Shown: positions 1-64,000 of the stretch, one piece after another
Position numbering within the stretch: the first letter of the stretch is position 1
Layout: each line of letters starts with the position of its first letter
Assembly: GCA_052387955.1 (NCBI GenBank)
Contig: JBQTIQ010000011.1
Coordinates: 3,602-67,601, forward strand
Direction: 5' to 3'
Length of the DNA stretch: 64,000 bases
Source of the DNA: Acidimicrobiia bacterium
GTDB lineage: Bacteria; Actinomycetota; Acidimicrobiia; Acidimicrobiales; JACDCH01
Notes under the pieces: model-generated
What the model saw: the letters and a program-made list of their open reading frames with translations, nothing else
Told to the model about the DNA's origin: nothing
Databases searched by the model: none
Made by a program: the position numbers and the translations under genes

Positions 1-86
1 CCGTGACCACGCCTCAGGGCACGGACTCCGCCACCTTCACCTACGTCCGGCGCTTGTAGTAGCCGAGCCGTAGCGCAGTACTGATC

Positions 87-112
87 GGGGGCCGGCCTTC
101 GGGCCGGCCCCC
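87..112. terminator. GC-rich hairpin in a convergent intergenic gap
   Basis: Perfect 11-bp inverted repeat GGGGGCCGGCC-TTCG-GGCCGGCCCCC read directly. It lies between a + strand frame stopping at 57-59 and the - strand permease stop at 124-126. There is no U-tract, so terminator function is only inferred. Confidence 0.45.
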
Positions 113-123
113 TTGCGCGTCCG

Positions 124-1755
124 TCAGGTGTGCTGAACGCGGCGCAGGACGAGCAGCCACGTCAGCACGCCCGAGATGGCGACCAGAGCCAGGGACGCGA
201 GGCCGGTCTCGGCCCAGCGGGCAGACTCACGGGCGGTCCAGATCCGCACGGCCAGCGTGTCCGTGCCCGTGGGGCGCAGCAGGAGCGTGGCCGGCAGCTC
301 CTTCATGGTCGACAGCAGCACGAGCCCGGCGCCGGCGAGCAGACCGGGCGCCATGAGGGGCAGGTCCACGGTCCCGAAACGACGGATGCGGCCGGCGCCG
401 AGCGACCGGGCGGCGTCGTCGAGCTGGCGGGGCACCGATGCCACCGCGACCTGTGCCGCCCTCAGGCCCTGCGCCCCGAAGTGCACGGCGTAGGCGGCGA
501 TCAGCAACGGCAGGGTCTGGTACAGCCGGGCGATGGGACCGGCCTCGAGCGACCACGAGGCCAGGGCCAGGGCGATGAGCAGGCCCGGCACCGCGAACCC
601 GCCGACCACGACCGCGCTCGCCATCCCCCCGGCCCGGGACCGGTAGCGACCGGTGAGGTAGGCCCCGGGCAGCACGACGGCCACGGTCACGACCGCGGCG
701 ACGATGCCGAGCACGGCCGTGGTCAGCACCGGCTCGACCAGCGAACCGAGATCGGGCCCGCCGAGCTGGCCGGTGCGGGCCAGTCCCCGCCACGCCCACC
801 ACCCCATGACCGACAGCGGTGCCGCCAGGGCCACCATGAGGACCCCTACCACCGCGGCCAACGCCGGCCACCGCCACCGGCCGAGCGGCACGATGAGCGG
901 GGCGCGGGAACTGGCCACCTCGACCCGGGCGCGTCGACGCGACAGCGTTCGTTCGGCCGCCACCACCGCGATGGCCACCAACGCCAGGAGCAGGCCGAGG
1001 GCGATCGCCTGGTCACGGGCGAAGAGCCGGGTCTCGAAGATCTCGACGGTCAGCGTGCGGTAGCGGAGCTGGGCCACGGCGCCGAAATCGCTGACCGTGT
1101 AGAGGAAGACCAGCAGCGAACCGGCCCCGATGGCCCCGCCGGCCTGAGGGAGCACGACGGTGCGCAAGACCGAGGCCGGCGCCCGGCCCAGGAGCCGGGC
1201 CGACTCCTCCAACGAAGGCGGCAGGGCCATCAACCGGGCGGCGACGGGTAGATAGACGAAGGGGTACGTGAACAGGGTCAACACCCCCAGGGCCCCCCAG
1301 AACCCCTCGACGTCGCCCAGGCCCAGGGGGGTGCCGCCGGGCAGCACCGCTTCGAGGAGACCGCCGGGCGCCACCGCCGCCAGGAGGGCGGCGGCGCCGA
1401 CGAAGCTCGGGAAGACGAGGGGTAGGGGTGCCAGGACGGCCCAGATGCGCCGGCCGGGCACGTCGGTGCGGACCGTCAGCCACGCCATCGCCGTGCCCAC
1501 CAGGGCGCTGAGCACGGCCACCGAGCTGGCCAGCGTCAGGGTACGGGCGAGGGGCCCGAGCGCCGTCGACGACGTGGCGAACTCGAAGGTCTCGCCGCCG
1601 ATGGTGATGCCTTCGACCAGTAGGTAGGCGACGGGGGCCGCGAACGGCAGCGCCGCCACCAGGACCACCACCAGCAGGCCGCGGGGCGCTCCCCGGCCGG
1701 CGGCGGCCCTGACCCTGAACGGCCGTGTCAGGGCCCGGAGTGCCGCCTCAGTCAC
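124..1755 (-). CDS. Fe(3+)-type ABC transporter permease, two fused permease domains (FbpB/ThiP-like)
   Basis: Track ORF 124..2421 trimmed to the in-frame GTG at 1755 (VTEAALRALTRPF...). The upstream part is Arg/Pro-rich and overlaps the SBP gene. About 543 aa with many TM helices in two tandem halves. Same strand as the iron-type SBP and ATPase. Confidence 0.8.
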   Translation of the reverse strand: MTEAALRALTRPFRVRAAAGRGAPRGLLVVVLVAALPFAAPVAYLLVEGITIGGETFEFATSSTALGPLARTLTLASSVAVLSALVGTAMAWLTVRTDVPGRRIWAVLAPLPLVFPSFVGAAALLAAVAPGGLLEAVLPGGTPLGLGDVEGFWGALGVLTLFTYPFVYLPVAARLMALPPSLEESARLLGRAPASVLRTVVLPQAGGAIGAGSLLVFLYTVSDFGAVAQLRYRTLTVEIFETRLFARDQAIALGLLLALVAIAVVAAERTLSRRRARVEVASSRAPLIVPLGRWRWPALAAVVGVLMVALAAPLSVMGWWAWRGLARTGQLGGPDLGSLVEPVLTTAVLGIVAAVVTVAVVLPGAYLTGRYRSRAGGMASAVVVGGFAVPGLLIALALASWSLEAGPIARLYQTLPLLIAAYAVHFGAQGLRAAQVAVASVPRQLDDAARSLGAGRIRRFGTVDLPLMAPGLLAGAGLVLLSTMKELPATLLLRPTGTDTLAVRIWTARESARWAETGLASLALVAISGVLTWLLVLRRVQHT

Positions 1756-1936
1756 CAGTACCCCGGCCCTGCTGACCGGCCAGGCCTCATCGCAAGGAGG
1801 TGCAGCCGAGGCATCACTGCGAGGGGGTGTGGGGGGAACGGCCTCCGGCGGTGCCCCCCACCCGCGGGACGATCCGTGCTTGGCCGGTCGTCCCGCCGCA
1901 TGCAGCCGCAGGCCCGCCGAAGGCGGGCACCGGTGA

Positions 1937-1967
1937 CTCGCTCCGGAACCTCCGGTTCCGGAGCGAG
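1937..1967 (-). promoter_or_regulatory. Intercistronic perfect hairpin between the SBP and permease genes
   Basis: CTCGCTCCGGAACC-TCC-GGTTCCGGAGCGAG forms a 14-bp perfect stem. It starts 3 nt after the SBP stop (1971-1973), inside a ~215-nt spacer. Confidence 0.5.
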
Positions 1968-1970
1968 ACC

Positions 1971-2987
1971 TCAGCGACCGAGGCCACTGTCGCGTATCAG
2001 CTCCACCGTCCGGCTCAGCTGGTCGAGGGAACCGAATTCGATGCGGCTCGAGGCGACCGTGTCGAGTGGGGGAAGGCCCGCCGCCGGCTCCACGCCGGCC
2101 ACCAGCGGGTACTCCTGGGTCTCCTCGGCGAAGTAGCGCTGGGACTCGGGCGACAGCAGGAAGCTGACCAGGCGCTCGGCGGCGTCGCCCTGGTCGGTCG
2201 TGTCGAGCACGCTGGCCGCGCTCACCAACAGCAGCCCCCCGAGGTCGCCCTCTTCGAAGAAGTGCAGGGCGGTGGGCAGGTCGGGGTCCTCGGCCTTGGC
2301 CCGGAAGTCGTAGTAGTGGTTGATCAGCCCGGTGTCGACCTCGCCCCGGCCGACGGCCTCGAGGATCGACACGTTGTTGGGGTAGATCCGGGGGGAGTTG
2401 GCGGCGATGCCCTCGAGCCACTCCCGGGTGCGGTCCTCGCCGACCTCGACCCGCATGGCGGTCACGAAGTCCTGGAACGACCCGTTGGACGGGGCCACGC
2501 CGATGCGGCCCGAGAAGCGGGGGTCGGTGAGGTCGAACACCGACGGGGGCAGGTCTGCCTCCTGGACCTTGTCGGTGTTGAAGACGAGCGTGCGCACCCG
2601 GCCACTGAGGCCGATCCAGGCGCCGTCGGTGGCGTGGTCCTCGGCGGGGACGTTGTCGAGGATGCCGGCCGGCAGCGGCCGCAGACGCTCCTTGGAGTCG
2701 AGGAAGGCCACCGCGCCCGGGCTCTGGGAGATGAACACGTCGGCCGGCGACTGGTCGCCTTCGGTGTCGATCAGCAGGGCGAGCTCGGCGGTGTCGGCGT
2801 AGCGGACCTCGACGTCGACGTCGGCTTCCTGGGCGAAGCGGTCGAGGAGGGGGCCGATGAGGTCCTTGGTCCGCCCGGAGTAGACGGTGACCAACTGGTC
2901 GTCACCGCTGCTACAGGAGGAGCCGACGGTGACGAGGAGGGCGACGGCGAAGACGGCGGTGAGCGGACGTCCGGGTGGCAGGCGCAT
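1971..2987 (-). CDS. Iron(III) ABC transporter substrate-binding lipoprotein (FbpA/AfuA-like)
   Basis: 338 aa. Signal plus lipobox-like LVTVGSSC. The body (VTVYSGRTKDLIGPLLDRF..., FISQSPGAV...) is typical of Fe3+ periplasmic binding proteins. Flanked by the matching ATPase and permease. Confidence 0.85.
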   Translation of the reverse strand: MRLPPGRPLTAVFAVALLVTVGSSCSSGDDQLVTVYSGRTKDLIGPLLDRFAQEADVDVEVRYADTAELALLIDTEGDQSPADVFISQSPGAVAFLDSKERLRPLPAGILDNVPAEDHATDGAWIGLSGRVRTLVFNTDKVQEADLPPSVFDLTDPRFSGRIGVAPSNGSFQDFVTAMRVEVGEDRTREWLEGIAANSPRIYPNNVSILEAVGRGEVDTGLINHYYDFRAKAEDPDLPTALHFFEEGDLGGLLLVSAASVLDTTDQGDAAERLVSFLLSPESQRYFAEETQEYPLVAGVEPAAGLPPLDTVASSRIEFGSLDQLSRTVELIRDSGLGR

Positions 2988-3075
2988 ACGGCGATCACAC
3001 TAACCGCTCCTGTTAGCAGTCGTAAGGTCGTCCAAACAACGACTGTGGCCCGGCAAGCGACCGAAAGATTGGGGG

Positions 3076-4221
3076 TCAGAGGAGACCCGGGGCGCCGTTG
3101 CTCAGGGCCGCCACGTCGCCGCGATCGACGGGCTGCGGGCGGCGATTGTCACCGACGACGTCGGCCTCGTCAGCCGACGACGGTGCCGCGGGATAGAAGA
3201 CCGCCGGCGGCCCGGCGTAGCGGACGGTGACGTGGTCACCCCGGTGATGGCGTGGCCCCGAACCCGCACGGGCCCGGACGCTCCCGCCGGCGTCGAGGCG
3301 GACCACGTACACGGTGTCGTGGCCGTGGTACTCGAGCAGGTCGACGACGGCGTCGTGCCCGGCGCCGAGGAGCAGTTCCTCCGGCCGCACCAGCACCTGG
3401 CCCACGCCCGAGGCCGGCGACGCCAACGGCACCGGCCCCAGAGCGGTCTCGGCGGTGCCCGATCGGGCATGGCCGTCGAGCAGGTTGGCGTCACCCACGA
3501 ACGCCGCCACCCACGGGTCGACGGGCTGGGCGTAGAGCTCTTCGGGCCGGGCCTGTTGGACGATGCGCCCGTCGTGCATGACGGCCACCTCGTCGCCGAG
3601 GACGAAGGCTTCCTCCTGGTCGTGGGTGACGAACACGGCCGTGATCCCGAGCTCGACCAACAACCGGTGCACCTCGCCCCGGACCTGTACCCGCAGCACC
3701 GTGTCGAGGCTCGAGAACGGTTCGTCGAGGAGCAGCACCGACGGTGCCGGGGCCAGCGACCGGGCCAACGCCACCCGCTGCTGCTGCCCGCCGGAGAGCG
3801 TCCCGGGCATACGGTCACCCATGCCCCCGAGGCCGACCATCTCGAGCGCCTCGTCGACCCGGGCGCCGTGGCGTTGGTTCCGGGGCAGCCCGTAGGCCAC
3901 GTTTCGGGACACGGTGAGATGGGGGAACAGGGCTCCGTCCTGGAACACCATCCCCACCCGGCGGCGCTCGGGCGGGACCCACAGGCCGTCACCGGCGACG
4001 ACGCGGTCGCCGACCTTCACCGTGCCGTGGTCGGCCCGCTCGAGGCCGGCGATGATCCGCAGCAACGTCGTCTTGCCGCAGCCGCTGGGCCCCAGCAGGG
4101 CGACCACGAGGCCCGCCGGCACCCGGAAATCGACGTCGCGCAATACCGGCGTCGTCCCGAACCGCCTGCGCATCTCGGTGGCCTCGACGGCGCACGACGC
4201 CACCCTGGCCCCGGTAGTCAT
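3076..4221 (-). CDS. ABC transporter ATP-binding protein (FbpC-like, with C-terminal TOBE-like region)
   Basis: Trimmed to ATG at 4221 (MTTGARV...). Walker A GPSGCGKTT, signature LSGGQQQR, Walker B LLLDEP. Confidence 0.9.
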   Translation of the reverse strand: MTTGARVASCAVEATEMRRRFGTTPVLRDVDFRVPAGLVVALLGPSGCGKTTLLRIIAGLERADHGTVKVGDRVVAGDGLWVPPERRRVGMVFQDGALFPHLTVSRNVAYGLPRNQRHGARVDEALEMVGLGGMGDRMPGTLSGGQQQRVALARSLAPAPSVLLLDEPFSSLDTVLRVQVRGEVHRLLVELGITAVFVTHDQEEAFVLGDEVAVMHDGRIVQQARPEELYAQPVDPWVAAFVGDANLLDGHARSGTAETALGPVPLASPASGVGQVLVRPEELLLGAGHDAVVDLLEYHGHDTVYVVRLDAGGSVRARAGSGPRHHRGDHVTVRYAGPPAVFYPAAPSSADEADVVGDNRRPQPVDRGDVAALSNGAPGLL

Positions 4222-4310
4222 GGGCGCGAAGGCTACCCGTCTCCCTCTTGTGAGCCGGAGCCCGCCTGCGGGTACCCAAGCTCGGTGAAGCGAGCGAGTG
4301 AGGGTGAAAC

Positions 4311-5288
4311 CTAGAGCCAGTCGTTGTGCCGGAAGAGGCGATAGAGGGCGGCCGAAAGCACGACGATGAGGGCAACAGAGACGATGACCCCCGACCGCTG
4401 GCCCGAGCCCGGGTAGGGGACGTTCATGCCGTAGAAGCTGGTGATGAGCGTGGGCACGGCCAGGATGGCAGCCCAACTCGTCACCTTCTTCACGATCAGG
4501 TTCTGGCGGTAGTCACGCAGGCTGAGGTTGGTGTCGACGATGGTGGCGACCCGTTCCCGGATCGCCTCGGACTCCTCGCTGGCCCGCACGATGTGGTCGA
4601 ACACGTCCTGGTAGTAGGGCGCCATGTCGTCGACGACCAGGTCCAGGTCTCGGCGCAACAAGGTGCCCACCGCCTCGCGCAGGGGTATCACCAGCCGGTG
4701 GAAGCGGCCCAGCGACTGGCGCATCTGGAACCAGTGGCGCTGTCGGGCCGGTTCGAGGGGGGTCTCGTTGAAGAGGCTCTCGCTGACGTCCTCGTAGTAG
4801 TCGTCGAAGGCGTCCACGGTCTCGACGAAGGCGTCGACGACGACGTCGAGGAGGCCGTACAGCAGGAAGCTCACGCCGTAGTGGGCGTGCTCCGTCGACG
4901 TGTCCCAACGGTTGCGGACCTGGGCCACGTCGAAGCTTTCGTCCTTGCGCACGGTCACCAACCAGCGACGGGCGACGAAGGCGTCGACCTCGGTGTCGGT
5001 CAGCTCGCCCGAGTCGGGGTCGAGGCGCACGGCATGGCAGGCCAGGAAGAGATGGGTGTCGTAGTGGTCGACCTTGGGCCGCTGGTGGGCGCCGAGGGCG
5101 TCCTCGACGGCCAGCTCGTGCAAGCCGAGCTCGTCGGCGAGCTCGTCGAGCTGCTCCTTGGTCGGCTCCGAGAAGTCGACCCACACCACCGTGCCGGGCT
5201 CCTCGAGGTACTCGGAGACGTCGGCCACGGGAAAGTCCTCGGTGTCGAGCACGCCCTTGCGGTACAGCCGCGTCCGCGGCGGTGTCAT
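4311..5288 (-). CDS. corA: Magnesium/cobalt transporter CorA
   Basis: Trimmed to ATG at 5288 (MTPPRTRLYRKG...). Has the C-terminal YGMNV (GMN) motif followed by a final TM helix. 326 aa. Confidence 0.9.
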   Translation of the reverse strand: MTPPRTRLYRKGVLDTEDFPVADVSEYLEEPGTVVWVDFSEPTKEQLDELADELGLHELAVEDALGAHQRPKVDHYDTHLFLACHAVRLDPDSGELTDTEVDAFVARRWLVTVRKDESFDVAQVRNRWDTSTEHAHYGVSFLLYGLLDVVVDAFVETVDAFDDYYEDVSESLFNETPLEPARQRHWFQMRQSLGRFHRLVIPLREAVGTLLRRDLDLVVDDMAPYYQDVFDHIVRASEESEAIRERVATIVDTNLSLRDYRQNLIVKKVTSWAAILAVPTLITSFYGMNVPYPGSGQRSGVIVSVALIVVLSAALYRLFRHNDWL

Positions 5289-5340
5289 GAGCCCCTCCCA
5301 TCCTGGTCGTGACCGCGACGGCCAGGATACGGTCGTGGCG

Positions 5341-6072
5341 ATGCCCCACAGAGAACCCCCCAACCCGGCCAAGATGGGGGCGACGCCCACGCCGGGACCG
5401 TCGCTGGGTACCCCCGAGCTCGAGCTCGAGCTCGAGCTCAGCGACAGCGGACGGGCGGTGCTGTCGGTCCCCGCCGTCCCCGCCGGCGGGGCGGTGCCGC
5501 TGATGGTCATGTTGCACGGTGGCGGGGGGGCTCCCGAACAGGTGGTCGACCTGTTGGGGGGCCAGCCCGCCAGCCGGGGCATCGCGGTGCTCTCGCCCAA
5601 GTCCCGGGGCTTCACCTGGGACCAGATCGCATCCGGCGAGGTCGGCACCGACCCTCCCCTGCTCGACGAGGCGCTCGTCCAGGCCTACCAACGGGTCAAC
5701 GTCGACCCGACCCGGTTGGCGTTGGCCGGGTTCTCCGACGGCGCCTCCTATGCGCTGTCGCTCGGGCTCAACAACGGCGACATCTTCACCCACGTCATCG
5801 CCTTCTCCCCCGGCTTCTGCATGCCGGCGGGCATGAACGGCAAGCCCTACGTGTTCGTGTCCCACGGCGTGAGCGACCGCGTGCTGCGCATCGAGATGGC
5901 CAGCCACCGCATCGTGCCCCCCTTGCTCGAGACCGGCTACATGACCGAGTACAAGGAGTTCCTCGGCGGCCACGAGGCCCCCGAGTGGATCATCGGTCGC
6001 GGCCTCGACCTGCTCGTGGGAACGCCGGGGGCGCGGCCGAAGGTGACCAACAAGGACCGCGTCTTCCGCTGA
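5341..6072 (+). CDS. Alpha/beta-hydrolase esterase (phospholipase/carboxylesterase family)
   Basis: Start ATG 5341. MLHGGGG oxyanion-type block, nucleophile elbow GFSDG, later SHG..D. The N-terminus carries an ELELELEL tract. Confidence 0.7.
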   Translation: MPHREPPNPAKMGATPTPGPSLGTPELELELELSDSGRAVLSVPAVPAGGAVPLMVMLHGGGGAPEQVVDLLGGQPASRGIAVLSPKSRGFTWDQIASGEVGTDPPLLDEALVQAYQRVNVDPTRLALAGFSDGASYALSLGLNNGDIFTHVIAFSPGFCMPAGMNGKPYVFVSHGVSDRVLRIEMASHRIVPPLLETGYMTEYKEFLGGHEAPEWIIGRGLDLLVGTPGARPKVTNKDRVFR

Positions 6073-6131
6073 CCGCTGACCTCGCCGGCCGGCGCCGCGC
6101 CCACGCCCGGGGCCCGCGGAGGTGAGGCGGC

Positions 6132-6776
6132 TTACTCGGGTGGCTTGCCCGCCAGGTACACGAACCGCTCGGTGATGTGGAGGGCATGGTCGCCGAGGCG
6201 CTCGTAGAAGCGGGCGACCAGCGCCATCTCGAGGGCCGCCGCCAGCTCCACCGTGCCCGACATCAACTGGGCGGTGAGCCGGGTGTGCAGGTCGTCGAGC
6301 TCGTCGTCGATCTTGTCGAGGCGCTCGGCTGCCGCCGGGTCGCGGTCGGCGTAGGCCTCGGCCGCCGCCCGCCACATGGTGGCGGCGACCGTGCCCATCT
6401 GTTCGACCAGGCCCCGGACCGCCGGCGGCACCTCGCCGCCCAGGCCTCGGGCCGCCCGCTGGGCGATGTGCTCGGCCAGGTCGCCGCTGCGCTCGAGCTC
6501 GGGGACGATGCGGAGCACCGAGAGCAGGTAGCGGAACTCGCTCGCCACCGGGGCCTGCACCAACATGTGGTGCTCGACCAGGCGCTCCACGTTGCTGTAG
6601 AGCGAGTCGATGAGGTCGTCGCGGGCGCTGGCCTCCCGGCCGGAGCTGCGCTCGCCGGCCAGGAACGCCTGTGTCGCCGCCGCCAGGCTCTCGCTCACCA
6701 GCGCGAAGAGCTGGATGACCCGCCCGTCGATGTCATCGAGCGCATCGTGAAAGCTCTTGCGCAGCGGCCCGGCCAC
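6132..6776 (-). CDS. phoU: Phosphate-transport regulator PhoU
   Basis: 214 aa with two PhoU repeats and E/D..D motifs (ELERSGDLAEHIA, YERLGDHALHI). Confidence 0.9.
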   Translation of the reverse strand: MAGPLRKSFHDALDDIDGRVIQLFALVSESLAAATQAFLAGERSSGREASARDDLIDSLYSNVERLVEHHMLVQAPVASEFRYLLSVLRIVPELERSGDLAEHIAQRAARGLGGEVPPAVRGLVEQMGTVAATMWRAAAEAYADRDPAAAERLDKIDDELDDLHTRLTAQLMSGTVELAAALEMALVARFYERLGDHALHITERFVYLAGKPPE

Positions 6777-6897
6777 CAGCCAAACCTACCCGTCCACGAC
6801 CGGCCCAGGCCGTGTCCTCGGGCCCGGGACAGACCGTTGGATTCGCTGGCCATCGATGTCGGGGTCCCGGTCAGCGACCGAAGACCTTCGGATCAGG

Positions 6898-7054
6898 GCC
6901 CTGTACGGCGTCAGCCGCAGGGGGTGCGGGAGGCACCCCCGCATATCCGCCGGAGGGTGGCTTCGCCGCCCGCAGGCGGCTCGAGCCCGCCGGAGGCGGG
7001 CGCCTTTGACTCGCCAGAGCGAAGCGAGCGAAGCGAGCGGAGCGAGGGCGACAC
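6898..7054 (-). repeat. Dispersed GC-rich multi-hairpin intergenic repeat, copy A (core plus CT-rich 5' module)
   Basis: The reverse complement aligns by eye with 36361-36513, with about 8 differences over the ~105-nt core. It contains stacked short hairpins (GCCCGCC-TCC-GGCGGGC, GCCGCC-TGCG-GGCGGC, GCGGGGG-TGC-CTCCCGC). Confidence 0.8.
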
Positions 7055-7516
7055 TCACAGGTAACGGAGGTCGTCGGCTTCGTCGGCTTCGACGGTGCGG
7101 GCGCACGTCGGGCAGTACCACCGCGCCTCGACGGGCGTGCCGCACAGGGCATGGTGCGCGGGCTCGGCGCCGCCGGCCCGGGCCGCCCCCCACTGGGCGA
7201 GGAGGCGCAGCGCGCCGGCGAGGTCGGCTCCCGAGGCGGTGAGGCGGTAGTCGAACCGGGGTGGCCGCTGGCTGTAGGGCAGGGCGACGACGAGGCCTTC
7301 GTGCTCCAGATGGCGCAGGCGTTTCGACAAGACGTTGGGGGCGAGCCCGGGGAAACCGTCGAGGAGCTCGTTGAACCGTCGGGGCCCGTCGAGCAGGCCG
7401 CTCACCAACAGCAGCGTCCAGCGGTCTCCGATACGGGCCATCGCCTCCTCGAGCGGGCTGGGGGCCTCCCCGGCAACCTCGGTCGGCGTCTGGGCGGTGC
7501 GGGCGGCGCGGGGCAC
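7055..7516 (-). CDS. HxlR-family winged-helix transcriptional regulator
   Basis: IGDRWTLLLV...RRFNELL...APNVLSKRLRHLEHEGLV is the HxlR signature. Start taken as GTG 7516; ATG 7441 is an alternative. The longer track ORF runs into the divergent promoter region. Confidence 0.75.
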   Translation of the reverse strand: MPRAARTAQTPTEVAGEAPSPLEEAMARIGDRWTLLLVSGLLDGPRRFNELLDGFPGLAPNVLSKRLRHLEHEGLVVALPYSQRPPRFDYRLTASGADLAGALRLLAQWGAARAGGAEPAHHALCGTPVEARWYCPTCARTVEADEADDLRYL

Positions 7517-7558
7517 ACCTCCATGTTGCCGTCCGAGGCCGCTTGTCAGGCAAGGGCC

Positions 7559-7602
7559 GATAGTGAATACTGATTGGCAAGTCACTATCTGCTCACTATC
7601 AG
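7559..7602. promoter_or_regulatory. Candidate operator and promoter in the HxlR/protease divergent gap
   Basis: GATAGTGA (7559-7566) and TCACTATC (7582-7589) form an 8-bp inverted repeat. A second direct TCACTATC lies at 7593-7600. These overlap a TTGGCA(7574-7579)-17 nt-TATCAG(7597-7602) promoter-like pair upstream of the protease SD GGAGAGGGAGG. Confidence 0.4.
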
Positions 7603-7633
7603 CTCGCGCTGGGGTGGGCCGGAGAGGGAGGCC

Positions 7634-8509
7634 ATGAGCATCGTGGACGAGTTGTCGGAGGCGGCAACGAAAGCGTTGGCCAGCGCCGGCCCGTCGGTTG
7701 TCAGGATCGGCAGCGGGCCGGGCCGAGGCTGCGGCGTGGTCGTGGGCGTGGGGGTCGTGGTGACCAACGCCCACAACCTGCGGGGGGCGACCACCACCGT
7801 CACCTTCGCCGGCGGTCGACAGGCGACCGGCACAGTGTCAGGGACCGACGTCGACGGCGACCTGGCCGCCATCGAGGTCGACACCGGCGACACGGCGGCG
7901 GCCCACTGGGCCCCCCGGCCGGCGGCCGCCGGCCAGGTCGCCTTCGCGGTGGCACGCGATGCCGGCGGTGGCGACCGGGTCTCGTTCGGCCTCGTCAGCG
8001 GCACCGAACGCGCCTTTCGAGGGCCGAGAGGCCGCCGTATCAAGGGCACGATCGAGCACACCGCCCCGCTACCCCGGGGCTCGTCGGGCAGCCCGGTGGT
8101 GGACGCCGACGGAGCCGTTCTCGGGCTGAGCACCAACCGCCTGGGCGAGGGCTTCTACCTGGCCCTGCCCGCCGACGACGAGCTGCGAGGACGGATCGAG
8201 GGGCTCCGCTCCGGCCACGTTCCGCGTCGGCCCCGCCTCGGGGTGGGCCTGGCGCCGGCGCACGTCGCCCGTGCCCTGCGTCGTTCGGTGGGCCTCGAGG
8301 CCCGTGACGGCTTGCTGGTACGAGCGGTCGAGGAGGGATCACCGGCCGACGCCGCCGGACTGCGGGAGGGGGACCTGCTGGTCGCGGCCGACGGGCTGGC
8401 GTTGACCACCAGCGACGACCTGCACGATGCCCTCGACCGCGCCGGCGCCGAGCTGCGGGTGACCGTCGTCCGCGGCAACGACGACATCGAGGCCGTCGTC
8501 GTGTTGTGA
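7634..8509 (+). CDS. Trypsin-like serine protease with C-terminal PDZ domain (S1C/HtrA-like)
   Basis: ATG 7634 preceded by GGAGAGGGAGG. Catalytic blocks VVTNAHN, DGDLAAI and GSSGSPVV. The C-terminal segment (GLLVRAVEEGSPADAAGLREGDLLV) is PDZ-like. Confidence 0.8.
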   Translation: MSIVDELSEAATKALASAGPSVVRIGSGPGRGCGVVVGVGVVVTNAHNLRGATTTVTFAGGRQATGTVSGTDVDGDLAAIEVDTGDTAAAHWAPRPAAAGQVAFAVARDAGGGDRVSFGLVSGTERAFRGPRGRRIKGTIEHTAPLPRGSSGSPVVDADGAVLGLSTNRLGEGFYLALPADDELRGRIEGLRSGHVPRRPRLGVGLAPAHVARALRRSVGLEARDGLLVRAVEEGSPADAAGLREGDLLVAADGLALTTSDDLHDALDRAGAELRVTVVRGNDDIEAVVVL

Positions 8510-8607
8510 GTCGTCGTCCTCACTTCGCTCGCTCCGTCTTCAACTCCTGGTCCTGATCGCGCCTACTGGGCCTCGCAACCAGCGCGGGCCCTACCAACTG
8601 GCCCGAG

Positions 8608-9615
8608 GTGGGCGGCGGGCGTGGGACAGTGGGGGTGGTGCGCCCCGAGGACCTGCGCCCGATGAAAGCGGTCACCGGCGTGCTCCCCGACGACGAGGCC
8701 GGCTGGGCGTTCGAGATCAAGTGGGACGGCATGCGGGCGTTGGCCTTCCTGGGCGCCGGCCCGGCGCCGCCCGGCGAGACCAGCCTGCGCAGCTCCAACG
8801 ACCTGGACGCCACCGCCTCGTTCCCGGAGGTGGCGGCGCTGGCGGCGGCGACCGGGGGCCTGCCGGCGGTGCTCGACGGCGAGCTGGTGGCCTTCGACGC
8901 CGGCGGCCGGCCCAGCTTCGGTCGGCTCCAGCAGCGCATGCACGTGAGCAAGCCGGCCGAGGTCCGACTCCGGGCGGCGGAGACACCGGTCTGCTACGTC
9001 GTGTTCGACCTGCTCCACCTCGACGGCACCGACCTGACGCCCTACCCGTACCGCGACCGGCGACGACTGCTCACGGCCACGGTCTCGGACGGGCCCGGGT
9101 GGCGGGTCCCCGCGCACCATGAGGCCGACGGAGCCGCTCTGCTCGAAGCGGCCCGGGCCAGTGGGCTGGAGGGAGTGATGGCCAAGCGCGCCGACAGCCG
9201 CTACGAACCGGGCCGACGGTCGCCGGCGTGGCGCAAGGTCAAGGTGCGCCGCCGCCAGGAGCTCGTGATCGGCGGCTGGCAGCCCGGCGACGGGGCGCGA
9301 GCCGGGAAGTTGGGCTCGCTGATCGTCGGCTACTACGAGGACGGCCGGCTGCGTTACGCCGGCAAGGTCGGGACCGGGTTCAACGATCGGGAGCTCCAAC
9401 GCCTTGCCGCCGACCTCGGCTCACTGGCCACGGCGCAATGCGCCTTCGACCCACCCCCGCCGAGCCTCGTGACCCGGTCGGCGCGCTGGGTGGTGCCGTC
9501 GCTGGTGGCCGAGGTGACCTTCGGCGAGTGGACCGACGACGGCGTGTTGCGCCACCCGTCCTACGTCGGGCTGCGGGGTGACAAGGCAGCCACCGACGTC
9601 GTGCGCGAAGGTTGA
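8608..9615 (+). CDS. ATP-dependent DNA ligase (LigC / LigD ligase-domain type)
   Basis: Adenylation motif I EIKWDGMR, then LDGELV, VFDLLHLDG, EGVMAKR and the WRKVK motifs in order. The start is uncertain (GTG 8608 or slightly downstream). Confidence 0.85.
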   Translation: MGGGRGTVGVVRPEDLRPMKAVTGVLPDDEAGWAFEIKWDGMRALAFLGAGPAPPGETSLRSSNDLDATASFPEVAALAAATGGLPAVLDGELVAFDAGGRPSFGRLQQRMHVSKPAEVRLRAAETPVCYVVFDLLHLDGTDLTPYPYRDRRRLLTATVSDGPGWRVPAHHEADGAALLEAARASGLEGVMAKRADSRYEPGRRSPAWRKVKVRRRQELVIGGWQPGDGARAGKLGSLIVGYYEDGRLRYAGKVGTGFNDRELQRLAADLGSLATAQCAFDPPPPSLVTRSARWVVPSLVAEVTFGEWTDDGVLRHPSYVGLRGDKAATDVVREG

Positions 9616-9618
9616 CCC

Positions 9619-9945
9619 GTGGGGGGCGGGAGCCAGCAGGACGAGGGCGCCGACGTAGCCCAGCGCGGCCGGGCCGACGAGCACATCCGCCTGACCCTGC
9701 CGGCCGACAGCCGCTATCTCGATGTCGCCCTCGCCGCGCTGGAGACCCTCGCCGACCGGGCCGGGGTCGACAAGGACGGTGTGGCCGCGATGGGTGCCGC
9801 CGTGCGGGACCTCATGGCCGAACGGGTGCAGCGCCCTGCCTCGGCGGCCGGCGTCGTGGTTGTCTACGAGGTGGGCAAGGGCTTCCTCGGCGTGCGGTTC
9901 GAGGACGGCCGGCGCACCGACAGCGGGGCCTCGGCCACGGCGTAG
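9619..9945 (+). CDS. Hypothetical small protein (N-terminus resembles RsbW-type anti-sigma/HATPase leaders)
   Basis: GTG lies 4 nt after the ligase stop. IRLTLPADSRYLDVALAALETLADRAGV resembles the start of anti-sigma kinases, but no N/G boxes follow. The 3' end overlaps the convergent regulator gene by 82 nt. Confidence 0.4.
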   Translation: MGGGSQQDEGADVAQRGRADEHIRLTLPADSRYLDVALAALETLADRAGVDKDGVAAMGAAVRDLMAERVQRPASAAGVVVVYEVGKGFLGVRFEDGRRTDSGASATA

Positions 9946-10577
9946 GCGCAGGTGTGGGCGCCGGCCATCAGGTGCGACACGCGCTCGATGCGGGCATCGG
10001 GCAACGCCGCTCGGATGAAGTCCAGCTCGGTCCCACAAGCGCTGCCGTAGCGTTCGGCCACCGCCCGGATGGCGCAGTTGTGCTCGACGACCCGGAAGGA
10101 CCCGTCGGGCAGCTCGACGAGCTCGGCCAGGTACCCGTCCTCGTCGAGGATCCGGGTCAGCTCCCGCACCCGTTCGACGAAGGTCCGCCCGGCGAGGCGG
10201 GCCTCGGCCCGCTCCACCCGGGCCCGCCGGCGACGCTCGAAGATCTTCTCCACCAGCCCCGGGCCCTCCTCTTCGAGGTGGCTGAGGAGCTCGAGGGTCA
10301 ACTCGCCGTAAGCGCGGGGGAACAGCCCCTCGCCGCCGTCGGACAGCCGGTAGAGGTGGGAGGGACGGCCGGGCCCGTCGCGCACCTGGCGGTGCTCGAC
10401 CAGGCCGTCGGCGCTCAACGACCGCAGGTGCTGGCGTACCGCGCTCACGCTGATGCCCAGCGCCACCGCCAGCTCGTCGGAGCGGGTCTCACCGGACCGC
10501 TTGATCGTCCTCAGCAGTTCCCGACGGGTGGCGGGCAGCGTGTCGAGCGCCGCGGCCGGCGACGCCCGGCCGGTCAC
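9864..10577 (-). CDS. ArsR/DeoR-like winged-helix regulator with Cys-containing C-terminal domain
   Basis: N-terminal HTH (RRELLRTIKRSGETRSDELAVALGISVSAVRQHLRSL). C-terminal HNCAI...GSACGTE...AHTCAY carries three Cys. The start overlaps the PaaI stop (ATGA). Confidence 0.7.
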   Translation of the reverse strand: MTGRASPAAALDTLPATRRELLRTIKRSGETRSDELAVALGISVSAVRQHLRSLSADGLVEHRQVRDGPGRPSHLYRLSDGGEGLFPRAYGELTLELLSHLEEEGPGLVEKIFERRRRARVERAEARLAGRTFVERVRELTRILDEDGYLAELVELPDGSFRVVEHNCAIRAVAERYGSACGTELDFIRAALPDARIERVSHLMAGAHTCAYAVAEAPLSVRRPSSNRTPRKPLPTS

Positions 10578-11089
10578 GGCGCCCCGGCGGCGTCGCTCGG
10601 CCCCCGGAGGAAACGGCGCTCGTCGGTGCTGAGGGCCTGGCCGATGGCGTCGGCCGCCACCGCGTCGCTCAGGACCACGAAGGTCGCCTCGGTCTCGACA
10701 CAGACGTCCCCTTCGGCGTCCACCACCCGGGCAGTGGTCATGACCCGGCGGGGGGTGGTGCGGGTCACCCGGGCCTCGACCCGGTGGTCGGCGGCGCAGC
10801 GCACCGGGTGGCGGAAACGGCTCGTGGTCTCGGCGGTCACGGCGAACTTGCCGGCGATGGCGATGGCGGCCCAGGCCTGTGCTTCGTCGAGGATGGCGAG
10901 GACCAGGCCACCGTGGACATAGGAGGGCGCCCCCGAGAAGGCCTCGTCGAGGTTGAACGGCGCCACCACCATCTCGGTCTCGTCGTCATGGGCGAAGGAG
11001 ATGCGCAACCCGGCCTCGTTGCCGGCCTCGCAGACGAAGCAGTTCGACTCGAATCCCCAGACGTCGTTGCGCAGCGGGTGCAGCGCCAT
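10574..11089 (-). CDS. PaaI-family (hotdog fold) thioesterase
   Basis: 171 aa. CFVCG-like N-terminus (NCFVCEAGNEAGL) and a YVHGGLVLAILDEA block, typical of PaaI/YbgC-type thioesterases. Confidence 0.75.
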   Translation of the reverse strand: MALHPLRNDVWGFESNCFVCEAGNEAGLRISFAHDDETEMVVAPFNLDEAFSGAPSYVHGGLVLAILDEAQAWAAIAIAGKFAVTAETTSRFRHPVRCAADHRVEARVTRTTPRRVMTTARVVDAEGDVCVETEATFVVLSDAVAADAIGQALSTDERRFLRGPSDAAGAP

Positions 11090-11102
11090 CGCGGCCCTGC
11101 GC

Positions 11103-11540
11103 CTACCGGCCGGTGGAGCCGAAGCCGGCCGTACCGCGGGCCGACGGTGCGCTCGTGCCCTCGGCCACGAAGGTGGCTTGCTCGACCCGTTGGATGACCA
11201 GTTGGGCGACCCGGTCGCCTCTGCGGACCGTGTACGCCTCCGCCGGGTCGGTGTTGACCAGCAGGACCATGATCTCGTTGCGGTACCCGGCGTCGATCAG
11301 CCCGGGGGTGTTGAGGCACGTCACCCCGTGACGCAGGGCCAGCCCGCTGCGGGGCTGCACGAAGCCAGCGTAGCCGTCGGGTAGGACCAGCACCACGCCG
11401 GTGGGTACCAGGGCGCGGCCCCCGCCGAGCGCCAGCACCGCGTCGGTCCGGGCGTACAGGTCGGCGCCGGCGTCACCGGGATGGGCATAGGACGGCACGG
11501 GCAGGTCCGGGTCGAGCCGGATGATCGGTATGTCCAGCAC
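11103..11540 (-). CDS. dut: dUTP diphosphatase
   Basis: 145 aa. AGADL, RSGLA, GLIDAGYRGE-like (GLIDAGYRNEI) and C-terminal RGTAGFGSTG motifs. Confidence 0.95.
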   Translation of the reverse strand: MLDIPIIRLDPDLPVPSYAHPGDAGADLYARTDAVLALGGGRALVPTGVVLVLPDGYAGFVQPRSGLALRHGVTCLNTPGLIDAGYRNEIMVLLVNTDPAEAYTVRRGDRVAQLVIQRVEQATFVAEGTSAPSARGTAGFGSTGR

Positions 11541-11593
11541 GGGCTCAGAGTACCGAGGGCCGGCCCCGCCCCCCAGCTAGCGTGGTCGCCCGG

Positions 11594-12145
11594 ATGCTGG
11601 TGTGGATGGACCTCGAGATGACCGGGCTCGACCCAGCCCGGCACGTCATCGTCGAGATCGCCACCCTGATCACCGACGACGACCTCGATGTCGTCGCCGA
11701 AGGCCCCGACCTCGTCGTGCACCAGCCTCCCGAGGCGCTGGCGGAGATGGAGGAGGTCGTGCGGACCATGCACACCCGCAGCGGCCTCCTGCCGGCCATC
11801 GAGTCGTCGACGACGACCCTGGACGAAGCAGGGGCGCGGACGCTGGCCTTCATCGTCGAGCACGTCCCGGCGCCTCGCACCGTTCCCCTGTGCGGGAACT
11901 CGATCGGCACCGACCGCCGCTTCCTGGCCCTGCACCTGCCAGGCATCGAGCAGCACCTGCACTACCGGTCGGTCGACGTCTCCACGGTCAAGGAACTGGC
12001 TCGGCGCTGGCATCCCGAAGTGTTGGCCGACGCCCCCCAGAAGAGCAGCGCCCACCGCGCCCTCGACGACATCCGCGAGTCGGTGGCCGAACTGGCCTAC
12101 TACCGCGACCACTTCTTCCTTCCCCGTCCCGGTCCCGACGCGTAG
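11594..12145 (+). CDS. orn: Oligoribonuclease
   Basis: LVWMDLEMTGLDP...CGNSIGTDRRFL...AHRALDDIRESV are DEDDh exonuclease motifs. The track start GTG 11582 overlaps a TAGCGT -10-like hexamer, so ATG 11594 is preferred. Confidence 0.9.
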   Translation: MLVWMDLEMTGLDPARHVIVEIATLITDDDLDVVAEGPDLVVHQPPEALAEMEEVVRTMHTRSGLLPAIESSTTTLDEAGARTLAFIVEHVPAPRTVPLCGNSIGTDRRFLALHLPGIEQHLHYRSVDVSTVKELARRWHPEVLADAPQKSSAHRALDDIRESVAELAYYRDHFFLPRPGPDA

Positions 12146-12179
12146 CTCGCGCCGACGAGGCGGCCCGCGACGGGACCGG

Positions 12180-13376
12180 TCACGTCTCGATGGCGCGGCC
12201 CTTCCACGTCACCTTGCGGCGCACGACGGTCAGGTACACCGACCGGGTGAAGATGAACAGGAAGGCGACGAGGGGCAAGGGGAACAGCAACGGCGTGATC
12301 GGCCCGAAGCGCCCGACCCGGCGCAGCATCCAGGCCAACTGCGCCACGACCGCGCCGTAGGCGGTAACGGTGAACCAGGGCCCGCTCCCCGGGCCGTCTC
12401 CGGTGAGCGCGTAACCCACCGCCCACCACGCCGCCTGGATGAGCAGCGAGACCCACGCCACCACCAGCAACGTGGTCGGCACCCGGGTGGCGCCGGCGCC
12501 GCCGGCGAGGTTCTTCGACCACCCCTCCAGCAGCTGGCGCCAGCCCCGCGGGTACATGCGGAACGACACCGTCCCCCGCCCGCCGCGGCATACGACGTGC
12601 CGGCCGGCGGCGATGTAGCGCTGTGACAGGGCGACGTCGTCGAGCACCGAGGACCGCACCGCTTCGTGCCCCCCGGCGACCTCGTAGGCGTCGCGGGTCG
12701 TCACCAGGCAGGGACCGAAGGCACCCCGGGGCGCCACCGCGTCACCCCGCGGCGTGAAGGCGTCGGTCCCCATCATGGCCACCACGTTGAAGAGGGCCGA
12801 CGCCCGCTCGTAGGGCTTGACGGTGACGTGATAGGGCTGGACCGACAACAGCCCGTCGGGACAACGGTCCCGGTGTTCGGCCAGGGCCCGCCCGAGCCCT
12901 CCGGCCGCCATGGTCACGTCGGCGTCGAGGAAGACGAGCACATCGCCCCTGGCCGCGGCGGCGCCGGTCCAGCACGCCCACGCCTTGCCGGTCCACCCCG
13001 GGGGGAGCTCGGGCGCGGGGACCACGGTGGCGCCACCGGCGGCGGCGACGGTGGCGGTGGCGTCGCCGCTGTGGTCGTCCACCACCACCAGCTCGTCGCC
13101 GGCGGCGAGCTGAGGCACGACCGACCGGAGCAACGCCGGCAGGGTGCCGGCTTCGTCGCGGGCCGGTACCACGATCGAGCACGGCGGCCGGGAGGCGCCC
13201 TCGCCGTGATCCGCCGGGCGCCGGACGGCCCACAACAGCCAACACCCGGCCAGCAACCGCACGACGAGCGAGACGAGGTCACCGACCGGCACGGTCCCAT
13301 TGGATACGACCGACGCCGCCGCGGCGAGTCGGACATGGACAGCGCCGCCGCCCTCGCCACGCCAGTTCACCGACAA
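12180..13376 (-). CDS. Family-2 glycosyltransferase with C-terminal TM helices (CrtQ/CrtX-like architecture)
   Basis: SIVVPARDE...VVVDDHSGD...FLDADV are GT-A DxD features, followed by several TM helices. The start is TTG 13376 or nearby. Confidence 0.75.
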   Translation of the reverse strand: MSVNWRGEGGGAVHVRLAAAASVVSNGTVPVGDLVSLVVRLLAGCWLLWAVRRPADHGEGASRPPCSIVVPARDEAGTLPALLRSVVPQLAAGDELVVVDDHSGDATATVAAAGGATVVPAPELPPGWTGKAWACWTGAAAARGDVLVFLDADVTMAAGGLGRALAEHRDRCPDGLLSVQPYHVTVKPYERASALFNVVAMMGTDAFTPRGDAVAPRGAFGPCLVTTRDAYEVAGGHEAVRSSVLDDVALSQRYIAAGRHVVCRGGRGTVSFRMYPRGWRQLLEGWSKNLAGGAGATRVPTTLLVVAWVSLLIQAAWWAVGYALTGDGPGSGPWFTVTAYGAVVAQLAWMLRRVGRFGPITPLLFPLPLVAFLFIFTRSVYLTVVRRKVTWKGRAIET

Positions 13377-13484
13377 TTCGATTGACGCCCGCCCACCGCC
13401 CGTAGTTCGATGCCCGGGACCTCCGGATCACGGGCCCTCGGCCCGGTCCGGGCACGAACCCCGGCGAGGGAGAGAGGACCGAGC

Positions 13485-13700
13485 ATGAAGAACGGCGCTT
13501 ACCAGGTGATGGGGCTGCCCGCTCCCGCCGGCGCACCGTTCGCCCTCTCGCGTCCGCGTGCCGCCGCCGGTCGCGAGGCGGCCGTGCCCGGCCTCACCGT
13601 GGCCTGGCCCACGCCCATCGACGCCGACAAGCCGGCCACGCCGATGTTCGTCAACGGGCCTGATCACCGCACCCGACGACCTTGGGAGCCCTCGCAGTAG
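13485..13700 (+). CDS. Candidate leader uORF of whiB7 (71 codons)
   Basis: ATG 13485 lies 8 nt after GAGGGAGAGAGG. Its stop TAG (13698-13700) sits in the loop of a 9-bp hairpin, 22 nt before the terminator stem. The peptide has no recognisable domain. Confidence 0.4.
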   Translation: MKNGAYQVMGLPAPAGAPFALSRPRAAAGREAAVPGLTVAWPTPIDADKPATPMFVNGPDHRTRRPWEPSQ

Positions 13701-13722
13701 CGCTGCGAGGGAAGGACTTCCG

Positions 13723-13761
13723 AAAGGCCGTCGGGGCAACCCGACGGCCTTTCTGCTTTCT
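13723..13761 (+). terminator. Intrinsic terminator/attenuator in the whiB7 leader
   Basis: AAAGGCCGTCGGG-GCAA-CCCGACGGCCTTT forms a perfect 13-bp stem with a tetraloop, followed by CTGCTTTCT. It lies 41 nt upstream of the whiB7 ATG. Confidence 0.6.
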
Positions 13762-13801
13762 GAGCCCGAAACCGACCACGATCCAGGGGGAAGGGGACCC
13801 G

Positions 13802-14182
13802 ATGTCTGCCCCGCAGCCAACCGACACCAAGGACTTCGCCACGACCGGCGCGTTCGACCTCGTCCGCACCGATTGGTGGGCGCAGGCCCGCTGCGACGAC
13901 CAGGCCGCCACGCTCTCGGGGCTCTTCTTCAGTGAGGAGCTCCAGGACATCGCCGCCGCCAAGCGCATCTGCGCGTTGTGCCCGGTGATGGCCGACTGCC
14001 TCGAGGGCGCTCTCGAGCGGCGTGAGCCGTGGGGAGTGTGGGGCGGCCAGCTCTTCCTCCACGGCAAGGTCCTCGACGCCAAGCGCCGGCGGGGCCGCCC
14101 GCCCAAGGTGGCCCGTCCCGAGGACGAGTTCCCCGACGTCCCCGTCCCGGCCCACCTCCAGGACCGCCTCCGCACCGCCTGA
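13802..14182 (+). CDS. whiB7: WhiB7-type Fe-S transcription factor with AT-hook
   Basis: ATG 13802 after GGGGAAGGGGA. Cys pattern C...CALCPVMADC, the EPWGVWGG turn, and a C-terminal AT-hook RRRGRPPK. Confidence 0.85.
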   Translation: MSAPQPTDTKDFATTGAFDLVRTDWWAQARCDDQAATLSGLFFSEELQDIAAAKRICALCPVMADCLEGALERREPWGVWGGQLFLHGKVLDAKRRRGRPPKVARPEDEFPDVPVPAHLQDRLRTA

Positions 14183-14253
14183 CCCCGGCGCCACCCGGCC
14201 GGGGCGGGTCTCACAGCCCGGCCAGCCCCATGTGCAGGAACGGATACGGAGCC

Positions 14254-14280
14254 GTCACGGCCAGGAAACTGCCGGGCAAC
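14254..14280 (+). promoter_or_regulatory. GlnR-type box upstream of narK
   Basis: GTCAC-ggccag-GAAAC-tgccgg-GCAAC matches the actinobacterial GlnR consensus GTnAC-n6-GnAAC. It ends 24 nt before the narK ATG. Confidence 0.45.
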
Positions 14281-14303
14281 CCGGTTCGGGTGCACTCGCA
14301 GGA

Positions 14304-15515
14304 ATGCCAGCACAAGGGTTCCGCCAAGCGGGCCACCCCCCGAGCCTCATTGCCGCCCTCGTCCACTTCGACGTCTCCTTCCTGTGCTGGGTACTGCTCG
14401 GGGCATTGGGCCCCTATGTCGCCTCCGACCTGGGCCTCAACGCCACCCAGAAGGGCCTCATGGTGGCGGTGCCCCCCCTGGGCGGCGCGGCCTTCCGGCT
14501 GCTGCTAGGGCCGCTCGCCGACCGCGTCGGGATCAAGCGGCTCGGCCTGGCGACCCTCTCGCTCACGTTCATCCCCCTCGGCTGGGCCGCCGTCGCCGGA
14601 ACCTCCTACGCCGAGGTGCTTGTCATCGGGCTCCTCCTCGGCGTGGCTGGTGCCAGCTTCGCCGTGGCCCTGCCGTTGGTGAGCCGCTGGTACCCGCCCG
14701 AACACCAGGGCCTCGCCCTCGGCATTGCCGGCGCCGGCAACTCCGGGACCGTGATCGCGGCGCTGGCCGCCCCCCGGTTGGCCGAGCACGTCGGCTGGCA
14801 CGGGACCTTCGCCCTGGCCATGGTCCCGGTGACCCTGGCCTGGGTCACGTTCGCGGCCCTGGCCAAGGAGCCGCCCAAACCGGTCGGTGGCCCGCCCGCC
14901 GGCAGCGTCTTCTCGCTGCTGCGCAGCAACGATCCCCGCTGGCTGTGCTCGTTCTACCTGGTCACCTTCGGCACCTTCGTCGGCCTGTCGGGGTACATGC
15001 CGATCTTCTTCGTCGACCGGTTCGGCCTGGCCAAGGTGACGGCCGGCGCCTTCGCCGCCCTGTGCGCGGTGGCCGGGTCGTTCCTGCGCCCGCTGGGCGG
15101 ATGGCTCTCGGACCGCTTCGGCGGGACGCTGGTCCTGGCCTCGGTGCTGGGCCTGGCCGCGGTGTTGGCCGGCGTGCTCACGACGTTGCCCGGCCTGGGC
15201 CTCACCGTGGCCCTGCTCTTCACCATGCTGGGCCTGCTGGGCATGGGCAACGGCGCCGTGTTCCAGCTCGTGGGCAGCCGGGTGCCCGAACGGGTCGGGG
15301 CCATGACCGGCCTGGTCGGCGCCGCCGGCGGCCTCGGCGGCTTCGCCCTTCCCTTCGCCTTCGGGGCCCTGGCCTCGGCGACGGGCACCTTCGCCACCGG
15401 CTATACGGTCCTGGCCCTCGCCACCACCGCCGCCGCCATCGCCGTCGGCAGCCGTGACCGCCACTGGCGAGTACCGGCCGGTGCCACCTCCAGGACACTC
15501 GAGCCCGCTCGATGA
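14304..15515 (+). CDS. narK: MFS nitrate/nitrite transporter NarK/NasA-type
   Basis: Trimmed to ATG 14304. 12-TM MFS protein with NarK-type Gly-rich motifs (GAGNSG, GAAGGLGGF). Precedes nirBD. Confidence 0.85.
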   Translation: MPAQGFRQAGHPPSLIAALVHFDVSFLCWVLLGALGPYVASDLGLNATQKGLMVAVPPLGGAAFRLLLGPLADRVGIKRLGLATLSLTFIPLGWAAVAGTSYAEVLVIGLLLGVAGASFAVALPLVSRWYPPEHQGLALGIAGAGNSGTVIAALAAPRLAEHVGWHGTFALAMVPVTLAWVTFAALAKEPPKPVGGPPAGSVFSLLRSNDPRWLCSFYLVTFGTFVGLSGYMPIFFVDRFGLAKVTAGAFAALCAVAGSFLRPLGGWLSDRFGGTLVLASVLGLAAVLAGVLTTLPGLGLTVALLFTMLGLLGMGNGAVFQLVGSRVPERVGAMTGLVGAAGGLGGFALPFAFGALASATGTFATGYTVLALATTAAAIAVGSRDRHWRVPAGATSRTLEPAR

Positions 15516-15679
15516 CCGCGGCCCTCATCGACGCCCGAGCCGCCGTGACCGTTCCTGCTCGGGGGCTGCGCCCCCGGAGCCCTATCGTCGCCCGGCTCGC
15601 TGGCGCTCGCTCGGTCGACCGGTCACCCGTGGGCCTCTCGCCAGTTGGTGCACCAGTGACCGCCATCGAGGCGGTCTAG

Positions 15680-18193
15680 ATGGGCACCGACCGCACGATC
15701 CTGGTCGTCGGCCACGGCATGGTCGGCCACCGGTTCCTCGAAGCCGCGGTCGAGGCCGGCCTGCACCTCGCCCATCACATCGTCGTGGTGGGCGAGGAAC
15801 CCCGGCCCGCCTATGACCGCGTCCACCTGTCCTCGTTGTTCGACGGGATGTCCGCCGACGACCTGCGCCTGGGCTCGCCGACCTTCGCCGCAGAGCACGG
15901 CATCGAGGTGCGTTCGAACGAGGTCGTCGTCGCTCTCGACACCGCGGGCCGCCGCGCCACCACCTCCGCCGGTGCCGTGCTCCTTTACCACGAGTGCGTC
16001 CTGGCCACCGGGTCGTACCCGTTCGTTCCCCCCGTCCCCGGTATCGAAGCCGCCGGCAGCTTCGTCTACCGCACCATCGAAGACCTCGACGCCATCCGGG
16101 CCTGGTCCACCGGCTGCCGCACCGGGGTCGTGGTCGGCGGGGGCCTCCTCGGGCTGGAGGCGGCCAACGCGTTGCGGCTGCTCGGCCTCGACACCACCGT
16201 CGTCGAGTTCGCCCCCCGCCTCATGGCGGTCCAGCTCGACGACGGCGGCGGACGGGCCCTACGCCGCCACGTCGAGGCGCTCGGCCTGCACGTCATCACC
16301 TCGGCCGGCGCCAGCGCGGTGCTGACCACCCCCGACGGCCGGGTCGAAGGGCTGCGCTTCGCGGAGACCTGCGACCGGCCCGACCTCGCCGCCGACATCG
16401 TGGTGTTCGCCGCCGGCATCCGCCCTCGCGACGAGCTGGCCCGCCAGGCCGGCCTCGAGGTGGGCGAACGGGGCGGCGTGGTCATCGACGACCGGGGCGC
16501 GACCTCGGCCGCCGGCGTGTGGGCCATCGGCGAGGTCGCGGCCCACGCCGGCCGCTGCTACGGCCTCGTCGCCCCTGGCTACAAGATGGCCGAGGTCGTC
16601 GCCGACCGCCTCGCCGGCGGCACCGCCACCTTCGAGGGCGCCGACACCAGCACCACGCTCAAGCTTCTCGGCGTCGACGTCGCGGTGGCCGGTGACCCTC
16701 ACGGCGCCGGCGACGAGGTGGTCTTCGCCGACCCGGTCGCCGGCGTCTACAAGAAGCTGGTCCTGGGCCCCGACGGCGCCATCACCGGCGCGGTGCTGGT
16801 CGGCGACGTCTCCGCCTACCCCGCCCTGGTGCAGTACTGCCGGGGCACGCTGGCATCCCCGGCCGCCCCCGCCGCCCTGGTCGCACCGGCGGGCTCGGGC
16901 GTGGCGCTGCCCGGGCCGGCCGACCTGCCCGACGAAGCGACGATCTGCTCCTGCCACAACGTGACCTGCGGGGCCATCCGCTCGGCGGTCAGTGCCGGCG
17001 CCGAGACGCCGGTGGCGGTGGGCGCCGCCACCAAGGCGGGCACCGGCTGCGGGAGCTGCGTCCCCCTGGTCTCCGAGATGGTCGACGCCGGCCTCGCCGC
17101 CGCCGGCAGGACCGTGATCGTCCGGTTGTGCGAGCACTTCGCCATGAGCCGCCAGGAGCTCTTCGACGTGGTGCGCGTCACCGGCATCCGCACCTTCGCC
17201 GAACTGGTCGGGCGCCACGGCAATGGGCGGGGCTGCGCCATCTGCAAGCCGGCGGTGGCGTCGATGTTCGCGTCGCTGGCATCGGGCCACGTGCTCGACG
17301 GCGAGCAGGCGTCGCTGCAGGACACCAACGACCACTTCCTGGCCAACCTCCAACGGGACGGCACGTACTCGGTGGTGCCCCGGGTGCCCGCCGGTGAGAT
17401 CACCCCCGACGGCCTCATCGCCATCGGTGAGATCGCCCGTGATTTCGACCTGTACACGAAGATCACCGGCGGCCAGCGCATCGACATGTTCGGTGCCCGC
17501 GTCGAACAGCTGCCCGAGATCTGGCGCCGCCTCATCGGCGCCGGATTCGAGTCGGGCCACGCCTACGGCAAGGCGCTCAGGACGGTCAAGTCATGTGTCG
17601 GCTCCACCTGGTGCCGGTTCGGGGTGCAGGACTCGGTACAGCTGGCGATCGACCTCGAGCTCCGTTACCGGGGCCTACGAGCGCCCCACAAGATCAAGTT
17701 GGCGGCGTCGGGCTGCGCCCGGGAATGTGCCGAAGCGCAGAGCAAGGACGTCGGTGTCATCGCCACCGAGCGGGGCTGGAACCTCTACGTCGGCGGCAAC
17801 GGCGGCATGCGCCCGGTCCACGCCCAGCTCCTCGCCGAGGACCTCGACACCGAGACCCTCTTCCGCTTCGTCGACCGGTTCCTCGCCTACTACATCCGTA
17901 CCGCCGACCGCCTCGAGCGCACCGCCACCTGGCTGCGCAAGCTGCCCGGCGGCGTCGCCCAGGTCAAGCGGGTGGTCGTGGACGATGCCCTCGGGATCGG
18001 GGCCGACCTCGAAGCCGACATCGCCCGCCATGTCGAGAGCTACGAGTGCGAGTGGAAGGCGACCCTCGACGACCCGATGCGCCTCGCCCGTTTCGCCACC
18101 TTCGTCAACAGCGACGAGGGCGACCCCACCCTGGCCTACGTGCGGGTGCGGGGCCAACGCCAGCCCGTGGAGATCGTGGGAGCCCGGCCATGA
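15680..18193 (+). CDS. nirB: NAD(P)H-dependent nitrite reductase large subunit
   Basis: 837 aa. N-terminal FAD/NAD Rossmann folds (VVGHGMVGHRF), BFD-like 2Fe-2S Cys pairs, and a sirohaem/4Fe-4S C-terminal domain (SCVGSTWCRFG, ASGCARECAEA). Confidence 0.95.
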   Translation: MGTDRTILVVGHGMVGHRFLEAAVEAGLHLAHHIVVVGEEPRPAYDRVHLSSLFDGMSADDLRLGSPTFAAEHGIEVRSNEVVVALDTAGRRATTSAGAVLLYHECVLATGSYPFVPPVPGIEAAGSFVYRTIEDLDAIRAWSTGCRTGVVVGGGLLGLEAANALRLLGLDTTVVEFAPRLMAVQLDDGGGRALRRHVEALGLHVITSAGASAVLTTPDGRVEGLRFAETCDRPDLAADIVVFAAGIRPRDELARQAGLEVGERGGVVIDDRGATSAAGVWAIGEVAAHAGRCYGLVAPGYKMAEVVADRLAGGTATFEGADTSTTLKLLGVDVAVAGDPHGAGDEVVFADPVAGVYKKLVLGPDGAITGAVLVGDVSAYPALVQYCRGTLASPAAPAALVAPAGSGVALPGPADLPDEATICSCHNVTCGAIRSAVSAGAETPVAVGAATKAGTGCGSCVPLVSEMVDAGLAAAGRTVIVRLCEHFAMSRQELFDVVRVTGIRTFAELVGRHGNGRGCAICKPAVASMFASLASGHVLDGEQASLQDTNDHFLANLQRDGTYSVVPRVPAGEITPDGLIAIGEIARDFDLYTKITGGQRIDMFGARVEQLPEIWRRLIGAGFESGHAYGKALRTVKSCVGSTWCRFGVQDSVQLAIDLELRYRGLRAPHKIKLAASGCARECAEAQSKDVGVIATERGWNLYVGGNGGMRPVHAQLLAEDLDTETLFRFVDRFLAYYIRTADRLERTATWLRKLPGGVAQVKRVVVDDALGIGADLEADIARHVESYECEWKATLDDPMRLARFATFVNSDEGDPTLAYVRVRGQRQPVEIVGARP

Positions 18194-18224
18194 AGCTCCG
18201 TTCCCGGACCGATGGAGAGCACCG

Positions 18225-18599
18225 ATGACCCTGATCGAAGCACGCACGGCGTGGGTCGAGGTGTGCAGCCTCGGACAGCTGACCCCGGACCGGGGCGTCG
18301 CTGCCCTCGTCGGAGGCGAGCAAGTGGCGGTGTTCCACCTCTCGACCGGCGAGGTCTTCGCCCTCGGGAACCGCGACCCCTTCTCGGGGGTCAACGCGCT
18401 CAGCCGGGGCATCGTCGGCGACGCCGGCGGCGTGCCGATGGTGGCCTCGCCGGTCTACAAACAGCGCTTCGACCTGCGCACCGGCGTATGCGTCGACGAC
18501 GAGGCGGTAGCCGTACCGGTCTACCCCGTCCGGCTCCGCTCCGAGACTGTCGAGGTCGCGTTGCTGGCTGCGTTCCCCGGCCACGCAGGCCGCTCGTGA
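18225..18599 (+). CDS. nirD: Nitrite reductase small subunit
   Basis: ATG 18225 within track ORF 17223..18599. Rieske-like fold sequence (VAVFHL...ALGNRDPFSGVNALSRGIVGD...VASPVYKQRFDLRTG). Confidence 0.9.
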   Translation: MTLIEARTAWVEVCSLGQLTPDRGVAALVGGEQVAVFHLSTGEVFALGNRDPFSGVNALSRGIVGDAGGVPMVASPVYKQRFDLRTGVCVDDEAVAVPVYPVRLRSETVEVALLAAFPGHAGRS

Positions 18600-18663
18600 C
18601 CGCACCTCCGCTGGCGCTCCGGCGCTCGCACCGGCGCTCGCACCGGCGGGACCAGGGGCGGGC

Positions 18664-20142
18664 ATGACGCTGCTCGAGCCGCTGGCGCTGGAGTCGACAC
18701 CGGTCACGATCGGGCGGGCGCCGACGCCGGCTCTCGGCCGGAACAAGACCGGCATCGGTGAGAACGGCCCGGACCTGCTGCCTCTCGACGCCGGCGAGCA
18801 GTACCGCTTCGGGTTCTCAATGGAGTCCTGCATCGGGTGCCACTCCTGTGAGGTGGCCTGTGCCGAACAGAACGGGCTGCCGGCCGGGACCGCCTGGCGG
18901 CGGGTGGGCGAGATCGAGGGGGGCCAGCATCCCGACACCCGCCGCTGGCACCTGTCGATGTCGTGCAACCACTGTCTCGACCCCGCCTGCCTCGACGGCT
19001 GCCCGACCAAGGCCTACGAGAAGCTGCCCAACGGCATCGTCGAGCATCATGCCGACGACTGCATCGGATGCCAGTACTGCACCTGGAAATGCCCGTACTC
19101 GGTGCCGGTGTTCCAGCCCGACCGGCGCATCGTCACCAAGTGCGACCTGTGCGCTCCCCGCCTGGGCGCCGGGCTCAAGCCGGCCTGTGTGGACGCCTGC
19201 CCGACGCACGCCATCACCGTCGAGAAGGTGAACGTGGCCGAGTGGCGGGCCGATCACCGCGCCGGCGACGCCCCCGAGCTCCCCTCCGCCGACATCACCT
19301 TGTCGACCACCCGGATCGAGCTCCCCCGGGACCTGCCCGCCGACGCTGCCGCCGCCAGCGACTGGGACCTGCGCCCCGAGCACCCGCACTGGCCGCTGGT
19401 GTGGCTCACGCTGCTCACCCAGGCCGCGGTCGGGACCAGCGCCACCGGCCGCTACACCGGCTCGGGCCCGGTGGCCATCGCCGCCGCCCTCCTCGCCGGT
19501 ATCGGCCTGGCCGGTTCGCTGCTGCACCTGGGCCGCCCCGCCCTGGCCTGGAAGGCACTCCGCAACCTGCGCCGCTCGTGGCTGTCACGGGAGGTGGCCC
19601 TGTTCGGCGCCTACGCCGCGGTGGCCGCCCTCAACGGCGCCGTCGTCATCTTCGCCGGCGAGCCTTCGCCCGGTCTGGGGACGGCCGCCACCGCCATTGG
19701 GCTGGCCGGCGTCTACGCCTCCGGCCGGCTCTACGTGGTGCCGGGGCGCCCGGCGTGGGACACGCCCATCACCATCGGCGCCTTCCTCGCCACCGGTGCC
19801 GTCCTCGGCCCGATGATGGCGGGCCAGCCCGCCATCTCGGTCGGCGCGGTCGGGTTCCAGCTCCTTCTCCTGGGCGCCAACCTGGCTCGGTTGAGCCGGC
19901 GCCGGGACCGGGCCTGGCGGGGGACGGTGCACCTCTACCTCCACCGGTTCGGCCGGGCGACATCGATGCGGGTGCTCCTGGCGCTGGGCGGCGCCGCCCT
20001 CGCCCTGGTCGGGAACCCCCTGGCGACCCTCGCCGCGGTGGTGGCGGTGGCCATTGCCGAGCTCCTGGGGCGGTGGCTGTTCTACGTCACGGTGGTGCCG
20101 CTCAACATGCCCGGCAGCTTCTGGCGGCAGGGGGCGCGTTGA
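18664..20142 (+). CDS. Fused 4x[4Fe-4S] ferredoxin (DmsB/NrfC-like) and DmsC-like 8-TM membrane-anchor protein
   Basis: Four cluster motifs: CIGCHSCEVAC, CNHCLDPACLDGCP, CIGCQYCTWKCP, CDLC...CVDACP. These are followed by about 8 TM helices with LHLGRPALAWKALRNLRRSWLSREV, a DmsC/YnfH-like signature. Confidence 0.8.
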   Translation: MTLLEPLALESTPVTIGRAPTPALGRNKTGIGENGPDLLPLDAGEQYRFGFSMESCIGCHSCEVACAEQNGLPAGTAWRRVGEIEGGQHPDTRRWHLSMSCNHCLDPACLDGCPTKAYEKLPNGIVEHHADDCIGCQYCTWKCPYSVPVFQPDRRIVTKCDLCAPRLGAGLKPACVDACPTHAITVEKVNVAEWRADHRAGDAPELPSADITLSTTRIELPRDLPADAAAASDWDLRPEHPHWPLVWLTLLTQAAVGTSATGRYTGSGPVAIAAALLAGIGLAGSLLHLGRPALAWKALRNLRRSWLSREVALFGAYAAVAALNGAVVIFAGEPSPGLGTAATAIGLAGVYASGRLYVVPGRPAWDTPITIGAFLATGAVLGPMMAGQPAISVGAVGFQLLLLGANLARLSRRRDRAWRGTVHLYLHRFGRATSMRVLLALGGAALALVGNPLATLAAVVAVAIAELLGRWLFYVTVVPLNMPGSFWRQGAR

Positions 20143-22460
20143 AGTCGCCGAGGGCCAGGGCGACGGCGCAGGCGGCGGCCCGCAAGCCTGCCCTCAAGCC
20201 GCTGAACGACTTGATGCCCCGGGGCATCCCCCGGCCCAACCAGCGCCAGCGGTTGGCGGCCAAGGTGGCCGAACACGCCGAGCGCTACAAGATCGGCCGC
20301 TTCCTGGGACTCGACCACGGCGAGGAGAGGTACCACTTCGGCCGCGACGACGTCTTCGGCCCCATGCATGCGGCCAAGGTCCCCGACCGGTGGGTCAAGA
20401 CGACCTGCGGCTACTGTTCGGTCGGGTGCGGGATGCTGGTGGGCATCCGCAAGGGCGAGGCAGTGACGGTCCGCGGCGATCCCGACCACCCCGTGAACCG
20501 TGGCCGCCTGTGCCCCAAGGGTTGCTCCGAGCACCTCACGTTGCGCGCCCCGGGGCGGCTGACCGAACCGCTGGTCGACGGCCAGCCGGCGACCTGGGAC
20601 GCCGCCCTCGACCGGATGGTCACCGGGTTCCGAGACCTCGTCGACCGCTACGGGCCCGAGTCGGTGGCGGTCCTGTCGACCGGCCAGCTGGTGACCGAGG
20701 AGTTTTACGCGCTGGGCAAGTTGGTGCGCCTCGGCATGGGCCTGGCCCACTTCGACGGCAACACCACGCTGTGCATGGCCAGCGCGGTGTCGGGCTACAA
20801 GCTCAGCTTCGGCACCGACGGCCCACCCGGCTGCTACGAGGACCTCGACCTGGCCGACGTGGTGGTGCTGTGGGGCGCCAACATCGCCGACAACCATCCG
20901 CTCCTCGCCCCCCGGGTGCTCGACAACCAACGGGAACGGGGTGCGACGGTGATCGTCGTCGACCCCCGGGTGACCAAGACAGCCCAGTTCGCCGACCTGC
21001 ACCTGCCGGTCAAGCCCCGTACCGACGTCATCCTGCTCAACGGGCTCATCAAGCTCCTCGTCGACGAGGGCTACGTCGACCTCGATGCGGCCCGGGCCCA
21101 CGTGGAGGGCCTCGACGCCCTGCTCGAGCACGTCCAGCAGTACCCCCTCGAACGGGTGGCCGAGGAATGCGGCCTGCCGGCCCCCGACGTGATGGCCATG
21201 GCTCGCGCCATCGGGCAGGCCGGGGCGGCCACCGTGGCCTGGACGATGGGCGTCAACCATTCGGTGCAGGGGACCGAGACCGTCACGCTGCTCAACACCC
21301 TGTGCGTACTCACCGGCAACGTCGGCCGTCCCGGGGCGGCACCGTTCTCGATCACCGGCCAGTGCAACGCCATGGGCACCCGGGAGTCGGGCTTCACCGC
21401 CTCGATGCCCGGCTACCGCGCCTTCGACGACCCGGCGCACCGGGCCGAGCTGGCGGCGTTGTGGGGCATCGACGAGTCCCGCCTCCCCACCGAGCGGGGC
21501 CGGGCCTATCCCGACATCGTCAACGCCATCGCCAGTGGCCGCATCAAAGGCCTGTGGGTGATCGGCACCAACCCGGTCGTGTCCTTCCCCAATCGCGAGA
21601 CGCTCGAGTTCGCCCTCGGGCGCCTCGAGCTGCTGGTGGTCCAGGACGGCTTCGAGACGCCCACCACCGAGCGCGCCGACGTGGTGCTGCCCGCGGCGAT
21701 CTGGGGGGAGAAGAGCGGCACCTTCACCAACAGCGAGCGGCGAGCCAGCCCGGTGCGGGCGGCCGTGGGCCCCATCGGCAAGGCCCGCACCGATTTCCGC
21801 ATCTTCCTCGACGTCGCCGAGCGGTGGGGCTGTCGAGACGAGCTGTTCCGGGACTGGACGACGCCGCGGCATGCCTGGGACGAGTGGCGCACGGTCTCCG
21901 CCGGGCGCCCCTGCGACTACAGCGGCGCTTCGTGGGAGCGGATCGAGGCGGCCGGCGGCGTGCAGTGGCCCTGCCCGGCCGACGACGCCGACCTCGCGCT
22001 CGGGGGTACCCCCCGCCTCTACACCGACCTGCGGTTCAACCGCCCCGACGGCCGGGCCGCGCTCCGGGTGGTCGCGCCGGCGCCCTTCACCGACGAGCCC
22101 GGACGCGACTTCCCGTTCGTGCTCAACACCGGCCGCACCGTCGAGCACTGGCACACCCGGACGAAGACCGGGCGCATCCCCATCCTCGAGGCCATGGCTC
22201 CCGAAGCGTGGGTCGAGATCAACCCGGGCGACGCCGCCGCGCTCGGAGTCCGCTCCGGCGACCTGGTCCGCATGGTGTCCGAGCGGGGCGCGGTGGACCG
22301 CATCCGGGCCCGGGTGACGGCCATCGTGCGCCGGGGCGAGGTCTTCGTCCCCTTCCACTGGGACGAACGGTGCGCCAACCGCCTCACCAACGACGAGTTC
22401 GACCCGATCAGCCGCGAACCCAACTACAAGCAGTGCGCCGTACGGGTCGAGAAGGTGTGA
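20139..22460 (+). CDS. Molybdopterin oxidoreductase, assimilatory nitrate reductase (NasA/NarB-like)
   Basis: N-terminal 4Fe-4S CGYCSVGCG...CPKG, MGD-binding blocks, and a C-terminal FVPFHWDE..ANRLTN..DPISREPNYKQCAV. The start is either TTG 20139 (TTGA overlap with the upstream stop) or ATG 20214. No Tat signal. Confidence 0.85.
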   Translation: MKSPRARATAQAAARKPALKPLNDLMPRGIPRPNQRQRLAAKVAEHAERYKIGRFLGLDHGEERYHFGRDDVFGPMHAAKVPDRWVKTTCGYCSVGCGMLVGIRKGEAVTVRGDPDHPVNRGRLCPKGCSEHLTLRAPGRLTEPLVDGQPATWDAALDRMVTGFRDLVDRYGPESVAVLSTGQLVTEEFYALGKLVRLGMGLAHFDGNTTLCMASAVSGYKLSFGTDGPPGCYEDLDLADVVVLWGANIADNHPLLAPRVLDNQRERGATVIVVDPRVTKTAQFADLHLPVKPRTDVILLNGLIKLLVDEGYVDLDAARAHVEGLDALLEHVQQYPLERVAEECGLPAPDVMAMARAIGQAGAATVAWTMGVNHSVQGTETVTLLNTLCVLTGNVGRPGAAPFSITGQCNAMGTRESGFTASMPGYRAFDDPAHRAELAALWGIDESRLPTERGRAYPDIVNAIASGRIKGLWVIGTNPVVSFPNRETLEFALGRLELLVVQDGFETPTTERADVVLPAAIWGEKSGTFTNSERRASPVRAAVGPIGKARTDFRIFLDVAERWGCRDELFRDWTTPRHAWDEWRTVSAGRPCDYSGASWERIEAAGGVQWPCPADDADLALGGTPRLYTDLRFNRPDGRAALRVVAPAPFTDEPGRDFPFVLNTGRTVEHWHTRTKTGRIPILEAMAPEAWVEINPGDAAALGVRSGDLVRMVSERGAVDRIRARVTAIVRRGEVFVPFHWDERCANRLTNDEFDPISREPNYKQCAVRVEKV

Positions 22461-22537
22461 CCGCAGAGGGAGAACTTCCCGTCCAGCGGACATCGGCCGG
22501 AAACGACCGCGACACATCGCGGCGCGATGGTCCTCGG

Positions 22538-23731
22538 GTGCGAACGAAAGGAGCGCTTCAGGGCGACGACGCCAAGCCCAGCGCCCCGGGTGGCGACGGA
22601 GCTCAGCCGCCCAGAGACACGGCGACGGCGTCGCTCGCCGGCTTCACGGTCGGGATCACCGCCGACCGGCGGTGGGACGAACAGGCCGCCCTCTTCGAGC
22701 GTCGGGGGGCGTCGGTCCAGCACGGGCCGACCATCCGGACCGGTCCTCTCCCCGGCGACGGCCAGCTCCGGGACGTCACCGAGTCGATCATCTCCCAGCC
22801 CCCCGACGTGCTGGTGGCCAACACCGGCATCGGGATCCGTTCCTGGTTCTCGGCCGCCGAGAGCTGGGGACTCGACGCCGAGCTGCTCCGGGCGCTGTCG
22901 GCGGCCACCATCCATGCCCGCGGCCCGAAAGCGTCGGCTGCGGTCGTGGCCGTCGGCCTACCGGTCGCCAGCCGGGCCGGTACCGAACGCCTGCGCGAGG
23001 CGATCGACCTCGTCCTCGAGGACGCCCCGGCGCCAGGCACGGTGGTCGCCGTCCAGCTCGACGGCAGCGGCGCCAGCGACGAGGTCGGGCGCCTGCGGGC
23101 GGCCGGGGTCGTCGTGGTCGAGGTGCCGCCCTACGTGTGGACGATGCCGGCCGACCCCAGACCGGCATTGCGCCTGGCCGACGCCGTCATCAGCGGACGC
23201 GTCCACGCGGTGACGTTCACGGCCGGGCCGGCAGCACGCAACTTGCTGGCGCTGGCCGACGAGCACGGCCGTCGCGACGAGTTGGTCGACGCCCTCGCCG
23301 GCATCGTCGTCGGCTGCGTCGGGCCGGTGTGCGCCGAGGCCGCCCGCGACGCCGGCATCTCCCCCGCAGCCGTGGTCGTGCCGGCCCGGGCCCGTCTGGG
23401 GCCCCTGGTACGGGCCGTGGGTGACGCCCTCGAAGCCCGGGAGGTCCACGTGCCCTCCGGGGCCGGCCGCCTCACGCTGCGGGGCACCAGGCTCCAGTCC
23501 GACGACCACGAGGTCGACCTCACCGACGTCGAGGCCCGCCTCTTCGCGGCCCTCGCCCGCCGGCCCGGCGCCGTCCTGTCCAAGCCCGCCCTGTTGCGGG
23601 AAGTGTGGGGCGACGCCGGCGGCGACCCCCATGTCGTCGAGGTCACCGTGTCGCGGCTCCGCCGGCGCCTGGGCCCCCATGGCCGGGTGGTTACCGCGGT
23701 GCCCCGCCGCGGCTACATGCTCCAGACCTGA
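22538..23731 (+). CDS. nnaR: HemD-like domain fused to OmpR-type winged helix (NnaR-type nitrate/nitrite assimilation regulator)
   Basis: Frame of track ORF 20054..23731. Uroporphyrinogen-III-synthase-like body plus a C-terminal trans_reg_C segment (EARLFAALARRPGAVLSKPALLREVWG...VEVTVSRLRRRLG). The start is uncertain; GTG 22538 is the only classical start after the nasA stop. Confidence 0.75.
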   Translation: MRTKGALQGDDAKPSAPGGDGAQPPRDTATASLAGFTVGITADRRWDEQAALFERRGASVQHGPTIRTGPLPGDGQLRDVTESIISQPPDVLVANTGIGIRSWFSAAESWGLDAELLRALSAATIHARGPKASAAVVAVGLPVASRAGTERLREAIDLVLEDAPAPGTVVAVQLDGSGASDEVGRLRAAGVVVVEVPPYVWTMPADPRPALRLADAVISGRVHAVTFTAGPAARNLLALADEHGRRDELVDALAGIVVGCVGPVCAEAARDAGISPAAVVVPARARLGPLVRAVGDALEAREVHVPSGAGRLTLRGTRLQSDDHEVDLTDVEARLFAALARRPGAVLSKPALLREVWGDAGGDPHVVEVTVSRLRRRLGPHGRVVTAVPRRGYMLQT

Positions 23732-23800
23732 CGCCTTTCGCCCCGGCCCGGTCCGGCCGATCCGCCTGCGTCGCGGCCCGCCCCAACCTGGGCCGGACGC

Positions 23801-23851
23801 GCTTCTGGCGCCGGCCAGGCCGCATGTGCGGCACGGACCGACGCCAGAAGC
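23801..23851. terminator. Nested hairpins in a convergent gap
   Basis: GCTTCTGGCG...CGCCAGAAGC is a 10-bp perfect stem enclosing the palindrome GCCGCATGTGCGGC. It lies between the nnaR stop and the stop of the repeat-protein gene. Confidence 0.3.
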
Positions 23852-23876
23852 AGGCGTTCTTCGCCTTAGGGGCTCG

Positions 23877-25697
23877 CTACAGGATCCCACCCAGGCCGAG
23901 CAGGCCACCCCCGTCGTTGTCGTCGTCGGTCAGGCCCAGGGCCTCGAGCAGCCCGTCGATGAGGCCGTCATCGTCATCATCGTCGTCACCGAAGAGGATG
24001 CCATCGAGGAGCCCGTCACCGTCGCCGTCGCCCAGGAGCCCGTCGAGGAGCCCGTCACCGTCGTCGTCGCCCAGGATCACGCCCAGGATCCCGTCGCCCC
24101 CGAGGATGCCGTTGTCCTCGCTGTTGCCGTCGTCCTCGATGAGCCCGGGCTCGCCGAGCACCAGGTCGACCACATCGTCGACCAGGCAGATGACCACGCC
24201 GAGGAGCCCGTCGGGCGGGTTGCACGGGTTGTCGACCGTGGTCTCCTCCCGGCCCGGCCCCGCCGGTGCGCAGTCGGGATCGAACTGGTCGGTGGAGCCG
24301 TCGCCGTCGTTGTCGACACCGTCGAAGCAGGACCGGTTGTCCCGCGATTCCCGTCCGGGACCGGCCGGGTTGCAGTCGGGGTCGTCGAAGTCACGGAGCA
24401 GGTCGCCGTCGTTGTCGACGCCGTCGTAGCAGTTGCTGTTGTCCCGGACTTCGTTGCCCGGCCCGCCCGGCTGGCAGTCGATGTCGGCTGCGTCGGCCCG
24501 GAAGTCGCCGTCGTTGTCGAGCCCGTCGGCGCAAGGCCCAGGCGGGGTCACTTCGGCGCCGGGACCACTCGGCGTGCAATCGGGGTCGGCGTCGTCGAAG
24601 GCGCCGTCACGGTCGTTGTCGATCAGGTCGAAGCAGGTCCGGTTGTCCCGGTTCTCCCGGCCCGGCCCGCCGGGCTGGCAGTCGAGGTCGTCCTGGTCGG
24701 TGCGGTTGTCGCCGTCGTTGTCGATGCCGTCGGCGCACTGGGGGCCCACCTGGGGGGTGGTCTCCTGGCGGCTACCGCCGGGCTGGCAGTCGGGGTCGGC
24801 ACCGTCGAGGAAGCCGTCGTTGTCGTTGTCGAAGCCGTCGAAGCAGGAACGGTTGTTGACCTGCTCGACGCCGGAACCGCCGGGCTGGCAGTCCGGGTCG
24901 GCGGCATCGGTACGACCGTCACCGTCGTTGTCGATCCCATCGGCGCAGGGCCCCGGCGGCGGCGGCGGGGTCGACTCGCGACCAGCGGCGTTGGGCCGGC
25001 AGTCGAGGTCGGCGGCGTCGGTGGTGCCGTCAGCGTCGTTGTCGACACCGTCGAAGCAGTTCCGGTTGTCACGGTTCTCGGTGCCCGGGCCACCGGCCTG
25101 GCAGTCGAGGTCGGCGGCATCGGTACGACCGTCACCGTCGTTGTCGATCCCATCGGCGCACGGCCCCGGCGGCGGCGGCGGCGGGGTGACCTCACGGCCG
25201 GGGCCGCCCGGCAGACAGTCGCCGTCGGCGCCGTCGACCTGGCCGTCACCGTCGTTGTCGAGGCCGTCGAAGCAGGTCCGGTTGTCGGTGTTCTCGACGC
25301 CGGGACCACCCGGCTGACAGTCGAGGTCGGCGGCGTCGACCCGGCCGTCACCGTCGTCGTCGAACCCATTGGTACAGCTCTGCACCGGTGTGGGACTGCC
25401 TTCAGCCCCCATGCCACCGGGGCGGCAGTCGCCGTCACGTTGGTCGCGCAGGTTGTCGCCGTCGTTGTCGAGGCCGTCGAAGCAGGTCGAGTTGTTGTGC
25501 TGCTCGACGCCGCTGAAGCCGGGCTGACAGTCGAGGTCGAACTGGTCCGTCCGGCCGTCGACGTCGTTGTCGATGCCGTCGAAGCACGTCGGGTTGTTCT
25601 GCGGGTCGATGGCGGCGGCGGACCGCAGGCCCGCTCCCAGAGAGCCGATCAAGGTCAGCGATAGGAGTATCGCCATGAGGGAACGGCGTCGACGCAT
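23877..25697 (-). CDS. Secreted hyper-acidic repeat protein (13 Cys-bracketed Asp-rich modules plus a D/G/L-rich tail)
   Basis: 606 aa. Signal peptide MRRRRSLMAILLSLTLIGSLGAGLRSAAA. Thirteen copies of C-x-D-G-x-D-N-D-x-D-G-x2-D-x2-D-x-D-C joined by PGGPG/Pro-rich linkers. The last ~130 aa are almost only D, G and L. Confidence 0.8.
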   Translation of the reverse strand: MRRRRSLMAILLSLTLIGSLGAGLRSAAAIDPQNNPTCFDGIDNDVDGRTDQFDLDCQPGFSGVEQHNNSTCFDGLDNDGDNLRDQRDGDCRPGGMGAEGSPTPVQSCTNGFDDDGDGRVDAADLDCQPGGPGVENTDNRTCFDGLDNDGDGQVDGADGDCLPGGPGREVTPPPPPPGPCADGIDNDGDGRTDAADLDCQAGGPGTENRDNRNCFDGVDNDADGTTDAADLDCRPNAAGRESTPPPPPGPCADGIDNDGDGRTDAADPDCQPGGSGVEQVNNRSCFDGFDNDNDGFLDGADPDCQPGGSRQETTPQVGPQCADGIDNDGDNRTDQDDLDCQPGGPGRENRDNRTCFDLIDNDRDGAFDDADPDCTPSGPGAEVTPPGPCADGLDNDGDFRADAADIDCQPGGPGNEVRDNSNCYDGVDNDGDLLRDFDDPDCNPAGPGRESRDNRSCFDGVDNDGDGSTDQFDPDCAPAGPGREETTVDNPCNPPDGLLGVVICLVDDVVDLVLGEPGLIEDDGNSEDNGILGGDGILGVILGDDDGDGLLDGLLGDGDGDGLLDGILFGDDDDDDDGLIDGLLEALGLTDDDNDGGGLLGLGGIL

Positions 25698-25765
25698 TAT
25701 CCACCCGATCTTCTGTGTCAGCCGCGACGGTGGTCGCGTGGCCCCAAGTCCAGACTGCTGATGGT

Positions 25766-25794
25766 TCTCTAACAGACCAGATGGGCCAGGTCAA
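25766..25794 (-). promoter_or_regulatory. Candidate promoter of the repeat-protein gene
   Basis: On the minus strand, TTGACC (25789-25794) is followed by 17 nt and then TAGAGA (25766-25771), about 70 nt upstream of ATG 25697. The region is locally lower in G+C. Confidence 0.3.
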
Positions 25795-25922
25795 TCAATG
25801 GTTACCGCTCGGTACTATGGGCGGCCTCCGCGGCCACGGAGGGAGCGCAATCGCTCAAGCCCGCACCTGGGGTGACCGAATAACCGCTACTCGTGCTGCG
25901 CCCCGAGATGGCCGAAACGCCG

Positions 25923-26714
25923 TCACGCGGCCGCCATCGCGTCCTCGGTGAGGAGGCGGAGCAGACGGGCCTGGACGTCCTTGAACCCGGGGTGGTCGAC
26001 GATCGAGACCCGGTCCCGGGGGCGGGGGACGTCGACGGTGATCACGTCGCGCACCGACGGGCCCGGCGGGTTGCTCATGACCACGATGCGGTCCGACAGG
26101 AGGATGGCCTCGTCGATGCCGTGGGTCACCATCACCACGATCTCGGTGTCCGACTCGTTCCCCCACAGCGCCACCAGCTGGGACTGCAACCGTGCCCGGG
26201 TCAGCGCGTCGAGGGCACCGAAGGGCTCGTCGAGCAGCAGGGCCCGCGGCTCGACGGCGAAGGCACGGGCCACTGCGGCGCGCTGGAGCATGTCCCCCGA
26301 CACCTGGCCGGGGCGCTTGTCCTTGTGCTCCCACAGGCCGACGGCGCTGAGGTAGCGCTCGGTGGCGGCGTCGGCCTGCTCGGCCGACCGGTCGGGACGG
26401 GCCGAGCGGGCCGCGATGCGGACGTTGTCGAGCAGGCTGAGCCGGGGCAACAGCGAGTAGTGCTGGAACACGACGGCCCGGTCCGGCCCCGGCCCGGTGA
26501 CGGGTTCGCCGTCGAGGGAGACCGTCCCGGAGTCGGCCCGGAGGAGTCCGGCGGCCACGTTGAGCAGCGTCGACTTCCCGCACCCGGAGTGGCCGATGAG
26601 AGAGACGAACTCGCCCGGTTCGACCGTGAGGTCGATACCCCGCAGGACCTGCTGGCGACCCTTGCGGTCACGCTGGGCGAAGGACTTGGTGATGCCCTGC
26701 AGTACCAAGCTCAT
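25923..26714 (-). CDS. Nitrate/sulfonate/bicarbonate-type ABC transporter ATP-binding protein (NrtD/NrtC-like)
   Basis: Walker A GHSGCGKST, Q-loop VFQH, signature VSGDMLQRAAVA, Walker B LLLDEPFGALD. Confidence 0.9.
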   Translation of the reverse strand: MSLVLQGITKSFAQRDRKGRQQVLRGIDLTVEPGEFVSLIGHSGCGKSTLLNVAAGLLRADSGTVSLDGEPVTGPGPDRAVVFQHYSLLPRLSLLDNVRIAARSARPDRSAEQADAATERYLSAVGLWEHKDKRPGQVSGDMLQRAAVARAFAVEPRALLLDEPFGALDALTRARLQSQLVALWGNESDTEIVVMVTHGIDEAILLSDRIVVMSNPPGPSVRDVITVDVPRPRDRVSIVDHPGFKDVQARLLRLLTEDAMAAA

Positions 26715-26829
26715 TGGCCGGCCCCCGGGATCGTCGGTGCGCCGGCGCCGACCGAGCGTCGAGGATCACCGGTGGCAACCGACGAGCCAAACCCGCTGGG
26801 CTGATGGTTCGCTCGCGCGTCGAGCTCTC

Positions 26830-27738
26830 TCACGGTTCGACCTCCTCGATGGCGACGGCCCGGCCGAGCCGGAGGAACAGGAGGTCGAGCACCAGGCCGA
26901 CGGCGCCGACCAGGATGATCCCGGCGGCGACTTTGGGCAGGTCGCCGCCGTTGTACCAGATCCAGATCGAGTTCCCGATGCCGGTGACGGCTGACAGCAT
27001 CTCGACGGCGACGATCACCATCCAGCCGATCCCCATGGACAGGCGCATACCGGTGACGATCGACGGCAGCGTGTGGGGGAACAGGATGTGGCGGATGTAG
27101 TTCCACCGCCCGAACTTGAACACTTTGGCCACCGCCCGTTGGTCCCGGGGGACCGAGGAGGCACCGGCGGCGGTGTTGAGCGTGATCGGCCAGAGGGCGG
27201 TGATGAAGATCACCCACACCGACGCCTTCTCGGCGTCCTTGAGCGCGAACAGCACGATCGGGAACCACGCCAGGGGAGACACCGGCCGCAGGAACTGCAC
27301 GACCGGGTTCGCCGCGTCCCAGGCCCGTCGGGATGCGCCGAGCAGCATGCCCAACGGGACGCCGACGAGCACCGCGAACACGAACCCGGAGACCACCCGC
27401 TTGAGCGACGAGAACACGAGCAGGCCCACGCCCTGGTCGTTCGGGCCGTGGTTGTAGAACGGCGACGAGAGCATCGACACCAGCTCGCCGAACGAGTCAG
27501 CCGGCGACGGCACGTCGGGGGACTGGATGGCCACCAGCTGCCACAGGCCGACGAAGGTGGCCATACCCACGATCGTCCAGCCCAGCGTCGAGGCCGCCGA
27601 GCGGAGCCGGCCGGTACCACGGCGTTCGGGCTCGGGCTCGGGCGCCCCAGCCGGTGGGCCGTGCGTCTCGAGGGCCTCGGTTGCGACCGGCACCGTGAGG
27701 ACTTCGGGAGCCACGGTCACCGATGCGTGAATGGTCAT
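26830..27738 (-). CDS. nrtB: Nitrate ABC transporter permease (NrtB-like)
   Basis: Trimmed to ATG 27738, which overlaps the SBP stop (ATGA). 302 aa, 6 TM, EAA-like loop (ASSVPRDQRAVAKVFKFGRWNYIRHILFP). Confidence 0.85.
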   Translation of the reverse strand: MTIHASVTVAPEVLTVPVATEALETHGPPAGAPEPEPERRGTGRLRSAASTLGWTIVGMATFVGLWQLVAIQSPDVPSPADSFGELVSMLSSPFYNHGPNDQGVGLLVFSSLKRVVSGFVFAVLVGVPLGMLLGASRRAWDAANPVVQFLRPVSPLAWFPIVLFALKDAEKASVWVIFITALWPITLNTAAGASSVPRDQRAVAKVFKFGRWNYIRHILFPHTLPSIVTGMRLSMGIGWMVIVAVEMLSAVTGIGNSIWIWYNGGDLPKVAAGIILVGAVGLVLDLLFLRLGRAVAIEEVEP

Positions 27739-28994
27739 ACCCGTGCCACCTCCTGCTCGGGTTTGCTGGGATCGAACGTCACGTCGTCGAGCTTCACGTC
27801 GAAGGGCGCCATGTCGTCGTCGGGCACGTCGATGCCCTCGGCGGTGGCCACTTCCCGGTAGAGGTCGGTGAGGATCAGCTCGTCGGCCAGGCCCTGGTAG
27901 TCGGGGGCGCCGCTCAGGAGCCCGAGCCGCTGGTACTGCGCCATGAACCAGATGGCGTGGGACCGGCGGGGGAAGCTGACGAGGCCGTCGCGGAAGAACC
28001 GCATCTGATCGCCCTCGAAGGTCTTGGTGCCGAGGCCCGCCCCGAGGTCGTACTCGCCCGTGAGCCGGCCCCGGATGTCGTCCGCCGGAGCGTTGACGTA
28101 CTTCTCGGGGGAGATGATGTCGGCCGCCGCCGACCGGTTGGCGGGGTCGTCGAGCCACTTCCCCGCCTGGAGGACGGCGGCCATGACGTCGCGCAGCATG
28201 TCGGTCTTGTCGGCCGCGAACTTGGCGTTGCACACCAGGGCCTTCTCGGGATGGAAGTCCCAGAGGTCCTGGGTGGCGAGATGGGTGAAGCCGATGTCCT
28301 TCTGGACCGCCACCGCGCCCCACGGCTCTCCGACGCAGTAGCCCTGGATGTTGCCGACCTCCATGTTCTGCACCATCTGGGGTGGCGGGACCGGCTTGAT
28401 GTCGAGCTTGGAGGCGTCGGCGCCGATCGCCTTCAGCCAGTACCGGAGCCAGATGTCGTGGGTGCCGCCCGGGAACGTCATGGCCAGCTTGGGGGCGTCC
28501 CGGCTGTTGAGGAGCTCGCCGGCCGCCTGCAGGTTGGCGTAGCCGACCTCGGCGAAGTCCTTGGCCAACGTGATGGCCTGGCCGTTCTGGTTGAGCATCA
28601 TGGCGACCCGCAGGTCGCGGCTGCCGGCGCCGCCGATGCCGGTGGCCACCGAGAACGGCATGCTGAAGAGCACGTGCCCGAAGTCGATCTGCCCGTTCAG
28701 CAGGTTGTCACGGGTCGCCGGCCAGGACGCCTGCTTCTCTATGGTGACGTCGAGGCCTCGCTCGGCGAAGTACCCGTTCTCCTTCGCGATGATGAGCGGA
28801 GCGCAGTCGGTGAGGGCGATGAACCCGGCCTTGGCCTTGCGCAGGCCGCCGCCTGACGCGCCGGTCGAAGCGGTCGACTGGCCGCTCGACGTCGTCGCCG
28901 TCTCCGGATCGTCGCCGCAGGCACCGAGCAGCGACCCGGCTGCGGGTACGGCAACGGCCGCGCCTGCCAGCCGGAGGAATCCTCGTCTGTCCAT
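27735..28994 (-). CDS. nrtA: Nitrate ABC transporter substrate-binding protein (NrtA/CmpA family), Tat signal
   Basis: Trimmed to ATG 28994. Tat motif MDRRGFLRLAGAA plus GAC lipobox. AGFIALTDCAPLIIAKENGYFAERGL is the NrtA hallmark block. Confidence 0.85.
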   Translation of the reverse strand: MDRRGFLRLAGAAVAVPAAGSLLGACGDDPETATTSSGQSTASTGASGGGLRKAKAGFIALTDCAPLIIAKENGYFAERGLDVTIEKQASWPATRDNLLNGQIDFGHVLFSMPFSVATGIGGAGSRDLRVAMMLNQNGQAITLAKDFAEVGYANLQAAGELLNSRDAPKLAMTFPGGTHDIWLRYWLKAIGADASKLDIKPVPPPQMVQNMEVGNIQGYCVGEPWGAVAVQKDIGFTHLATQDLWDFHPEKALVCNAKFAADKTDMLRDVMAAVLQAGKWLDDPANRSAAADIISPEKYVNAPADDIRGRLTGEYDLGAGLGTKTFEGDQMRFFRDGLVSFPRRSHAIWFMAQYQRLGLLSGAPDYQGLADELILTDLYREVATAEGIDVPDDDMAPFDVKLDDVTFDPSKPEQEVARV

Positions 28995-29029
28995 GGCCGG
29001 CGACGGTAGGAAGACCGCGGAGACGATCT

Positions 29030-29057
29030 GTTTCCGCGCCGTGACGCGACCGTGAAC
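29030..29057 (-). promoter_or_regulatory. GlnR-type box upstream of nrtA
   Basis: The minus strand reads GTTCAC-ggtcgc-GTCAC-ggcgcg-GAAAC. The last two elements fit GTnAC-n6-GnAAC exactly. The box ends 35 nt before ATG 28994. Confidence 0.45.
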
Positions 29058-29197
29058 GGCCCCTCTCCCGGGCTGGCGGCCGAGCGTGATGTCCGTCTCG
29101 TCACCAGATGGTGAACCGCGCCCGCCGCGAATCTTCTCGGCGTCTGATGGCAGGAGCGATCGCGACCGCCGGGACCGTGCCGCTACCGTCGGGGCCG

Positions 29198-29704
29198 ATG
29201 CTGCTGCGCACGCCCCCGGTCCGCGCCCTGGCCGCGGTCGTCCTGGTGGCGACGCTGGCGGGCTGCGGTGCAGGGAGCTCGGCCGACGCTCCCTCGGCGA
29301 CACCGGTCGACGCCAGCTTCGAGCTGCTGGCGGGAGGGCGCTCGTCGCTGGCGGCGTTGCGGGGCAAGCCGGTCGTGGTGAACTTCTTCTCGTCCACCTG
29401 TATCCCGTGCGCATCCGAGATGCCGGCGTTCGAGCAGGTGAAGGGCGAGCTCGGGGACCGGGTGACCTTCCTCGGCATGAACGTTCAGGACACCGTGGCC
29501 GCCGGCCGGTCGTTCATCGAGACGGTCAAGGTGACCTGGGAGCTCGGGCGCGACCCCGACGGGTCGATCCTGCAGTCGCTCGGCGGGCTCGGTCTGCCCA
29601 CGACATTGGTCCTCGACGCCGGCGGGCACATGGTGTTCAAGCACCTCGGCGCGCTCGAGGCCGACGACCTGCGGGCGGAGCTGGCCGAACTCGGGACCAG
29701 CTAG
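29198..29704 (+). CDS. TlpA/ResA-like thiol-disulfide oxidoreductase lipoprotein
   Basis: Thioredoxin fold with a CIPC active site (VNFFSSTCIPCASEMP). Lipoprotein signal ...LVATLAGCG when started at ATG 29198. Upstream in-frame ATGs at 29108 and 29147 are possible. Confidence 0.75.
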   Translation: MLLRTPPVRALAAVVLVATLAGCGAGSSADAPSATPVDASFELLAGGRSSLAALRGKPVVVNFFSSTCIPCASEMPAFEQVKGELGDRVTFLGMNVQDTVAAGRSFIETVKVTWELGRDPDGSILQSLGGLGLPTTLVLDAGGHMVFKHLGALEADDLRAELAELGTS

Positions 29705-29706
29705 GC

Positions 29707-30585
29707 GTGTTCGACGTCCCGGTCGGGCTGGCGTTCACCGCCGGAATGGTGGCGACCGTGAACCCGTGCGGGTTCGCCATGCTGCCGGCCTACCTGTCGT
29801 TCTTCGTCGGCGCCGACGGCGAGGGCAAGGGCGCGGGCGGCGCCGGCCCGAGCACGGCCCGGGCCGTGGTCGTCGGTGTCTGCGTCACCGCCGGGTTCGC
29901 GGCCGCCTTCGGCACCGTCGCCCTGGTCGTGAACCTGTTCAGCGACGGCGTCTACGACGTGGCCCCGTGGCTGTCGTTGGTGATCGGCGCCGCCCTGGTC
30001 GTTACCGGCATCGCCTACGTCGCCGGGTTCCAGCTCAACGTGAAGCTCCCCCACCTGGAGCGGGGCGGGCGCACCACCGGGGCGGGCTCGATGGTCCTCT
30101 TCGGCATCTCCTACGCGGTGGCGTCGATCGGGTGCATGCTGCCGCTCTACGCCCCGGTCTTCGCCACCAGCTTCAACCGGGGCCTGACGTCGGGCATCGC
30201 CTATTTCGCGGCCTTCGTCGCCGGGTTCGGGCTGCTGGTCACCGGGCTGACGGTAACCCTGGCCCTGGCTCGGCTGACGCTGGTGCGCGGGCTGCGCCGG
30301 GCACTGCCCTACGTCAACCGGGTGGCGGGAACGCTGCTGGTGCTGACCGGCGCCTACATCGCCTACTACGGCACCGTCGAGATCCGCACCGGGCAGGGCC
30401 AGGGCGTGCCCGACAGCGCCGTCGTCGACGTGGTCACCCGGTGGTCATCGGAGGCCCAGAACTGGATCGCCGAGCGCAGCACCACCCTCGGCTGGCTGCT
30501 GGCGGTGGCGGTGGCCGCCGGCGTGGGCAGCCTGGTCATGCTGCGGGAGCGGCCGGCCCGGAAGCGCTCGACCAGCCGCACCTGA
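29707..30585 (+). CDS. ccdA: Cytochrome c biogenesis thiol-reductant transporter CcdA/DsbD-family
   Basis: GTG 29707 lies 3 nt after the tlpA-like stop. 6-8 TM with the conserved Cys in TVNPCGFAMLPAY and a second Cys in SIGCMLPLY. Confidence 0.85.
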   Translation: MFDVPVGLAFTAGMVATVNPCGFAMLPAYLSFFVGADGEGKGAGGAGPSTARAVVVGVCVTAGFAAAFGTVALVVNLFSDGVYDVAPWLSLVIGAALVVTGIAYVAGFQLNVKLPHLERGGRTTGAGSMVLFGISYAVASIGCMLPLYAPVFATSFNRGLTSGIAYFAAFVAGFGLLVTGLTVTLALARLTLVRGLRRALPYVNRVAGTLLVLTGAYIAYYGTVEIRTGQGQGVPDSAVVDVVTRWSSEAQNWIAERSTTLGWLLAVAVAAGVGSLVMLRERPARKRSTSRT

Positions 30586-30643
30586 CCGGCCGGCGACCGA
30601 AGGCGTGCCCGAGGCGTACGGGAACCGTGCGAAGGGTAGTCGC

Positions 30644-30797
30644 CGCAGCGGCCGCCAGGCCGCCGGCGACAGTCTGCGCAGGCAGGAGCGAAGCGACGCC
30701 CGCAGCAGACGAGCGAGCACGTACGCAGCGGCCGCCAGGCCGCCGGCGACAGTCTGCGCAGGCAGGAGCGAAGCGACGCCCGCAGCAGACGAGCGAG
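30644..30797. repeat. Perfect tandem duplication of a 74-bp GC-rich hairpin element (period 80 bp)
   Basis: 30644-30717 and 30724-30797 are identical as read. Each unit contains GTCTGCGCAGGC...GCCCGCAGCAGAC, an imperfect hairpin with GAGCGAAGCGAC in the loop. It lies between the convergent ccdA and pdxH genes. Confidence 0.9.
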
Positions 30798-30800
30798 TCG

Positions 30801-31394
30801 CTACGGGGACAGACGCGATCTGTCCCACCCCCCCGCGGCCCGTCGGTAGAGGACGCGGTCGTGGCGGCGGTCGGGACGGGCCTGCCAGAACTCCACGTAG
30901 TCGGGGGCCAGTCGGAACCCGCCCCAGTGCGAGGGCCGGGGGACCGGCGCCGCCGCGAAACGGGCCTCGAAGTGGTCGACGCGACGATCGAGCCAGGCCC
31001 GGTCGGGGATGGTCTCGCTCTGCTGGGAGGCCCAGGCGCTGATCTGGCTGGCCCGGTCCCGGGTGGCGAAGTAGGCGTCGGAGGCACCGTCGTCGAGCCG
31101 CGCCACCGGCCCGGCGACGATGACCTGACGGTGCATCGGGAACCACGGGAACGTCAGCGATGCGTAGGGGTTTGCCTCCAGGTGCCGGCCCTTCTGGCTG
31201 CGGTAGTTGGTGAACCACACGAAGCCGTCCCGGTCGACGCCCTTGAGCAGGACGTGGCGCCCCCGGGGACGGCCCTGGCCGTCGGCGGTGGCCAGCACCA
31301 TCGCGGTGGGCTCGGCCAGGCCGGCGGCGACGACGTCGTCGAACCAGCGGCCGAACTGGGCGAACGGGTCGGCGTCGACGTCGTCGGGGCCCAT
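30801..31394 (-). CDS. pdxH: Pyridoxamine 5'-phosphate oxidase
   Basis: 197 aa. Has the RHVLLKG..DGFVWFTNYRSQKG, FPW..MHRQV and WGGFRL..EFWQ..P.R.HDR motifs. Confidence 0.9.
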   Translation of the reverse strand: MGPDDVDADPFAQFGRWFDDVVAAGLAEPTAMVLATADGQGRPRGRHVLLKGVDRDGFVWFTNYRSQKGRHLEANPYASLTFPWFPMHRQVIVAGPVARLDDGASDAYFATRDRASQISAWASQQSETIPDRAWLDRRVDHFEARFAAAPVPRPSHWGGFRLAPDYVEFWQARPDRRHDRVLYRRAAGGWDRSRLSP

Positions 31395-31475
31395 GGCTAC
31401 TCCCTACCAGGTCGGGGCCATCGGCGACCGTCGCCGGCGCGGCGCAGGAGCGACGCCCGCAACAGACCAGCACGC

Positions 31476-32615
31476 TCAGCACAGACGGAGTTGTTCGTCC
31501 CCGGCCGTCATCCCGACTCTCGACGAGCGCACGGCCACGGCCGCGGCCGCGCCTCGGTCCTGGGGGACCGACCGCCGGCCCGAGCTCGAGCCGGCCCGGC
31601 GGCGAGCGGCGGTCACCGTCGCCTCCAGGTGCTGGCGGTCGGCCGTGGAGGCGTAGGCCCGGTCCCGGTAGCGACGGGCGTAGTCGTCCAACAGCTGCGG
31701 ATGGGTGCCGGCCAACCGCGACAGGAACACCTCCCTCACTCCGGGCCGCAGGTGCAGGAGGGATGCCGATGTCGACACCGCGCCGGCGCCGGCGCACGCC
31801 CGCAGCACCGCTTCGATCTGGTCGGGCCGGTCCGACAGGCCCGGCAGTACCGGTGCCACCAGCACCCCGCAGGGAACGCCGGCGTCGTTGAGCCGGGCGA
31901 CGGCGGCCACCCGGCGGCGGGGATGGGGTGTGCCAGGTTCGGTGGCCTTCCACACCTCTTCGTCGAGCGTGCCGATCGAAAGGTTGACCTTCACCAGCCC
32001 CCGGCCGGCAGCGAGCGCCAAGAGGTCGAGGTCGCGCAGCACCAGCGTCGACTTGGTCAGCACCGAGAAGGGGTTGCCGTGGTCGATGAGGGTCTCGATG
32101 AGGCCCCGGGTGAGGCGGTACTTGCCCTCGCAGCGCTGATAGGGGTCGGTGTTGGTCCCCATGGCGATGGCATCTCCGGCCCAGCGCCGGCGGTCCAGCT
32201 CGTGGCGCAGGCGGGACACGGCATTGACCTTGACCACGATCTTCTCCTCGAAGTCCCGGTCGGCATCGAGATCGAGGTACGTGTGCGTCGGCCGGGCGAA
32301 ACAATAGGTGCAGGCATGCGAGCAACCCCGGTAGGCGTTGATCGTGTAGCGGAAACCGAAGGGGGCGGTGGCGCCCAGGTCGTTGACGATGCGCTTGGCC
32401 CGCACGTGGAGGAACTCCAAGCCCCGGAACTCACCTCGGCCCGGCTCCCGCTCGAAGACCGACTGTTCGAACAGGGCGCCCTGGTCGGGCTCACGGTCGG
32501 CCAGCTCCCAGCGGAGTTGGCGGCGCCCCTCGTCGGCGGCCATCAGCGCCCGGAGGGATGCCGACCGCGGTTCACCCCGGTCAACGTAGCCGGCCGATGC
32601 CCACAAGTCGAACAC
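31476..32615 (-). CDS. Radical SAM protein (Rv2578c/SplB-like family)
   Basis: CSHACTYC is a CxxxCxxC cluster motif after INAYRGC. GTNTDPYQ and VLTKS blocks follow. 379 aa. Confidence 0.85.
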   Translation of the reverse strand: MFDLWASAGYVDRGEPRSASLRALMAADEGRRQLRWELADREPDQGALFEQSVFEREPGRGEFRGLEFLHVRAKRIVNDLGATAPFGFRYTINAYRGCSHACTYCFARPTHTYLDLDADRDFEEKIVVKVNAVSRLRHELDRRRWAGDAIAMGTNTDPYQRCEGKYRLTRGLIETLIDHGNPFSVLTKSTLVLRDLDLLALAAGRGLVKVNLSIGTLDEEVWKATEPGTPHPRRRVAAVARLNDAGVPCGVLVAPVLPGLSDRPDQIEAVLRACAGAGAVSTSASLLHLRPGVREVFLSRLAGTHPQLLDDYARRYRDRAYASTADRQHLEATVTAARRRAGSSSGRRSVPQDRGAAAAVAVRSSRVGMTAGDEQLRLC

Positions 32616-32715
32616 ACGTTCCCGTTGGCCGACCGGGTGATTCGTGCTGGTCGGCGCCGCCGTGCATCGCCACTCCGCCGCCAGCGGCGGTGCACGACGG
32701 TCGGCCGGGGGCGGG

Positions 32716-33732
32716 CTACACGTTGAAGTCCAGGCCGTAGGTGCCCTTGAGGCCCTCGAGGCAGAACGGGCGCTGGGGGCATTCGGGCGGGCCGCCGAGG
32801 ACGAGCGCCTCGGTGACGCCGGCCAGGTCCGAGACCGTCTCGAGACCGAAGCGGTCAGCCGTCTCCTGGGTGACGACGAACGTGTTGACGCTGTCGGCCG
32901 GCGCCGGCTCGGTCAGGGTGATGCCTTTGGGGCCGGCCAGGGCCCGGGCCTCAGCGACGGTGTCGTCGAGGTCGGCGGTGGCGTTACCGCCGTAGAAGGT
33001 CAGCAGGGTGCCCACGAACTCGGGGACGAGGTCGAGCTCGCCGCTCTCCAGCGCCGGCAGGTAGGCCTCCCGGGCACCGAACTGGGGCTTGTAGTCGACC
33101 GTCACGCCCGCCGCGGCGAGGGCCTGGCCGTAGACCTGGGCCGCGATCTCCGATTCGGCGAAGTTGGCGCTGCCGACGACCATCGTGCCGGTGGCCGTCA
33201 GCTCGCCGGGCAGAGCGGCCTGGGTGAGGAACGTGCCGGCGACGTCGTCGGGGTTCTGGCCGTCGATGGAGACCGCCTGCACCAGCTCCTGCACCGCCTC
33301 CACGGTGAGCTTCTCGCTCACCACGTCGAGCACGGCGACGACCTCGGGGGAGGCCGAGTCGGTACGCACCGCGGGCACGAAGTTGTCGACCGGCTGCAGC
33401 TCCCTGTCGTCCTCGAGGGCCACCCAGTCGTTCTTGGGGATGGCGCCGTCGGAGGAGTCCAGCAGGGCGATGTCGATGTCGCCCTTCTCCAGCGCCGCCT
33501 TGGTGAGCGGGCCTCCGGTGTCGAGGGCGACGAAGGAGAACGTCGCCCCCGAGGGCGGCGCCGAGGACGAATCGCTCCCCGACGCTTGCGAGCCGTTGTC
33601 CGGGCCCGATGGCGAGCTCTCCTCGCTGTCGTCGCCGCAGCCGGCGAAGACGAGGGCGGCGGCGACTGCCAACGCGATCATCCTGCGGGGCGATCGCCCT
33701 TCGGAGAACCGGGCGCTACGTGATCGTCTCAT
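32716..33732 (-). CDS. Glycine betaine/choline-type ABC transporter substrate-binding lipoprotein (OpuAC/OpuCC fold)
   Basis: ATG 33732 lies 9 nt after AGGAAGG. Lipobox LVFAGCG. VVGSANFAESEIAAQVYGQAL and LVPEF.GT are typical PF04069-like blocks. Confidence 0.8.
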   Translation of the reverse strand: MRRSRSARFSEGRSPRRMIALAVAAALVFAGCGDDSEESSPSGPDNGSQASGSDSSSAPPSGATFSFVALDTGGPLTKAALEKGDIDIALLDSSDGAIPKNDWVALEDDRELQPVDNFVPAVRTDSASPEVVAVLDVVSEKLTVEAVQELVQAVSIDGQNPDDVAGTFLTQAALPGELTATGTMVVGSANFAESEIAAQVYGQALAAAGVTVDYKPQFGAREAYLPALESGELDLVPEFVGTLLTFYGGNATADLDDTVAEARALAGPKGITLTEPAPADSVNTFVVTQETADRFGLETVSDLAGVTEALVLGGPPECPQRPFCLEGLKGTYGLDFNV

Positions 33733-33745
33733 GGTCAATGCCTTC

Positions 33746-34495
33746 CTACGGGGACGGTGTCGCGACCACGGCGGCCGCTCTCGTCGCTGCCAGCTCTGAG
33801 CGCATTCCTCGGGGCGTGAGCCGGCGCTGGGCCAGGCCCAGCACCACCTCGGTCGCCAACGAGAGCGCGGCCACGAGCAGTGCGCCGACGAAGATCTGGG
33901 TGTTCTGTTGGGCGGGCGTGGGTAGCGAACGCCCGTCGATGATGTAGCGGCCGAGGCCGCCGGCGCCGACGAAGGCGGCGATGGTGGCGGTGGCCACGAC
34001 CTGGACCGAGGCGGTGCGCACGCCGGCCATCAGTAAGGGGACGGCCATGGGGAGCTCGACGCGCCGCAGGACCTCGGCGTCGGTCATACCCATGCCCCGG
34101 GCCGAGTCGCGGGCCTCGTCGGCGACGTCCGCCACCGCGGTGTAGGCGTTGGTGACCAAGGGCGGCACGGCCAACGCCACCAGGGCGACGAAGGTCGTGA
34201 ACGAGCCGATCACCGGCAGCGCGAGGAGGCCGAACATCTGGGTCCCGAGCACGAGGATGGCGAAGCTGGGGATGGCCCGGCCGATGTTGGACAGGTTGGT
34301 GGCCACCGCCCCGTACCGACGTTTGTGGCCGAGCCACACCGCCGGCGGGAGCGCCAGCACACAGGCTGCGGCCACGGCGCACAGCGAGTACTGCAGGTGT
34401 TCGCCCAACCGGGCGGGTACGCCGAAGTCGCCCCGCCAGTGGGCGGGGTCGTTGAGCCAGGTGCCCACGTCGCCGAAGAGGCCGGCGAACGTCAC
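33746..34495 (-). CDS. Osmoprotectant ABC transporter permease
   Basis: GTG 34495 overlaps the upstream stop (GTGA). 249 aa, 5-6 TM, EAA loop (DSARGMGMTDAEVLRRVELPMAVP). Confidence 0.85.
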   Translation of the reverse strand: MTFAGLFGDVGTWLNDPAHWRGDFGVPARLGEHLQYSLCAVAAACVLALPPAVWLGHKRRYGAVATNLSNIGRAIPSFAILVLGTQMFGLLALPVIGSFTTFVALVALAVPPLVTNAYTAVADVADEARDSARGMGMTDAEVLRRVELPMAVPLLMAGVRTASVQVVATATIAAFVGAGGLGRYIIDGRSLPTPAQQNTQIFVGALLVAALSLATEVVLGLAQRRLTPRGMRSELAATRAAAVVATPSP

Positions 34496-35181
34496 CTCGC
34501 CCGCCGGTCGGCACGGTTGGCTGCGTCGGCGGTGGCCCATGGGCTCAGCAGCCGTTGTGCCGCCAGGAGGGCCACGTCGACCACGACCGCCAGCGCGACC
34601 GACAGGGCGATCCCGACGGTGATGGCGGTCCGGATGGGCCGGTTCTGGCCGACGTAGATGAGGTTTCCGAGGCTGGGGATGGCGAGCAGCCCGGCCACCG
34701 CGGCGAGGCCGATGGTGGTGACGGTAGCCACGCGGACGCCGGCGACGATGGCCGGTAGGGCCAACGGCAGCTCGACCCGCAACAGCCGGCGGAGCCGGCC
34801 GTAGCCCATGCCGTCGGCCGCGTCGCGCACCTCGGCGGGAACCCCGTCGAGGCCTTCCACCACGTTGCGCAACAGGATCAGCAGCGTGTAGCCGGTCAGC
34901 GGTATGAGCGCGGTCGTCCGGGACAGCCCGGTGACGGGGATGAGGAGGGCGAAGGCAGCCAGCGACGGGACCGTGTACAGCACCCCGGTCACCGCCAGCG
35001 ATGGCGGGTAGAGCCATCGCCATCTCGCCGCCGCGATGCCCAGGGGCAGGGCGATGGCCAGGCCGATCCCCACTGCCATAGCGGTGAGGGCGATGTGCTC
35101 GGTGAGCGACGATGAGATCAGGTCGGTGTTGCGGCCCACCCAGTCCCACCACAGCCAGCGATCGACGTTGCTGGCCAGCAC
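34492..35181 (-). CDS. Osmoprotectant ABC transporter permease
   Basis: 229 aa. EAA loop (DAADGMGYGRLRRLLRVELPLALP). First gene of the minus-strand permease-permease-SBP unit. Confidence 0.85.
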   Translation of the reverse strand: MLASNVDRWLWWDWVGRNTDLISSSLTEHIALTAMAVGIGLAIALPLGIAAARWRWLYPPSLAVTGVLYTVPSLAAFALLIPVTGLSRTTALIPLTGYTLLILLRNVVEGLDGVPAEVRDAADGMGYGRLRRLLRVELPLALPAIVAGVRVATVTTIGLAAVAGLLAIPSLGNLIYVGQNRPIRTAITVGIALSVALAVVVDVALLAAQRLLSPWATADAANRADRRAR

Positions 35182-35250
35182 CGGGCCGAGGCTATCGCCG
35201 TGGCCCTCTGGGGGCCGGGGGGACGCAGCCCCCCAGCTAGCGTTGCGCTC

Positions 35251-36357
35251 TTGATCCGGCTCGATCGGGTGTCGAAGCGGTACCCGAACGGGCAGGTGGC
35301 GGTGCGGGAGCTGTCGCTCGATGTCCCCGACGGTGAGATCTGTGTGCTGGTGGGCCCGTCCGGGTGCGGGAAGACCACGACCATGCGGATGATCAACCGG
35401 CTCATAGAACCGACGTCAGGACGCATCGAGATCGACGGCGAGGACGTCACCGCCGCAGACCCGGTACAGCTCCGCCGGCGTATCGGCTACGTGATCCAGC
35501 AGGTGGGCCTGTTCCCCCATCAGACGGTGGCCGAGAACGTCGCCACCGTGCCCCGGCTGTTGCGCTGGCCCAAGCCCAAGGTGACGGCCCGGGTCGACGA
35601 GCTGCTGGCGCTGGTGGGCCTCGACCCGGCCACGTTCCGGGACCGGTACCCCAACCAGCTCTCGGGGGGGCAGCGCCAGCGAGTGGGGGTGGCCCGGGCA
35701 CTCGGCGCCGATCCTCCCGTGCTGTTGATGGACGAGCCCTTCGGGGCCATCGACCCGATCAGCCGCGAACGCCTGCAGGACGAGTTCCTGCGCCTGCAGG
35801 CCGAGGTCCGCAAGACCGTCGTGTTCGTGACCCACGACGTCGACGAGGCGGTGAAGCTCGGCGACCGCATCGCCATCCTCGCCGAAGGCGGCGAGCTGGC
35901 CCAGTACGCCACGCCGGCCGAGGTCCTCGCCCGGCCCGCCAGCGACTTCGTGGCTGGTTTCGTCGGCGACGACCGGGCGGTGAAGCGGCTGCGGGTCGCC
36001 GGCTTTTCGATCTCGGACCTCGACCAGCCCGTGACCGTGGGGCACGACCTCGACGTCGCCACCGCCCGTGGCACCCTCGAGGACGCCGACGCGGCCTTCG
36101 CCCTCGTCGTCGACGACGACCGCCGCATCGTCGGCTGGGTGACGGCGGCGGCGTTGGCCGGCGCCTCCGGGCCGGTATCGGGCGTACTGGCGCCGGCGCC
36201 GGCCCGGGTGAGCGTCGGGGCGTCGCTGCGCGAGGCGCTGAGCGAGCTGTTGCTGTACGACTCGGGCTTCGTCGCCGTGGTCGACGAGCACCGACGACTG
36301 TGCGGGGTACTGACGCCGGAGACGCTCTACGCCGCCGTGCGACGTTCCCAGCCCTGA
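35251..36357 (+). CDS. Osmoprotectant ABC transporter ATP-binding protein with tandem CBS domains (OpuCA/ProV-like)
   Basis: TTG 35251 (LIRLDRVSKRY...) lies 8 nt after a TAGCGT hexamer. Walker A GPSGCGKTT, signature LSGGQRQR, Walker B LLMDEPFGA, and a C-terminal CBS pair. Confidence 0.85.
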   Translation: MIRLDRVSKRYPNGQVAVRELSLDVPDGEICVLVGPSGCGKTTTMRMINRLIEPTSGRIEIDGEDVTAADPVQLRRRIGYVIQQVGLFPHQTVAENVATVPRLLRWPKPKVTARVDELLALVGLDPATFRDRYPNQLSGGQRQRVGVARALGADPPVLLMDEPFGAIDPISRERLQDEFLRLQAEVRKTVVFVTHDVDEAVKLGDRIAILAEGGELAQYATPAEVLARPASDFVAGFVGDDRAVKRLRVAGFSISDLDQPVTVGHDLDVATARGTLEDADAAFALVVDDDRRIVGWVTAAALAGASGPVSGVLAPAPARVSVGASLREALSELLLYDSGFVAVVDEHRRLCGVLTPETLYAAVRRSQP

Positions 36358-36360
36358 CGT

Positions 36361-36513
36361 GTCGCCCTCACTCGGTCGCTTCGCTCCCTCCGTTCAGGCG
36401 AGTTCAGATGGCGCCCGCCTCCGACGGGCTCGAACGCCTGCGAGCGGCGAAGCCGCCCTCCGGCGGATATGCGGGGGTGCCCCCCGCACCCCCTGCGGCT
36501 GCGCCGTACAGGA
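36361..36513 (+). repeat. Dispersed GC-rich multi-hairpin intergenic repeat, copy B (CT-rich 5' module plus core)
   Basis: Starts 4 nt after the ATPase stop. The core 36410-36513 aligns with the reverse complement of 6898-7004 and with 50746-50851. Confidence 0.8.
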
Positions 36514-36603
36514 CGGGCACGCAGCGGATCACCGCCATCCCGAGGCCCTCACGAGCGAGCCTCCGTACGCCGCCCGACATCCTCCTGTCGGAGCAGCGCG
36601 TTT

Positions 36604-37920
36604 TCAGCCGATCGTCGTGGTCCCGCCCATGTAGGGGTGCAGGACTTCGGGAAGCTGGATCGAGCCGTCGGGACGACGGTGGGTCTCGACCAGCGCCGCC
36701 CAGACCCGGGGCCAGGCCAGCGCCGAACCGTTGACGGTGTGGGCGATCTCGGTGGCAGGACCCCGGTCGTCCCGGCCGGCGCCGGGGGCACGGCGGTAGC
36801 GGACGTTGGCCCGGCGGGCCTGGAAGTCGCCGTACCAGGACACCGAGGAGACCTCGAGCCAACGGTCGACCCCGGGGGCGTACACCTCGACGTCGAAGGT
36901 GCGGGCGCTCGAGAACCCGAGGTCGCCGGCGCACAGGTCGAGCACCCGGTAGGCCAGCCCGAGGTCGGCCACGAGGGCGATGGCCCGCTCGAGGATGTCG
37001 TGGTGGGCCGCCGGCGCCTGCTCGGCGGTGGCATAGGCGAAGAGCTCGACCTTGTCGAACTCGTGGCTGCGCAGGAGGCCCCGAGTGTCGGCGCCGGCTG
37101 ATCCCGCCTCCCGGCGGAAACACGGCGTGTAGGCGCAGAAGCGAGCCGGCAGGGCGGCCTCGTCGAGGACCTCGTCACGGTGCATCGAGGTGAGCGGCAC
37201 CTCGGCGGTGGGGATGGCCCACAAGTCGTCGCGCTCGAGGTGATAGGCGTCGTCGGAGAACTTGGGCAGGTGCCCCGTCGAGGTCATCGTCTCCGTCCGC
37301 ACCAGCGTCGGGGGCCGGACCTCCTGGTAGCCGTCGGCGCCGGCGCTGTGACGGTCGAGCGCGAGCTGGGTCAACGCCCGCACGAGCCGGGCGCCGAGAC
37401 CGCGGTACATGACGAACATCGAGCCCGAGAGCTTGGTGGCCCGGTCGAGGTCGAGCAGGCCGAGGGCGGCGCCGATGTCCCAGTGGGGCACCCGCTGGTG
37501 CTCGCCGTAGCCGCCGGGTTTGTAACCGGTCACGGACAGGACCGGGTTGTCGTCGGCGCCCGCACCGTCGGGGGCCTCGGCCGACGGCAGGTTGGGGACC
37601 CGCAACAGCACGGCCCGGGCCTGCTCGGCCAGGGCGTCGTGGCGGGCGGCAAGCTCGGACTCCCGCTGGCCGAGGTCACGGCTCTGGGCCTGCAGGGCCT
37701 CGGCGTCGTCGGGGCGGCCCGAAGCGCGCATGCGGCCGACGTCCTTGGAGATGGCCTTGACCTGGGCCCGCAGCGCGTCGCGCTCGGCGACGACCTCCCG
37801 CTGTTGGCGGTCGAGCCCGGCGACGACGTCGAGCTCGGCCGCCACCGACGGGTCGCCCCGCCGCGCCAGCGCGGCCTTCACCCCGTCGAGGTCGGAACGG
37901 ATCCGGCGGACGTCGAGCAC
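36604..37920 (-). CDS. serS: Seryl-tRNA synthetase
   Basis: 438 aa. N-terminal coiled-coil arm ([22 protein letters not shown]...) and class II motifs (FRREAGS..., GSALA). Confidence 0.95.
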
Positions 37921-38009
37921 CCCGGGAGGCTACAAAGAGCCGCCCGCGCTGCCGGCACCCGTTCCGATGGAGCCGGGCGTCGGGACAGCCAGTAGCTTCG
38001 CCCCTTCGT

Positions 38010-38987
38010 ATGCCGGCGATCGAGGTGGCCCGGTTGGCCGTCCGGTTCGGCGACGTGCAGGCCGTGGCCGGGGTCTCCTTCACCGTCGACAACGGCGAGG
38101 TGGTGGCCCTGCTGGGACCCAACGGCGCCGGCAAGACGACGACTGTCGAGACCCTGGAGGGGTACCGGTCACCGACCTCGGGGACGGTCCGGGTGCTCGG
38201 TCTCGACCCGGTGGCCGACCACGGCGCCCTGGCCCCCAAGGTCGGGGTCATGTTGCAGGAGGGTGGCGTGTACCCCGGCATCCGTCCCCTCGAGGCCGTC
38301 GAGCTGTTCGCGTCGTACTACGACCGTCCCGCCGATCCGGTCGAGCTGCTGGAGCGGGTGGGGCTGGGCGAGCGGCGGTCGGTGGCCTGCCGGCGGTTGT
38401 CGGGAGGCGAACGGCAACGGTTGTCGCTGGCGCTGGCGCTGGTGGGCCAGCCCGAGGTGGCCTTCCTCGACGAGCCGACGGCGGGCATCGACGTCACCGG
38501 CCGCCGGCTCGTCCGCGCCGTGATCGGCGAACTGCGCCGCCGCGCCGCCGTGTTGGTCACCACCCACGACCTCGACGAAGCCGAACGGATCGCCGACCGC
38601 ATCGTGATCATCGACCGGGGACGGGTGCTGGTGAGCGGGACGCCGGCCGAGCTGGTGCGCTCCCCCGACGGCGGGGAGATCCTCTTCGCGGCGCGGCCCG
38701 GCCTCGACCGCATCGGCATGGGCCAGGCGTTGTCGGCGACCGTCGAGGAAATGTCGCCCGGCGAGTACCGGGCCGCCCTGGCGCCGACACCGTCGAACGT
38801 GGCCGCGCTCACCGCGTGGCTGGCCGAGCGCGACCTCGCGCTCGGCGACCTGCGGGCCGGGCGTCAACGGCTAGAGGACGTGTTCACCCGGCTCACCGAG
38901 GCCGACGCCGAGCCCCGGGAGGATGCTGGCGCCGGCCCCAGGGCCGCGCCGGGCCACCGGGCCCGACGCCGGCGGCACCGGCGATGA
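38010..38987 (+). CDS. ABC transporter ATP-binding protein (DrrA/ABC-2 exporter type)
   Basis: Walker [10 protein letters not shown], signature LSGGERQR, Walker [12 protein letters not shown]. Confidence 0.9.
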
Positions 38988-39709
38988 GGGCGCTGGTCGC
39001 CCAGACCCGCACCGAGCTGGTGTTGACGCTGCGACGGGGTGAGTCGCTGTTGTTGGTGTTCGGCATCCCGCTGTTGCTGTTGGCGTTCTTCTCGGTCGTC
39101 GACGTGCTGCCCGTGGGCGACGCGGCCGAGCCCGTCGACTTCCTCGCCCCCGGCATCCTCGCCCTGGCCGTCATGTCGACCGGCATGGTCCAGCTGGCCA
39201 TCGGCACCGGGTTCGAGCGCCAGTACGGGGTGCTCAAGCGGTTGGGGGCCACCCCGCTGGGCCGCCCTCGTCTGCTGGCGGCGAAGACGCTGGCCATCGC
39301 CGCGGTGGAGGCCGTCCAGGTGCTGCTGGTGGTGGTGTTGGCGCTGCTGCTCGGCTGGTCGCCGGTGGCCGAGGCCGGGGCGGTGGTGGGCCTGGTGGTG
39401 CTGGGCACCGTCGCCTTCGCCGGCATCGGCCTGCTCATGGCGGGCACGTTGCGGGGCGAGGTCACCCTGGCCGCTGCCAACGGCCTGTACCTGGTGCTGC
39501 TGCTCACCGGCGGCATGGTCTTTTCGGTGTCCGAGCTGCCGGCCGCGGTGCGGGTGGTGGCCGAGCTGTTGCCGGCGGCCGCCCTGGCCGACGGGCTTGC
39601 CGGCACCCTCAGCGGCACCGACTGGCACCCGGCCCGGGACTGGGCCGTGCTCGGCGCCTGGGCCGTGGTCGGCCCCGCCCTGGCGGCGCGCTACTTCCGC
39701 TGGGAGTAG
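38984..39709 (+). CDS. ABC-2 type transporter permease
   Basis: ATG 38984 overlaps the ATPase stop (ATGA). 241 aa with 6 TM helices. Confidence 0.8.
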   Translation: MRALVAQTRTELVLTLRRGESLLLVFGIPLLLLAFFSVVDVLPVGDAAEPVDFLAPGILALAVMSTGMVQLAIGTGFERQYGVLKRLGATPLGRPRLLAAKTLAIAAVEAVQVLLVVVLALLLGWSPVAEAGAVVGLVVLGTVAFAGIGLLMAGTLRGEVTLAAANGLYLVLLLTGGMVFSVSELPAAVRVVAELLPAAALADGLAGTLSGTDWHPARDWAVLGAWAVVGPALAARYFRWE

Positions 39710-39722
39710 GGGCGCGGCGCGG

Positions 39723-40619
39723 TCAGCTCTGCTCTGTGGGGGCGGGGACGCCGAGCCGGTCGAGGCGGTCGAGCTCGTCACGCACGTCGTCCCACGTCAA
39801 GACGTCCCGTTCGGTGACCAGTACGCCGGCCCGGTCGGCGGCCTCGTGGCGGTGTGCCCACTTGAAGAAGAGGCTGAGGATGACCATCCACAGGAACGCG
39901 CCGGCGCCGAGCTTCATCAGAACGCCGGCGGCCTGCTGGTCGGTGACGGGCCCGACGCCCCACAGCTGGTAGGCGTGCTCGTAGGACGAGTAGATCGGGT
40001 TCTCGGCGAAGATCAGCCAGGCCGAGGGCACGGTGGGCACAATCGACTGCAGGAACAGGTACAGCATCTGGCCCGGCAGGGACAGGCGCAGTTCGGGCAG
40101 CGGGCCGCACACCGGCAGCCACATCATCAGCGCCGACATGAACAACGCGGTGTGGACGAGGTAGTGGACCAGGGCGACGTCGATCGACAGGTTCACCAGC
40201 GCCGGCCAGTGGGTTGCCACGAAGACGGCGTTGAAGACCAAGCCCGCCACCAGCGGCTTGAACAGGGCACGCAACCCCCGGCCCGCCAACGGCCCGCTCA
40301 CGATGAGCCGGGCCAGCCATGGCGGCGTGGCCAGCAGGAAGAGGGGGGCGACGATCATCGACATCAACAGGTGCTGCACCATGTGCACGACCAGGAGCCC
40401 CTCCTCGGCCGTGTCGTGGACCGGCCAGTCGGCCGAGACCCACAGCAGCAAGATGGCGGTGACGAACCACGCCTTCTGACGTCGGGTGACGATCGGCGAG
40501 CCGTCCCGCACCACCTTGGGGCCGATGACCCGTACCGCGTACAGGGCCAGGCCGACGATGCCGGCGATCAGCAGCCAGACCTCGGGGTGCGGCTGCCAGC
40601 GCCAGGGGTCGAACGTCAC
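39723..40619 (-). CDS. ctaG: Cytochrome c oxidase assembly factor CtaG (caa3 type)
   Basis: 298 aa polytopic membrane protein with HMVQHLLL-like (VHMVQHLLMSM) and THWP blocks. Last gene of the cta operon. Confidence 0.8.
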   Translation of the reverse strand: MTFDPWRWQPHPEVWLLIAGIVGLALYAVRVIGPKVVRDGSPIVTRRQKAWFVTAILLLWVSADWPVHDTAEEGLLVVHMVQHLLMSMIVAPLFLLATPPWLARLIVSGPLAGRGLRALFKPLVAGLVFNAVFVATHWPALVNLSIDVALVHYLVHTALFMSALMMWLPVCGPLPELRLSLPGQMLYLFLQSIVPTVPSAWLIFAENPIYSSYEHAYQLWGVGPVTDQQAAGVLMKLGAGAFLWMVILSLFFKWAHRHEAADRAGVLVTERDVLTWDDVRDELDRLDRLGVPAPTEQS

Positions 40620-40661
40620 GACGCTCCGGCGGGCGGCGGCATCAGCGTCGGCCTCGGCCCG

Positions 40662-41000
40662 CTACACGAAGACGTGGAAGGTCATGAGCACGACGCAGTA
40701 GACGAACGTGGCCAGGGCCAGGCCGATGATGAAGAAGCGCCGGAACACCTTGCTGTCGAAGCGCAGGTGCATGAAGAACATGGCCACCGTGGCGAACTTG
40801 ACCACCATCATCACCACCAGCGTGACGAGCAGCAGCCCGAAGTTGTCGGTGAACGCCGGGATGTAGGAGACGGCGATCTCGGCCCCGGTGACCACGGCCA
40901 GGAACAGCGCCACGTAGACGTAGGTGAGGTCGGTGGGATGGGCGTGCCCGTGCTCGGCGTGGAGATCGGCCGGCGCCCCGTGGCTGGTGTCGGTGGCCAT
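40662..41000 (-). CDS. ctaF: Cytochrome c oxidase subunit IV (Bacillus CtaF-type)
   Basis: ATG 41000 lies after GGAGAGG. 112 aa, 3 TM, with a KFATVAMFFMHLRF block. Confidence 0.75.
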   Translation of the reverse strand: MATDTSHGAPADLHAEHGHAHPTDLTYVYVALFLAVVTGAEIAVSYIPAFTDNFGLLLVTLVVMMVVKFATVAMFFMHLRFDSKVFRRFFIIGLALATFVYCVVLMTFHVFV

Positions 41001-41017
41001 GCGTGGGTGTGCCTCTC

Positions 41018-41674
41018 CTACGGGATCAGGTAGACGACGGTGAAGATGAGGATCCACACGATGTCGACGAAGTGCCAGTACAGCCCGATGATCTCCACCG
41101 TCTCCGCCCGGGCCTGGCCCAGGCGCCCCCGCATCGACATGATGACCAGCGACATGAGCATGACGATGCCGATGCTCACGTGCACGCCGTGGAACCCGGT
41201 CAAGGTGTAGAAGGCGGTGGCGCCGACGTTGGTCGTGTACCCCATCCCCTCCTTCACGAAGGAGGTGAACTCGTAGACCTGGCCGGCGATGAAGATGGAG
41301 CCGAGCAGCGCCGTTGTCGTCAGCCACACCCGTAGGTTGCGGTGGTCGCCCCGTTGCCCGGCCGACAGGGCCAGCACCATCGTCAGCGAGCTCATGAGCA
41401 GCACGAAGGACGACACCGAGGTGAAGGGGATGTCGTAGAGGTCATGCGGGCGGGGGCCCCGCAGCGCGGTGTTCTTGTAGAGCAGGTAGGTGGAGATCAG
41501 GCCGCCGAAGAGCAGGCAGTCGGAGGCCAGGAACACCCACATCCCCAGCTTCTCGTTGGACACGCCCGTGACCGTCCACCCGTGCTCGCCGGGCTGGGCG
41601 TCGTGGTGGCCTTCGGGGTGCGGGCCGGCCGGCGGCGTGCGGACCTCGGGGGGGACGCTGACAAGCTCGCTCAC
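41018..41674 (-). CDS. ctaE: Cytochrome c oxidase subunit III
   Basis: GTG 41674 overlaps the ctaD stop (GTGA). FYTLTGFHGVHV and LYWHFVDIVWILIF signatures. Confidence 0.9.
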   Translation of the reverse strand: MSELVSVPPEVRTPPAGPHPEGHHDAQPGEHGWTVTGVSNEKLGMWVFLASDCLLFGGLISTYLLYKNTALRGPRPHDLYDIPFTSVSSFVLLMSSLTMVLALSAGQRGDHRNLRVWLTTTALLGSIFIAGQVYEFTSFVKEGMGYTTNVGATAFYTLTGFHGVHVSIGIVMLMSLVIMSMRGRLGQARAETVEIIGLYWHFVDIVWILIFTVVYLIP

Positions 41675-43719
41675 GACTGGTCGCCCTCGGCGTCGGAGCT
41701 GCCGGCACCGACCGCGGCCAGCTCGCCGTCGCCCCCGGCCAGGGCACCGGCGGTGTCGTCGCCGCCGTCGGGGCTCCCGGGGGGCTCTCCCCCGCCGTCG
41801 CCGGCTTCCTCCTCGAACGCCGGCTCGAGGCCGATGCCGACCATGCCGGCAACGAGGACGAAGCCCCCGACGGCGGCGAAGGCCAGGTTGAAGATGAGCC
41901 CGTAGCCGATGAGCGGGAGGCCAGCGGCCAGCACGATCGGCCAGTACGAGGGGGACGGCAGGTGGGGATGGGCGGTGCCGGCCTGCACGACATCGGCGGA
42001 CTTGGCGATGGGCACGGGCCGGCCGGCGTCGTCCTCGCCGTACTTGCGGTGCCAGAACTCGTCGAGGTGGGTCACGACCGGGACCTCGTCGAAGTTGTGG
42101 GGCGGGGTCGGCGACGGGACCATCCATTCGAGGGTCCGGCCGTCCCAGGGGTCGGCCTCTGCCACCAGCTGCTCCCGCTTCGCCTTGCGGTAGCTGTGGC
42201 GGATGTTGTGGAGGAAGATCAGCACCGACAGGGCGATCACGAACGAACCGATGGTCTCGACCATGTTCCAGAAGTTGAACCCGTAGCCGTCGAGATAGGT
42301 GTACGTCCGACGGGGCTGGCCCATCAGCCCGACGATGTGCATGGGGCCGAACGTCAGGTTCATGCCCAGCAGGACGAGCCAGAAGTGCCAGTTGCCGAGG
42401 CGTTCCGACAGCCGGTGGCCGAAGACCTTGGGCCACCAGTAGTAGAAGCCGCCGAAGAACATGAGCAGCGACCCACCGAAGATCACGTAGTGGAAGTGGG
42501 CGACGATGTAGTACGTGTCCGTCTGTTGCAGGTCGGACGGCGACACCGAATGCGTCACCCCTGACAGGCCGCCGATGGTGAACATCCCGACCATGGAGAT
42601 GGCGAACTTCATCGCCACCGTGAAGCGCAGCTTGCCCCCATAGAGGGTCCACACCCAGTTGAGGATCTTCACCCCGGTGGGGACGGCGATGAACATCGTC
42701 GACAGCGAGAAGGCGGCGACCGACAGCGGCCCGATGCCGGAGGCGAACATGTGGTGCGCCCACACGCCCCAGCCCATGAAGCCGATGGCGATGCCCGACG
42801 CCACCATGAACGTGTAACCGAAGAGCGGCTTGCGGCTGAACACCGGGAGCACCTCCGACACCATGCCGAAGGCGGGCAGCACCAGGATGTAGACCTCGGG
42901 ATGGCCGAAGAGCCAGAACATGTGCTGCCAGAGGAGCGGGTCGGCGCCGGCCGCGGCGTCGAAGAAGCTGGCCCCGAACAGTCGGTCGAAGGTCAGCATG
43001 AACAGGGCGACGGAGATCACCGGCATGGCGAACACCAGCAGCAACTGGGTGATGAAGCCCATCCACGTGAACACCGGCATCTTCATCAGCGTCATGCCCG
43101 GTGCCCGCAGGTTGACCACCGTCACCACCAGGTTGATGGCGCCGATCAGCGACGCGAACCCGGTGATCTGCAGCCCGATGGCGTAGAAGTCCATGCCGTG
43201 GGTGGGCGAGAAGATGACGCTGGTGTTGGGGGCGTAGGCGAACCATCCGCCGTCGGGGGCGCCGCCCAGCAGCCACGACGAGTTGAGGAACAGGCCCCCG
43301 AAGAGGAACAGCCAGAAGCTGAGGGCGTTGAGCCGCGGGAAGGCGACGTCGCGCGCCCCGATCTGCAACGGCATGAAATAGTTCATGAACGCTGCGCCCA
43401 ACGGGATCACGACGAGAAAGATCATCGTCACGCCGTGCATGGTGAAGATCTGGTTGTACTGGGCCGCGTTGAGGACGGTCCCGTTGGGATGGGCCAGCTG
43501 CAGGCGGATCAGCAGGGCCTCGATCCCGCCGATGATGAAGAAGAAGATCGCCGCGGCGCCGTACATGATCCCGATGCGCTTGTGGTCGACCGATGTCAGC
43601 CACCCCATCACCCCGGTCGGCTCGCCGGGGCGGCTGAACGCACCCATGGGGCGGTAGGCCGACACCTCCGGCTGGCCGGAGGGCAGGGCCAGCGGCGCCG
43701 CGGTTTCGCTGGTCGTCAC
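41671..43719 (-). CDS. ctaD: Cytochrome c oxidase subunit I with fused subunit-IV-like C-terminal helices
   Basis: All canonical ligands are present: FTMHG, WLFGHPEVY, WAHHMF, VAHFHYV. The C-terminal SYWPIVLAAG... two-helix extension is followed by an acidic tail. Confidence 0.95.
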   Translation of the reverse strand: MTTSETAAPLALPSGQPEVSAYRPMGAFSRPGEPTGVMGWLTSVDHKRIGIMYGAAAIFFFIIGGIEALLIRLQLAHPNGTVLNAAQYNQIFTMHGVTMIFLVVIPLGAAFMNYFMPLQIGARDVAFPRLNALSFWLFLFGGLFLNSSWLLGGAPDGGWFAYAPNTSVIFSPTHGMDFYAIGLQITGFASLIGAINLVVTVVNLRAPGMTLMKMPVFTWMGFITQLLLVFAMPVISVALFMLTFDRLFGASFFDAAAGADPLLWQHMFWLFGHPEVYILVLPAFGMVSEVLPVFSRKPLFGYTFMVASGIAIGFMGWGVWAHHMFASGIGPLSVAAFSLSTMFIAVPTGVKILNWVWTLYGGKLRFTVAMKFAISMVGMFTIGGLSGVTHSVSPSDLQQTDTYYIVAHFHYVIFGGSLLMFFGGFYYWWPKVFGHRLSERLGNWHFWLVLLGMNLTFGPMHIVGLMGQPRRTYTYLDGYGFNFWNMVETIGSFVIALSVLIFLHNIRHSYRKAKREQLVAEADPWDGRTLEWMVPSPTPPHNFDEVPVVTHLDEFWHRKYGEDDAGRPVPIAKSADVVQAGTAHPHLPSPSYWPIVLAAGLPLIGYGLIFNLAFAAVGGFVLVAGMVGIGLEPAFEEEAGDGGGEPPGSPDGGDDTAGALAGGDGELAAVGAGSSDAEGDQS

Positions 43720-43720
43720 A

Positions 43721-44902
43721 TCAAGCTCCCGGGGTGGTGGGCGGGATGGCGCCGTCGGGATAGGGCCCGAGCGTCTCGAGGTAGGCGACGAGGCTGTCGA
43801 CCTCTTCGGGGGGCAGGGCCAGGTTGGGCATGCCCCGGCCCTCGTCGGCGGCCATCGGCAACAGGGCCTCCGGGTTGCGCAGCCACGCTTCGAGCTGGTT
43901 GCGGTTGAACTCGAGGTTGCCGTTGGCGTTGGGGACCCAGAGCTGGAACTGGGCGCTGGCGAACACCTTGCGGCTCATCAGGTGGGTGAGGTCGGGGGCG
44001 TGGCCGGTGACGAGCGCCTCTACCCCCTCGGGGCCGAACTCGTTCACCCCGCCGATGCGGTGGCAGGAGGCGCACTTGGCCTCGAAGACGGCCAGGCCCT
44101 CGGCGGCGAGGCTGTCCTCGGCCGCGGTGGGCGCCTCTTCCTGCTGGTCGCGCACCCAGTCGTCCCAGTCGTCGTCCGAGAGCACCACCGCCCGCGCCCG
44201 CATGTTGGCGTGGGACAGGCCGCAGAACTCCTTGCACTGGCCGTCGAACTCGCCCACCTCGTCGGCCCGCATCTGCAAGCTCTGGGTGCGCCCGGGCACG
44301 GCGTCGCGGGTCCCCGCCAGGGCCGGGATCCAGAAGCTGTGGATGACGTCGCGGGAGCCGATCTCGAGGTTGACGGGCCGGTCGACCGGGATCACCAGCT
44401 CGTTGGCGGTGATGATCTCGGGAGTGCCGTCCTCGTCGAGGTCGTACTCGTAGGACCACCACCACTGGTGCCCGTAGACGTTGACGGTGACGGCGTCCGA
44501 CGGCGACTTGCCGATGCGCAGCAAGGTCACCAGCGTGAAGATGGCCACGAGCACCAGGACGACGAAGGGCAGGACCGTCCAGGTGATCTCGATGGCGAAG
44601 TTCCCGTGGACCTGTTCGGGATCGGGTTCCCCCGACATCGAGCCCCGACGGTGACCGGTGTAGAGGACGTAGCCGAGGACGGCGGCGACGAGCAGGCCGA
44701 CGACGCCGGCGGCGATGAACACCGGGACCTGCAACGTGTTGATCTGCTCGGCCGAACGGCCCGAGGGATGGAAGATGTCCTGGCGGGTCTCGCTGCAACC
44801 GGTCGCCACGAAGGCAACCGCGATCAACGCCCCGGCCCGGCCGGTCCGGGCCCGGCGGAGCCGGTGACGGGGGCGACCGCGCATGGTTGTGAAGAATTGC
44901 AC
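43721..44902 (-). CDS. ctaC: Cytochrome c oxidase subunit II with C-terminal cytochrome c domain (caa3)
   Basis: CuA site HSFWIP...CKEFCGLSHANM and heme c motif CASCH. Lipoprotein signal ...FVATGC. The start is GTG 44902 or ATG 44884. Confidence 0.9.
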   Translation of the reverse strand: MQFFTTMRGRPRHRLRRARTGRAGALIAVAFVATGCSETRQDIFHPSGRSAEQINTLQVPVFIAAGVVGLLVAAVLGYVLYTGHRRGSMSGEPDPEQVHGNFAIEITWTVLPFVVLVLVAIFTLVTLLRIGKSPSDAVTVNVYGHQWWWSYEYDLDEDGTPEIITANELVIPVDRPVNLEIGSRDVIHSFWIPALAGTRDAVPGRTQSLQMRADEVGEFDGQCKEFCGLSHANMRARAVVLSDDDWDDWVRDQQEEAPTAAEDSLAAEGLAVFEAKCASCHRIGGVNEFGPEGVEALVTGHAPDLTHLMSRKVFASAQFQLWVPNANGNLEFNRNQLEAWLRNPEALLPMAADEGRGMPNLALPPEEVDSLVAYLETLGPYPDGAIPPTTPGA

Positions 44903-44904
44903 GA

Positions 44905-45738
44905 TCAGTGCCCGGCCTGCGATTCGGTCGGGAGCCCCGGGACGGGCTGGAGGCGATCGGGGGCCGTCGGCTCGAAATGGGCCTCGTGGGGGTGGTACTC
45001 GCGGCTGCCCTCAACCGCGCCGACGATGCCGGAGGCCAGAACCGCGAGGGCACCGGCCACGAGCAGGCCCCGGGCCAGCTTGCGCCCGCCATGGGGCATG
45101 ACCGAGACGAGCACGGCGGCACCGAGCACGAGCACCGCCACCAGGCCGGCGACGATCCAGGCGCCCGACTTGGACAGCGCCAGCAGGGCCCGGGAGATGC
45201 CCAGTACCACCCCGACGATAGCGATCGCCCCGAAGAGGGGCACCTCGACCGGCATCATGAGCCGGTTGCGGATGCGCCGGTTCACCTCGGCGTCGCCGGT
45301 GGCCCGGTCGGCCCATGTCGACACCATCCACTCGAGGAGCACCAGGATCAGGACCAGCACGCCGAACACGAACAGCTGGGCGCTGACCACCAGGCCGAGC
45401 GCGACCGAGACCGCCCCGAACGCCCCGGCCAGGGGCCAATAGCTGGCCGAGGCAGGGGCAGGTACCTCGGGGACGGTGTCGGTCTGGGCGACGGCCGTGA
45501 CGGCGTGGGCGTTGGCATCGCGAAAAGCGATGGTGACGCTGCCCAGGAACACGCTGACGATGAACGTGAAGACCAGGATGACGAGGCCGGTGTGCTCGCC
45601 GACCCCGCCATCGACGCCCAACGACAGCACGCCGTTGAGCCCGCCCCGGGCGCCGAGGCCGTACACCATGGCGCCGCCGAAGGCGAGGACGCCGAGGATG
45701 TAGAAGAACCTCGATCCGACGGTGAACATCCGGTCCAT
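44905..45738 (-). CDS. 7-TM membrane protein with a subunit-IV-like SYWP module and a His-rich tail
   Basis: 277 aa. ASYWPLAGAFGAVSVALGLV resembles the CtaD C-terminal SYWP helices. Ends with EYHPHEAHF. Its stop lies 2 nt before the ctaC GTG. Confidence 0.7.
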   Translation of the reverse strand: MDRMFTVGSRFFYILGVLAFGGAMVYGLGARGGLNGVLSLGVDGGVGEHTGLVILVFTFIVSVFLGSVTIAFRDANAHAVTAVAQTDTVPEVPAPASASYWPLAGAFGAVSVALGLVVSAQLFVFGVLVLILVLLEWMVSTWADRATGDAEVNRRIRNRLMMPVEVPLFGAIAIVGVVLGISRALLALSKSGAWIVAGLVAVLVLGAAVLVSVMPHGGRKLARGLLVAGALAVLASGIVGAVEGSREYHPHEAHFEPTAPDRLQPVPGLPTESQAGH

Positions 45739-45744
45739 CGGGGC

Positions 45745-46398
45745 CTACTTCTTCAGGAAGATCGTGTACCAGAGAATGGCGTACACGAAGACGGTCACGT
45801 ACCAGTAGATGGCAGCGGCGGCGATCCCCTCACGGTCGCGGCCGGAGTACTGGCCACCGAGCGTCCGGAACGCCATCAGGCCGACGAAGACCACACCGAC
45901 GGCGGCCATGGCCATGTGGCTGCCCATGAGGGCGTAGAACATCATGCCGTAGCGGCTCCGCAATCCGATGTCGTACTGCGAGAAGCCGAACGCCATGCCG
46001 TTGAGATAGGCGCCGCCGAGCAGGGCGGTCAGGCCCAGGGCGAGGTAGGCGCGGGGACGGTCGTCGTGGGCGATGGCGTGCACCGCCCACTGCACCATGA
46101 ACAGCGAGAGCAGCAACGTGGCCAGCCCCACCTGGGCCGGCGTGATCGGCAAGGCCGCGCCCTCGGGCAGGAACTCGCGGCCGGCGACGCTGGCGGCGTT
46201 GCGCTCGGACAGGTACACGGCGAGGAGGGCGGCGAAGGCCATGACCACGCCGCCGAGGGCCAGGGCGGTGCCCATGAACAGCACCCGGGGCCGGGGTACG
46301 GGCGGGGGCGGCGGGTGGCCGATGGCGATCTCGTCGACGCGTTCGGGGAGCAACGTGGGCGTCACCGTCGGTCCATTCTGTGGGGCTGCGCCCCACAC
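45745..46398 (-). CDS. Heme-copper oxidase subunit III-like protein (paralogue)
   Basis: FYALMGSHMAMAAVG...AAAIYWYVTVFVYAILWY parallels the ctaE blocks. 5 TM. The start is uncertain (GTG 46398 or an internal ATG). Confidence 0.7.
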   Translation of the reverse strand: MWGAAPQNGPTVTPTLLPERVDEIAIGHPPPPPVPRPRVLFMGTALALGGVVMAFAALLAVYLSERNAASVAGREFLPEGAALPITPAQVGLATLLLSLFMVQWAVHAIAHDDRPRAYLALGLTALLGGAYLNGMAFGFSQYDIGLRSRYGMMFYALMGSHMAMAAVGVVFVGLMAFRTLGGQYSGRDREGIAAAAIYWYVTVFVYAILWYTIFLKK

Positions 46399-46461
46399 CC
46401 ATCGCCGCCGGGCGAGCTGGCACTCGCGCCGCCGACCTGAGGCGCTCGCTTCGCTCGCACC

Positions 46462-48084
46462 TCAGATGGCCTGTTCTTCTCGGAGATCGAGCAGCGGGGT
46501 GGCCGAGCGCACCGGGACCGAGGCCGGGTCCTCGGCCCATTCGAGGGAGTGGCCGCCCCACGGGTCGATGATGGGCTCGTCGTCGTCGTACTCGTCGGGC
46601 TTGCGCCGCAGCGCCTTGGTCACGTTGATCACGAACATGGTCATCCCCAGGAACAAGAGCCCTGCGCTCAGCACCGTGCCCAGGTTCAACAGGCCGACCC
46701 CGTGCCGCAGCGGCTCGGTGGCACGGATGTGGGAGCGTTGGTCGAGCATCCCGCTGAAGACGTCGAAGGTGGCCACGCCGCCGGCGCCGAGGAAGATGCA
46801 CAGGGCCGTCAGCAGGCCCAGCATGTCGCCCGGCATCTTGCCCAGGATCAGGGGCCACCAGTAGTGGATGGAACCGACGAGGGCGAGCAGGGCGGCGCCG
46901 AGGGCGAAGTGGACCGGGGTGGTGTCCGCCGTCGTGCCCACCAGGTCGAGGGGGGTGATGACCCGCAGGGCGGCGGCCGACGCCCCGCCCAGCAACAGCA
47001 GCATCGTCATGATCGAGAACAGCAGCGGGCTGCCGAGCTGGAACCGGCCCCGCCACAGGGTGTCGACCATGCCGCCCATGATCCCGACGATGGGCAGCGC
47101 CAGCGAGAGGGCAACCACGATGTAGAGGAACTGCGTGGTGACCTGGGGAGCGTCGAACTGGCTGTTGGGGGCGATCCAATTGAAGCCGTAGAAGGCCCAG
47201 GCGCCGAAGGAGAACATCCCGAACATGGCGATGAACGTCAGCGTGATGAACCGGAAGCGTTGGCGGTTGCGGGCGAAGACCTGGACGGCGTCGGAGGCGA
47301 AGCCGATGGCAGGGATGGCGGCCGCGAACACCTGGGGCGGGGTCATGGCCCACCGCAGCCACAGGTCGATGCGGTTGGCGCCGCCGAACTCGAACACCCG
47401 GTAACGGCTGTCGATGTAGAGCAGCACGAGCAGGCCGAGCAGCACGCCCAGGCTGGCGATCCAGATGGTGGTGGTCACCAGCATCGACCACGCGAAGAAC
47501 GGCGCTCGCTCCATGGTCATGCCCGGCGCCCGCAGGGCCAGCACGGTGGTACCGATACAGACCGACGCCACCAGCAGCGAGACCACCACCAAGGCGAACG
47601 AGATCAAGAAGAGGTCGACCGCCTGCTCGTTGCCACCGAAGGGGCCACCGTTGATCAGGTAGCTGATCACGACGAGGGACGACGAGAGCAGATAGGTCCA
47701 GTAGGAAGCCGCGGCGGCGCGGGGGAAGGCGACGGTCTGGGCCCCCACCTGCTTGGGGACGACCACAATGGCCACGCCGATCAGGGCCGGCAACAGGAAC
47801 AGGAACACGGTCGACACGCCGTGCAGCGACAGCACCTGGCGGAAGACGTCGCTGTCGAGCAGGAACGTCGACGTCGTCTTGAGCCGCTCGACCCCGAGCG
47901 CCCCGCCCAGCGCGCCGCCGAGGGCGAGGAAGAGGAACGAGGTGGCCAGCCACAACCGGCCGATGACCTTGTGGTCGGCGCTGCCGAACAGACGGAACGT
48001 CCGGCCCGGGCCTTGAGGCTCGCCGGCGGCGTCGGTCTCGTCGGCGTCGATCTCAGGTGCCGGTCGGGTCTGCGTCGCCGTCAC
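46462..48084 (-). CDS. Heme-copper oxidase subunit I-like protein lacking the CuB ligands and one heme ligand
   Basis: 540 aa, collinear with CtaD (DHKVIG, AFPR, LRAPGMT, DPWGG.SLEW). However GHPEVY becomes TPPQVF, WAHHMF becomes WAFYGF, and HFHY becomes HFAL. Confidence 0.8.
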   Translation of the reverse strand: MTATQTRPAPEIDADETDAAGEPQGPGRTFRLFGSADHKVIGRLWLATSFLFLALGGALGGALGVERLKTTSTFLLDSDVFRQVLSLHGVSTVFLFLLPALIGVAIVVVPKQVGAQTVAFPRAAAASYWTYLLSSSLVVISYLINGGPFGGNEQAVDLFLISFALVVVSLLVASVCIGTTVLALRAPGMTMERAPFFAWSMLVTTTIWIASLGVLLGLLVLLYIDSRYRVFEFGGANRIDLWLRWAMTPPQVFAAAIPAIGFASDAVQVFARNRQRFRFITLTFIAMFGMFSFGAWAFYGFNWIAPNSQFDAPQVTTQFLYIVVALSLALPIVGIMGGMVDTLWRGRFQLGSPLLFSIMTMLLLLGGASAAALRVITPLDLVGTTADTTPVHFALGAALLALVGSIHYWWPLILGKMPGDMLGLLTALCIFLGAGGVATFDVFSGMLDQRSHIRATEPLRHGVGLLNLGTVLSAGLLFLGMTMFVINVTKALRRKPDEYDDDEPIIDPWGGHSLEWAEDPASVPVRSATPLLDLREEQAI

Positions 48085-48226
48085 GGCCTGCTCCGGGCGG
48101 TGGTCGTCATCGTCCCCTCCCCGTTGCCGGCGACGGCCGGCCCGACCTTAGCTGCACCGCTCACAACCGGCCGCAGGCCGTCTCGGTCGGTTTCGAGCCA
48201 AGGCTCCGCCTCGGCCAGCGCGGTCC

Positions 48227-49225
48227 TCACAGCCCCGAGCGCACCAGCTGGTCGGCGGCCATGGCGCCGAAGAGCAGGGTGATGTAGGTGATCGACCATC
48301 CGAAGAGGCGCATGGCGCTGCGCCGGACCGCCACCTCGGCGCCCCCGTGGGGAGCCCCGTTCCCGAGGGCGCCGCCGGTGGTGGCGGCGGCGGCCAGCAC
48401 CCCGCCCGCCCCGGCCCCGTCGTCGGCCGGCGCCAGGCGCAGCAACTGCACCGCGAACCAGGTGAACACCCCGCCGAGCACGATGGCCGAGCCCAGGTAG
48501 AGGTGGCCCATACCCGCCACCGGCGAGAACAGGACCGTCAGCGCCCACAGCAGGAGCGTGTAGAGGAGGATACGGGTCGCCACCGTCCGTGGCCCGGCCA
48601 CCGAGGGCAGCATCGGCACGTCGGCAGCCGAGTAGTCCTCCCGGTACCGGATGGCCAGCGCCCAGAAATGGGGCGGGGTCCAGTAGAAGATGATGCCGAA
48701 GAGCACCAGCGGCGCCCAATCGAGCCGGCCCGTCACCGCCGACCAGCCCACCAGCACCGGTACCGCCCCCGCCGCGCCGCCGATCACGATGTTGTGGCTC
48801 GAGGTGCGTTTGAGCCACAGCGTGTACACGAAGACGTAGAACAGCGTGGCGCTGACCGCCAGGACCGCCGAGAGCGGGTTCACCGCCAGCCACAGGAACG
48901 CGAATGCCGCCGTTTCCAGCAGCAAGGCGAAGACGAGGGCGTTGCGGGGCTCGATGACGCCGGTGACCAGTGGCCGGTTGCGGGTGCGGTCCATCAGCTT
49001 ATCGATGTCCCGGTCGACGTACATGTTGATGGCGTTGGCCCCGCCGGCGGCCAGCGTGCCGCCCAGCACGGTCGCCACCGTGAGCCACAGTCCGGGGAGC
49101 CCGGCCTCGGCCACCACCATCGTCGGCACGGTCGTGACCAGCAACAACTCGATGATGCGGGGCTTGGTCAACGCGACGTACGCACCGGCGCGCGAGCGCA
49201 GCGGGAGCCGGGCTGACGGGTGCAT
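48227..49225 (-). CDS. ctaB: Protoheme IX farnesyltransferase (heme O synthase)
   Basis: ALTKPRIIELLL, GGANAINMYVDRDID and WTPPHFWALA are UbiA-family motifs. Confidence 0.9.
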   Translation of the reverse strand: MHPSARLPLRSRAGAYVALTKPRIIELLLVTTVPTMVVAEAGLPGLWLTVATVLGGTLAAGGANAINMYVDRDIDKLMDRTRNRPLVTGVIEPRNALVFALLLETAAFAFLWLAVNPLSAVLAVSATLFYVFVYTLWLKRTSSHNIVIGGAAGAVPVLVGWSAVTGRLDWAPLVLFGIIFYWTPPHFWALAIRYREDYSAADVPMLPSVAGPRTVATRILLYTLLLWALTVLFSPVAGMGHLYLGSAIVLGGVFTWFAVQLLRLAPADDGAGAGGVLAAAATTGGALGNGAPHGGAEVAVRRSAMRLFGWSITYITLLFGAMAADQLVRSGL

Positions 49226-49345
49226 GACGCCCGCACACTAGGACGCGCGAAGCGTGGCGGACCAAAGCCCGATCCCGGCCGGTGGGGGCGACCGCCACAG
49301 GCACCGAGTGGCACTCGAAGGAGGCAGCGCGCGACCCTGCTGAGG

Positions 49346-50329
49346 GTGGCCGTCGTCCCCGCCCGTTGGTGGCCGTTGCCGCGTCTGGCGCCCGGGACCT
49401 ACCACCGGGTGACGCTGTTCGCGCTGCTGGCGCTCGGCTTCATCGTCGTGACCGGCGCCGCTGTGCGCCTCACCGGTTCGGGCCTGGGGTGCCCGACGTG
49501 GCCGCAGTGCCAGGACGGGAGCCTCGCCCCCTTTCAGCCCGCCACCGGGCACCACGCCTGGATCGAGTTCGTCAACCGGGTCATCACCGGGCTGGTGTCC
49601 GTCGCCGTCGGCGCCGCCGTCCTGGGCTCCCTGCTGCGCCAACCCCGGCGCCGCGACCTTGTGCGCCTGTCCTGGGGCCTGGTCATCGGTGTGGCCGCCC
49701 AGATCGTGCTGGGCGGCCTGACGGTGCTGTTCCACCTGGCGCCGCTGTTCGTGATGGGCCATTTCCTGTTGTCGATGGTGCTGGTCGCCAACGCAGTGGT
49801 CCTGCACCACCGCGCCGGCCAGGCGGGCGGCGCCCAACGTCCGATCGTGGCCCCCGAGGTCCGCTTCATGGGACGGGCCCTGGTGGCGGCGGCCGGGCTC
49901 ACCCTCGTCACCGGGACACTGGTGACGGCGGCCGGCCCCCACGGCGGTGACGAGCGCGCCCGCCGCCTCGACTTGTTCGTACCCGACATCGCCCGCCTTC
50001 ACGGCGTGAGCGAGAACCTCTTCCTGCTGTCCACGCTGGCCACGCTGTGGCTGTTGCATCGGACCGGCGCCCCCGGCGTGGTGCGGCGGCGGGCCCAGGT
50101 GCTGCTGGCCGTCATGGTCGCCCAGGCCGCCGTCGGCTACACGCAGTACGCCACCGGCGTGCCCGTGCTGCTGGTCGGCGTCCACGTCTTCGGCGCCGTC
50201 TGCGTGTGGGTGGCGGTGCTGCGGTTCCAGCTCGGGCTGCGCCAGGCCGACGAGGAACCGCGCCCGGCGCCCGTGCCCCTCGTCGAGCCGGCGGTGGCGA
50301 TGGGTGTGGGGACCAGCCCCATCGCATGA
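49346..50329 (+). CDS. ctaA: Heme A synthase (COX15/CtaA)
   Basis: VRLTGSGLGCPTWPQC, HAWIEFVNR and paired His in the TM helices. The start is uncertain (GTG 49346 or TTG 49376). The track ATG 49220 would overlap the ctaB start. Confidence 0.8.
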   Translation: MAVVPARWWPLPRLAPGTYHRVTLFALLALGFIVVTGAAVRLTGSGLGCPTWPQCQDGSLAPFQPATGHHAWIEFVNRVITGLVSVAVGAAVLGSLLRQPRRRDLVRLSWGLVIGVAAQIVLGGLTVLFHLAPLFVMGHFLLSMVLVANAVVLHHRAGQAGGAQRPIVAPEVRFMGRALVAAAGLTLVTGTLVTAAGPHGGDERARRLDLFVPDIARLHGVSENLFLLSTLATLWLLHRTGAPGVVRRRAQVLLAVMVAQAAVGYTQYATGVPVLLVGVHVFGAVCVWVAVLRFQLGLRQADEEPRPAPVPLVEPAVAMGVGTSPIA

Positions 50330-50399
50330 CCGGCGCCCCCGGGCAGCCGGCGCTCCGTGCTGGCGGGCCCCCGCACGGACCGGCCTAGGCCGCGATTGA

Positions 50400-50705
50400 A
50401 TGGCACCGATGCCGACCGAGACGATGCCGGCCGAGGTCGACCTGCCCGTCGACGACACCGCGGTCGAGCCCGACCGGCCCTGGGTGGTGATCGTGTGGAA
50501 CGACCCGATCAACCTCATGGACTACGTCACATTCGTGTTCCAGAAGCTCTTCGGCTACAGCCTCGAGAAGGCGACCAGCCTCATGCTCGATGTGCACCAC
50601 AAGGGCCGCGCCGCGGTGTCGAGCGGCCCGCGGGAGAAGGCCGAGCTCGACGTGTTCCGCCTCCACGAGCACGGCCTGTGGGCCACCATGCAGCACGATG
50701 ACTGA
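50400..50705 (+). CDS. clpS: ATP-dependent Clp protease adaptor ClpS
   Basis: 101 aa. [25 protein letters not shown]...[12 protein letters not shown] is the ClpS core. Confidence 0.95.
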
Positions 50706-50706
50706 A

Positions 50707-50737
50707 GGTTTCGTTCCGAAACCAAAGGTTTCGAAAC
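50707..50737. other. AT-richer cluster of GGTTTCG/CGAAACC half-sites (hairpin plus palindrome)
   Basis: GGTTTCG-TTC-CGAAACC-AAA-GGTTTCGAAAC starts 2 nt after the clpS stop. It could act as a terminator or as a protein-binding site. Confidence 0.4.
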
Positions 50738-50745
50738 GAGTCGAC

Positions 50746-50851
50746 GGTGCCCGCCTACGGCGGGCTCGCACCGCCTGCGGGCGGCAAAGCCACCCTCCGG
50801 CGGACATGCGGGGGTGCCCCCCGCGCCCCCTGCGGCTGCGCCGTGCAGGAC
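50746..50851 (+). repeat. Dispersed GC-rich multi-hairpin intergenic repeat, copy C (core only)
   Basis: Aligns by eye with 36410-36513 and with the reverse complement of 6898-7004, with about 10 differences. It lies between clpS and the DUF2017 gene. Confidence 0.75.
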
Positions 50852-50936
50852 GCTCTCTCCGCTCGGGCCGGCAGTTGCAGGAGCTTGGAACCAACATCTC
50901 GGTCAACCCGTCCGCATGCCCGGGGTGGGAGCGGTG

Positions 50937-51404
50937 ATGCGGCGGCGGGTCCGGCGGGGCCGGGAGGGGATGTTCCAAGTGCGGTTGCCCGACATCGAGC
51001 GCGACTTGCTGCTCAGCCTGGTCGGGCAATTGCGCGAACTGCTGGTCGCCGGTGAGCCCGACGGGCTCGAGCGGCTGTTCCCACCGGGCTACGCCAACGA
51101 CGAGGAACGCAACCGGGAGTGGTCGGCGATCACCCACGACGAGCTCCTGGACAAGCGGCTGGCCTCACTCGACCTCGTCGAGAAGACGGCCTCGGCTCGC
51201 GAGGTCGACGAGGCCGGGCTGACGGCGTGGATGGCGGCGGTCAACGACCTGCGCCTGGTGCTCGGTACCCGGCTCGGCATCACCGAGGACGACGACGGGC
51301 TGGCCGAGCTGGGCGCCGAGGACGCCGGCGGCGCCGCCCCGGCGGTGTACGCCTACCTGACCCAGTTGCTCGGAGAGATCGTGTACGCCCTGGCCAACTG
51401 GTGA
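50937..51404 (+). CDS. DUF2017-family protein (usual ClpS neighbour in Actinomycetota)
   Basis: Trimmed to ATG 50937. The acidic helical protein (LFPPGYANDEERNREW..., AVNDLRLVLGTRLGITED) matches the family normally found after clpS. Confidence 0.7.
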   Translation: MRRRVRRGREGMFQVRLPDIERDLLLSLVGQLRELLVAGEPDGLERLFPPGYANDEERNREWSAITHDELLDKRLASLDLVEKTASAREVDEAGLTAWMAAVNDLRLVLGTRLGITEDDDGLAELGAEDAGGAAPAVYAYLTQLLGEIVYALANW

Positions 51405-51509
51405 CCTCACGTCGCGCCCCTTGTGTCCTTCCCGGCCCCACCCCCGGCCGGAGCATCCGACGGGCCAACCGGACCGGGCAGGGGCCGACGGGACCGGGCG
51501 ACGTGCCGG

Positions 51510-53321
51510 TCACCCCAGCAACGGGGCGCAGGCGCCGATGGCTTCGCCGAAGGCGACGGCGGTCGACGGCACCGGCTCGTCGTCGGGCCCGAGGGACTGC
51601 ACCTCGACGACCTGGTCGAAGCTGAGCCGCCGCAGGACGCAGTCGGAGGCGGCGAAGGCCGAGGTGACGTCGCCGTCGACCTGCTCCTCCAGTGCGCCCT
51701 GCATGAGGTCGGACCGAAAGCGGGCCACGTCGAGGGCCTCGAAGGACCGGTTGTTGACGACGGCCTCTGCCGTCGGGCCGGGATCGCAGGCCTCGACCAG
51801 CAGCTCGGGCCCCCGGTCGCCGACCGAGGCGGCGCCGGCCGGCATGGCCGCAGCCCAGTCGTCGAGCGCCCCCCGCAGGGTGGCGACCGCATCGGTGTCC
51901 TTGGCGGCGAAGGCAAGGCGCATGCAGGTGCGGCCCGACTGGTCATAGGCCACGTAGGCATCGCCGGCCCATCCGTCGGCTGCACCCAGTGCCCGGACCG
52001 GGTCGATGCGCTCGGCCAGCACCAGGTACAGCGCCACCGCGCCGAAGTCGCCCTCGTCGGTGCTCACCGCGATCCCCTCGGGCAGGGCCGGGGCCGCCAC
52101 CGCCGTCACCGGGCGGTCGTCGAAATGGGCGCGGGGCGTGAGCAGTTCGTTGTCGGAGCCGGGAGGCGCCCGCAGGGCGGCGTCGACGCCACGGTCGCCC
52201 TCGCCCGCCTCGAGCAGTCGGACCAGGGGGGCACCCAGGATGTACGGGGCGCCCTGGAAGGCCTGGAGGGCCTCAGGGACCCCGCTCAGGCCGGCGCTGG
52301 CCCCGTCGAATTCCACCTGCGCGGCCCGGAAGTACTCGTCCTGGTCCGTCTCCGACAGTGAGGCGACGTACTCGTCCTCGATGCGCACGGCGTCGCCCTC
52401 CACCAGGGCGCGGAACGCTGACTGGGCCCCGCTGCTGGGAAGGCCCTCGAGCCGGGATTCGCCGATGTCGAAGTTCTGGTCCTGGAGGACGTGGACGAGT
52501 TCGTGCACCAGCGTGACCTCGAGGCTGACCGACATCTCGCGGCCCCGGACCGCGATCCGCTCCGACTCGGTGTCGTAGAAGGCCAAGGTGCCGGCGTCGC
52601 TCAGGTCGTTGCCGGCGGCCACGAGGTCGACCTCGCCGGCGGCCAGCCCGACCGCCCGCAGCTCACCGACGGCGGTGTCGATCGAGGCCCGGTCCTCGGG
52701 GGTCAGCTCGCCGGCGTCGGTGCGGGCCCGCTCGGAGTACTCGGAGGCGGTGAGGAAGTCGATGTGGACGGGGTGGGCGAACGCCAGGTCCCGATGACCC
52801 TCGACGAAGCTGACCAGCTCGGCCGCCCGCGGGTCCCACTGGTCGGGGAACGCGGGCCCCTGATCGTCGTCGGACGTGAACACGAACGCCCGGCCCACGA
52901 ACGCGGCCACGACGGCCGCTATGACGAGCGCGGCGACGGCGCCGGCCCGGTTGCGGTCTCGCCCGGTGCCGGGGGCAGGTGGTGGCGACGGGGTGGTCGA
53001 GGCCGCCGGGACAGGCCAGGCCGGCGGCGGGGACGACGTTGGCGGCTGGACCGGCGACGGCCGGGCCGGCGCCACCGGCGGGGAGGGCGGCGACAGCAGG
53101 AGGCCGAGCCCCGGGCCCCCGGTCCTGCCGGTGTCGGGAGGGGCACCGCCGATGCCGAGTTGGCAGAACTTGCACGAATCCCAGTCAGCCGGCACGGCGA
53201 GGGTGCATCGAGGGCAGATGGCGGCGGCGATGGGCACGAGAGGGGTTCCGTCCTGTTCTCCCGCCACCTGCGGCGGGCGTCCTATCCGTCGGCCGGGGGC
53301 CGACGCCGCGTTAGGGCTCAC
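51510..53321 (-). CDS. Membrane-anchored putative zinc metalloprotease with N-terminal zinc ribbon
   Basis: CPRC...CKFC ribbon, a Pro-rich linker, one TM helix (AVAALVIAAVVAAFVG), and an extracytoplasmic domain with HELVH and a downstream EGDA. An alternative start is GTG 53237. Confidence 0.6.
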   Translation of the reverse strand: MSPNAASAPGRRIGRPPQVAGEQDGTPLVPIAAAICPRCTLAVPADWDSCKFCQLGIGGAPPDTGRTGGPGLGLLLSPPSPPVAPARPSPVQPPTSSPPPAWPVPAASTTPSPPPAPGTGRDRNRAGAVAALVIAAVVAAFVGRAFVFTSDDDQGPAFPDQWDPRAAELVSFVEGHRDLAFAHPVHIDFLTASEYSERARTDAGELTPEDRASIDTAVGELRAVGLAAGEVDLVAAGNDLSDAGTLAFYDTESERIAVRGREMSVSLEVTLVHELVHVLQDQNFDIGESRLEGLPSSGAQSAFRALVEGDAVRIEDEYVASLSETDQDEYFRAAQVEFDGASAGLSGVPEALQAFQGAPYILGAPLVRLLEAGEGDRGVDAALRAPPGSDNELLTPRAHFDDRPVTAVAAPALPEGIAVSTDEGDFGAVALYLVLAERIDPVRALGAADGWAGDAYVAYDQSGRTCMRLAFAAKDTDAVATLRGALDDWAAAMPAGAASVGDRGPELLVEACDPGPTAEAVVNNRSFEALDVARFRSDLMQGALEEQVDGDVTSAFAASDCVLRRLSFDQVVEVQSLGPDDEPVPSTAVAFGEAIGACAPLLG

Positions 53322-53472
53322 GCCAGGACTACTTGGCCGTCTCGCCGGCCGGACGACCGCCCTGGCGGCGTCCTCGGCCTCACCGCAGATACGCGGATTG
53401 CGCCTTCGACCTGCGTCCTTGCCCGCGACGCCAGCCCGGCCGAAATAGCCAACGAACCAACCGGACGGGGCA

Positions 53473-54306
53473 CTAGCTCACAGGGTGAAAGTAGGCGCCG
53501 GCGGTCCCAGGCCCGGTGTGGGCGCCGACCGACGGGCCGATGCGATAGCGCAGCAGCTCGTCCACCGCCGGGTGCCGGGACAGGCGGTCTTCGAGCGCGA
53601 GGCGCAGGGGCGCGGCGCCGATGTCGGCGACGCCCACGGCCACCCGCACCCGCGCCCCCAGTTCGGGCCGGGTGCAGTAGTCGGCCATGACCTCGGCTGC
53701 GGTCTCGAGGTCCCGGGCGTGGGCAACGGTCCTGACCTCGCCCCCGTCGAGGGAGAGCACCGGGGTACCGGCGCCGGTGGCGTCGACGACGATGCGCCCA
53801 CCGGCCCGGGCCAGGTCCAGCGCACCCACCGTGAACACGTTGCCGACCAGGGCACCCAACCGTTCGGCCCGTAGCGCGGCTTCGTCGATGCCGGCGCCGG
53901 CGGCCACCGCCTCCGCCGCGGCCCGTACGCAGTAGGAGACCCCGAACGACGAGGTGCCGGTGTCGACCAGGCGAACGGGGACGTCGGCCGCCGTCGCCGC
54001 CACCCGGGCGCTGTTGAGGGTCCCGGAGATGGCCGAGCCGAGGTGGACCGAGAGGATCTCGTCCGCCCCCCGGGCCGCCGCCCGCTTGTAGGCGTCGGCG
54101 AACCGTCCGGGGCTGGGCTGGGACGTGGCCACCGTCGGACGGGCCCGGCCGGCGAAGCGGGCGTAGAAGCCGTCGGCGTCCAGGTCGACGCCCTCGGCGT
54201 ACTCCGCGCCGTCGATCACCACGGTCAGGGCCACGACCTCGATCCCGTACCGACGGGCCCACTCGGCGCTGATCTGGCTGTTGGAGTCGGTGACGATCCC
54301 GATCAC
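53473..54306 (-). CDS. DegV-family fatty-acid-binding protein
   Basis: GTG 54306 overlaps the plsY stop (GTGA). IGIVTDSNSQI...TSQPSPG...SVHLGSAISGT are typical DegV blocks. Confidence 0.85.
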   Translation of the reverse strand: MIGIVTDSNSQISAEWARRYGIEVVALTVVIDGAEYAEGVDLDADGFYARFAGRARPTVATSQPSPGRFADAYKRAAARGADEILSVHLGSAISGTLNSARVAATAADVPVRLVDTGTSSFGVSYCVRAAAEAVAAGAGIDEAALRAERLGALVGNVFTVGALDLARAGGRIVVDATGAGTPVLSLDGGEVRTVAHARDLETAAEVMADYCTRPELGARVRVAVGVADIGAAPLRLALEDRLSRHPAVDELLRYRIGPSVGAHTGPGTAGAYFHPVS

Positions 54307-55022
54307 CGCGGTGCCTCGGTGGCCGCCCCGGCGGGAGGCCCGTCGGCGCCGGGCCGGCGCCGGCCCGGCAGGTAGCGGTCGAGGCCTCGGTCGGCGGGGG
54401 CGGGGTCGACCCGGGCCGGTGTGCGGGCGAATCGGTAGATGATCACCGCGCTGGAGGCGGCCGCGGCCAGGGGCAGGCCCGGCGAGGGCCGTGGGCCCCA
54501 GAGGTTGGGCCACTGCTTGGTGGCCCACAGCCCGCCTGCTGCCACCCAGGCCACGCACCCGATCACGGTGCTGGCGAAAGCCCGGCGCTTCCACCGGGGC
54601 ACCATCCCCGAGCCGACCATGACGGCGACGTCGATGGGGACGTAGGCCGGGAAGGTGGCGAGGCACTGGCCGGCGCTGGTGGCCACGCCCTTGCCGCCCC
54701 GGAACCCGCTCCACACCGGGAAGCAGTGCCCGACGACGGCGGCGGTGCCGGCCACGTGGGCGCCGAGCTCGCCGGCGAGGCACCGGCCCAGCCCGCAGCC
54801 CGACGCGCCTTTGGCGATGTCGGCCACCAGCACCCCGTAGCCCCACGTGCGGCCCAGCACCTCCATCGCGTTGGCCGCACCGGGGTTGCCGCTCCCCGAA
54901 CGCCGAAGGTCGGCCCCGCTCCCCGCCAACCGGGCGGCAGCGTCGGCCGCCGGGATGGTGCCGGCCAGATAGCCGACGACCCCGGCCCCCAGGAGGCGCC
55001 AGCCCCGCCCGCCGTCCCCCAT
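54303..55022 (-). CDS. plsY: Glycerol-3-phosphate acyltransferase PlsY
   Basis: SGNPGAANA motif, HCFPVW..FRGGKGVAT, 5-6 TM. Confidence 0.9.
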   Translation of the reverse strand: MGDGGRGWRLLGAGVVGYLAGTIPAADAAARLAGSGADLRRSGSGNPGAANAMEVLGRTWGYGVLVADIAKGASGCGLGRCLAGELGAHVAGTAAVVGHCFPVWSGFRGGKGVATSAGQCLATFPAYVPIDVAVMVGSGMVPRWKRRAFASTVIGCVAWVAAGGLWATKQWPNLWGPRPSPGLPLAAAASSAVIIYRFARTPARVDPAPADRGLDRYLPGRRRPGADGPPAGAATEAPR

Positions 55023-55086
55023 GGCCGGGAAACGGTAGCGGGGACCAGGCTGCTACCTTGCCCCCGAGCGCCCCAGGGAGCCACCT

Positions 55087-55162
55087 GCCCCCATCGTCCA
55101 GAGGCCTAGGACACCACCCTTTCAAGGTGGCGACACGGGTTCGAATCCCGTTGGGGGTACCA
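55087..55162 (+). tRNA. tRNA-Glu (anticodon UUC), CCA encoded
   Basis: Cloverleaf folded by hand. Acceptor GCCCCCA/TGGGGGT, anticodon loop CTTTCAA, T-arm ACGGG-TTCGAAT-CCCGT, then A-CCA. Confidence 0.9.
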
Positions 55163-55333
55163 GACAATCCTCTTTCGAACCTTGGCCGGCATACGCCGGC
55201 CAGTTGGCTTCTCGGAGCCAGGACCTTTCCGGCTGAGGCCGCAGCCGTCAGTACAGACCACGGCCCGGTCCTGGCCGTGTCTTGCCAGCCAAGTGGTTCG
55301 TAATTCATGCTAGAAGGGCCGTACAATATGCAT

Positions 55334-55705
55334 ATGCGACACGCAAGCAGTGAACAAAAGGCACAAGTCACTATCGGAAAGTTTCAGAATGTCGATATGC
55401 GTGTTGCTCGCGTGACTGCAGCACCGCTCGCCGAAGGAACACAGTTCCCGTGCCGTGTACTTGTGCTCGATGTCGGCCCTCTTGGTGAGCGCACGTCAGT
55501 CGGTCGGTACGTTCTGCTTGACGAGGCCGATCTGGTGGGGAAGAACGTCATCGCGTGCGTGAACCTTGGAAGTCGGGAGATGGGCCCATACACGTCGGAC
55601 GCGCTGGTCCTTGGTACTGATCACCCGGCTTCGCCGGCCGATGAGTCGCAAGCAACACCTCTCTTGGCAGACCCCAGGGCAACTCCCGGACACGAGATCT
55701 TCTAG
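55334..55705 (+). CDS. tRNA-binding-domain protein (CsaA/Trbp111-like OB fold)
   Basis: IGKFQNVDMRVARV...LVGKNVIACVNLGSREMGPYTSDALVLG is collinear with CsaA. A TACAAT hexamer at 55322-55327 suggests a leaderless start at ATG 55334. In-frame ATGs also occur at 55307 and 55328. Confidence 0.7.
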   Translation: MRHASSEQKAQVTIGKFQNVDMRVARVTAAPLAEGTQFPCRVLVLDVGPLGERTSVGRYVLLDEADLVGKNVIACVNLGSREMGPYTSDALVLGTDHPASPADESQATPLLADPRATPGHEIF

Positions 55706-55906
55706 TCCACCCGACGGCGTGTCCATGTCCCACCTACGAAGGGCACGTTGATGGACAGACCGGACGGGGGCGTCGGCTCAGCAAGGGTCGGATCTCAGAC
55801 GAGATCCGTAGGTAGTGCTTGGGGTGAGGTGGTCAGGCCGGGCAACGGATGACAGTCGTCGCTGCCTCTACTGGCTTCGCGTTTCGAGCGCGTGCACCAG
55901 CGGCGG

Positions 55907-56323
55907 CTACTCGTCGATCGGGAAGTTGACCTCGATCTCGATGCCGTCGGGATCGTCGAACAGCAGCTGGTGCACGCCGTAGTCGGCCAGCGTCCGGGCG
56001 ACGTAGGCGACTCCGGCCCGGTCGAGGCGGGCCACGAAGTCGTCGCGGTCGGTGGCGTTGAAGGCCACGTGCTCCATGTTGCCGGTGCTCCGCTCGGGGC
56101 CGTCGCCGTAGGACGGGGCCTGACGGCCGAGGAAGTCGTCGAGGGCGGGGCCGGCCCCGAGCATGTGGACGACGGCCTGGTCGCCGAGGAACAGCAGGGC
56201 GAACGGGAAGTCGAAGCTGTCGAGCCGTTCGAGCCGCATGGCCATGACATCGACGTAGAAGCGGGCCGAGACCTCGACGTCGCGCGCTCGGATCGTGTAG
56301 TGGTCGAACATGGTCAAGGGCAT
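55907..56323 (-). CDS. VOC-family (glyoxalase/bleomycin-resistance/dioxygenase) protein
   Basis: Trimmed to ATG 56323. FDHYTIRARDVE..SARFY...MEHVAF...DPDGIEIE follows the VOC pattern. Confidence 0.75.
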   Translation of the reverse strand: MPLTMFDHYTIRARDVEVSARFYVDVMAMRLERLDSFDFPFALLFLGDQAVVHMLGAGPALDDFLGRQAPSYGDGPERSTGNMEHVAFNATDRDDFVARLDRAGVAYVARTLADYGVHQLLFDDPDGIEIEVNFPIDE

Positions 56324-56487
56324 GACCGCAGGCCTCCCGACTAGCTGTGCGTGGCCGGCCGGCACTCCGGCCCGGACCGTCCGATCGTACGCTCGGACCG
56401 AATGGCGAGGGCGCGGACCGGTGCCGCAGCTGTCCGGCGACGACAACGGCGAGTAGCACGAGGGCGCCCAGCGGGTAGCCATGGGCC

Positions 56488-56841
56488 ATGGCGTCCTACA
56501 CGGTCAACCACGACGGCGTCGCCAAGTGCCGGTCGATGATCGACGCCCACCAGTACGTGCTCGAGAGCACCTGGCAGGACGCCCAGCCCAGCGCCGCTGA
56601 CCAGAACGGCTACCTCGAGCGCCACCGCTGGGACGAGTACGGGTCCTGGCACCTCGGTCTGACCGACGGGGCCTCGGAGGAGACCAAGTCCCGTCACGCC
56701 TTCGTCTTCGGCGACTTCCGGCGAGTGCACCGCTCGGCCCTGATCGCCTGCGTGTTCCGGGCTGCGGAGTGGCACCACAAGGCGATCGAGATCGCGGCCC
56801 ACGACCTGCTCCAGCACCTGGACGACGTCGCCGGCGGCTGA
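56488..56841 (+). CDS. Hypothetical protein
   Basis: 117 aa of ordinary, non-shadow composition. I recognise no motif. Confidence 0.5.
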   Translation: MASYTVNHDGVAKCRSMIDAHQYVLESTWQDAQPSAADQNGYLERHRWDEYGSWHLGLTDGASEETKSRHAFVFGDFRRVHRSALIACVFRAAEWHHKAIEIAAHDLLQHLDDVAGG

Positions 56842-56975
56842 CAGGAAGGAGCGCCCAGGGAGGGGAGGGGGTGGGAAGAAAAAGAAGCCCCCCGGTCGAC
56901 ACGCGAGTGCGGTCAGTACCACCGGTCGCCCGGTCCCCTTCCTCGACGCTCCTTCGCCGCTCCCTTCAGTCCGTT

Positions 56976-57440
56976 TCAGTTCGAGCCGGCGCCGGCCCAG
57001 CGGTCGTCGTACACCGAGCCGACGACCGCTTGCAGCTGCCGAACCTGCTCTCCGCTGCCGGCTCGCTGCTCGCGGACCGTGCACGAGCAGCCCGGGTGGG
57101 CCCGGTCGGCCTCGGCCGTGTCGGCGTCGGCGTAGTAGCGGTGGGCGGCGTGGGCCTTGCAGGCGACACAAGCGTGTTGCCGCCTGCTCGAGAGCCGCCA
57201 CACGACGACGGCGCCGGAAACGTCGGACAGGTCCGACCGGTCCTCGTCCGACGACCGGGAGTCCCGATCGCGATCGGACCGGGCGGCGGTCGAGTCGTCA
57301 CGGTCCGCCGGCAGGCCCAAGGCGCCCGAACCGCCGCCGTCGGTGCACGCCCCGAGCAACGGCGGCCCCACCAGTGCCAGGCCGGCAACGCCGGCCGCCG
57401 AGCGCAGAAAGCTCCTCCTCGGCCACAGGCTTTCGGTCAT
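56976..57440 (-). CDS. Small Tat-signal protein with a Cys/His-rich C-terminal half
   Basis: Trimmed to ATG 57440. Tat motif PRRSFLRSAAGVAGLAL plus GAC. An acidic/Ser-Arg linker is followed by HACVACKAHAAHRYY...AHPGCSC. Confidence 0.55.
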   Translation of the reverse strand: MTESLWPRRSFLRSAAGVAGLALVGPPLLGACTDGGGSGALGLPADRDDSTAARSDRDRDSRSSDEDRSDLSDVSGAVVVWRLSSRRQHACVACKAHAAHRYYADADTAEADRAHPGCSCTVREQRAGSGEQVRQLQAVVGSVYDDRWAGAGSN

Positions 57441-57567
57441 CGGGGCGAAGGGTAGACCGGCGGCAGGTCTGCGCTCCGAGAAAGGCGCCCGGGCCCAGCC
57501 GAGGGCGACGGTCCGTGGTGCCACCCGCTCTCACCGGCGGAAGGAACCGGTCGCCAGGGCCAGCGAA

Positions 57568-59220
57568 CTACCCGCCGGCGTACGGCACCGGGCCCGGCGG
57601 CGAGCCCGAGAGGGCCGCGACGGCCGTCTGGACCGGGCCACCCATGTCGGTACCGTCACCCCCCTCGCCGCCGGCGCACCGGCGGCCAGCAGCCGGCAGC
57701 CGCGCGGGCCGGGGGCGGGCCCGGACCGAACGGTCCCGCCCCGAGCGCTTGGCCTCGTACAGCGCCTCGTCGGCCCGGGTGAGCAGGGCGACGGGGTCGG
57801 AGGCGTTGGTCGGGTAGGTGGCCACGCCCGCGCTGACGGTCACCGGGGTCACCGCAGCGCGGGCGATGGCGGCCCGCAGGCGTTCGGCGGTGGCCCAGGC
57901 GTCGACGCTGGCGCAGCCGGGTAGCAGGATCGCCAACTCCTCACCCCCGTAGCGGGCGGGTACGTCGACGGCTCGGGCGACGGCCATGACCGCCGTCCCC
58001 GCCGCCCGCAGCACGGCATCGCCGGCCTGATGGCCGAACGTGTCGTTGACGACCTTGAAGTTGTCGATGTCGAGCAGCACCAGGCTGAGCGGGCGCCGGT
58101 CCCGCTGGGCGCGGGCGACCAACAGCACGAGTTGCTCGTCGAAGACCCGGCGGTTGGCCAGTCCGGTCAACGAGTCGCGGGTGGCCAGGCGTGCGACCTC
58201 GACGGCCAGGCGGGCCCGCTCGATCTCCAGTGCGGCCCGGGCCACAGCCGCCTCGGCGGTGGCCAGCGTGTTGGCCCGGAGGGGCTCCAGGCGCCGGTTG
58301 GGCCACTCCGCCACGACCGCCAGCCGGTACGTGCCCGGTTGCGCCAGCACGACGACGTCACGGGCTCCGGGCAGCACACGGGCAATGACGGGCGCCGCGG
58401 CGGCGTCGACACGGCGGAGTAGGAGAGGCTGGCGCGCCTCCTCCCAGGCCCGCTCGAGCACGGCGTCCACCATGCCGGCGCCCTCGAAGCCGGAGACGCT
58501 CTCGCCCTCGCCGACAGCTCCCCACCACCGGCCGGGGCCGTCGACGACGACGGCGACGCGGCCGAAGCCCAGTCGGGTCGACATCGTGCGGGCCAACGCG
58601 CCGACGATGTCACCGCAGCTGCCGGCGCAGTCGAGGAGGAGGCCCAAGTCGGCCAGCGAGCGCAGCGATTCGGCGCCGCGACGGAGGGCGTGCTCGTTGA
58701 GGGCGGCAAAGGCGGCGACACCGACGGCCACCACCACGTAGCCGAGGGCGTTCGCAGCCACCGACGACAGGTCCACCCCGGTGCCGCCCGGCGAACGCCC
58801 GTTGAGGGCGAGGACGGTGGCGGCGAAGAGCAGTCCCCCGTGCCACAACGACACCTTGAGCCCGGTCCGGTAGCTGACCAGGACGGTGGCCGCGGTGAGG
58901 TGCAGGAAGACGAGGAAGACGATCGGGCTGCGGTCGCGCCCGGTGAAGTCGACGGCGACGGCCAGCATCACCGCATCGACCAGCAACAGGGCGGTGACCA
59001 CCCGGGCCGAGCGCGGGCACAGCCGTCGGCGAGCAGCTTCGGTGGCGGTGGTCCCGCACAGGTACCCCAGCGCCAAGCCGGCCAGTTCCGCCCGGTGCAC
59101 GACTTCGGGGAGCCGGGTGGCGGCGATGCAGACGGCGACGGTGATCACGACGCGCACCGCGTGCACCATCAACAAGCGGTCAAAGCGGTAGCCCGACAGC
59201 CAACCCGACCCGATCGTCAC
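57568..59220 (-). CDS. Membrane-bound diguanylate cyclase (GGDEF domain, GGEEL variant)
   Basis: About 6 N-terminal TM helices, a GAF-like middle region, and a C-terminal LTGLANRR...DIDNFKVVND...RYGGEELAILL with an RAVD I-site 5 residues upstream. Confidence 0.85.
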   Translation of the reverse strand: MTIGSGWLSGYRFDRLLMVHAVRVVITVAVCIAATRLPEVVHRAELAGLALGYLCGTTATEAARRRLCPRSARVVTALLLVDAVMLAVAVDFTGRDRSPIVFLVFLHLTAATVLVSYRTGLKVSLWHGGLLFAATVLALNGRSPGGTGVDLSSVAANALGYVVVAVGVAAFAALNEHALRRGAESLRSLADLGLLLDCAGSCGDIVGALARTMSTRLGFGRVAVVVDGPGRWWGAVGEGESVSGFEGAGMVDAVLERAWEEARQPLLLRRVDAAAAPVIARVLPGARDVVVLAQPGTYRLAVVAEWPNRRLEPLRANTLATAEAAVARAALEIERARLAVEVARLATRDSLTGLANRRVFDEQLVLLVARAQRDRRPLSLVLLDIDNFKVVNDTFGHQAGDAVLRAAGTAVMAVARAVDVPARYGGEELAILLPGCASVDAWATAERLRAAIARAAVTPVTVSAGVATYPTNASDPVALLTRADEALYEAKRSGRDRSVRARPRPARLPAAGRRCAGGEGGDGTDMGGPVQTAVAALSGSPPGPVPYAGG

Positions 59221-59939
59221 CGGAACCGGACCACGTCTTCCTGCTCGTCGGTCAGCGCCCGACGAAGGCGCCGGTCGCCGCCGCCGCCGGCGCCTTGGAA
59301 CATCAGCAGGAGACCGACGACGGCGGCGCCGGCGATCGGGTTCCGGAACGACGACACGGTCTCGCGCACGGCCTCGAACGCGGGCAGGGCGGGCGTGGGG
59401 GCCTCGTCCGTCGTCGGCTGGTCGACCGGGCCATGGGCCTCGACCAGGGCTCGGGGCGGCTCCGGCTCGGTGACGCTGCCGTCGACGGGACGGTCGGCCA
59501 CGGCCGTCCCTTCCTCGTCAGGCACCGCGGGACCAGGCGCCGGCGTCGGCACGGGGGCCCCGGGTAGGGCCAGGGGCAGGTGGAGACCGGGCAGCTCGAT
59601 CGGCGGGACGTCGATCGGGGGGACCTCGATCGGGGCGAGCCCGATCGGAGGGACGTCGAGGACCAGCGGAGGGACCCTCACCGGGGGCAGACCGAGGACG
59701 GGCAGGGCGATCGGCCCCAGCAACGAGCCCAGGTCCAGCGGCGGCAGGTCGATCGCGGGGACGCCCACCGGCACCGTGGTCGGTGGCACGGCGATCGCCA
59801 CCGGGCCCAACGCGCTCGACTGGGCCGAGGCAGCTCCGGCTGTGACCACGCCGGCGCCGATCCCGATCGCCGTCACCATCAGCCCGACCAGCACCGCAGA
59901 ACATCGACGCCTGGCGGGCGTCGTGATCTTCAAGGCCAC
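59217..59939 (-). CDS. Proline-rich repeat protein with signal peptide and C-terminal TM anchor
   Basis: GTG 59939 gives VALKITTPARRRCSAVLVGLMVTAIGIGAG.... The (V/L)PPI(D/E) repeats are encoded by a 15-nt tandem. The C-terminus is IAGAAVVGLLLMF plus a basic tail. The stop overlaps the cyclase start (GTGA). Confidence 0.55.
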   Translation of the reverse strand: MALKITTPARRRCSAVLVGLMVTAIGIGAGVVTAGAASAQSSALGPVAIAVPPTTVPVGVPAIDLPPLDLGSLLGPIALPVLGLPPVRVPPLVLDVPPIGLAPIEVPPIDVPPIELPGLHLPLALPGAPVPTPAPGPAVPDEEGTAVADRPVDGSVTEPEPPRALVEAHGPVDQPTTDEAPTPALPAFEAVRETVSSFRNPIAGAAVVGLLLMFQGAGGGGDRRLRRALTDEQEDVVRFR

Positions 59940-60117
59940 GGGTGCATCATCGACCGCCGGATGCCCGAACGTGAGCGCTCGTCTCCGGTACCGCCTCGTC
60001 CCGGCACGGTCGGGAGCCGGTCCACCCAACGGGGCCGACGCTCAACCCGGGCGCGGGACCGATGGCAGGATGCATCCTCCGGGAACCGCGACGCGGGGGT
60101 GAGCCGTCGAATGGCCA

Positions 60118-61083
60118 CTGAAACGGACGAGTGCCCATCTCATCGTCCTCCTGCTCGGCGCCGTCGTGACCGTCGCCTGCAGGTCGGACTCGGGTACCAC
60201 CACGGTGGCCGGCGACTCCTCGGCGTCGGCGAGCACCAGCCCCACCAGCACGACCAGTCCCGCCAGCGAGCCGGGACAACCGGCCTCCACGGTCCCAGCG
60301 GACGGGCCGACGACCGGCGGCCCGGTGCCCGGCGAGCCGACCACCACCCCCCTGGTACCGCCGACGACGGCCGGTGAGCTGGTCATCCAGGTCCGAGAGG
60401 AGGGCGGGTTCGTGCCAGTCGAGTTCCTCGCCCGCCGCCTGCCGGTCGTATCGGTCTACGCCGACGGCAGGGTGATCACCCAGGGGGCGCAGATCCTCAT
60501 CTATCCGAGGCCAGCGCTGCCATCGGTACAGGTCCGCTCGGCGCCGAGCGACGAGCTCGCGTGGGCCCTGGCCGACGCCCGGGCTGCGAGCGCCGGCGCC
60601 GGCGACACCGGCTTCCCGCCCGTCGCCGACGTGCCCGACACGGTCTTCGAGGTCGTGGACGCCAACGGCGGGCGCTCCACCGTGCGGGTGGCGGCGCTCG
60701 GTTTCGACAGCGCCGGCCTGACGCCCCAACAGGTCGCCGCCCGCCGTGCCCTGGCCGACGTCCGAGACCGGTTGGTCAACCTCGGCGGCCCCGATTCGCA
60801 GATGTACACGGCCAGCTCGCTGAGTGCCTTCGCCAGCGCCTACGGGGGCAGAGGCGGAGAACCAGCCCCCAACGAGCTCGACTGGCCGCTGGCCCCGATC
60901 GCTCCTGGCGGTCCCGATGGGTTGCCGGTGTGCATCCCGGTAACCGGGGCCGACACCGCCACGGTGCTGTCGGCGCTCGGCCAGGCCACCGAGATCACCC
61001 GGTGGCGCAGCGGCGGGCAGGTGTGGTCCATCGCCTTCCGGCCGGTACTGCCCCACGAGGCCCCGTGCCCCTTGGCCCGGTGA
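60118..61083 (+). CDS. Putative lipoprotein (hypothetical), start codon unresolved
   Basis: The first classical start is GTG 60166 (MTVACRSD...). The in-frame upstream codons encode KRTSAHLIVLLLGAVVTVAC, a lipoprotein-type signal. Only CTG 60118 (or ATC 60142) is available as an initiator. Confidence 0.5.
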   Translation: MKRTSAHLIVLLLGAVVTVACRSDSGTTTVAGDSSASASTSPTSTTSPASEPGQPASTVPADGPTTGGPVPGEPTTTPLVPPTTAGELVIQVREEGGFVPVEFLARRLPVVSVYADGRVITQGAQILIYPRPALPSVQVRSAPSDELAWALADARAASAGAGDTGFPPVADVPDTVFEVVDANGGRSTVRVAALGFDSAGLTPQQVAARRALADVRDRLVNLGGPDSQMYTASSLSAFASAYGGRGGEPAPNELDWPLAPIAPGGPDGLPVCIPVTGADTATVLSALGQATEITRWRSGGQVWSIAFRPVLPHEAPCPLAR

Positions 61084-61407
61084 GCATCGCCCGACGCTGC
61101 CAACAGCCGACTAGAGGCCTTCTCCGATGAGGTCACGAAGCGCAGCCACCTCGGCCGCGGCCGCGGCCCGCCCCTTGGTCTTGGGGTTAGACCCAGGTAC
61201 GGGGCGTCCTCGCTTCGAACACCTTGTCGATGCGGACCAGACCGGCGGCCTCAACACCGCCAGGAGCGGGACAGCCGTCGGACGGCACGTCGTTCGTCGG
61301 CGACTTGCGGGCTCAGGGCACCGCCTCTACCCTCCCGGGTCCCACCCGGCCCGGACAAGCGTGCCTGGTGGGGACCACCAGGGCTTCGGCCCGTGTGGCG
61401 GAACCAA

Positions 61408-61482
61408 GGTCCCGTGGTGCAGTTTGGAGTGCACGCCGGCCTGTCAAGCCGGAGGTCGCGGGTTCAAATCCCGTCGGGACCG
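61408..61482 (+). tRNA. tRNA-Asp (anticodon GUC)
   Basis: Hand-folded. Acceptor GGTCCCG/CGGGACC, anticodon loop CTGTCAA, T-arm GCGGG-TTCAAAT-CCCGT, discriminator G. Confidence 0.9.
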
Positions 61483-61513
61483 CGGAGGGGGTGCATGCAC
61501 CCCGTCCACCCTT

Positions 61514-61586
61514 GGTCGGGTAGCTCAGTAGGCAGAGCATCCGCCTGAAAAGCGGAAGGTCACCGGATCGACGCCGGTCCCGACCA
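61514..61586 (+). tRNA. tRNA-Phe (anticodon GAA), atypical T-loop
   Basis: Acceptor GGTCGGG/CCCGACC, D-arm GCTC-AGTAGGCA-GAGC, anticodon loop CTGAAAA, T-arm ACCGG-ATCGACG-CCGGT (A at position 54 instead of T). CCA is not encoded. Confidence 0.85.
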
Positions 61587-61603
61587 CCCAAGAAGGCCCT
61601 GGT

Positions 61604-61637
61604 CAGAGGCTCGGAAGCGAAAGCGACCGGGCCTCTG
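61604..61637 (+). terminator. Hairpin after the tRNA pair
   Basis: CAGAGGCTCGG-AAGCGAAAGCGA-CCGGGCCTCTG forms an 11-bp stem with one G-T pair. There is no clear U-tract. Confidence 0.45.
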
Positions 61638-61772
61638 TCGCGTCTCCATCCCGCGAGCATCCCGCGGGCGGATCGGTTCGCTCGAGGTCTCGCCGCTGTG
61701 GAGTCGATCAGTTGTCACGCACCGTGATGCCACCGATCGATCCGCGGGTAGCCGCCCAAGACAACGATTCCC

Positions 61773-62606
61773 CTACTGCGCGACAGCGGCGAGTCGAAGG
61801 CGCGCGGCGTCCGCCCACGGTGTCGAGAGCACCGATCCGAGCGTCTGCGCGGCATCGCGGCCGGCGTCTTCGAGGAGGTCGGCTGTGGCGAGCGCAGCCC
61901 GGAGGACCTCGCCGCGTTGTCTCGGCAACGAGTACGTCGCGCCGAGGCGCTCGGGAAGCCGATACGGCGGGAAGTCGAGCAGGCTCACGAGTCCGAACGA
62001 CGGGAACGGCGTTCGCTCACCGACGGCGTACAGCCGCAGCGCCTGCTGCCGAGCCTCCACGAGTCGCTCGACAGCCTCGAAGACCGATTCGCGACGGAGG
62101 TATTTCGCGACGTCGCTGAGCGCCCACCACCCGAGCATGAGCCACTCCCGAGCGACGTCGGGCGTGGGGACGTCCTCGACAGGAGGCGTCCAGGGCGACT
62201 CAAGGCGGCCGTCCTTGTCGACAACCGCAACTGCGCCGGTCGGGAGACCGACACGACGTTCCGACGGCATGATCACGAGGTCGAGCTGCACCCCTTCTTC
62301 GAACTCCACGGCCAAGCGACGTATGTCGATCGGCCATCCGGGCATGACTTGGAGGAGCACGTCGGTCGCGTGGCCAACCTCCGCGACGACTGCCAAACCA
62401 GCCGCGTCGAGATCGCTCACATGGAGCTCGCCGCCATAGCCGATGCCGGCGTCGACGTCGGAGAGCTCGTCGCCTCGCCCAGCTGCCAGGGAGCAGGACA
62501 CCTCGAGCCACCGCCAGCGGGGCGACCTCTGGACGAGACTCTCCAGCCGCTCGACGACCGCCGCTTGCAGCGGCAGATCGGCCCACGGCCACGCGCGCGC
62601 TGCCAT
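61773..62606 (-). CDS. Nucleotidyltransferase-fold protein (ANT(6)/AadK-like architecture)
   Basis: Minimal NTase motif SCSLAAGRGDELSDVDAG, followed by a helical C-terminal domain (EWLMLGWWALSDVAKYLRRESVFEAVERLVEARQQAL) resembling aminoglycoside 6-adenylyltransferases. Confidence 0.55.
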   Translation of the reverse strand: MAARAWPWADLPLQAAVVERLESLVQRSPRWRWLEVSCSLAAGRGDELSDVDAGIGYGGELHVSDLDAAGLAVVAEVGHATDVLLQVMPGWPIDIRRLAVEFEEGVQLDLVIMPSERRVGLPTGAVAVVDKDGRLESPWTPPVEDVPTPDVAREWLMLGWWALSDVAKYLRRESVFEAVERLVEARQQALRLYAVGERTPFPSFGLVSLLDFPPYRLPERLGATYSLPRQRGEVLRAALATADLLEDAGRDAAQTLGSVLSTPWADAARLRLAAVAQ

Positions 62607-62729
62607 GACGCCGATCCTTGCCGGTGAGGGACGTCGGCCTGGTTGCTACCACGTCGTCCGGCGCCCGCCCTGCGCCTCCAGCACCGCCACCGTGCTCGTT
62701 GAATGTGCGTCGGCTGTCAGACTGGAGCA

Positions 62730-62960
62730 ATGGCTGCCCCTGTCCGCGGCGCACTCCAGGGATCGGCGCGGGTCGTCGATCGGGCGTTGCGTGCCGTCGA
62801 GGACGGCGCGCACTCGCTGAGGCAGAGGCTGTTGGCTCGCGAGCTCGGTCGCACCACCCCCGCGGATCACTGGACACCGGTTGCACATGATGAGCCCGGC
62901 CTGAGCGCTGCGGACCTTCGCCGTCACGCTGCCGAGGTCCGCCGAGACACCAGCGGGTGA
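62730..62960 (+). CDS. Hypothetical small protein (possible antitoxin partner)
   Basis: Its stop overlaps the start of the next small ORF (GTGA at 62957-62960). No recognisable DNA-binding motif. The start is ATG 62730 or 62703. Confidence 0.3.
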   Translation: MAAPVRGALQGSARVVDRALRAVEDGAHSLRQRLLARELGRTTPADHWTPVAHDEPGLSAADLRRHAAEVRRDTSG

Positions 62961-63211
62961 GCTTCCGGCTCGTCGGAACCGAGCTGCTGTCACGCTGGTA
63001 CGAGGCGGAGCCTGATCCAGAGCGTCATGCCCTGATGGATGAGTGGCTCGCGGACCTTCTCGACGCGCCATGGGCCCGGCCGCACGACGCGGTGCCGGGG
63101 CCGAACGCGCTGCTCCGAGTCGCGATCGTCCCGGCAACGGGATGGGCCGTCGAGTTCCTCATCAACGATGCCGACCGTCAGGTCGAGCTCAAGGGCTTCC
63201 TGTCGCTCTGA
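62957..63211 (+). CDS. Small protein with RelE/ParE-like C-terminal pattern (possible toxin)
   Basis: 84 aa. ...LLRVAIVPATGWAVEFLINDADRQVELKGF resembles the beta-strand core of ParE/RelE toxins. Coupled to the upstream small ORF. Confidence 0.4.
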   Translation: MSFRLVGTELLSRWYEAEPDPERHALMDEWLADLLDAPWARPHDAVPGPNALLRVAIVPATGWAVEFLINDADRQVELKGFLSL

Positions 63212-64000
63212 GCGCAGCGACCGACGCTGACACCACCGGCTTCGCAGCCCGGGCGAGCACGTCCAGGCGGTCGGCGACGCCCTCGGCCTGGCCCGGCATG
63301 AGGTGTCCGTAGCGGTCGAGGGTGAGGGCTGCGGACGAGTGCCCGAGCATCCGCTGCAGGACCTTGACGTCAGCGCCGGCAGCGATGGCCAGTGAAGCGC
63401 AGGTGTGCCGCATGTCGTGGATTCGCAGCGGCGCGAGGCCAGCGGCCGCCACCGCTGGATTCCAGACCCGCTTGCGGAAGTTCTCGAGATGCAGGAAGCC
63501 ACCCTCCGGCGCCGTGAACACGAGCGCGTCGACGCTGTGATCAGCCAGGCCGAGCAGGTGCTTCTCGAGCTCCTCGGCCACGACCCGGGGCAGGGCCACC
63601 GAGCGCCGGCCGGCGGCGCTCTTCGGAGGGGCGGTGAGGTAGCGACCGTCGATGTACTGCACCTGCTCGATGACGGTGACGGTCCGCCGCAGGAGATCCA
63701 CGTTCGAACGCCGGAGCGCGATCAGCTCGCCGGCGCGGAGGCCCGAGTAGGCGGCGACGAGCACGAAGGCGCGGTAGCGGTCGTCGATGGTGCCGGCGAG
63801 CGTCGCGACCTCGTCCGGAGTCAGGAAGCGCACGGGCTCGAGCGCGGGCCTGGGAGGCTTGACGCCCTGCAGCGGATTGCGTCCGATCAGCTCGTCGTGG
63901 ACTGCGGCCGACAACACGCGGTTGAGGGTGCGATAGGCCTGTGCCACGGTGCCCGCGGCGATCTTCCTCTGCCCGCGGCCGGTCTTCGCCGACACGTCCG
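63189..64000 (-). CDS. Tyrosine recombinase/phage-type integrase (5' end beyond the window)
   Basis: GLRAGELIALR (Arg I), HDMRHTCASLA (His-x-x-Arg), LGHSS and DRYGHL (catalytic Tyr). The ORF is open to the window edge. Confidence 0.85.
   Translation of the reverse strand, partial: DVSAKTGRGQRKIAAGTVAQAYRTLNRVLSAAVHDELIGRNPLQGVKPPRPALEPVRFLTPDEVATLAGTIDDRYRAFVLVAAYSGLRAGELIALRRSNVDLLRRTVTVIEQVQYIDGRYLTAPPKSAAGRRSVALPRVVAEELEKHLLGLADHSVDALVFTAPEGGFLHLENFRKRVWNPAVAAAGLAPLRIHDMRHTCASLAIAAGADVKVLQRMLGHSSAALTLDRYGHLMPGQAEGVADRLDVLARAAKPVVSASVAALRATGSP

Follow-up and report, generated by a model that had tools for sequence, protein, structure and literature searches.

Two overlapping genes in an Acidimicrobiia genome probably encode a quinol-fed nitrate assimilation enzyme, built of two polypeptides and three modules and located on the inner face of the membrane. 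The reductase is paired with one protein that combines an iron–sulfur wire and a quinol-binding anchor predicted to face the cell interior; the electrons for nitrate reduction therefore probably come from the membrane quinol pool rather than from NAD(P)H or ferredoxin. Biochemical or genetic evidence is lacking for every member of the family. The initial annotation had read the locus as a cytoplasm-facing, membrane-tethered nitrate reductase fed from quinol. Computational checks support this reading; the donor, the formation of a complex and the assimilatory role are inferred. The arrangement had also been considered uncharacterised, and no published description of this design of fusion protein and nitrate reductase was found.

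Operon structure

The window, the whole stretch of 64,000 nucleotides that was analysed, carries on its + strand narK, nirB, nirD, the gene of a 492-aa fusion protein, the gene of a 773-aa molybdoenzyme and nnaR, in this order.

14254..14269, + strand: GlnR-box-like GTCAC-n6-GAAAC, ~36 nt 5′ of the probable narK ATG (14305)
14305..15515, + strand: narK-type nitrate/nitrite MFS transporter (TIGR00886 253 bits, below its cut-off; MFS_1)
15680..18193, + strand: nirB, NAD(P)H nitrite reductase large subunit (NF011565 1047 bits, cut-off 883; TIGR02374 992 bits)
18225..18599, + strand: nirD, Rieske-like small subunit (Rieske_2, 8e-40)
18664..20142, + strand: fusion protein, 492 aa, with an N-terminal four-cluster ferredoxin and a C-terminal DmsC/NrfD-type 8-TM anchor
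20139..20142, + strand: TTGA, reductase start codon overlapping the fusion stop codon
20139..22460, + strand: Nas/Nap-type Mo-bisPGD nitrate reductase catalytic subunit, 773 aa, without export signal
22538..23731, + strand: nnaR-type regulator with HemD domain and winged helix (HEM4, Trans_reg_C)

The molybdoenzyme and the fusion protein had been placed inside a narK-nirBD...nnaR cluster. All genes were recovered by profile matches and the coordinates were correct. The narK frame is open from 14022, with ATG 14305 as the probable start. The start of nnaR is uncertain; the sole candidate ahead of the conserved part is GTG 22538. NirB carries an NADH/FAD module. The GlnR-box-like pattern occurs twice in the window against 0.92 expected matches and is therefore not significant alone; the putative site ahead of narK is suggestive only.

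The reductase frame is open from before 20139, and TTG 20139 overlaps the TGA at 20140–20142. Third-position GC is 0.98 over 20139–20264, which makes translation from this TTG likely; the true intergenic region 18600–18663 has no periodicity. The overlapping TTG start, put forward earlier as a possibility, is supported by this composition. A 4-nt or 1-nt overlap of start and stop is present in ~13 of 26 related loci.

Fusion protein

18796..19233, + strand: four-[4Fe-4S] ferredoxin domain, residues ~45–190, 16 invariant Cys
19390..20088, + strand: eight transmembrane helices, residues 243–475 (AlphaFold2; end-to-end homology with E. coli DmsC)
19516..19593, + strand: putative quinol site S285-H288...S305-S308-E310 (HLGRP...SWLSRE; alignment to DmsC, conservation)

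Pfam assigned residues 97–186 to Fer4_11 and residues 271–387 to DmsC (PF04976). The ferredoxin domain matched the profiles of FdnH, PcrB, ArrB and PsrB, the DmsB model TIGR02951 (151 bits) and, by Foldseek, the structures of ArrB, FdnH and PsrB. Its ligand cysteines are kept without exception (16/16 in 45/45 aligned homologues). The AlphaFold2 model of the fusion has exactly eight transmembrane helices (pLDDT 87.7, pTM 0.86). An hhalign comparison of the membrane domain with E. coli DmsC (98.3%, 267 columns) covered all eight helices, and Foldseek matched its fold to ActC and PsrC. Ferredoxin and anchor share a single ORF, here as in all 45 aligned homologues. The initial annotation had described such a 492-aa protein of a four-cluster ferredoxin and an 8-TM DmsC-like anchor; the four cysteine motifs it quoted are present and eight helices were modelled.

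The segment LHLGRPALAWKALRNLRRSWLSRE comprises fusion residues 287–310. The residues of the putative quinol site align with Ser62/His65/Ser82/Glu87 of DmsC; H288 corresponds to His65, S305 to Ser82 and E310 to Glu87. His65, Ser82 and Glu87 are among the residues listed as the DmsC quinone site, replacement of His65 blocks quinol oxidation and mutational studies indicate that Glu87 matters in quinol coordination (PMC8076601). All 45 fusion sequences have H288, S305, S308 and E310. The proposed feeding of the anchor from (mena)quinol is thus backed by invariance of experimentally defined residues; quinol as the donor is still an inference.

Neither an RR motif nor a hydrophobic N-region was detected in the 45 fusion sequences examined. 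The RR motif was missing in 22 of 23 reductases, and a hydrophobic N-region in all 23. The reductase of this locus had been described as lacking a twin-arginine leader: it has neither an RR motif nor a hydrophobic h-region by a test that detected three Tat-positive controls (L042, a locus described below, E. coli NapA and E. coli DmsA). Computed K+R counts of the anchor are 10.8 for the ferredoxin-side loops versus 0.7 for the other side, in the same direction in 45/45 sequences. The corresponding ferredoxin-side count is just 1–3 in E. coli DmsC and in two DmsC relatives linked to Tat. Judged by loop composition, the charge bias of the fusion anchor is the reverse of theirs. The FeS domain and the Arg/Lys-rich loops are on the same side, as a cytoplasm-facing topology would require.

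Nitrate reductase

20139..20393, + strand: N-terminal extension, residues 1–85 (pLDDT 34–55)
20406..20513, + strand: FS0 [4Fe-4S] motif C90-x2-C93-x3-C97...C125 (invariant; Molybdop_Fe4S4)
20757..20789, + strand: GNTTLCMASAV, NapA/Nas-type motif with Mo-ligand Cys212 (alignment to D. desulfuricans NapA)

Pfam identified Molybdop_Fe4S4, Molybdopterin and Molydop_binding. The motifs noticed earlier are present, the N-terminal CxxCxxxC...C cluster as the invariant C90/C93/C97/C125. Among relatives of solved structure, D. desulfuricans NapA scores best (494 bits); it has GNPRLCMASAV, its Cys140 motif, at the position of GNTTLCMASAV. In FdhF of the HDCR complex this position reads LCHAPTV; formate dehydrogenases have Cys or Sec followed by His, the reductase Cys-Met. 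M370 and R415 are invariant in the family. NCBIfam scores remained below the cut-offs, with 516.7 versus 1100 for NasC and 511.8 versus 1000 for haloarchaeal NasA, both narrow equivalog models. The top score, 540 for Fdh-alpha, was also below the cut-off.

An N-terminal extension of ~85–110 aa had been claimed. Indeed, 89 residues precede the first CxxC, though only the last ~30–35 (~57–82; G57–P82) are conserved, and only among reductases partnered with a fusion. For relatives without a fusion, the alignment begins only at residue 74–88. Residues 1–45 are basic, of low complexity and predicted to be disordered, and AlphaFold provided no confident structure for the extension.

Gene pairing and phylogeny

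The fusion gene adjoins the reductase gene in every Actinomycetota genome found to encode a full-length fusion (7 of 7) and in all 14 Planctomycetota genomes carrying one. Every reductase of at least 42% identity in the sampled Planctomycetota adjoins a fusion. In these two sampled phyla, the fusion and the reductases of the clade were found only beside each other, which answers the initial annotation's call for co-occurrence data. Among 31 named loci, drawn from seven phyla (Actinomycetota, Planctomycetota, Verrucomicrobiota, Kiritimatiellota, Myxococcota, Acidobacteriota and Pseudomonadota), ~29 have the two genes side by side, and in 14 of these nirB/nirD lies next to them. Pairwise identities of fusion and reductase correlate (r = 0.94; Mantel test 0/2000). 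Exceptions exist: at locus L052 the fusion adjoins a NirA/Sir-type reductase without NasA, and fused relatives of Bacillota adjoin a different molybdoenzyme.

The phylogenetic analysis placed 35 of 35 partnered reductases in one group (support 98/87), separate from actinobacterial NasN-type, NasA-NasB-type, formate dehydrogenases and E. coli NapA. The tree included no characterised NasA, NasC or NarB sequence. Within this scope, the catalytic subunit, whose placement had been the second suggested check, belongs to a clade of fusion-partnered enzymes only and has the NapA-type motif. A formate dehydrogenase clade is a weakly supported neighbour (91/77). The nearest outgroup found, L042, is a NapA-like enzyme with a Tat signal and unfused DmsB and DmsC.

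Comparison with known systems

The closest analogue of the pair is the inverted SoeABC, the sulfite:quinone oxidoreductase of Allochromatium vinosum and Aquifex aeolicus. It shares a signal-less Mo-bisPGD subunit, a signal-less four-cluster protein and a DmsC/NrfD-type 8-TM anchor whose inversion, with the quinone site on the N-side, is predicted. For no other NrfD-type complex has an inversion been proposed to date; the cytoplasmic facing of SoeABC is a hypothesis, and its quinone-site residues His65, Ser82, Ser85 and Glu87 are those of the DmsC-type site (PMC8076601). Unlike the pair, SoeABC consists of three separate polypeptides, delivers electrons into the quinone pool and has no link to nitrogen assimilation. 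Its sulfite-oxidising catalytic subunit is of another clade, although SoeA, SoeB and SoeC sequences were not directly compared.

The ferredoxin domain resembles DmsB, FdnH, ArrB and PsrB, and the anchor resembles DmsC with the quinol-site residues kept, as in E. coli DmsABC, PsrABC and ArrABC. NrfD/DmsC-type anchors have eight TM helices without haem and a quinol site of His, Ser and Glu, as the fusion does. In contrast to the pair, DmsAB is Tat-exported and faces the periplasm, DmsB is not fused to DmsC, DmsC has the opposite charge bias and DmsA is of a different catalytic clade.

With NasA/NasC/NarB the reductase shares the cytoplasmic Mo-bisPGD type, the N-terminal [4Fe-4S] cluster, the cysteine Mo-ligand and gene association with nirBD and a nitrate transporter. 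The donors of these enzymes are NAD(P)H flavoproteins, ferredoxin or flavodoxin, whereas the operon has no gene of such a partner. The fusion-partnered enzymes also have a conserved N-terminal extension and form their own clade, in a tree without characterised NasA, NasC or NarB. According to published surveys, four-cluster or membrane-anchor subunits do not accompany the NasA/NasC/NarB clade (PMC7331816).

The monomeric NapA of D. desulfuricans has the same Mo-ligand cysteine motif type. E. coli Nap, as is proposed for the pair, receives quinol electrons via a ferredoxin and membrane pair (NapG/NapH), but it is Tat-exported and periplasmic, and the fold of NapGH is unrelated to DmsC. NarGHI has a NarG-type catalytic subunit; the reductase scored only 17 bits with TIGR01580.

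Mycobacterial NasN, a diflavin monomeric NADPH nitrate reductase, is likewise actinobacterial and has a CMASA-type active site. It differs as a self-sufficient soluble flavodoxin/FAD/NAD fusion in a separate, well-supported clade. A homologue, a 1441-aa Mo-flavodoxin-FAD-NAD enzyme, is encoded on another contig (C62) of the same genome. The absence of flavodoxin or NAD(P)H modules, as first noted, therefore holds for the operon and not for the genome.

Alternative functions

The combination of catalytic subunit, four-cluster protein and quinol anchor is a respiratory-enzyme architecture. The complex could be mainly dissimilatory, redox-balancing or energy-conserving and face the cytoplasm like NarGHI, with NirBD detoxifying nitrite and assimilation as a secondary role. 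The respiratory niche appears empty, since no NarG was found in the 92%-complete genome, and assimilation could be covered by the NasN-type enzyme. Fusion E466 and R470 align with Glu267 and Arg271 of DmsC, listed as putative ion-channel residues (PMC8076601). This role is nevertheless unlikely. The pair is flanked by nirBD and by nnaR, the regulator of assimilation, the GlnR-box-like site is upstream of narK, and the pairing with nirBD recurs in numerous, mostly aerobic lineages. The sampled planctomycete genomes with the pair yielded no further close NasA homologue (>39% identity). With quinol oxidised on the cytoplasmic side, no redox loop would form.

Paracoccus NasB-NasG-NasC, in work attributed to Gates et al. 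2011, reportedly obtains its electrons from NADH. By analogy, the fusion might be only a membrane tether and wire with a vestigial quinol site, and NADH via NirB/NirD, or ferredoxin, the donor; nirD and nirB, the latter with its NADH/FAD module, immediately precede the pair here and in 14 related loci. We regard this as quite unlikely. Across seven phyla, H288, S305, E310 and the entire 8-helix domain show strict or strong conservation, which would be unexpected in a merely passive tether. In roughly half of the related loci, no nirBD occurs within 8 kb of the pair; the partnership with the fusion is obligate, that with nirBD is not.

A substrate other than nitrate (formate, chlorate or another oxyanion), with a misleading operon context, is improbable. 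The top Fdh-alpha score, the lack of a nitrate-reductase model at cut-off and the neighbouring formate dehydrogenase clade would allow it. The CMASA motif is identical to that of NapA and lacks the Cys/Sec-His typical of formate dehydrogenases, M370 and R415 do not vary in the family, and narK, nirBD and nnaR are conserved neighbours; nitrate is inferred from these. An outward-facing complex like DmsABC, its signal-less subunits exported by an unrecognised route, is scarcely tenable even if every characterised NrfD-type complex except SoeABC has external peripheral subunits (PMC8076601) and a Tat-dependent unfused relative exists (L042), given the missing signals on fusions and reductases, the strong positive-inside bias opposite to outward-facing relatives and the need of nitrite to reach cytoplasmic NirBD.

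Proposed function

NasN is the sole assimilatory enzyme in M. smegmatis (PMC7816997). With a NasN-type NADPH enzyme in the genome, the pair may on this analogy be dispensable here for growth on nitrate. Pair and NasN-type enzyme may be redundant, and the latter may mask phenotypes of the former. A contribution of the pair to growth on nitrate is itself inferred.

As a quinol-fed assimilatory nitrate reductase, the pair would operate as follows. The DmsC/NrfD-type domain would oxidise (mena)quinol beside the ferredoxin domain on the cytoplasmic side. From there the electrons would travel over the four [4Fe-4S] clusters to the FS0 cluster and the Mo-bisPGD in the Nas/Nap-type subunit, whose conserved N-terminal extension is inferred to dock onto the fusion protein. 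Electron transfer from menaquinol (~-74 mV) to nitrate/nitrite (~+420 mV) is strongly downhill. Nitrate would be reduced to nitrite in the cytoplasm, and NirBD from the same operon would convert nitrite to ammonium for assimilation. The quinol pool would thereby be the donor, a part played in known Nas enzymes by NAD(P)H, ferredoxin or flavodoxin modules.

Gene organisation

The window has a G+C content of 70-74% and belongs to a 3.1-Mb genome (104 contigs, 92% complete). Its nearest protein relatives are in MAGs of Acidimicrobiia, Microthrixaceae and Ilumatobacteraceae. Codon-position G+C and matches to Pfam and NCBIfam define a single row of genes on the same strand, from a WhiB-like gene through nnaR.

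Genes of the row and the transporter pair beyond it
13682-14182, same strand as the row, WhiB-like gene (ORF; Pfam WhiB)
14305 (probable ATG) to 15515, + strand, narK (NarK-family matches)
15680-18193, + strand, nirB (1047 bits, exceeds the cut-off)
18225-18599, + strand, nirD (Rieske_2)
18664-20142, + strand, 492-aa fusion protein (Fer4_11 and DmsC)
20139-22460, + strand, 773-aa molybdoenzyme (three molybdopterin domains)
about 22538-23731, + strand, nnaR-type regulator (HEM4 and Trans_reg_C)
25923-26714 and 26830-28323, - strand, ABC-transporter ATPase and permease

The scan for promoters and terminators was empty inside the operon, without a terminator-like site within the gene row. The sequence GTCACGGCCAGGAAAC at 14254-14269, about 36 nt 5' of the probable narK start, fits the actinobacterial GlnR-box pattern. 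The sole other match in the window is at 29030-29045 on the minus strand, and the match near narK is not significant by count alone. The WhiB-family ORF is located directly 5' of narK. Its annotated 5' part contains, at 13722-13753, a strong 14-bp hairpin with a T-rich run behind it, and WhiB translation probably starts downstream of this hairpin. A 606-aa ORF with strong coding periodicity and without a Pfam match (23877-25697, minus strand) sits between nnaR and the ABC-transporter pair.

The fusion protein

The four cysteine motifs and the HLGRP...SWLSRE stretch are present in the fusion exactly as quoted in the initial annotation. All 16 cysteines are invariant in an alignment of 45 homologues, and the profile of this alignment matches the four-cluster subunits FdnH, PcrB, ArrB and PsrB in the PDB. 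An AlphaFold2 model on the same alignment (pLDDT 87.7, pTM 0.86) comprises a ferredoxin domain, a linker of about 50 residues and eight transmembrane helices. In Foldseek searches, the first half matched ArrB, FdnH and PsrB, and the second half ActC and PsrC, the NrfD fold.

In hhalign, 267 columns of the membrane half could be aligned to E. coli DmsC (98.3%). DmsC His65, Ser82 and Glu87 correspond to H288, S305 and E310 of the fusion, which occur in all sequences (45/45); E466 and R470 (DmsC Glu267 and Arg271) are likewise conserved. The three DmsC residues are listed as the quinone site in a review of NrfD-like subunits. According to this review, replacement of His65 blocked quinol oxidation, and mutational studies showed the importance of Glu87 for quinol coordination (PMC8076601).

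Orientation in the membrane

A twin-arginine motif with a hydrophobic region is absent from the fusion, the reductase and all aligned relatives; one reductase relative has an RR dipeptide with nothing hydrophobic behind it. The positives of this test (E. coli NapA, E. coli DmsA and one Tat-type relative) were all detected. With the helix boundaries of the AlphaFold model, the loops on the ferredoxin side have on average 10.8 Arg and Lys residues, the opposite loops 0.7. The bias holds for 45/45 sequences, with 14 versus 0 in the fusion of the window. In E. coli DmsC and two actinobacterial DmsC, the latter encoded beside Tat-signal enzymes, the ferredoxin side has only 1-3. E. coli DmsC itself is oriented towards the periplasm (Weiner et al. 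1993, cited in PMC8076601). Because export signals are lacking and the Arg/Lys bias is opposite, the anchor appears flipped relative to DmsC. The ferredoxin domain, the predicted quinol site and the reductase are thus all placed on the cytoplasmic side by prediction. SoeABC, the sulfite:quinone oxidoreductase, is the only other NrfD-type complex in the review with a proposed cytoplasm-facing orientation (PMC8076601).

The reductase

The suggested TTG start of the reductase at 20139 does overlap the TGA of the fusion gene. The frame extends open beyond 20139 on the 5' side. The shorter N-termini of close relatives raised ATG 20214 or GTG 20265 as alternative starts; these are less likely because third-position G+C is 0.98 from 20139 on (20139-20264), and TTG 20139 is the only start spanning that stretch.

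Among relatives with a solved structure, the monomeric D. desulfuricans NapA scored best (494 bits). The motif GNTTLCMASAV aligns with GNPRLCMASAV of NapA, the site of the Mo-ligand cysteine. Formate dehydrogenases have Cys/Sec-His where both enzymes have Cys-Met. C212, M213, M370 and R415 do not vary among 23 partnered homologues, that is, reductases with a gene adjoining a fusion gene. NCBIfam scores were non-discriminating: Fdh-alpha (540), NasC (517), haloarchaeal NasA (512) and NapA (400) all remained below their cut-offs.

The N-terminal extension is conserved around G57-P82 only among partnered reductases, and in relatives without a fusion the alignment begins only at residue 74-88. AlphaFold gave low confidence for residues 1-80. 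Folding of this segment only upon contact with a partner would fit the low confidence, and a docking role remains a guess because no confident fold was obtained. A NarG-like vestigial Tat or chaperone-binding peptide (GRFLGLD) was also considered, with evidence neither for nor against it.

Pairing across genomes

A full-length fusion was found in seven genomes of an Actinomycetota sample (400 genomes and the own genome). It adjoins a reductase of the partnered clade in 7/7, with nir, nnaR or narK nearby in 6/7. Among 201 sampled Planctomycetota genomes, 14 have the fusion, always with the reductase as adjacent gene (14/14); conversely, all 14 planctomycete reductases at an identity of at least 42% adjoin a fusion. 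Of 31 loci that hold a close homologue at full length in a collection of named genomes, about 29 have the pair. These loci are from Acidimicrobiia, Planctomycetota, Myxococcota, Vicinamibacterales, Alpha- and Gammaproteobacteria, Verrucomicrobiota including the isolate Rubritalea profundi SAORIC-165, and a Pontiella MAG (Kiritimatiellota); nirB/nirD adjoin in 14. The fusion stop and the reductase start overlap in about half of the loci. Pairwise identities of fusion and reductase correlate (r = 0.94). Several actinobacterial genomes hold the planctomycete/verrucomicrobial type of both genes, which suggests a transfer as a unit.

There are exceptions. In an uncultured Verrucomicrobiales MAG (L052:6103-9368), the fusion is located behind the gene of a 572-aa NirA/Sir-type sirohaem reductase (NIR_SIR and NIR_SIR_ferr), and the 7 kb downstream contain no NasA-like gene. 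The locus may be rearranged, or the fusion may work with other partners here. Three Bacillota loci (L069, L080 from Cytobacillus gottheilii and L083) encode apparently fused ferredoxin-DmsC relatives of 30-41% identity. They lie directly 3' of a different molybdoenzyme, only 20-26% identical to the reductase; hence the fused design is not limited to Nas-type partners.

Phylogeny and other nitrate reductases

In a maximum-likelihood tree of 58 sequences, 35/35 fusion-adjacent reductases form one group (support 98/87), separate from the actinobacterial NasN-type and NasA-NasB-type enzymes, a formate dehydrogenase clade and E. coli NapA. The tree is without characterised NasA, NasC and NarB; the references are only E. 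coli NapA, FdhF and actinobacterial enzymes. The nearest outsiders are at the loci L042 and L139. The NapA-like enzyme of L042:7075-10965, in a complete 4.0-Mb actinobacterial genome (G052), carries a clear Tat signal (MDRRRFLQV...) and shares 47-48% identity with the reductase of the window; the DmsB-like and DmsC-like proteins are encoded behind it by genes of their own. Judged from its genes, this is an outward-facing, unfused counterpart of the module; the same genome also has a fused pair predicted to face inward (L038). The enzyme at L139 (genome G029) branches near the base of the partnered clade; its motif is GNTRLCTATAG, where a threonine replaces the methionine after the Mo-ligand cysteine. 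Neither a fusion nor nir genes were found nearby.

A second nitrate reductase gene is located on contig C62 of the own genome (L140:4007-8332, minus strand). The NasN-type enzyme of 1441 aa has Molybdop_Fe4S4, Molybdopterin, Molydop_binding, Flavodoxin_1, FAD_binding_1 and NAD_binding_1 domains and the active-site motif CMASA. It clusters with long enzymes of large (7.5-9.9 Mb) actinobacterial genomes. With this gene, the organism would have two cytoplasmic nitrate reductases that draw on different electron sources. NasN, a diflavin NADPH nitrate reductase, supports assimilation by itself in M. smegmatis (PMC7816997). Five further Actinomycetota loci (L132, L134, L135, L136 and L138) have conventional NasA-like genes that continue in frame into an FAD/NAD domain resembling the N-terminal half of NirB. 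At about 1150-1200 aa, they look like NasA-NasB fusions and show a third way to wire a nitrate reductase in Actinomycetota.

Proposed function

The module is best read as a cytoplasm-facing quinol:nitrate oxidoreductase, which would supply NirBD with nitrite for assimilation; no member has been studied experimentally. The established potentials, about -74 mV for menaquinol and about +420 mV for nitrate/nitrite, set the direction of electron flow from menaquinol to nitrate. A quinol site on the cytoplasmic side means no redox loop, so the enzyme should be non-electrogenic unless the NrfD-type domain moves protons. The assimilatory role is based on the operon context, nnaR and the GlnR-box-like site, the latter not significant by itself. 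The NasN-type enzyme on contig C62 is a caveat to this role. A respiratory or redox-valve role cannot be excluded, since NarG was not found in the 92% complete genome.

An improbable extension of the quinol:nitrate oxidoreductase is that the drop of about 0.5 V is conserved: the inverted NrfD-type domain would retain the putative ion-pathway residues E466 and R470 and link electron transfer to the movement of protons. Nitrate assimilation would then itself be energy-conserving or, conversely, gated by the proton-motive force, and the enzyme would join Nar and Nap as a third bioenergetic class of nitrate reductases.

Comparison with known systems and significance

Assimilatory nitrate reductases are presented in textbooks and recent surveys as soluble, with electrons from NAD(P)H, ferredoxin or flavodoxin. 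Nas enzymes are described as cytoplasmic (PMC10100899). According to a survey of the DMSO-reductase superfamily, the Nas/Nap/Fdh clade has no association with canonical four-cluster or anchor subunits (PMC7331816), and none of the 14 complex types in the NrfD review is a nitrate reductase (PMC8076601). Full-text literature searches, with subscription journals mostly uncovered, yielded no account of a Nas enzyme with a DmsB/DmsC or NrfD partner. NasC of the Amycolatopsis mediterranei nasACKBDEF operon might be a fusion of this type; papers citing the work on this operon (PMID 21424691) leave NasC undescribed.

The modular plan is common to the reductase with its fusion and other molybdoenzymes, and the predicted inverted orientation resembles the one proposed for SoeABC. 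Unlike in these systems, the B and C subunits are fused and the catalytic partner is of Nas type. In current databases, the fusion goes under 'DMSO reductase iron-sulfur subunit', 'formate dehydrogenase iron-sulfur subunit' or 'DmsC/YnfH family anchor'. Metagenomic nitrogen-cycle inventories seeking nasA with nasB-type partners would misread such operons because the fusion is annotated as 'DMSO reductase' or as the formate dehydrogenase subunit.

If the module works as proposed, quinol would be a fourth electron source for nitrate assimilation, and the fusion a second, far more widespread case of an NrfD-type subunit in inverted orientation. In Planctomycetota, Verrucomicrobiota, Myxococcota, Acidimicrobiia and some Proteobacteria, nitrogen assimilation would be coupled directly to the redox state of the respiratory chain.

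Follow-up and report, generated by a model that had tools for sequence, protein, structure and literature searches.

Positions 23877 to 25697 on the minus strand of the window (the 64,000-nt stretch of DNA that was analysed) carry a real gene read in the correct frame, whose 606-residue product is built from 13 Cys-bracketed, Asp-rich modules and belongs to the family NF033662 (acidic double-disulfide repeat, acid_disulf_rpt) of NCBIfam. The way in which the module residues match a teneurin of known structure makes it very probable that the modules are loops that bind Ca2+, and the protein is most likely an extracellular structural protein stiffened by Ca2+. The explanation that best accounts for the whole, an exported, Ca2+-loaded spacer or scaffold of 13 modules with a lineage-specific tail, is one that we consider probable, though well short of certain.

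The codon-position GC content of the 606-aa frame is 0.75/0.48/0.885, which is the coding pattern of a 72% GC genome, while the ORFs that overlap it at the same locus lack a coding-type pattern. The gene had been proposed in an initial annotation of the sequence, and it is borne out by this pattern, by the NF033662 match and by in-frame conservation in a close relative (L003); the ORF is taken as genuine because its tail stays in frame there. The protein contains 130 Asp, 103 Gly and 28 Cys, a single His and neither Lys nor Trp, and the net charge of the mature form is -121. Neither the protein, looked up exactly from each of two possible starts, nor the adjacent NrtD matched any record, and the protein databases held no match that was exact or close over the full length. 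The features of the coding region are as follows.

23877..25697, minus strand: complete CDS, 606 aa plus stop, from the ORF list, codon-position GC and the NF033662 match
25611..25697, minus strand: signal peptide, residues 1-29, MRRRRSLMAILLSLTLIGSLGAGLRSAAA then IDPQ, read from the sequence
24246..25586, minus strand: repeat array, residues 38-484, 13 units of C-x-D-G-h-D-N-D-x-D-G-x-x-D-x-x-D-x-D-C-x7-E
25527..25586, minus strand: module 1, residues 38-57, CFDGIDNDVDGRTDQFDLDC
25425..25484, minus strand: module 2, residues 72-91, CFDGLDNDGDNLRDQRDGDC, Asn in place of the loop Gly
25317..25376, minus strand: module 3, residues 108-127, CTNGFDDDGDGRVDAADLDC, the top NF033662 stretch
25215..25274, minus strand: module 4, residues 142-161, CFDGLDNDGDGQVDGADGDC
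25101..25160, minus strand: module 5, residues 180-199, CADGIDNDGDGRTDAADLDC, preceded by a PPPPPPGP linker
24999..25058, minus strand: module 6, residues 214-233, CFDGVDNDADGTTDAADLDC
24888..24947, minus strand: module 7, residues 251-270, CADGIDNDGDGRTDAADPDC, preceded by a PPPPPGP linker
24786..24845, minus strand: module 8, residues 285-304, CFDGFDNDNDGFLDGADPDC
24678..24737, minus strand: module 9, residues 321-340, CADGIDNDGDNRTDQDDLDC, Asn in place of the loop Gly
24576..24635, minus strand: module 10, residues 355-374, CFDLIDNDRDGAFDDADPDC
24474..24533, minus strand: module 11, residues 389-408, CADGLDNDGDFRADAADIDC, Phe in place of the loop Gly
24372..24431, minus strand: module 12, residues 423-442, CYDGVDNDGDLLRDFDDPDC, Leu in place of the loop Gly
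24270..24329, minus strand: module 13, residues 457-476, CFDGVDNDGDGSTDQFDPDC, also found in the close relative

The N-terminal export signal claimed at the outset can be read from the sequence, with cleavage predicted after AAA, and AlphaFold2 (AF2) models a helix at residues 2-17 in this region. The signal peptide has no lipobox Cys, and the NCBIfam search of the protein gave no match to the Tat-signal HMM. Export of the protein is presumed from its N-terminus.

The initial count of 13 C-x18-C modules proved exact, the motif given for them is present, and the linkers do span 14-18 residues. The Cys bracket and the motif occur in 13/13 modules; the part of the consensus that did not stand is the Gly of the DxDxDG loop, which is missing in 4/13 and whose loss might weaken binding. 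A linker Glu lies exactly at +8 after the closing Cys in 13/13 linkers, a regularity that had been overlooked. Two subtypes alternate along the array, type A having Phe/Tyr at position 2 and an Asn/Asp-rich linker ahead of it, and type B having Ala at position 2 and a Pro-rich linker ahead, and the period of the array at the DNA level is 213 bp, or two modules. No such module occurs in other frames or at other places of the window. Structure prediction, which the initial annotation had suggested, returned confident, coil-only modules and a distal tail with pLDDT below 50. The array has a pLDDT of ~80-86 in the full-length AF2 model and of >90 inside the modules of a four-module model, which has a mean pLDDT of 85, 0 helices and 0 strands; the module-to-module geometry is ill-defined in both (pTM 0.27 and 0.45).

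The family had at first been called unfamiliar, but NF033662 already covers the protein, which scores 228.2 bits (E 3.5e-69) over 13 stretches against a curated cutoff of 41 bits. More than 2,700 NF033662-type matches were scored in the analysis, and 50/50 aligned homologues belong to the family. Literature searches, by the name of the family and for bacterial repeats of the DNDGDG type, gave nothing specific and no paper on the NF033662 family. Across 935 homologue modules D6, D8, D10, G11, D14 and D17 are ~100% conserved. When the model was probed with synthetic variants of a native module (module 5, which on its own scores 38.3 bits), Cys at position 15 added 3.8 bits, Cys26 extended the match to the end of the model and outscored Cys at adjacent positions by 2.1-2.5 bits, and Cys at positions other than the favoured ones cost 3-7 bits. 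These scores suggest, indirectly, that the model favours four Cys per repeat, at positions 1, 15, 20 and 26, the number needed for the two disulfides in the name of the family. The target modules have Cys1 and Cys20 only, and since there are two Cys where the model favours four, the target appears to be a single-disulfide variant of the repeat.

When the module profile was compared with the PDB the significant matches were all teneurins, led by 7PLP (E 3.5e-7) and followed by Ten-4, Ten-2, Ten-m and Ten-3, with 0 TSP or COMP chains among the matches. The human Ten-4 fragment in turn scores 34.9 bits against the bacterial NF033662 model. The Ten-4 structure at 1.5 Å (PDB 7PLP) contains a disulfide between C838 and C857 (Meijer et al. 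2022, PMC9058538), with D840, D843, N844, D845, D847, D851, D854 and D856 as Ca2+ ligands, and sites I and II have the thrombospondin T3 arrangement (PMC9058538). These Cys and ligand residues correspond one by one to module positions 1, 20, 3, 6, 7, 8, 10, 14, 17 and 19, and the target has the C-x18-C spacing with Asp/Asn at 3, 6, 7, 8, 10, 14, 17 and 19. The six-Cys pattern of the teneurins (1-3, 2-5, 4-6, with a conotoxin-like C-terminal half) is absent, there being no Cys at 15, 21, 26 or 32. Because the same Cys pair and Asp/Asn residues hold two Ca2+ in teneurin, we infer that each module would bind ~2 Ca2+, or ~26 per protein, with Cys1 presumably paired to Cys20 in each; the stoichiometry may differ, as the modules lack teneurin disulfides 2 and 3 and the LDLR-A-like third site. 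Foldseek searches of the PDB gave 0 matches for the full-length model and 0 for the four-module model, coil-only units of 20 residues making such a search uninformative, so the link to the teneurin fold is drawn from sequence. The initial annotation had likened the modules to TSP_3 repeats, a resemblance for which the HMMs gave little: PF02412 matched neither the whole protein (E<=1) nor any of 93 single modules (E<=10), and the bacterial TSP3 model PF18884 reached 2/93 modules below threshold, with a best E of 0.034.

On the explanation that we favour, the signal peptide would be cleaved off and each module would form a short loop, free of regular secondary structure, wrapped round ~2 Ca2+. 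Asp3, Asp6, Asn7, Asp8, Asp10, Asp14, Asp17 and Asp19 would serve as ligands and the Cys1-Cys20 disulfide as a lock, with the invariant Glu at +8 after Cys20 as a possible extra ligand. The load of the array would be ~26 Ca2+, and up to ~39 given a third site. The product would be a strongly anionic, semi-rigid filament of the bead-on-a-string kind that depends on Ca2+ and in which the poly-Pro linkers act as stiff spacers, and the array would be expected to behave like a rod. The role put forward in the initial annotation, a cation binder of high capacity or a matrix protein, is plausible. Elsewhere in the family, fusions of members to proteases, nucleases and Ig-like domains occur; among 107 homologues the median is 190 aa ahead of the array and 231 aa behind it, and 56/107 have a lipobox-like N-terminus. 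Across the family the arrays have a membrane or lipid anchor on one side and globular domains on the other, a placement that points to a role as structural spacer or scaffold and not to catalysis.

The array is followed by a C-terminal tail with three features.

24075..24269, minus strand: proximal tail, residues 477-541, with the hydrophobic-acidic stretch LLGVVICLVDDVVDLVLGEPGLIEDDG, nearly identical in the close relative
24186-24224, minus strand: 14th Cys pair, C492-x11-C504, in the proximal tail, overlooked in the initial annotation
23880..24074, minus strand: distal D/G/L low-complexity tail, residues 542-606, with the C-terminus GGLLGLGGIL

Residues 477-606 comprise 30 Asp, 31 Gly and 25 Leu, with 11 (D/N/G)-G-(I/L)-(I/L) tetrads and one Asp7 run. 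AF2 places a low-confidence beta-hairpin at 502-513 and gives the distal tail a pLDDT of <50. The statement that the tail has neither a TM helix nor an LPXTG motif was correct: a TM anchor at the hydrophobic window 497-515 was considered and rejected, as three Asp lie within it, and LPXTG, LAXTG and basic residues are all absent from the C-terminus. An amphipathic-helix or beta periodicity was likewise rejected, being no better than in shuffled sequence.

The tail had also been described as unfamiliar, and two large protein searches and a metagenome pattern scan agree in giving no known relatives. Tail-only searches of 5.8 billion and 1.84 billion proteins returned 0 matches; these searches also missed the contig-end fragment of the close relative, so the products of cut genes may not be indexed. 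Pfam and NCBIfam, including RTX and other Ca2+-responsive repeats, gave no family match in residues 477-606, and a metagenome scan with proximal-tail peptide patterns found no relatives. A metagenome scan with the lineage-specific DNA pattern for DCQPGGPGxE found 11 loci, with modules in 0/11. A scan of reference genomes, queried with the last repeat and the tail together, gave two repeat-only matches among the matches listed, and homologues with D/G/L-rich C-termini were rejected as tail relatives because these are ordinary terminal modules.

The close relative keeps the tail in frame, and in its distal part a 3-codon indel and substitutions leave the composition as it is. In the codon comparison 112 are identical, 20 differ synonymously and 17 non-synonymously, against a much stronger divergence of the intergenic DNA that flanks the gene. 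The lineage-specific tail consists of a conserved hydrophobic Cys-loop followed by a disordered Asp/Gly/Leu tract. Its role is a guess, which might be low-affinity Ca2+ binding plus self-association or association with the envelope. A bolder proposal, to which we give a slim chance, is that the protein is an invention of its lineage in which the tail is a new C-terminal module on a teneurin/T3 Ca2+ wire. Such a module would condense or self-assemble on neutralisation by Ca2+, giving a Ca2+-gated extracellular matrix or a layer that controls mineral formation, and it would be expressed along with nitrate uptake against alkalinisation of the surface.

The genomic setting had been described correctly: nnaR is convergent at 145 bp and nrtD lies upstream on the same strand at 225 bp, within a nirB-nirD-nasA-nnaR / nrtABD cluster. 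An nnaR of 92% identity is present in the samples DRR816603-09 and SRR15183924/30/32. Two features may bear on transcription.

25766..25794, minus strand: TTGACC-17 nt-TAGAGA, a weak promoter-like sequence
23801..23851, minus strand: long GC-rich hairpin between the convergent stops of the target gene and nnaR

The first of these had been put forward as the gene's own promoter; the sequence is there, but the final T of the -10 hexamer is missing and a consensus scan found neither a sigma-70-like promoter nor an intrinsic terminator. As the gap between nrtD and the target contains no significant RNA structure (z 0.5), read-through from nrtABD is equally possible. The hairpin is probably a shared terminator without a U-tract; its fold energy is -67.9 kcal/mol (segment 23775-23880; z = -4.6), with 0/200 shuffles as good, and its arms are partly conserved in the close relative. 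The open gap after nrtD and the hairpin after the target gene together make co-transcription with nrtABD possible. This arrangement, the position within the nitrate cluster and the extreme charge and Asp content would fit a protein linked to nitrate assimilation that buffers Ca2+ in bulk or controls mineral formation: uptake and reduction of nitrate consume protons and alkalinise the surface, and an acidic sponge would take up Ca2+ and either keep carbonate from precipitating at the envelope or act as its template. We nevertheless regard this as unlikely. The search for homologues and their neighbourhoods, which the initial annotation had also suggested, did find NF033662 homologues. In more distant Acidimicrobiia, where the nitrate cluster is conserved, genes other than the target follow nnaR. 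The fusions seen in the family elsewhere have no link to nitrogen, and no motif is common to the target upstream region and the other promoter regions of the cluster, the candidates being chance 9-mers only.

Less likely again is that the modules bind a metal other than Ca2+, such as the copper of MopE or the lanthanides of lanmodulin. An alignment by Tucker et al. (PMC3278476) sets the teneurin core against the MopE Cu motif, lanmodulin appeared at E ~1 in the PDB profile search, and the MopE-type motif named in the initial annotation was detected by PF11617 in 6/93 modules; its best score, however, was 14.6 bits against a cutoff of 27, and a MopE-like central Cys put into the module takes 6.8 bits off the NF033662 score. 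The homologue of known structure binds Ca2+, the Pro at loop position 2 that is typical of lanmodulin is missing, and the ligands are all carboxylate or amide, which is hard-cation chemistry, with one His and with Cys as structural pairs only.

A calmodulin-like EF-hand protein holding one Ca2+ per helix-loop-helix is more doubtful still. The four-module profile does match calmodulin, troponin C and centrin (E 1e-6 to 1e-4), having four DxDxDG loops at ~36-residue spacing, but AF2 predicts 0 flanking helices, Pfam EF-hand models reach 8/93 modules only and below threshold, and the protein is disulfide-rich and probably exported. An EF-hand would leave the Cys bracket, Asp3 and Asp19 without an explanation, which the teneurin/T3 mode provides.

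That the ORF is spurious or decaying, a product of GC-rich repetitive DNA, is scarcely credible and largely refuted already: long ORFs do overlap in other frames (747 aa on the plus strand, for example) and the databases hold no exact or close match over the full length, but the codon-position signature is right in the 606-aa frame only, a curated HMM matches strongly, the indel in the relative keeps the frame and synonymous changes are in excess there, and the Cys count is even with every pair in register.

The 7PLP template and a testable value of ~2 Ca2+ per module are thereby offered for a very large, curated and uncharacterised family of bacterial repeats. The human teneurin fragment nearly equals native modules against the bacterial model, second-disulfide positions included, and this score bears on the origin of the teneurin C-rich domain, for which Tucker et al. 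proposed an algal donor. An array of 13 modules without any other domain would be a handy minimal system for the Ca2+-driven folding of such "wires", and the tail deserves attention as a sequence that is conserved yet has no detected homologue. Short-read assemblies break within the target gene, and metagenome catalogues therefore probably contain too few proteins of its kind.

Within NF033662 the target shares with thousands of metagenomic proteins the core C-x-DG-x-DNDGDG-x-x-D-x-x-D-P-D-C, and two alternating repeat subtypes are found in many members as they are here. It differs in its host, one of the Acidimicrobiia, where the few named homologues come from Proteobacteria, Myxococcota, Bradymonadia, Bacteroidota and archaeal MAGs; in an array that follows the signal peptide directly and has no globular domain as partner; and in its QPGGPG/poly-Pro linkers and a tail unique to its lineage. 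The MopE motif (PF11617) has the core C-x-DG-x-DND-x-DG-x-x-D in common with the target, which lacks the central Cys (DND-C-DG). EF-hands of calmodulin, dockerin and Excalibur share the 12-residue loop D-x-D-x-D-G-x-(I/V/T)-D-x-x-D, and the spacing of ~36 residues is that of calmodulin, but the target has no entering or exiting helices, its loop is closed by a disulfide and further Asp ligands lie beyond the 12 residues.

The closest likeness in structure is to the C-rich domain of teneurin, whose first 20 residues (C838-C857) equal a module in length, in both Cys and in the Asp/Asn positions. Teneurin has this unit in one copy, with six Cys in three disulfides and a conotoxin-like C-terminal half, whereas the target has 13 tandem copies with two Cys each; the third, LDLR-A-like Ca2+ site of teneurin uses a Glu at -3, while the conserved Glu of the target lies at +8 after the closing Cys. 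Thrombospondin and COMP type-3 repeats differ from the target in Cys spacing and repeat length, but they too wrap Ca2+ in Asp-rich loops that are stapled by disulfides and lack secondary structure. The T3 coordination reported for teneurin sites I and II extends this likeness to the target through its template, and CglD of Myxococcus is a bacterial case of a TSP/COMP-like DxDxDG array.

The initial annotation placed a 606-aa ORF of unfamiliar family at 23877-25697, between nnaR and nrtABD and downstream of nrtD on the same strand. Both the ORF, which is in the ORF list with a codon-position GC of 0.75/0.48/0.885 close to that of adjoining nrtD (0.73/0.47/0.94), and its setting, with neighbours identified by Pfam, were borne out:

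15680-18193, plus strand, nirB
18664-20142, plus strand, Fer4_11/DmsC-like protein
ending at 22460, plus strand, molybdopterin nitrate reductase
ending at 23731, plus strand, NnaR (HemD and Trans_reg_C)
23801-23851, long GC-rich hairpin in the gap between nnaR and the repeat protein gene, folding 4.6 standard deviations better than shuffles
23877-25697, minus strand, repeat protein, 606 aa
25923-26714, minus strand, nrtD of nrtABD (NMT1_2 substrate-binding protein, permease and ABC ATPase), next to the repeat protein gene

The translation agrees with the 13 Cys-bracketed Asp-rich modules first described, each of exactly 20 residues (C-x-D-G-h-D-N-D-x-D-G-x-x-D-x-x-D-x-D-C) and joined by linkers of 14-18 residues. 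Three further features were absent from that description: a Glu that every one of the 13 linkers carries exactly +8 from the closing Cys, the lack of the DxDxDG loop Gly in four of the 13 modules, and an additional (14th) Cys pair, C492/C504, in the tail. The DNA-level repeat period is 213 bp, or two modules, because two subtypes alternate: type A, with Phe/Tyr at position 2 after an E-N-x-D-N-R-x linker, and type B, with Ala at position 2 after a Pro-rich linker. No C-x18-C-type module was found in other frames or positions of the window. The 606 residues include 130 Asp, 103 Gly, 28 Cys, 32 Arg, one His, one Tyr and neither Lys nor Trp, giving the mature protein a net charge of about -121; complete avoidance of Lys despite 32 Arg is unusual for a secreted protein. 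The GC-rich repeat DNA also leaves very long wrong-frame ORFs free of stops, at 23421-25664 (plus strand, 747 aa antisense), 24433-25317 (plus strand) and 24623-25438 (minus strand). These were rejected as genes, being without the codon-position GC signature of the repeat protein and nrtD, and could misdirect gene callers.

The repeats belong to a curated family, and to that extent are not the unfamiliar type first supposed: NCBIfam model NF033662 (acidic double-disulfide repeat) covers them at 228 bits in 13 stretches, and is also matched by all 50 aligned homologues. We found no paper mentioning this family. The 2,748 proteins scored in a large protein search all matched via the repeat, at 35-45% identity, and most are metagenomic and 900-1000 aa long. 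D6, D8, D10, G11, D14 and D17 are essentially invariant in 935 homologue modules, with I, V or T at position 13, which makes the core a DxDxDG loop of 12 residues whose last position is Asp. A Candidatus Micrarchaeota archaeon MAG has a module-like stretch of 34 residues at 53% identity (L001:10001-10102; contig JALWQW010000025.1); the repeat may occur in archaea too, or this DPANN contig may be mis-binned.

The repeat protein gene and nnaR are convergent, with 145 bp separating their stop codons. A promoter-like TTGACC-17-TAGAGA had been proposed, and the element is present in the 225-bp gap after nrtD, but the last T of its -10 hexamer is missing and it does not pass a consensus scan. RNA structure in this gap is not significant against shuffles (z 0.5). 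Transcription may therefore come from an own promoter or by read-through from nrtABD, with neither favoured. Named NnaR homologues, roughly 60% identical, come from Acidimicrobiia, Acidimicrobiales and Ilumatobacteraceae MAGs. More distant Acidimicrobiia keep the nirB-nirD-Fer4/DmsC-nasA-nnaR block with different genes after nnaR, and thus the repeat protein is not a conserved component of the nitrate system. That it is a Ca2+ buffer or mineral-control protein tied to nitrate-driven alkalinisation is accordingly improbable, the more so as promoter regions elsewhere in the cluster have no motif in common with its upstream region. In one distant contig (L010:10246-12850) nnaR is followed by two proteins that look secreted (437 and 446 aa) and have no Pfam domain; the first is acidic, with a Pro/Glu-rich repeat (STPPTVPEEP, twice) at its end. 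The Fer4_11 (4Fe-4S dicluster) and DmsC-like membrane-anchor protein of about 470-490 aa, with nirD on one side and the assimilatory molybdopterin nitrate reductase on the other, is an unusual partner in an assimilatory nitrate cluster; its arrangement is kept across Acidimicrobiia (window 18664-20142, plus strand; L003:412-1893, from a close relative; also L010:5294-6709 and L011:5357-6742).

Pfam gave nothing significant for the whole protein, TSP_3 and MopE included. The suggested thrombospondin type-3 match did not materialise in single modules either (PF02412, 0 of 93), where TSP3_bac (2 of 93) and EF-hand models (8 of 93) matched below threshold. The suggested MopE resemblance is recognised in the literature, where the teneurin core was aligned earlier with a diatom enzyme and the MopE motif (Tucker et al., PMC3278476), but PF11617, with a cutoff of 27 bits, matched only 6 of 93 modules and scored no higher than 14.6. 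Numbering modules from opening Cys (position 1) to closing Cys (position 20), a MopE-like Cys introduced at position 9 lowers the score of module 5 (residues 180-199) against NF033662 from 38.3 to 31.5 bits. We consider it quite unlikely that the modules bind Cu or lanthanides.

A full-length AF2 model from a 50-sequence alignment gave pLDDT of about 80-86 for modules and 60-68 for linkers, dropping under 50 in the tail (pTM 0.27), while a four-module model (residues 128-275) from a cleaner 47-row alignment reached a mean of 85, and above 90 within modules. Apart from short turns at module ends, the four-module model has no regular secondary structure, as would be expected of ion-wrapping loops. 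Foldseek searches of the PDB with both models returned no matches, the method being uninformative for such units. A four-module profile matched calmodulin, troponin C and centrin with E-values between 1e-6 and 1e-4, since four DxDxDG loops are spaced about 36 residues apart. Modules follow one another every 34-37 residues or so, nearly the loop-to-loop distance of the EF-hand proteins calmodulin and troponin C, but the fold is not in common. As no helices flank the loops in the AF2 models, the likeness is at motif level only, and a calmodulin-like EF-hand protein is very hard to credit. Such multi-module matches are a trap for automated annotation.

The tail (residues 477-606) has no Pfam or NCBIfam match, contains 11 [D/N/G]-G-[I/L]-[I/L] tetrads and an Asp7 run, shows no more amphipathic periodicity than shuffled sequence and, as first noted of this D/G/L tract, lacks a TM segment. 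Seven short-read contigs (L003-L009; Logan assemblies DRR816603/04/05/09 and SRR15183924/30/32) derive from a close relative with 92% identical NnaR. All seven carry a convergent gene directly after nnaR and end 459 bp into it, inside the last repeat module (e.g. L003:5583-6041), leaving a 152-aa C-terminal fragment that is the same tail in the same frame. The proximal half (CNPPDGLLGVVICLVDDVVDLVLGEPGLI.DDGNSEDNGILGGDGILG) is nearly identical; in the distal Asp/Gly/Leu part there are a 3-codon indel and substitutions that leave the composition as it was, and the C-terminal GLLGLGGIL is kept. Of the 149 codons aligned, 112 are unchanged, 20 carry synonymous and 17 non-synonymous differences, and the intergenic DNA beside them is far more diverged; the tail is therefore a real, constrained coding sequence. 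A spurious ORF is barely conceivable, given this in-frame conservation and a coding GC signature confined to the one frame. The most conserved part is a hydrophobic-acidic Cys-loop region (about 492-520), which AF2 models as a low-confidence hairpin.

No identical copies of the window's proteins were found in protein collections. Tail relatives were absent from 5.8 billion clustered proteins, 1.84 billion representatives, JGI metagenome contigs and all 2,748 repeat relatives, and a lineage-specific linker pattern retrieved no orthologue. The identical stop point in all seven contigs indicates that short-read assemblers break on such arrays, and therefore full-length proteins of this kind are likely missing from metagenome protein catalogues, making 'no homologue' results weaker than they appear.

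Secretion, disulfides, Ca2+ binding and the role of the tail are predicted from sequence. On the likeliest reading the protein would be exported via a Sec-type signal; no lipobox and no Tat HMM match in NCBIfam were found. Outside the cell each module would fold around about two Ca2+, stapled by Cys1-Cys20, so that the array could bind about 26 Ca2+, a number that would rise if the invariant linker Glu served to close a third site. Once loaded, the array would form a strongly anionic filament that depends on Ca2+ and resists proteases, its poly-Pro stretches acting as rigid spacers. Arrays elsewhere in the family are flanked by lipoprotein-like N-termini (56 of 107) on one side and globular domains (subtilases, nucleases, Ig-like folds) on the other, a position suggestive of a role as scaffold or spacer. 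This protein is little more than the array and its tail; the tail might bind Ca2+ with low affinity and associate with itself or with the cell envelope.

In the PDB, a profile built from 93 modules has significant matches to teneurins only: Ten-4 (7PLP, C-rich domain, E 3.5e-7; 7BAN/7BAM, E 5.9e-5), Ten-2 (6CMX, E 1.7e-3), Ten-m (8FIA, E 2.6e-3) and several Ten-3 chains (E 0.016). In the 1.5 A structure of the Ten-4 C-rich domain, which contains a C838-C857 disulfide, E835, D840, D843, N844, D845, D847, D851, D854, D856 and backbone carbonyls hold three Ca2+, sites I and II having the arrangement of thrombospondin T3 repeats and site III that of LDLR-A modules (Meijer et al., PMC9058538). If C838 is taken as position 1, the Ca2+ ligands within C838-C857 occupy positions 3, 6, 7, 8, 10, 14, 17 and 19 and the second Cys is at 20, which is the module motif, position for position. 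The Cys preference of NF033662 was read indirectly from synthetic variants of module 5: changing both native Cys to Ala gave 25.7 bits, and adding a Cys gave 42.1 at position 15, 37.5 at 26 (the match reaching the end of the model), 35.0 and 35.4 at 25 and 27, 32.6 at 13, 31.1 at 16 and 34.7 at 21. By these scores the preferred Cys positions of the model are 1, 15, 20 and 26, corresponding to teneurin C838, C852, C857 and C863, or two of its three disulfides, and against this model the human Ten-4 fragment reaches 34.9 bits (E 9e-9). The repeat is thus a curated family with a solved eukaryotic homologue and not categorically new. What is new is the actinobacterial host, the minimal 'array only' architecture, the invariant linker Glu, the orphan yet conserved Asp/Gly/Leu tail and the single-disulfide form: in contrast to the NF033662 model, this protein and the homologues retrieved have Cys1 and Cys20 only, which on sequence would make it a single-disulfide variant of the family.

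Follow-up and report, generated by a model that had tools for sequence, protein, structure and literature searches.

The binuclear centre is the defining feature of heme-copper oxidase subunit I. In cytochrome bd, which belongs to another superfamily, one copy of the duplicated catalytic subunit has lost its cofactor sites and is kept as the structural partner of the working one; the two form a demonstrated heterodimer in which the degenerate copy is obligatory. Blue copper also accompanies oxidases in archaea, where the membrane-anchored proteins sulfocyanin and halocyanin are associated with archaeal oxidases. Within the heme-copper superfamily, the NO reductases (cNOR, qNOR, eNOR, bNOR, sNOR, gNOR, and nNOR) are homologues of subunit I that have no active-site Tyr and no O2 reductase activity; they keep the high-spin heme and the three-His metal site, with Asp in place of one His in gNOR, and reduce NO (PMC11214002). 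Among the bd oxidases, CydB and the CydA′ of archaeal cydAA′ (bioRxiv 10.1101/2021.01.16.426971) are degenerate paralogous subunits.

The window analysed here, a 64,000-nucleotide stretch of DNA from an Acidimicrobiia bacterium, carries three genes, X1, X2, and X3, positioned between ctaB and ctaCDEFG. A first-pass annotation had placed three minus-strand genes between ctaB and ctaC with gaps of 6 and 2 nt, and the coordinates and junctions were confirmed, all three ORFs being intact. X1 (46462–48084, minus strand) encodes a 540-aa paralogue of subunit I without the binuclear centre, X2 (45745–46398, minus strand) a diverged five-helix paralogue of subunit III, 217 aa by its longest ORF, and X3 (44905–45738, minus strand) a seven-helix protein consisting of a CtaF-like (PF12270) four-helix part, three more helices, and a C-terminal tail that is acidic and rich in His. 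The X2 stop lies 6 nt from the X3 start, and the X3 stop codon (TGA, 44905–44907) lies 2 nt from the GTG of ctaC at 44902. An alternative ATG for ctaC, at 44881–44883, stands ahead of a lipoprotein-like signal and would leave a gap of 21 nt.

The oxidase genes that follow are those of a caa3-type enzyme, all on the minus strand. The product of ctaC (43721–44902) is a subunit II with a CuA motif and a fused cytochrome c domain (PF00116, PF02790, and PF00034; TIGR02866, 189 bits), and ctaD (41671–43719) encodes the genuine subunit I, in which all six His are present and a two-helix SYWP extension follows at the C-terminus (PF00115, 508 bits; TIGR02891, 678.7 bits, exceeding the cut-off). The genuine subunit III gene, ctaE (41018–41674), has a start that overlaps the ctaD stop (GTGA). 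Next come ctaF (40662–41000), a Bacillus-type subunit IV assigned from its translation and from orthologous genes matching PF03626 COX4_pro, and ctaG (39723–40619), a caa3-type assembly factor (PF09678, E 5.8e-40). On the other side, ctaB (48227–49225, minus strand; heme O synthase, PF01040) lies 142 nt upstream of X1, and ctaA (49220–50329, plus strand; heme A synthase, PF02628) is divergent from ctaB.

A survey of synteny, which the first-pass annotation had pointed to as a check, found the order ctaA / ctaB-X1-X2-X3-ctaC-D-E-F-G in essentially all 84 loci compared, and it recurs in three further loci (L085–L087). In L001–L003 the stop codon of one gene overlaps the start of the next at X1/X2 and X3/ctaC, and in L087 this occurs at X1/X2 and X2/X3. 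A scan of the junctions from X1 through ctaC returned no terminator-like site above chance; a promoter scan found nothing, which says little in a genome of about 72% G+C. The short gaps and recurrent synteny bear out the proposed tight linkage to ctaCDEFG, and X1, X2, and X3 would thus be transcribed together with these genes and probably be translationally coupled. However, X3 and ctaC are separated by 163–255 nt in loci whose X3 is of a longer, cupredoxin-bearing form, so coupling to ctaC is not universal.

A relative of X3 is encoded in 387 species-level genomes, and the X3 profile matches 1218 clusters (50% identity clustering). Among the matches listed (80 loci), all belong to Acidimicrobiales, Acidimicrobiia, or unclassified Actinomycetota; Acidimicrobiales is an order with taxa such as Microthrixaceae and Ilumatobacteraceae. 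One cultured carrier of the module is Aquihabitans sp. McL0605. The loss of catalytic residues and the faster evolution of X1 relative to CtaD (26–54% versus 60–79% identity within the same loci) could be taken to mean that the three genes are duplicates in decay, pseudogenes in progress. Yet intact ORFs are found at about 80 loci, their motifs are highly conserved, the structural model of X1 is a confident one, and dN/dS in well-behaved pairs is far below 1 (0.08–0.26 for X1, 0.06–0.2 for X2, and 0.06–0.15 for X3), similar to that of CtaC and about twice that of CtaD of the same loci. Third-position G+C (GC3 0.92–0.94) is in line with that of the neighbouring genes. Frameshifted copies are limited to loci in which the matches to CtaD, CtaC, or CtaE are also fragmented, and are therefore read as assembly errors. 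Decay was thus rejected on the intact syntenic loci and dN/dS values, its likelihood being negligible, and these estimates indicate that X1–X3 is maintained by selection across the whole order Acidimicrobiales.

X1 is confidently predicted to have the subunit I fold. It matches PF00115 COX1 (E 1.3e-47, 163 bits against a cut-off of 34.8), is collinear with the CtaD of the same window at 27% identity across about 550 residues, and is predicted by AF2 to adopt the 12-helix COX1 fold (pLDDT 90.3, pTM 0.91), with a TM-score of 0.82 to actinobacterial CtaD structures in Foldseek. It falls far under the equivalog cut-offs (TIGR02891, 207.8 bits against 670.75; NF050116, 183.6 bits against 880). X1 may have arisen by duplication of the organism's own CtaD or descend from an ancestral actinobacterial aa3 enzyme. 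By bit score against PDB sequences, X1 is nearest to mycobacterial CtaD (148 bits), and the CtaD of the window is nearest to Bacillus QoxB (545), then mycobacterial CtaD (510).

What X1 has lost is the catalytic centre. The motif WLFGHPEVY, which supplies a CuB His, the Glu, and the Tyr, is replaced by RWAMTPPQVF (47326–47355, minus strand), so that HPEVY reads PPQVF: the CuB His is Pro, the Glu is Gln, and the cross-link partner Tyr is Phe. The CuB His-His motif WAHHMF is replaced by WAFYGF (47182–47199, minus strand), and the conserved cytoplasmic loop II–III reads GAQTVAFPRAA (47713–47745, minus strand), with the D-channel Asp changed to Thr. In CtaD numbering, Pro replaces both H273 and the heme a3 ligand H408, and Phe/Tyr replace H322/H323. 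The D-channel Asn is Ala, the K-channel PTGVK reads PIVGI with both Thr and Lys replaced by Ile, and the Mg site is gone. These substitutions were consistent across BLASTP, HMMER, MAFFT, and hhalign alignments. The CuB and D-channel changes reported for the 540-aa product in the first-pass annotation therefore hold; its concern that the six canonical His might prove to be retained does not, since the CuB and a3 His are absent.

The loss extends well beyond the window. The ligands of CuB and heme a3 are missing in nearly all of about 300 X1 relatives, and 72 X1 orthologues, like 230 further clusters, have lost the residues of the ligand and channel columns; CtaD from the same loci keeps every ligand and channel residue in 16 of 16 cases. 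Positions conserved in X1 are those of shared structural loops, helices VII–XII are poorly conserved, and the P-side loop III–IV is shortened by a 13-residue deletion. With the CuB/heme a3 centre, the Tyr, the D- and K-channel residues, and the Mg site gone, X1 is unable to reduce O2 or to pump protons by any known route. Judged from these alignments, X1 cannot be an O2 reductase, as the first-pass annotation had argued from the lack of CuB.

The same annotation had also raised a repurposed module that conducts ions or protons across the membrane. The 12-helix fold is intact, and an Asp or Glu stands at the D132 position, the D-channel entrance, in 90 of the 117 clusters of one clade, that of L087. 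In the clade of the window's X1, however, Thr/Ser stands at D132, Ala at N139, and Gln/Thr at E286, hydrophobic residues replace the K-channel Thr and Lys, and a conservation analysis of the membrane helices found no family-specific conserved charged or polar residues. With the old channel residues gone and no new polar ones conserved in their place, a conducting role is very improbable.

The second gene had been called a subunit III homologue, and this is borne out by a match of X2 to PF00510 COX3 at 36.7 bits, above the Pfam gathering cut-off of 23.8. X2 does not reach the equivalog models (53.8 bits against a cut-off of 190 for its best, the actinobacterial NF050119) and shares 23% identity with the window's CtaE over 178 residues.

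X3 had been described as a seven-helix protein carrying the SYWP module of the CtaD C-terminus. Seven helices are indeed predicted (AF2 model, pLDDT 66), and the SYWP segment aligns with the C-terminal extension of CtaD (hhalign probability 76%), but the resemblance is not limited to that two-helix module. Residues 10–138 weakly resemble PF12270, the family of actinobacterial subunit IV (CtaF) (profile positions 6–123 of 132), at 15.6 bits against a cut-off of 26.9 (E 0.017) for the window's X3; matches at E up to 1 occur in 11 of 24 X3 relatives, and one relative, P0279, exceeds the Pfam cut-off at 31.1 bits. Searching for similar folds with the X3 model yielded nothing at E < 0.001, which is uninformative given the pLDDT of 66, and a search of PDB sequences with the X3 profile matched only designed helical repeats, which were rejected as spurious. 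The most conserved stretch of the family is a loop, EWMV..WADRATGD..VNRRIRNRLM.P.E.P (45238–45333, minus strand), that is probably cytoplasmic; its invariant columns in the family alignment served as the pattern for the genome scan. A loop with His49 is invariant as well. The C-terminal His-rich tail GSREYHPHEAHF (44974–45009, minus strand) is likely periplasmic, according to the positive-inside rule and the cupredoxin fusions of relatives.

The window's X3 has no cupredoxin domain and ends 35 residues after helix 7, and a Pfam search of X1–X3 gave no match to subunit II (PF00116/PF02790). The absence of a subunit II paralogue noted earlier thus stands for the window. Some relatives of X3, however, are long forms that end in a cupredoxin domain (P0242, 55.9 bits; P0298; P0279), and among about 42 clusters of long forms only 4 keep the copper ligands intact. 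P0279, an X3-like protein with type-1 copper ligands, has no X1 or X2 upstream. X3 was also considered as a disguised subunit II and this was rejected, as its hhalign alignment to CtaC covers only the generic cupredoxin part of the long forms at a probability of 32%.

One part of the cofactor machinery persists in X1. His88 in helix II (47821–47823, minus strand) aligns with CtaD H95, an axial ligand of low-spin heme a, and His392 in helix X (46909–46911, minus strand) corresponds to H410, the second axial ligand; the latter register comes from hhalign of family profiles and MAFFT, with pairwise BLAST and HMMER two residues off. On this register the window's X1 retains the bis-His heme a pair, the sole part of the cofactor sites left. 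The first-pass annotation had called X1 ligand-less, which is correct for the CuB/a3 centre and overstates the loss, because the low-spin heme a pair is kept. It was also right that one helix-X His remains, but the survivor is the second His of AHFHYV rather than the first.

The pair invites a redox reading in which X1, with a single low-spin heme held by His88 and His392, and a copper site in X3, a type-1 cupredoxin in some relatives and perhaps the His-rich tail in the window, would pass or buffer electrons for caa3, as the CuA-to-heme-a half of an oxidase with the O2 site missing. The retained His are exactly the axial pair of heme a, and they tend to be kept jointly: among 302 X1 sequences, 186 have both, 80 have neither, and 36 have only one. 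They also sit at similar depth in the AF2 model, 10 and 7 residues past the starts of helices II and X, ends that canonical subunit I topology would place on the P side. In the L087 and L090 lineages, the His pair is combined with an X3 cupredoxin bearing an intact H...C-x2-H-x2-3-M motif and with Asp at D132, and the prevalence of an acidic residue at this position in the L087-like clade fits the same picture. However, parsimony over the 302 sequences requires no fewer than 14 changes for one His and 16 for the other, with neither present in 21 separate clades, while module, synteny, and purifying selection persist. X1 relatives do not conserve the Arg pair holding the heme propionates, most cupredoxin forms have degenerate copper ligands, the window's X3 has no such domain, and a heme inside the 12-helix bundle would have no obvious onward acceptor. 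An electron relay is thus unlikely. Similarly doubtful is the larger claim that X1–X3 represents a new class of the heme-copper superfamily, a single-heme, redox-active cytochrome on a subunit I scaffold, fixed in the caa3 supercomplex of Acidimicrobiia; if it were true, single-heme X1, plus type-1 copper in some lineages, would feed, buffer, or gate the electrons of caa3. A redox role may exist in lineages that keep the His pair or type-1 copper, since the pair is found in most X1 sequences, that of the window included, and the copper site in a few relatives. Because the His pair has been lost many separate times, the conserved role is probably independent of the cofactor.

Heme a is made by CtaB and CtaA, and the position of X1–X3 between their genes and ctaC, with a caa3-type CtaG assembly factor encoded at the end of the operon, would equally suit a role in assembly. 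X1–X3 would then be a scaffold or chaperone outside the mature enzyme, holding heme a or copper transiently or serving as a folding template for CtaD/CtaE. Ligands of the heme a pocket are retained in many lineages, and the His-rich tail of X3, probably periplasmic, and the invariant His49 loop would also fit such a role. A chaperone would leave unexplained the joint conservation of complete I′, III′, and IV′ partners, though, and many clades do without the heme ligands. The stop/start overlap with ctaC also suggests, weakly, matched synthesis of subunits for one complex. An assembly role is accordingly quite unlikely overall.

The reading favoured here, which has about an even chance of being correct, is that X1–X3 is a non-catalytic paralogue of the oxidase core (I′, III′, and IV′ plus three helices) that serves as a structural or accessory partner of caa3. 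The three products would assemble into a pseudo-oxidase sub-complex beside the working enzyme, perhaps pairing with it much as in a heterodimer or providing a docking platform. Both the low-spin heme and the blue-copper domain of relatives may be ancestral remnants, discarded repeatedly while the module was kept; such repeated loss of heme and copper sites without loss of the module suggests that the conserved role is not redox-dependent. The caa3 oxidase thus probably has a non-catalytic partner that has gone undescribed. In agreement with the first-pass annotation, which did not recognise the trio as a described system, no description was found in the searchable literature, a coverage that excludes most subscription journals, and a PDB search gave no solved structure containing the module.

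A large clade that keeps the subunit I fold and its III/IV partners without the centre shows that the scaffold is selectable apart from O2 or NO chemistry, and the architecture of the main terminal oxidase in Acidimicrobiales is probably one that has not been described. X1 is currently annotated as "cytochrome c oxidase subunit I" or "cbb3-type ... subunit I", which leads to overcounting of oxidases in metabolic reconstructions. The graded forms, from copper and heme pair through heme pair only to neither, provide a natural record of a redox enzyme becoming a pseudo-enzyme.

Compared with known systems, X1 resembles CydB and CydA′ in being a duplicate of a catalytic subunit that has lost its cofactor site. 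It differs in superfamily and in the duplication of a three-subunit set, and its association with caa3 is a predicted one. Like the NORs, X1 lacks the active-site Tyr; unlike them, it keeps no ligand of the binuclear centre. Long-form X3 recalls sulfocyanin and halocyanin as a membrane-anchored, presumably periplasmic cupredoxin encoded beside oxidase genes, in which a few members keep the type-1 copper ligands, whereas the window's X3 lacks the domain, most long forms are ligand-less, and the anchor is a seven-helix CtaF-like protein. A further comparison is with the actinobacterial A-family core (CtaD/CtaE/CtaF of the bcc-aa3 supercomplex; for example PDB 6adq, 7qhm, and 8hcr). X1 has the same 12-helix fold and is closest in sequence and structure to mycobacterial and corynebacterial CtaD, X2 matches subunit III, and helices 1–4 of X3 weakly match PF12270 subunit IV. 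In contrast to this core, X1 lacks CuB, the heme a3 ligand, the D and K channels, and the Mg site, its loop III–IV is 13 residues shorter, and the set includes no subunit II, while X3 differs from CtaF in having three added helices and a conserved, probably cytoplasmic loop.

Three minus-strand genes, here called X1 (46462-48084; 540 aa), X2 (45745-46398; 217 aa), and X3 (44905-45738; 277 aa), lie between the heme O synthase gene ctaB (48227-49225) and an oxidase operon composed of ctaC (43721-44902), ctaD (41671-43719), ctaE (41018-41674), ctaF (40662-41000), and a caa3-type ctaG (39723-40619), all on the minus strand. Since ctaC encodes both COX2 and cytochrome c domains, the oxidase is of the caa3 type. 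The heme A synthase gene, ctaA, is divergent from ctaB. The tight junctions reported in the first-pass annotation were borne out, X2 and X3 being separated by 6 nt and the X3 stop lying 2 nt before the GTG of ctaC; the intervals are wider between X1 and X2 (63 nt) and between ctaB and X1 (142 nt). The window has a G+C content of ~72%, and the third-position G+C of X1-X3 is extreme (0.92-0.94) and the same as in the surrounding genes. Adjoining ctaA on the plus strand is a ClpS and DUF2017 gene pair (50400-51404), which occurs beside ctaA, or beside ctaB if ctaA is absent, in every related locus with gene calls inspected. A 603-aa open reading frame at 51510-53321 on the minus strand has good codon bias and no Pfam match; its translation contains an N-terminal Cys-x2-Cys...Cys-x2-Cys, a Pro/Ala-rich linker, and an HExxH motif (LVHELVHV), which suggests an unannotated zinc metalloprotease.

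Relatives of X1 number in the hundreds (36-81% identity), and those that are named come almost entirely from Acidimicrobiales, Acidimicrobiia, or Actinomycetota metagenome-assembled genomes. Their database names, which include 'cytochrome c oxidase subunit I', 'subunit I+III', and 'cbb3-type cytochrome c oxidase subunit I', imply catalysis unsupported by sequence. The X3 profile matches 1218 clusters at 50% identity, and 387 genomes encode X3 when one genome is scanned per species. Among the 80 of these loci listed, all belong to Acidimicrobiales, Acidimicrobiia, or unclassified Actinomycetota, including Microthrixaceae, Ilumatobacteraceae, Acidimicrobiaceae, and the cultured Aquihabitans sp. 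McL0605. The Aquihabitans locus (L062) is at about 2.185-2.202 Mb of NZ_CP188252.1. An Acidimicrobiia metagenome-assembled genome encodes a protein (P0121) with the same sequence as X3. The order ctaB-X1-X2-X3-ctaC-D-E-F-G, with ctaA divergent, recurs in essentially all 84 loci compared. Stop/start overlaps are frequent at X1/X2 and X3/ctaC (loci L001-L003) and are found at X1/X2 and X2/X3 in locus L087. Among close pairs, dN/dS is 0.08-0.26 for X1, 0.06-0.2 for X2, and 0.06-0.15 for X3, similar to that of CtaC and about twice that of CtaD from the same loci. Wide conservation, synteny, and low dN/dS thus mark the three genes as functional and rule out their decay, a reading that is refuted and to which we assign practically no probability. 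The comparison shows that X1-X3 are a real, class-wide set of oxidase-core paralogues under purifying selection, embedded in the caa3 operon.

In seven loci (L011, L013, L016, L025, L029, L042, and L089), matches to X1 and/or CtaD, CtaC, and CtaE are broken into several pieces; these are read as assembly-error artefacts rather than gene decay, and such loci would mislead automated pseudogene counts. Locus L003 has another COX2-cytochrome c/COX1 gene pair (L003:1-1226), some 9 kb upstream of the cluster and not flanked by X genes, so that only one oxidase operon in this organism has the pseudo-oxidase module.

X1 matches PF00115 (E 1.3e-47) and is collinear with the CtaD of the window at 27% identity, while scoring far under every curated oxidase model (e.g., TIGR02891, with 208 bits where 671 is needed). 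AlphaFold2, given 68 family members, yields a high-confidence model (pLDDT 90.3, pTM 0.91), which can be superposed with TM-scores of ~0.82 on the structures of actinobacterial CtaD, Thermus caa3, and E. coli bo3. Every alignment method used gave the same losses relative to CtaD. The three CuB histidines are replaced by Pro, Phe, and Tyr, the cross-link Tyr by Phe, the gating Glu by Gln, the D-channel Asp and Asn by Thr and Ala, and both the K-channel Thr and Lys by Ile. Deletions remove two residues of the Mg site and 13 of the P-side loop III-IV. X1-X3 can neither reduce O2 nor make use of the D and K channels.

Family-wide conservation in X1 is found in cytoplasmic loops II-III (QVGA.TIAFPR) and IV-V (LRAPGM...P.F.WS), the GGP segment of loop III-IV, helices II-VI, and the C-terminal DPW.G.TLEW...S..PLLD tail, and is poor in helices VII-XII. 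The conserved half is presumably the region near subunit III in canonical oxidases, which would fit a preserved contact between X1 and X2. No family-specific charged or polar residue was found to be conserved within the membrane part of the X1 family, which argues against a new ion pathway and makes an ion-conducting role for the trio very improbable. The first-pass interpretation is upheld in part: the loss of ligands bears out the claim that O2 is not reduced, whereas the proposed ion-conducting option loses ground.

The observation in the first-pass annotation is largely right, apart from one point of consequence: it had the second helix-X His lost, when in fact the low-spin heme pair is kept. 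In pairwise BLAST and HMMER alignments, the lone helix-X His of X1 falls opposite the first of the two in AHFHYV. However, profile-profile alignment of 302 X1 with 62 CtaD sequences assigns it to the second, H410, which with H95 ligates heme a in CtaD. MAFFT with the less diverged L087 and L090 copies gives the same assignment, their QMHYTLYGG aligning gap-free with HFHYVIFGG, as does the distance to the GG and WxPK motifs that follow. At the position of H408, the heme a3 ligand of CtaD, X1 has Pro, and its His88 corresponds to H95; what X1 preserves is therefore precisely the two His residues that ligate heme a. In the model, these histidines are at similar distances (10 and 7 residues) from their helix starts, which by analogy with canonical subunit-I topology would be the P-side ends. 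The Arg pair holding the heme propionates is not conserved. X1 retains a candidate low-spin heme a site.

This pair varies across the family, being present in 186, absent from 80, and half-present in 36 of the 302 X1 sequences. Mapped on a neighbour-joining tree, the two histidines require a minimum of 14 to 16 changes each, and both are missing from 21 separate clades. Ligands of CuB and heme a3 are virtually absent from X1, in the 72 locus orthologues as in 230 further clusters; the 16 CtaD sequences taken from these loci all retain the full set. Among the matches listed, about one in four X3 representatives has an extra C-terminal domain of ~100 residues, presumably periplasmic, which scores above the Pfam cut-offs for Cupredoxin_1 and Copper-bind. 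Only four X3 clusters have a complete set of type-1 copper ligands (H...C-x2-H-x2-3-M); the remaining long forms lack the motif, and those inspected have the Cys replaced or a different beta-rich domain. In L087 and L090, an X3 that is copper-competent by ligand motif stands beside an X1 that has the His pair and the D-channel-entrance Asp, yet neither CuB nor the ligand of heme a3; Asp or Glu occupies this entrance in 90 of the 117 clusters of the L087-like clade. Judged by ligand motifs, the family is a series running from copper plus heme pair, through heme pair only (this window), to nothing, and synteny and selection are unchanged along it. A redox relay via the low-spin heme, with or without type-1 copper, is most credible for L087-type lineages and possible in this window, since the His pair is kept; for the module as a whole we think it rather unlikely, the heme pair and copper site having been discarded repeatedly.

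X2 lies above the Pfam COX3 cut-off, with actinobacterial CtaE as its closest model, at only 23% identity to the CtaE of the window. Signature polar residues are gone, YWHFVD having become YWYVTV and the Glu of GQVYEF being missing. For X3, no family in Pfam or the curated models was above threshold; its residues 10-138 align with almost all of PF12270, the actinobacterial subunit-IV profile (E 0.017). Of 24 X3 relatives, 11 match this profile at E up to 1, one of them (P0279) beyond Pfam's cut-off. In hhalign, the SYWP segment of X3 pairs with the extension at the C-terminus of the genuine CtaD (probability 76%). The CtaF-like part is followed by a very strongly conserved loop, EW..WADRATGD..N..IRNRLM.P.E.P, three more helices, and an acidic, His-rich tail. 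By the positive-inside rule, applied through our own charge count, the N-terminus is probably cytoplasmic and the tail periplasmic, with which the cupredoxin fusions of X3 relatives agree.

Residues 41-52 of X3 (45583-45618) form a loop, GGVG(D/E)HxG(Y/F/L), with an invariant His and an inferred periplasmic location. It is found in 103 of 151 short-form X3 and 0 of 42 forms with the C-terminal cupredoxin-like domain, so domain loss goes with loop gain, and the loop and the His-rich tail could constitute a substitute metal site. The X3 relative P0225 (480 aa) is continuous with a COX2 domain and is either a real X3-CtaC fusion or the product of a stop codon lost in assembly; a true fusion would constitute direct evidence of X3 and subunit II working together. 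P0279, the strongest PF12270 match, has intact type-1 copper ligands and is preceded by opposite-strand genes instead of X1 and X2, a context that may hint at the origin of X3. The C-terminal ~120 residues of the genuine CtaD (41671-42042) are a two-helix extension (SPSYWP...) with weak matches to DUF7541 in the window and to PF12270 in orthologues; thus, the working oxidase seems to have half a CtaF fused onto subunit I besides its separate Bacillus-type CtaF gene.

In the leading reading, which we consider an even call, X1-X3 would be synthesised together with caa3, and their products would assemble into a pseudo-oxidase sub-complex placed beside caa3 as its partner, whether structural or accessory. 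The conserved function would be cofactor-independent, because the heme pair and copper site have been given up repeatedly. An assembly scaffold, or a chaperone for heme a or copper, seems a doubtful alternative.

The fold of the module places it in the heme-copper superfamily. To our knowledge, a high-spin heme with a His-ligated metal is the defining feature of every described heme-copper family, and X1 fails it, for oxidases and NO reductases alike. NO reductases, too, have a high-spin heme beside a His-ligated metal (PMC11214002). No PDB entry was found with an X1-like or X3-like chain, nor was a description of the module found in the full-text literature searched, whose coverage excludes most subscription journals. 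The bd oxidases have a degenerate paralogous subunit (CydB, CydA'), and this may be the nearest analogy in logic to X1-X3.
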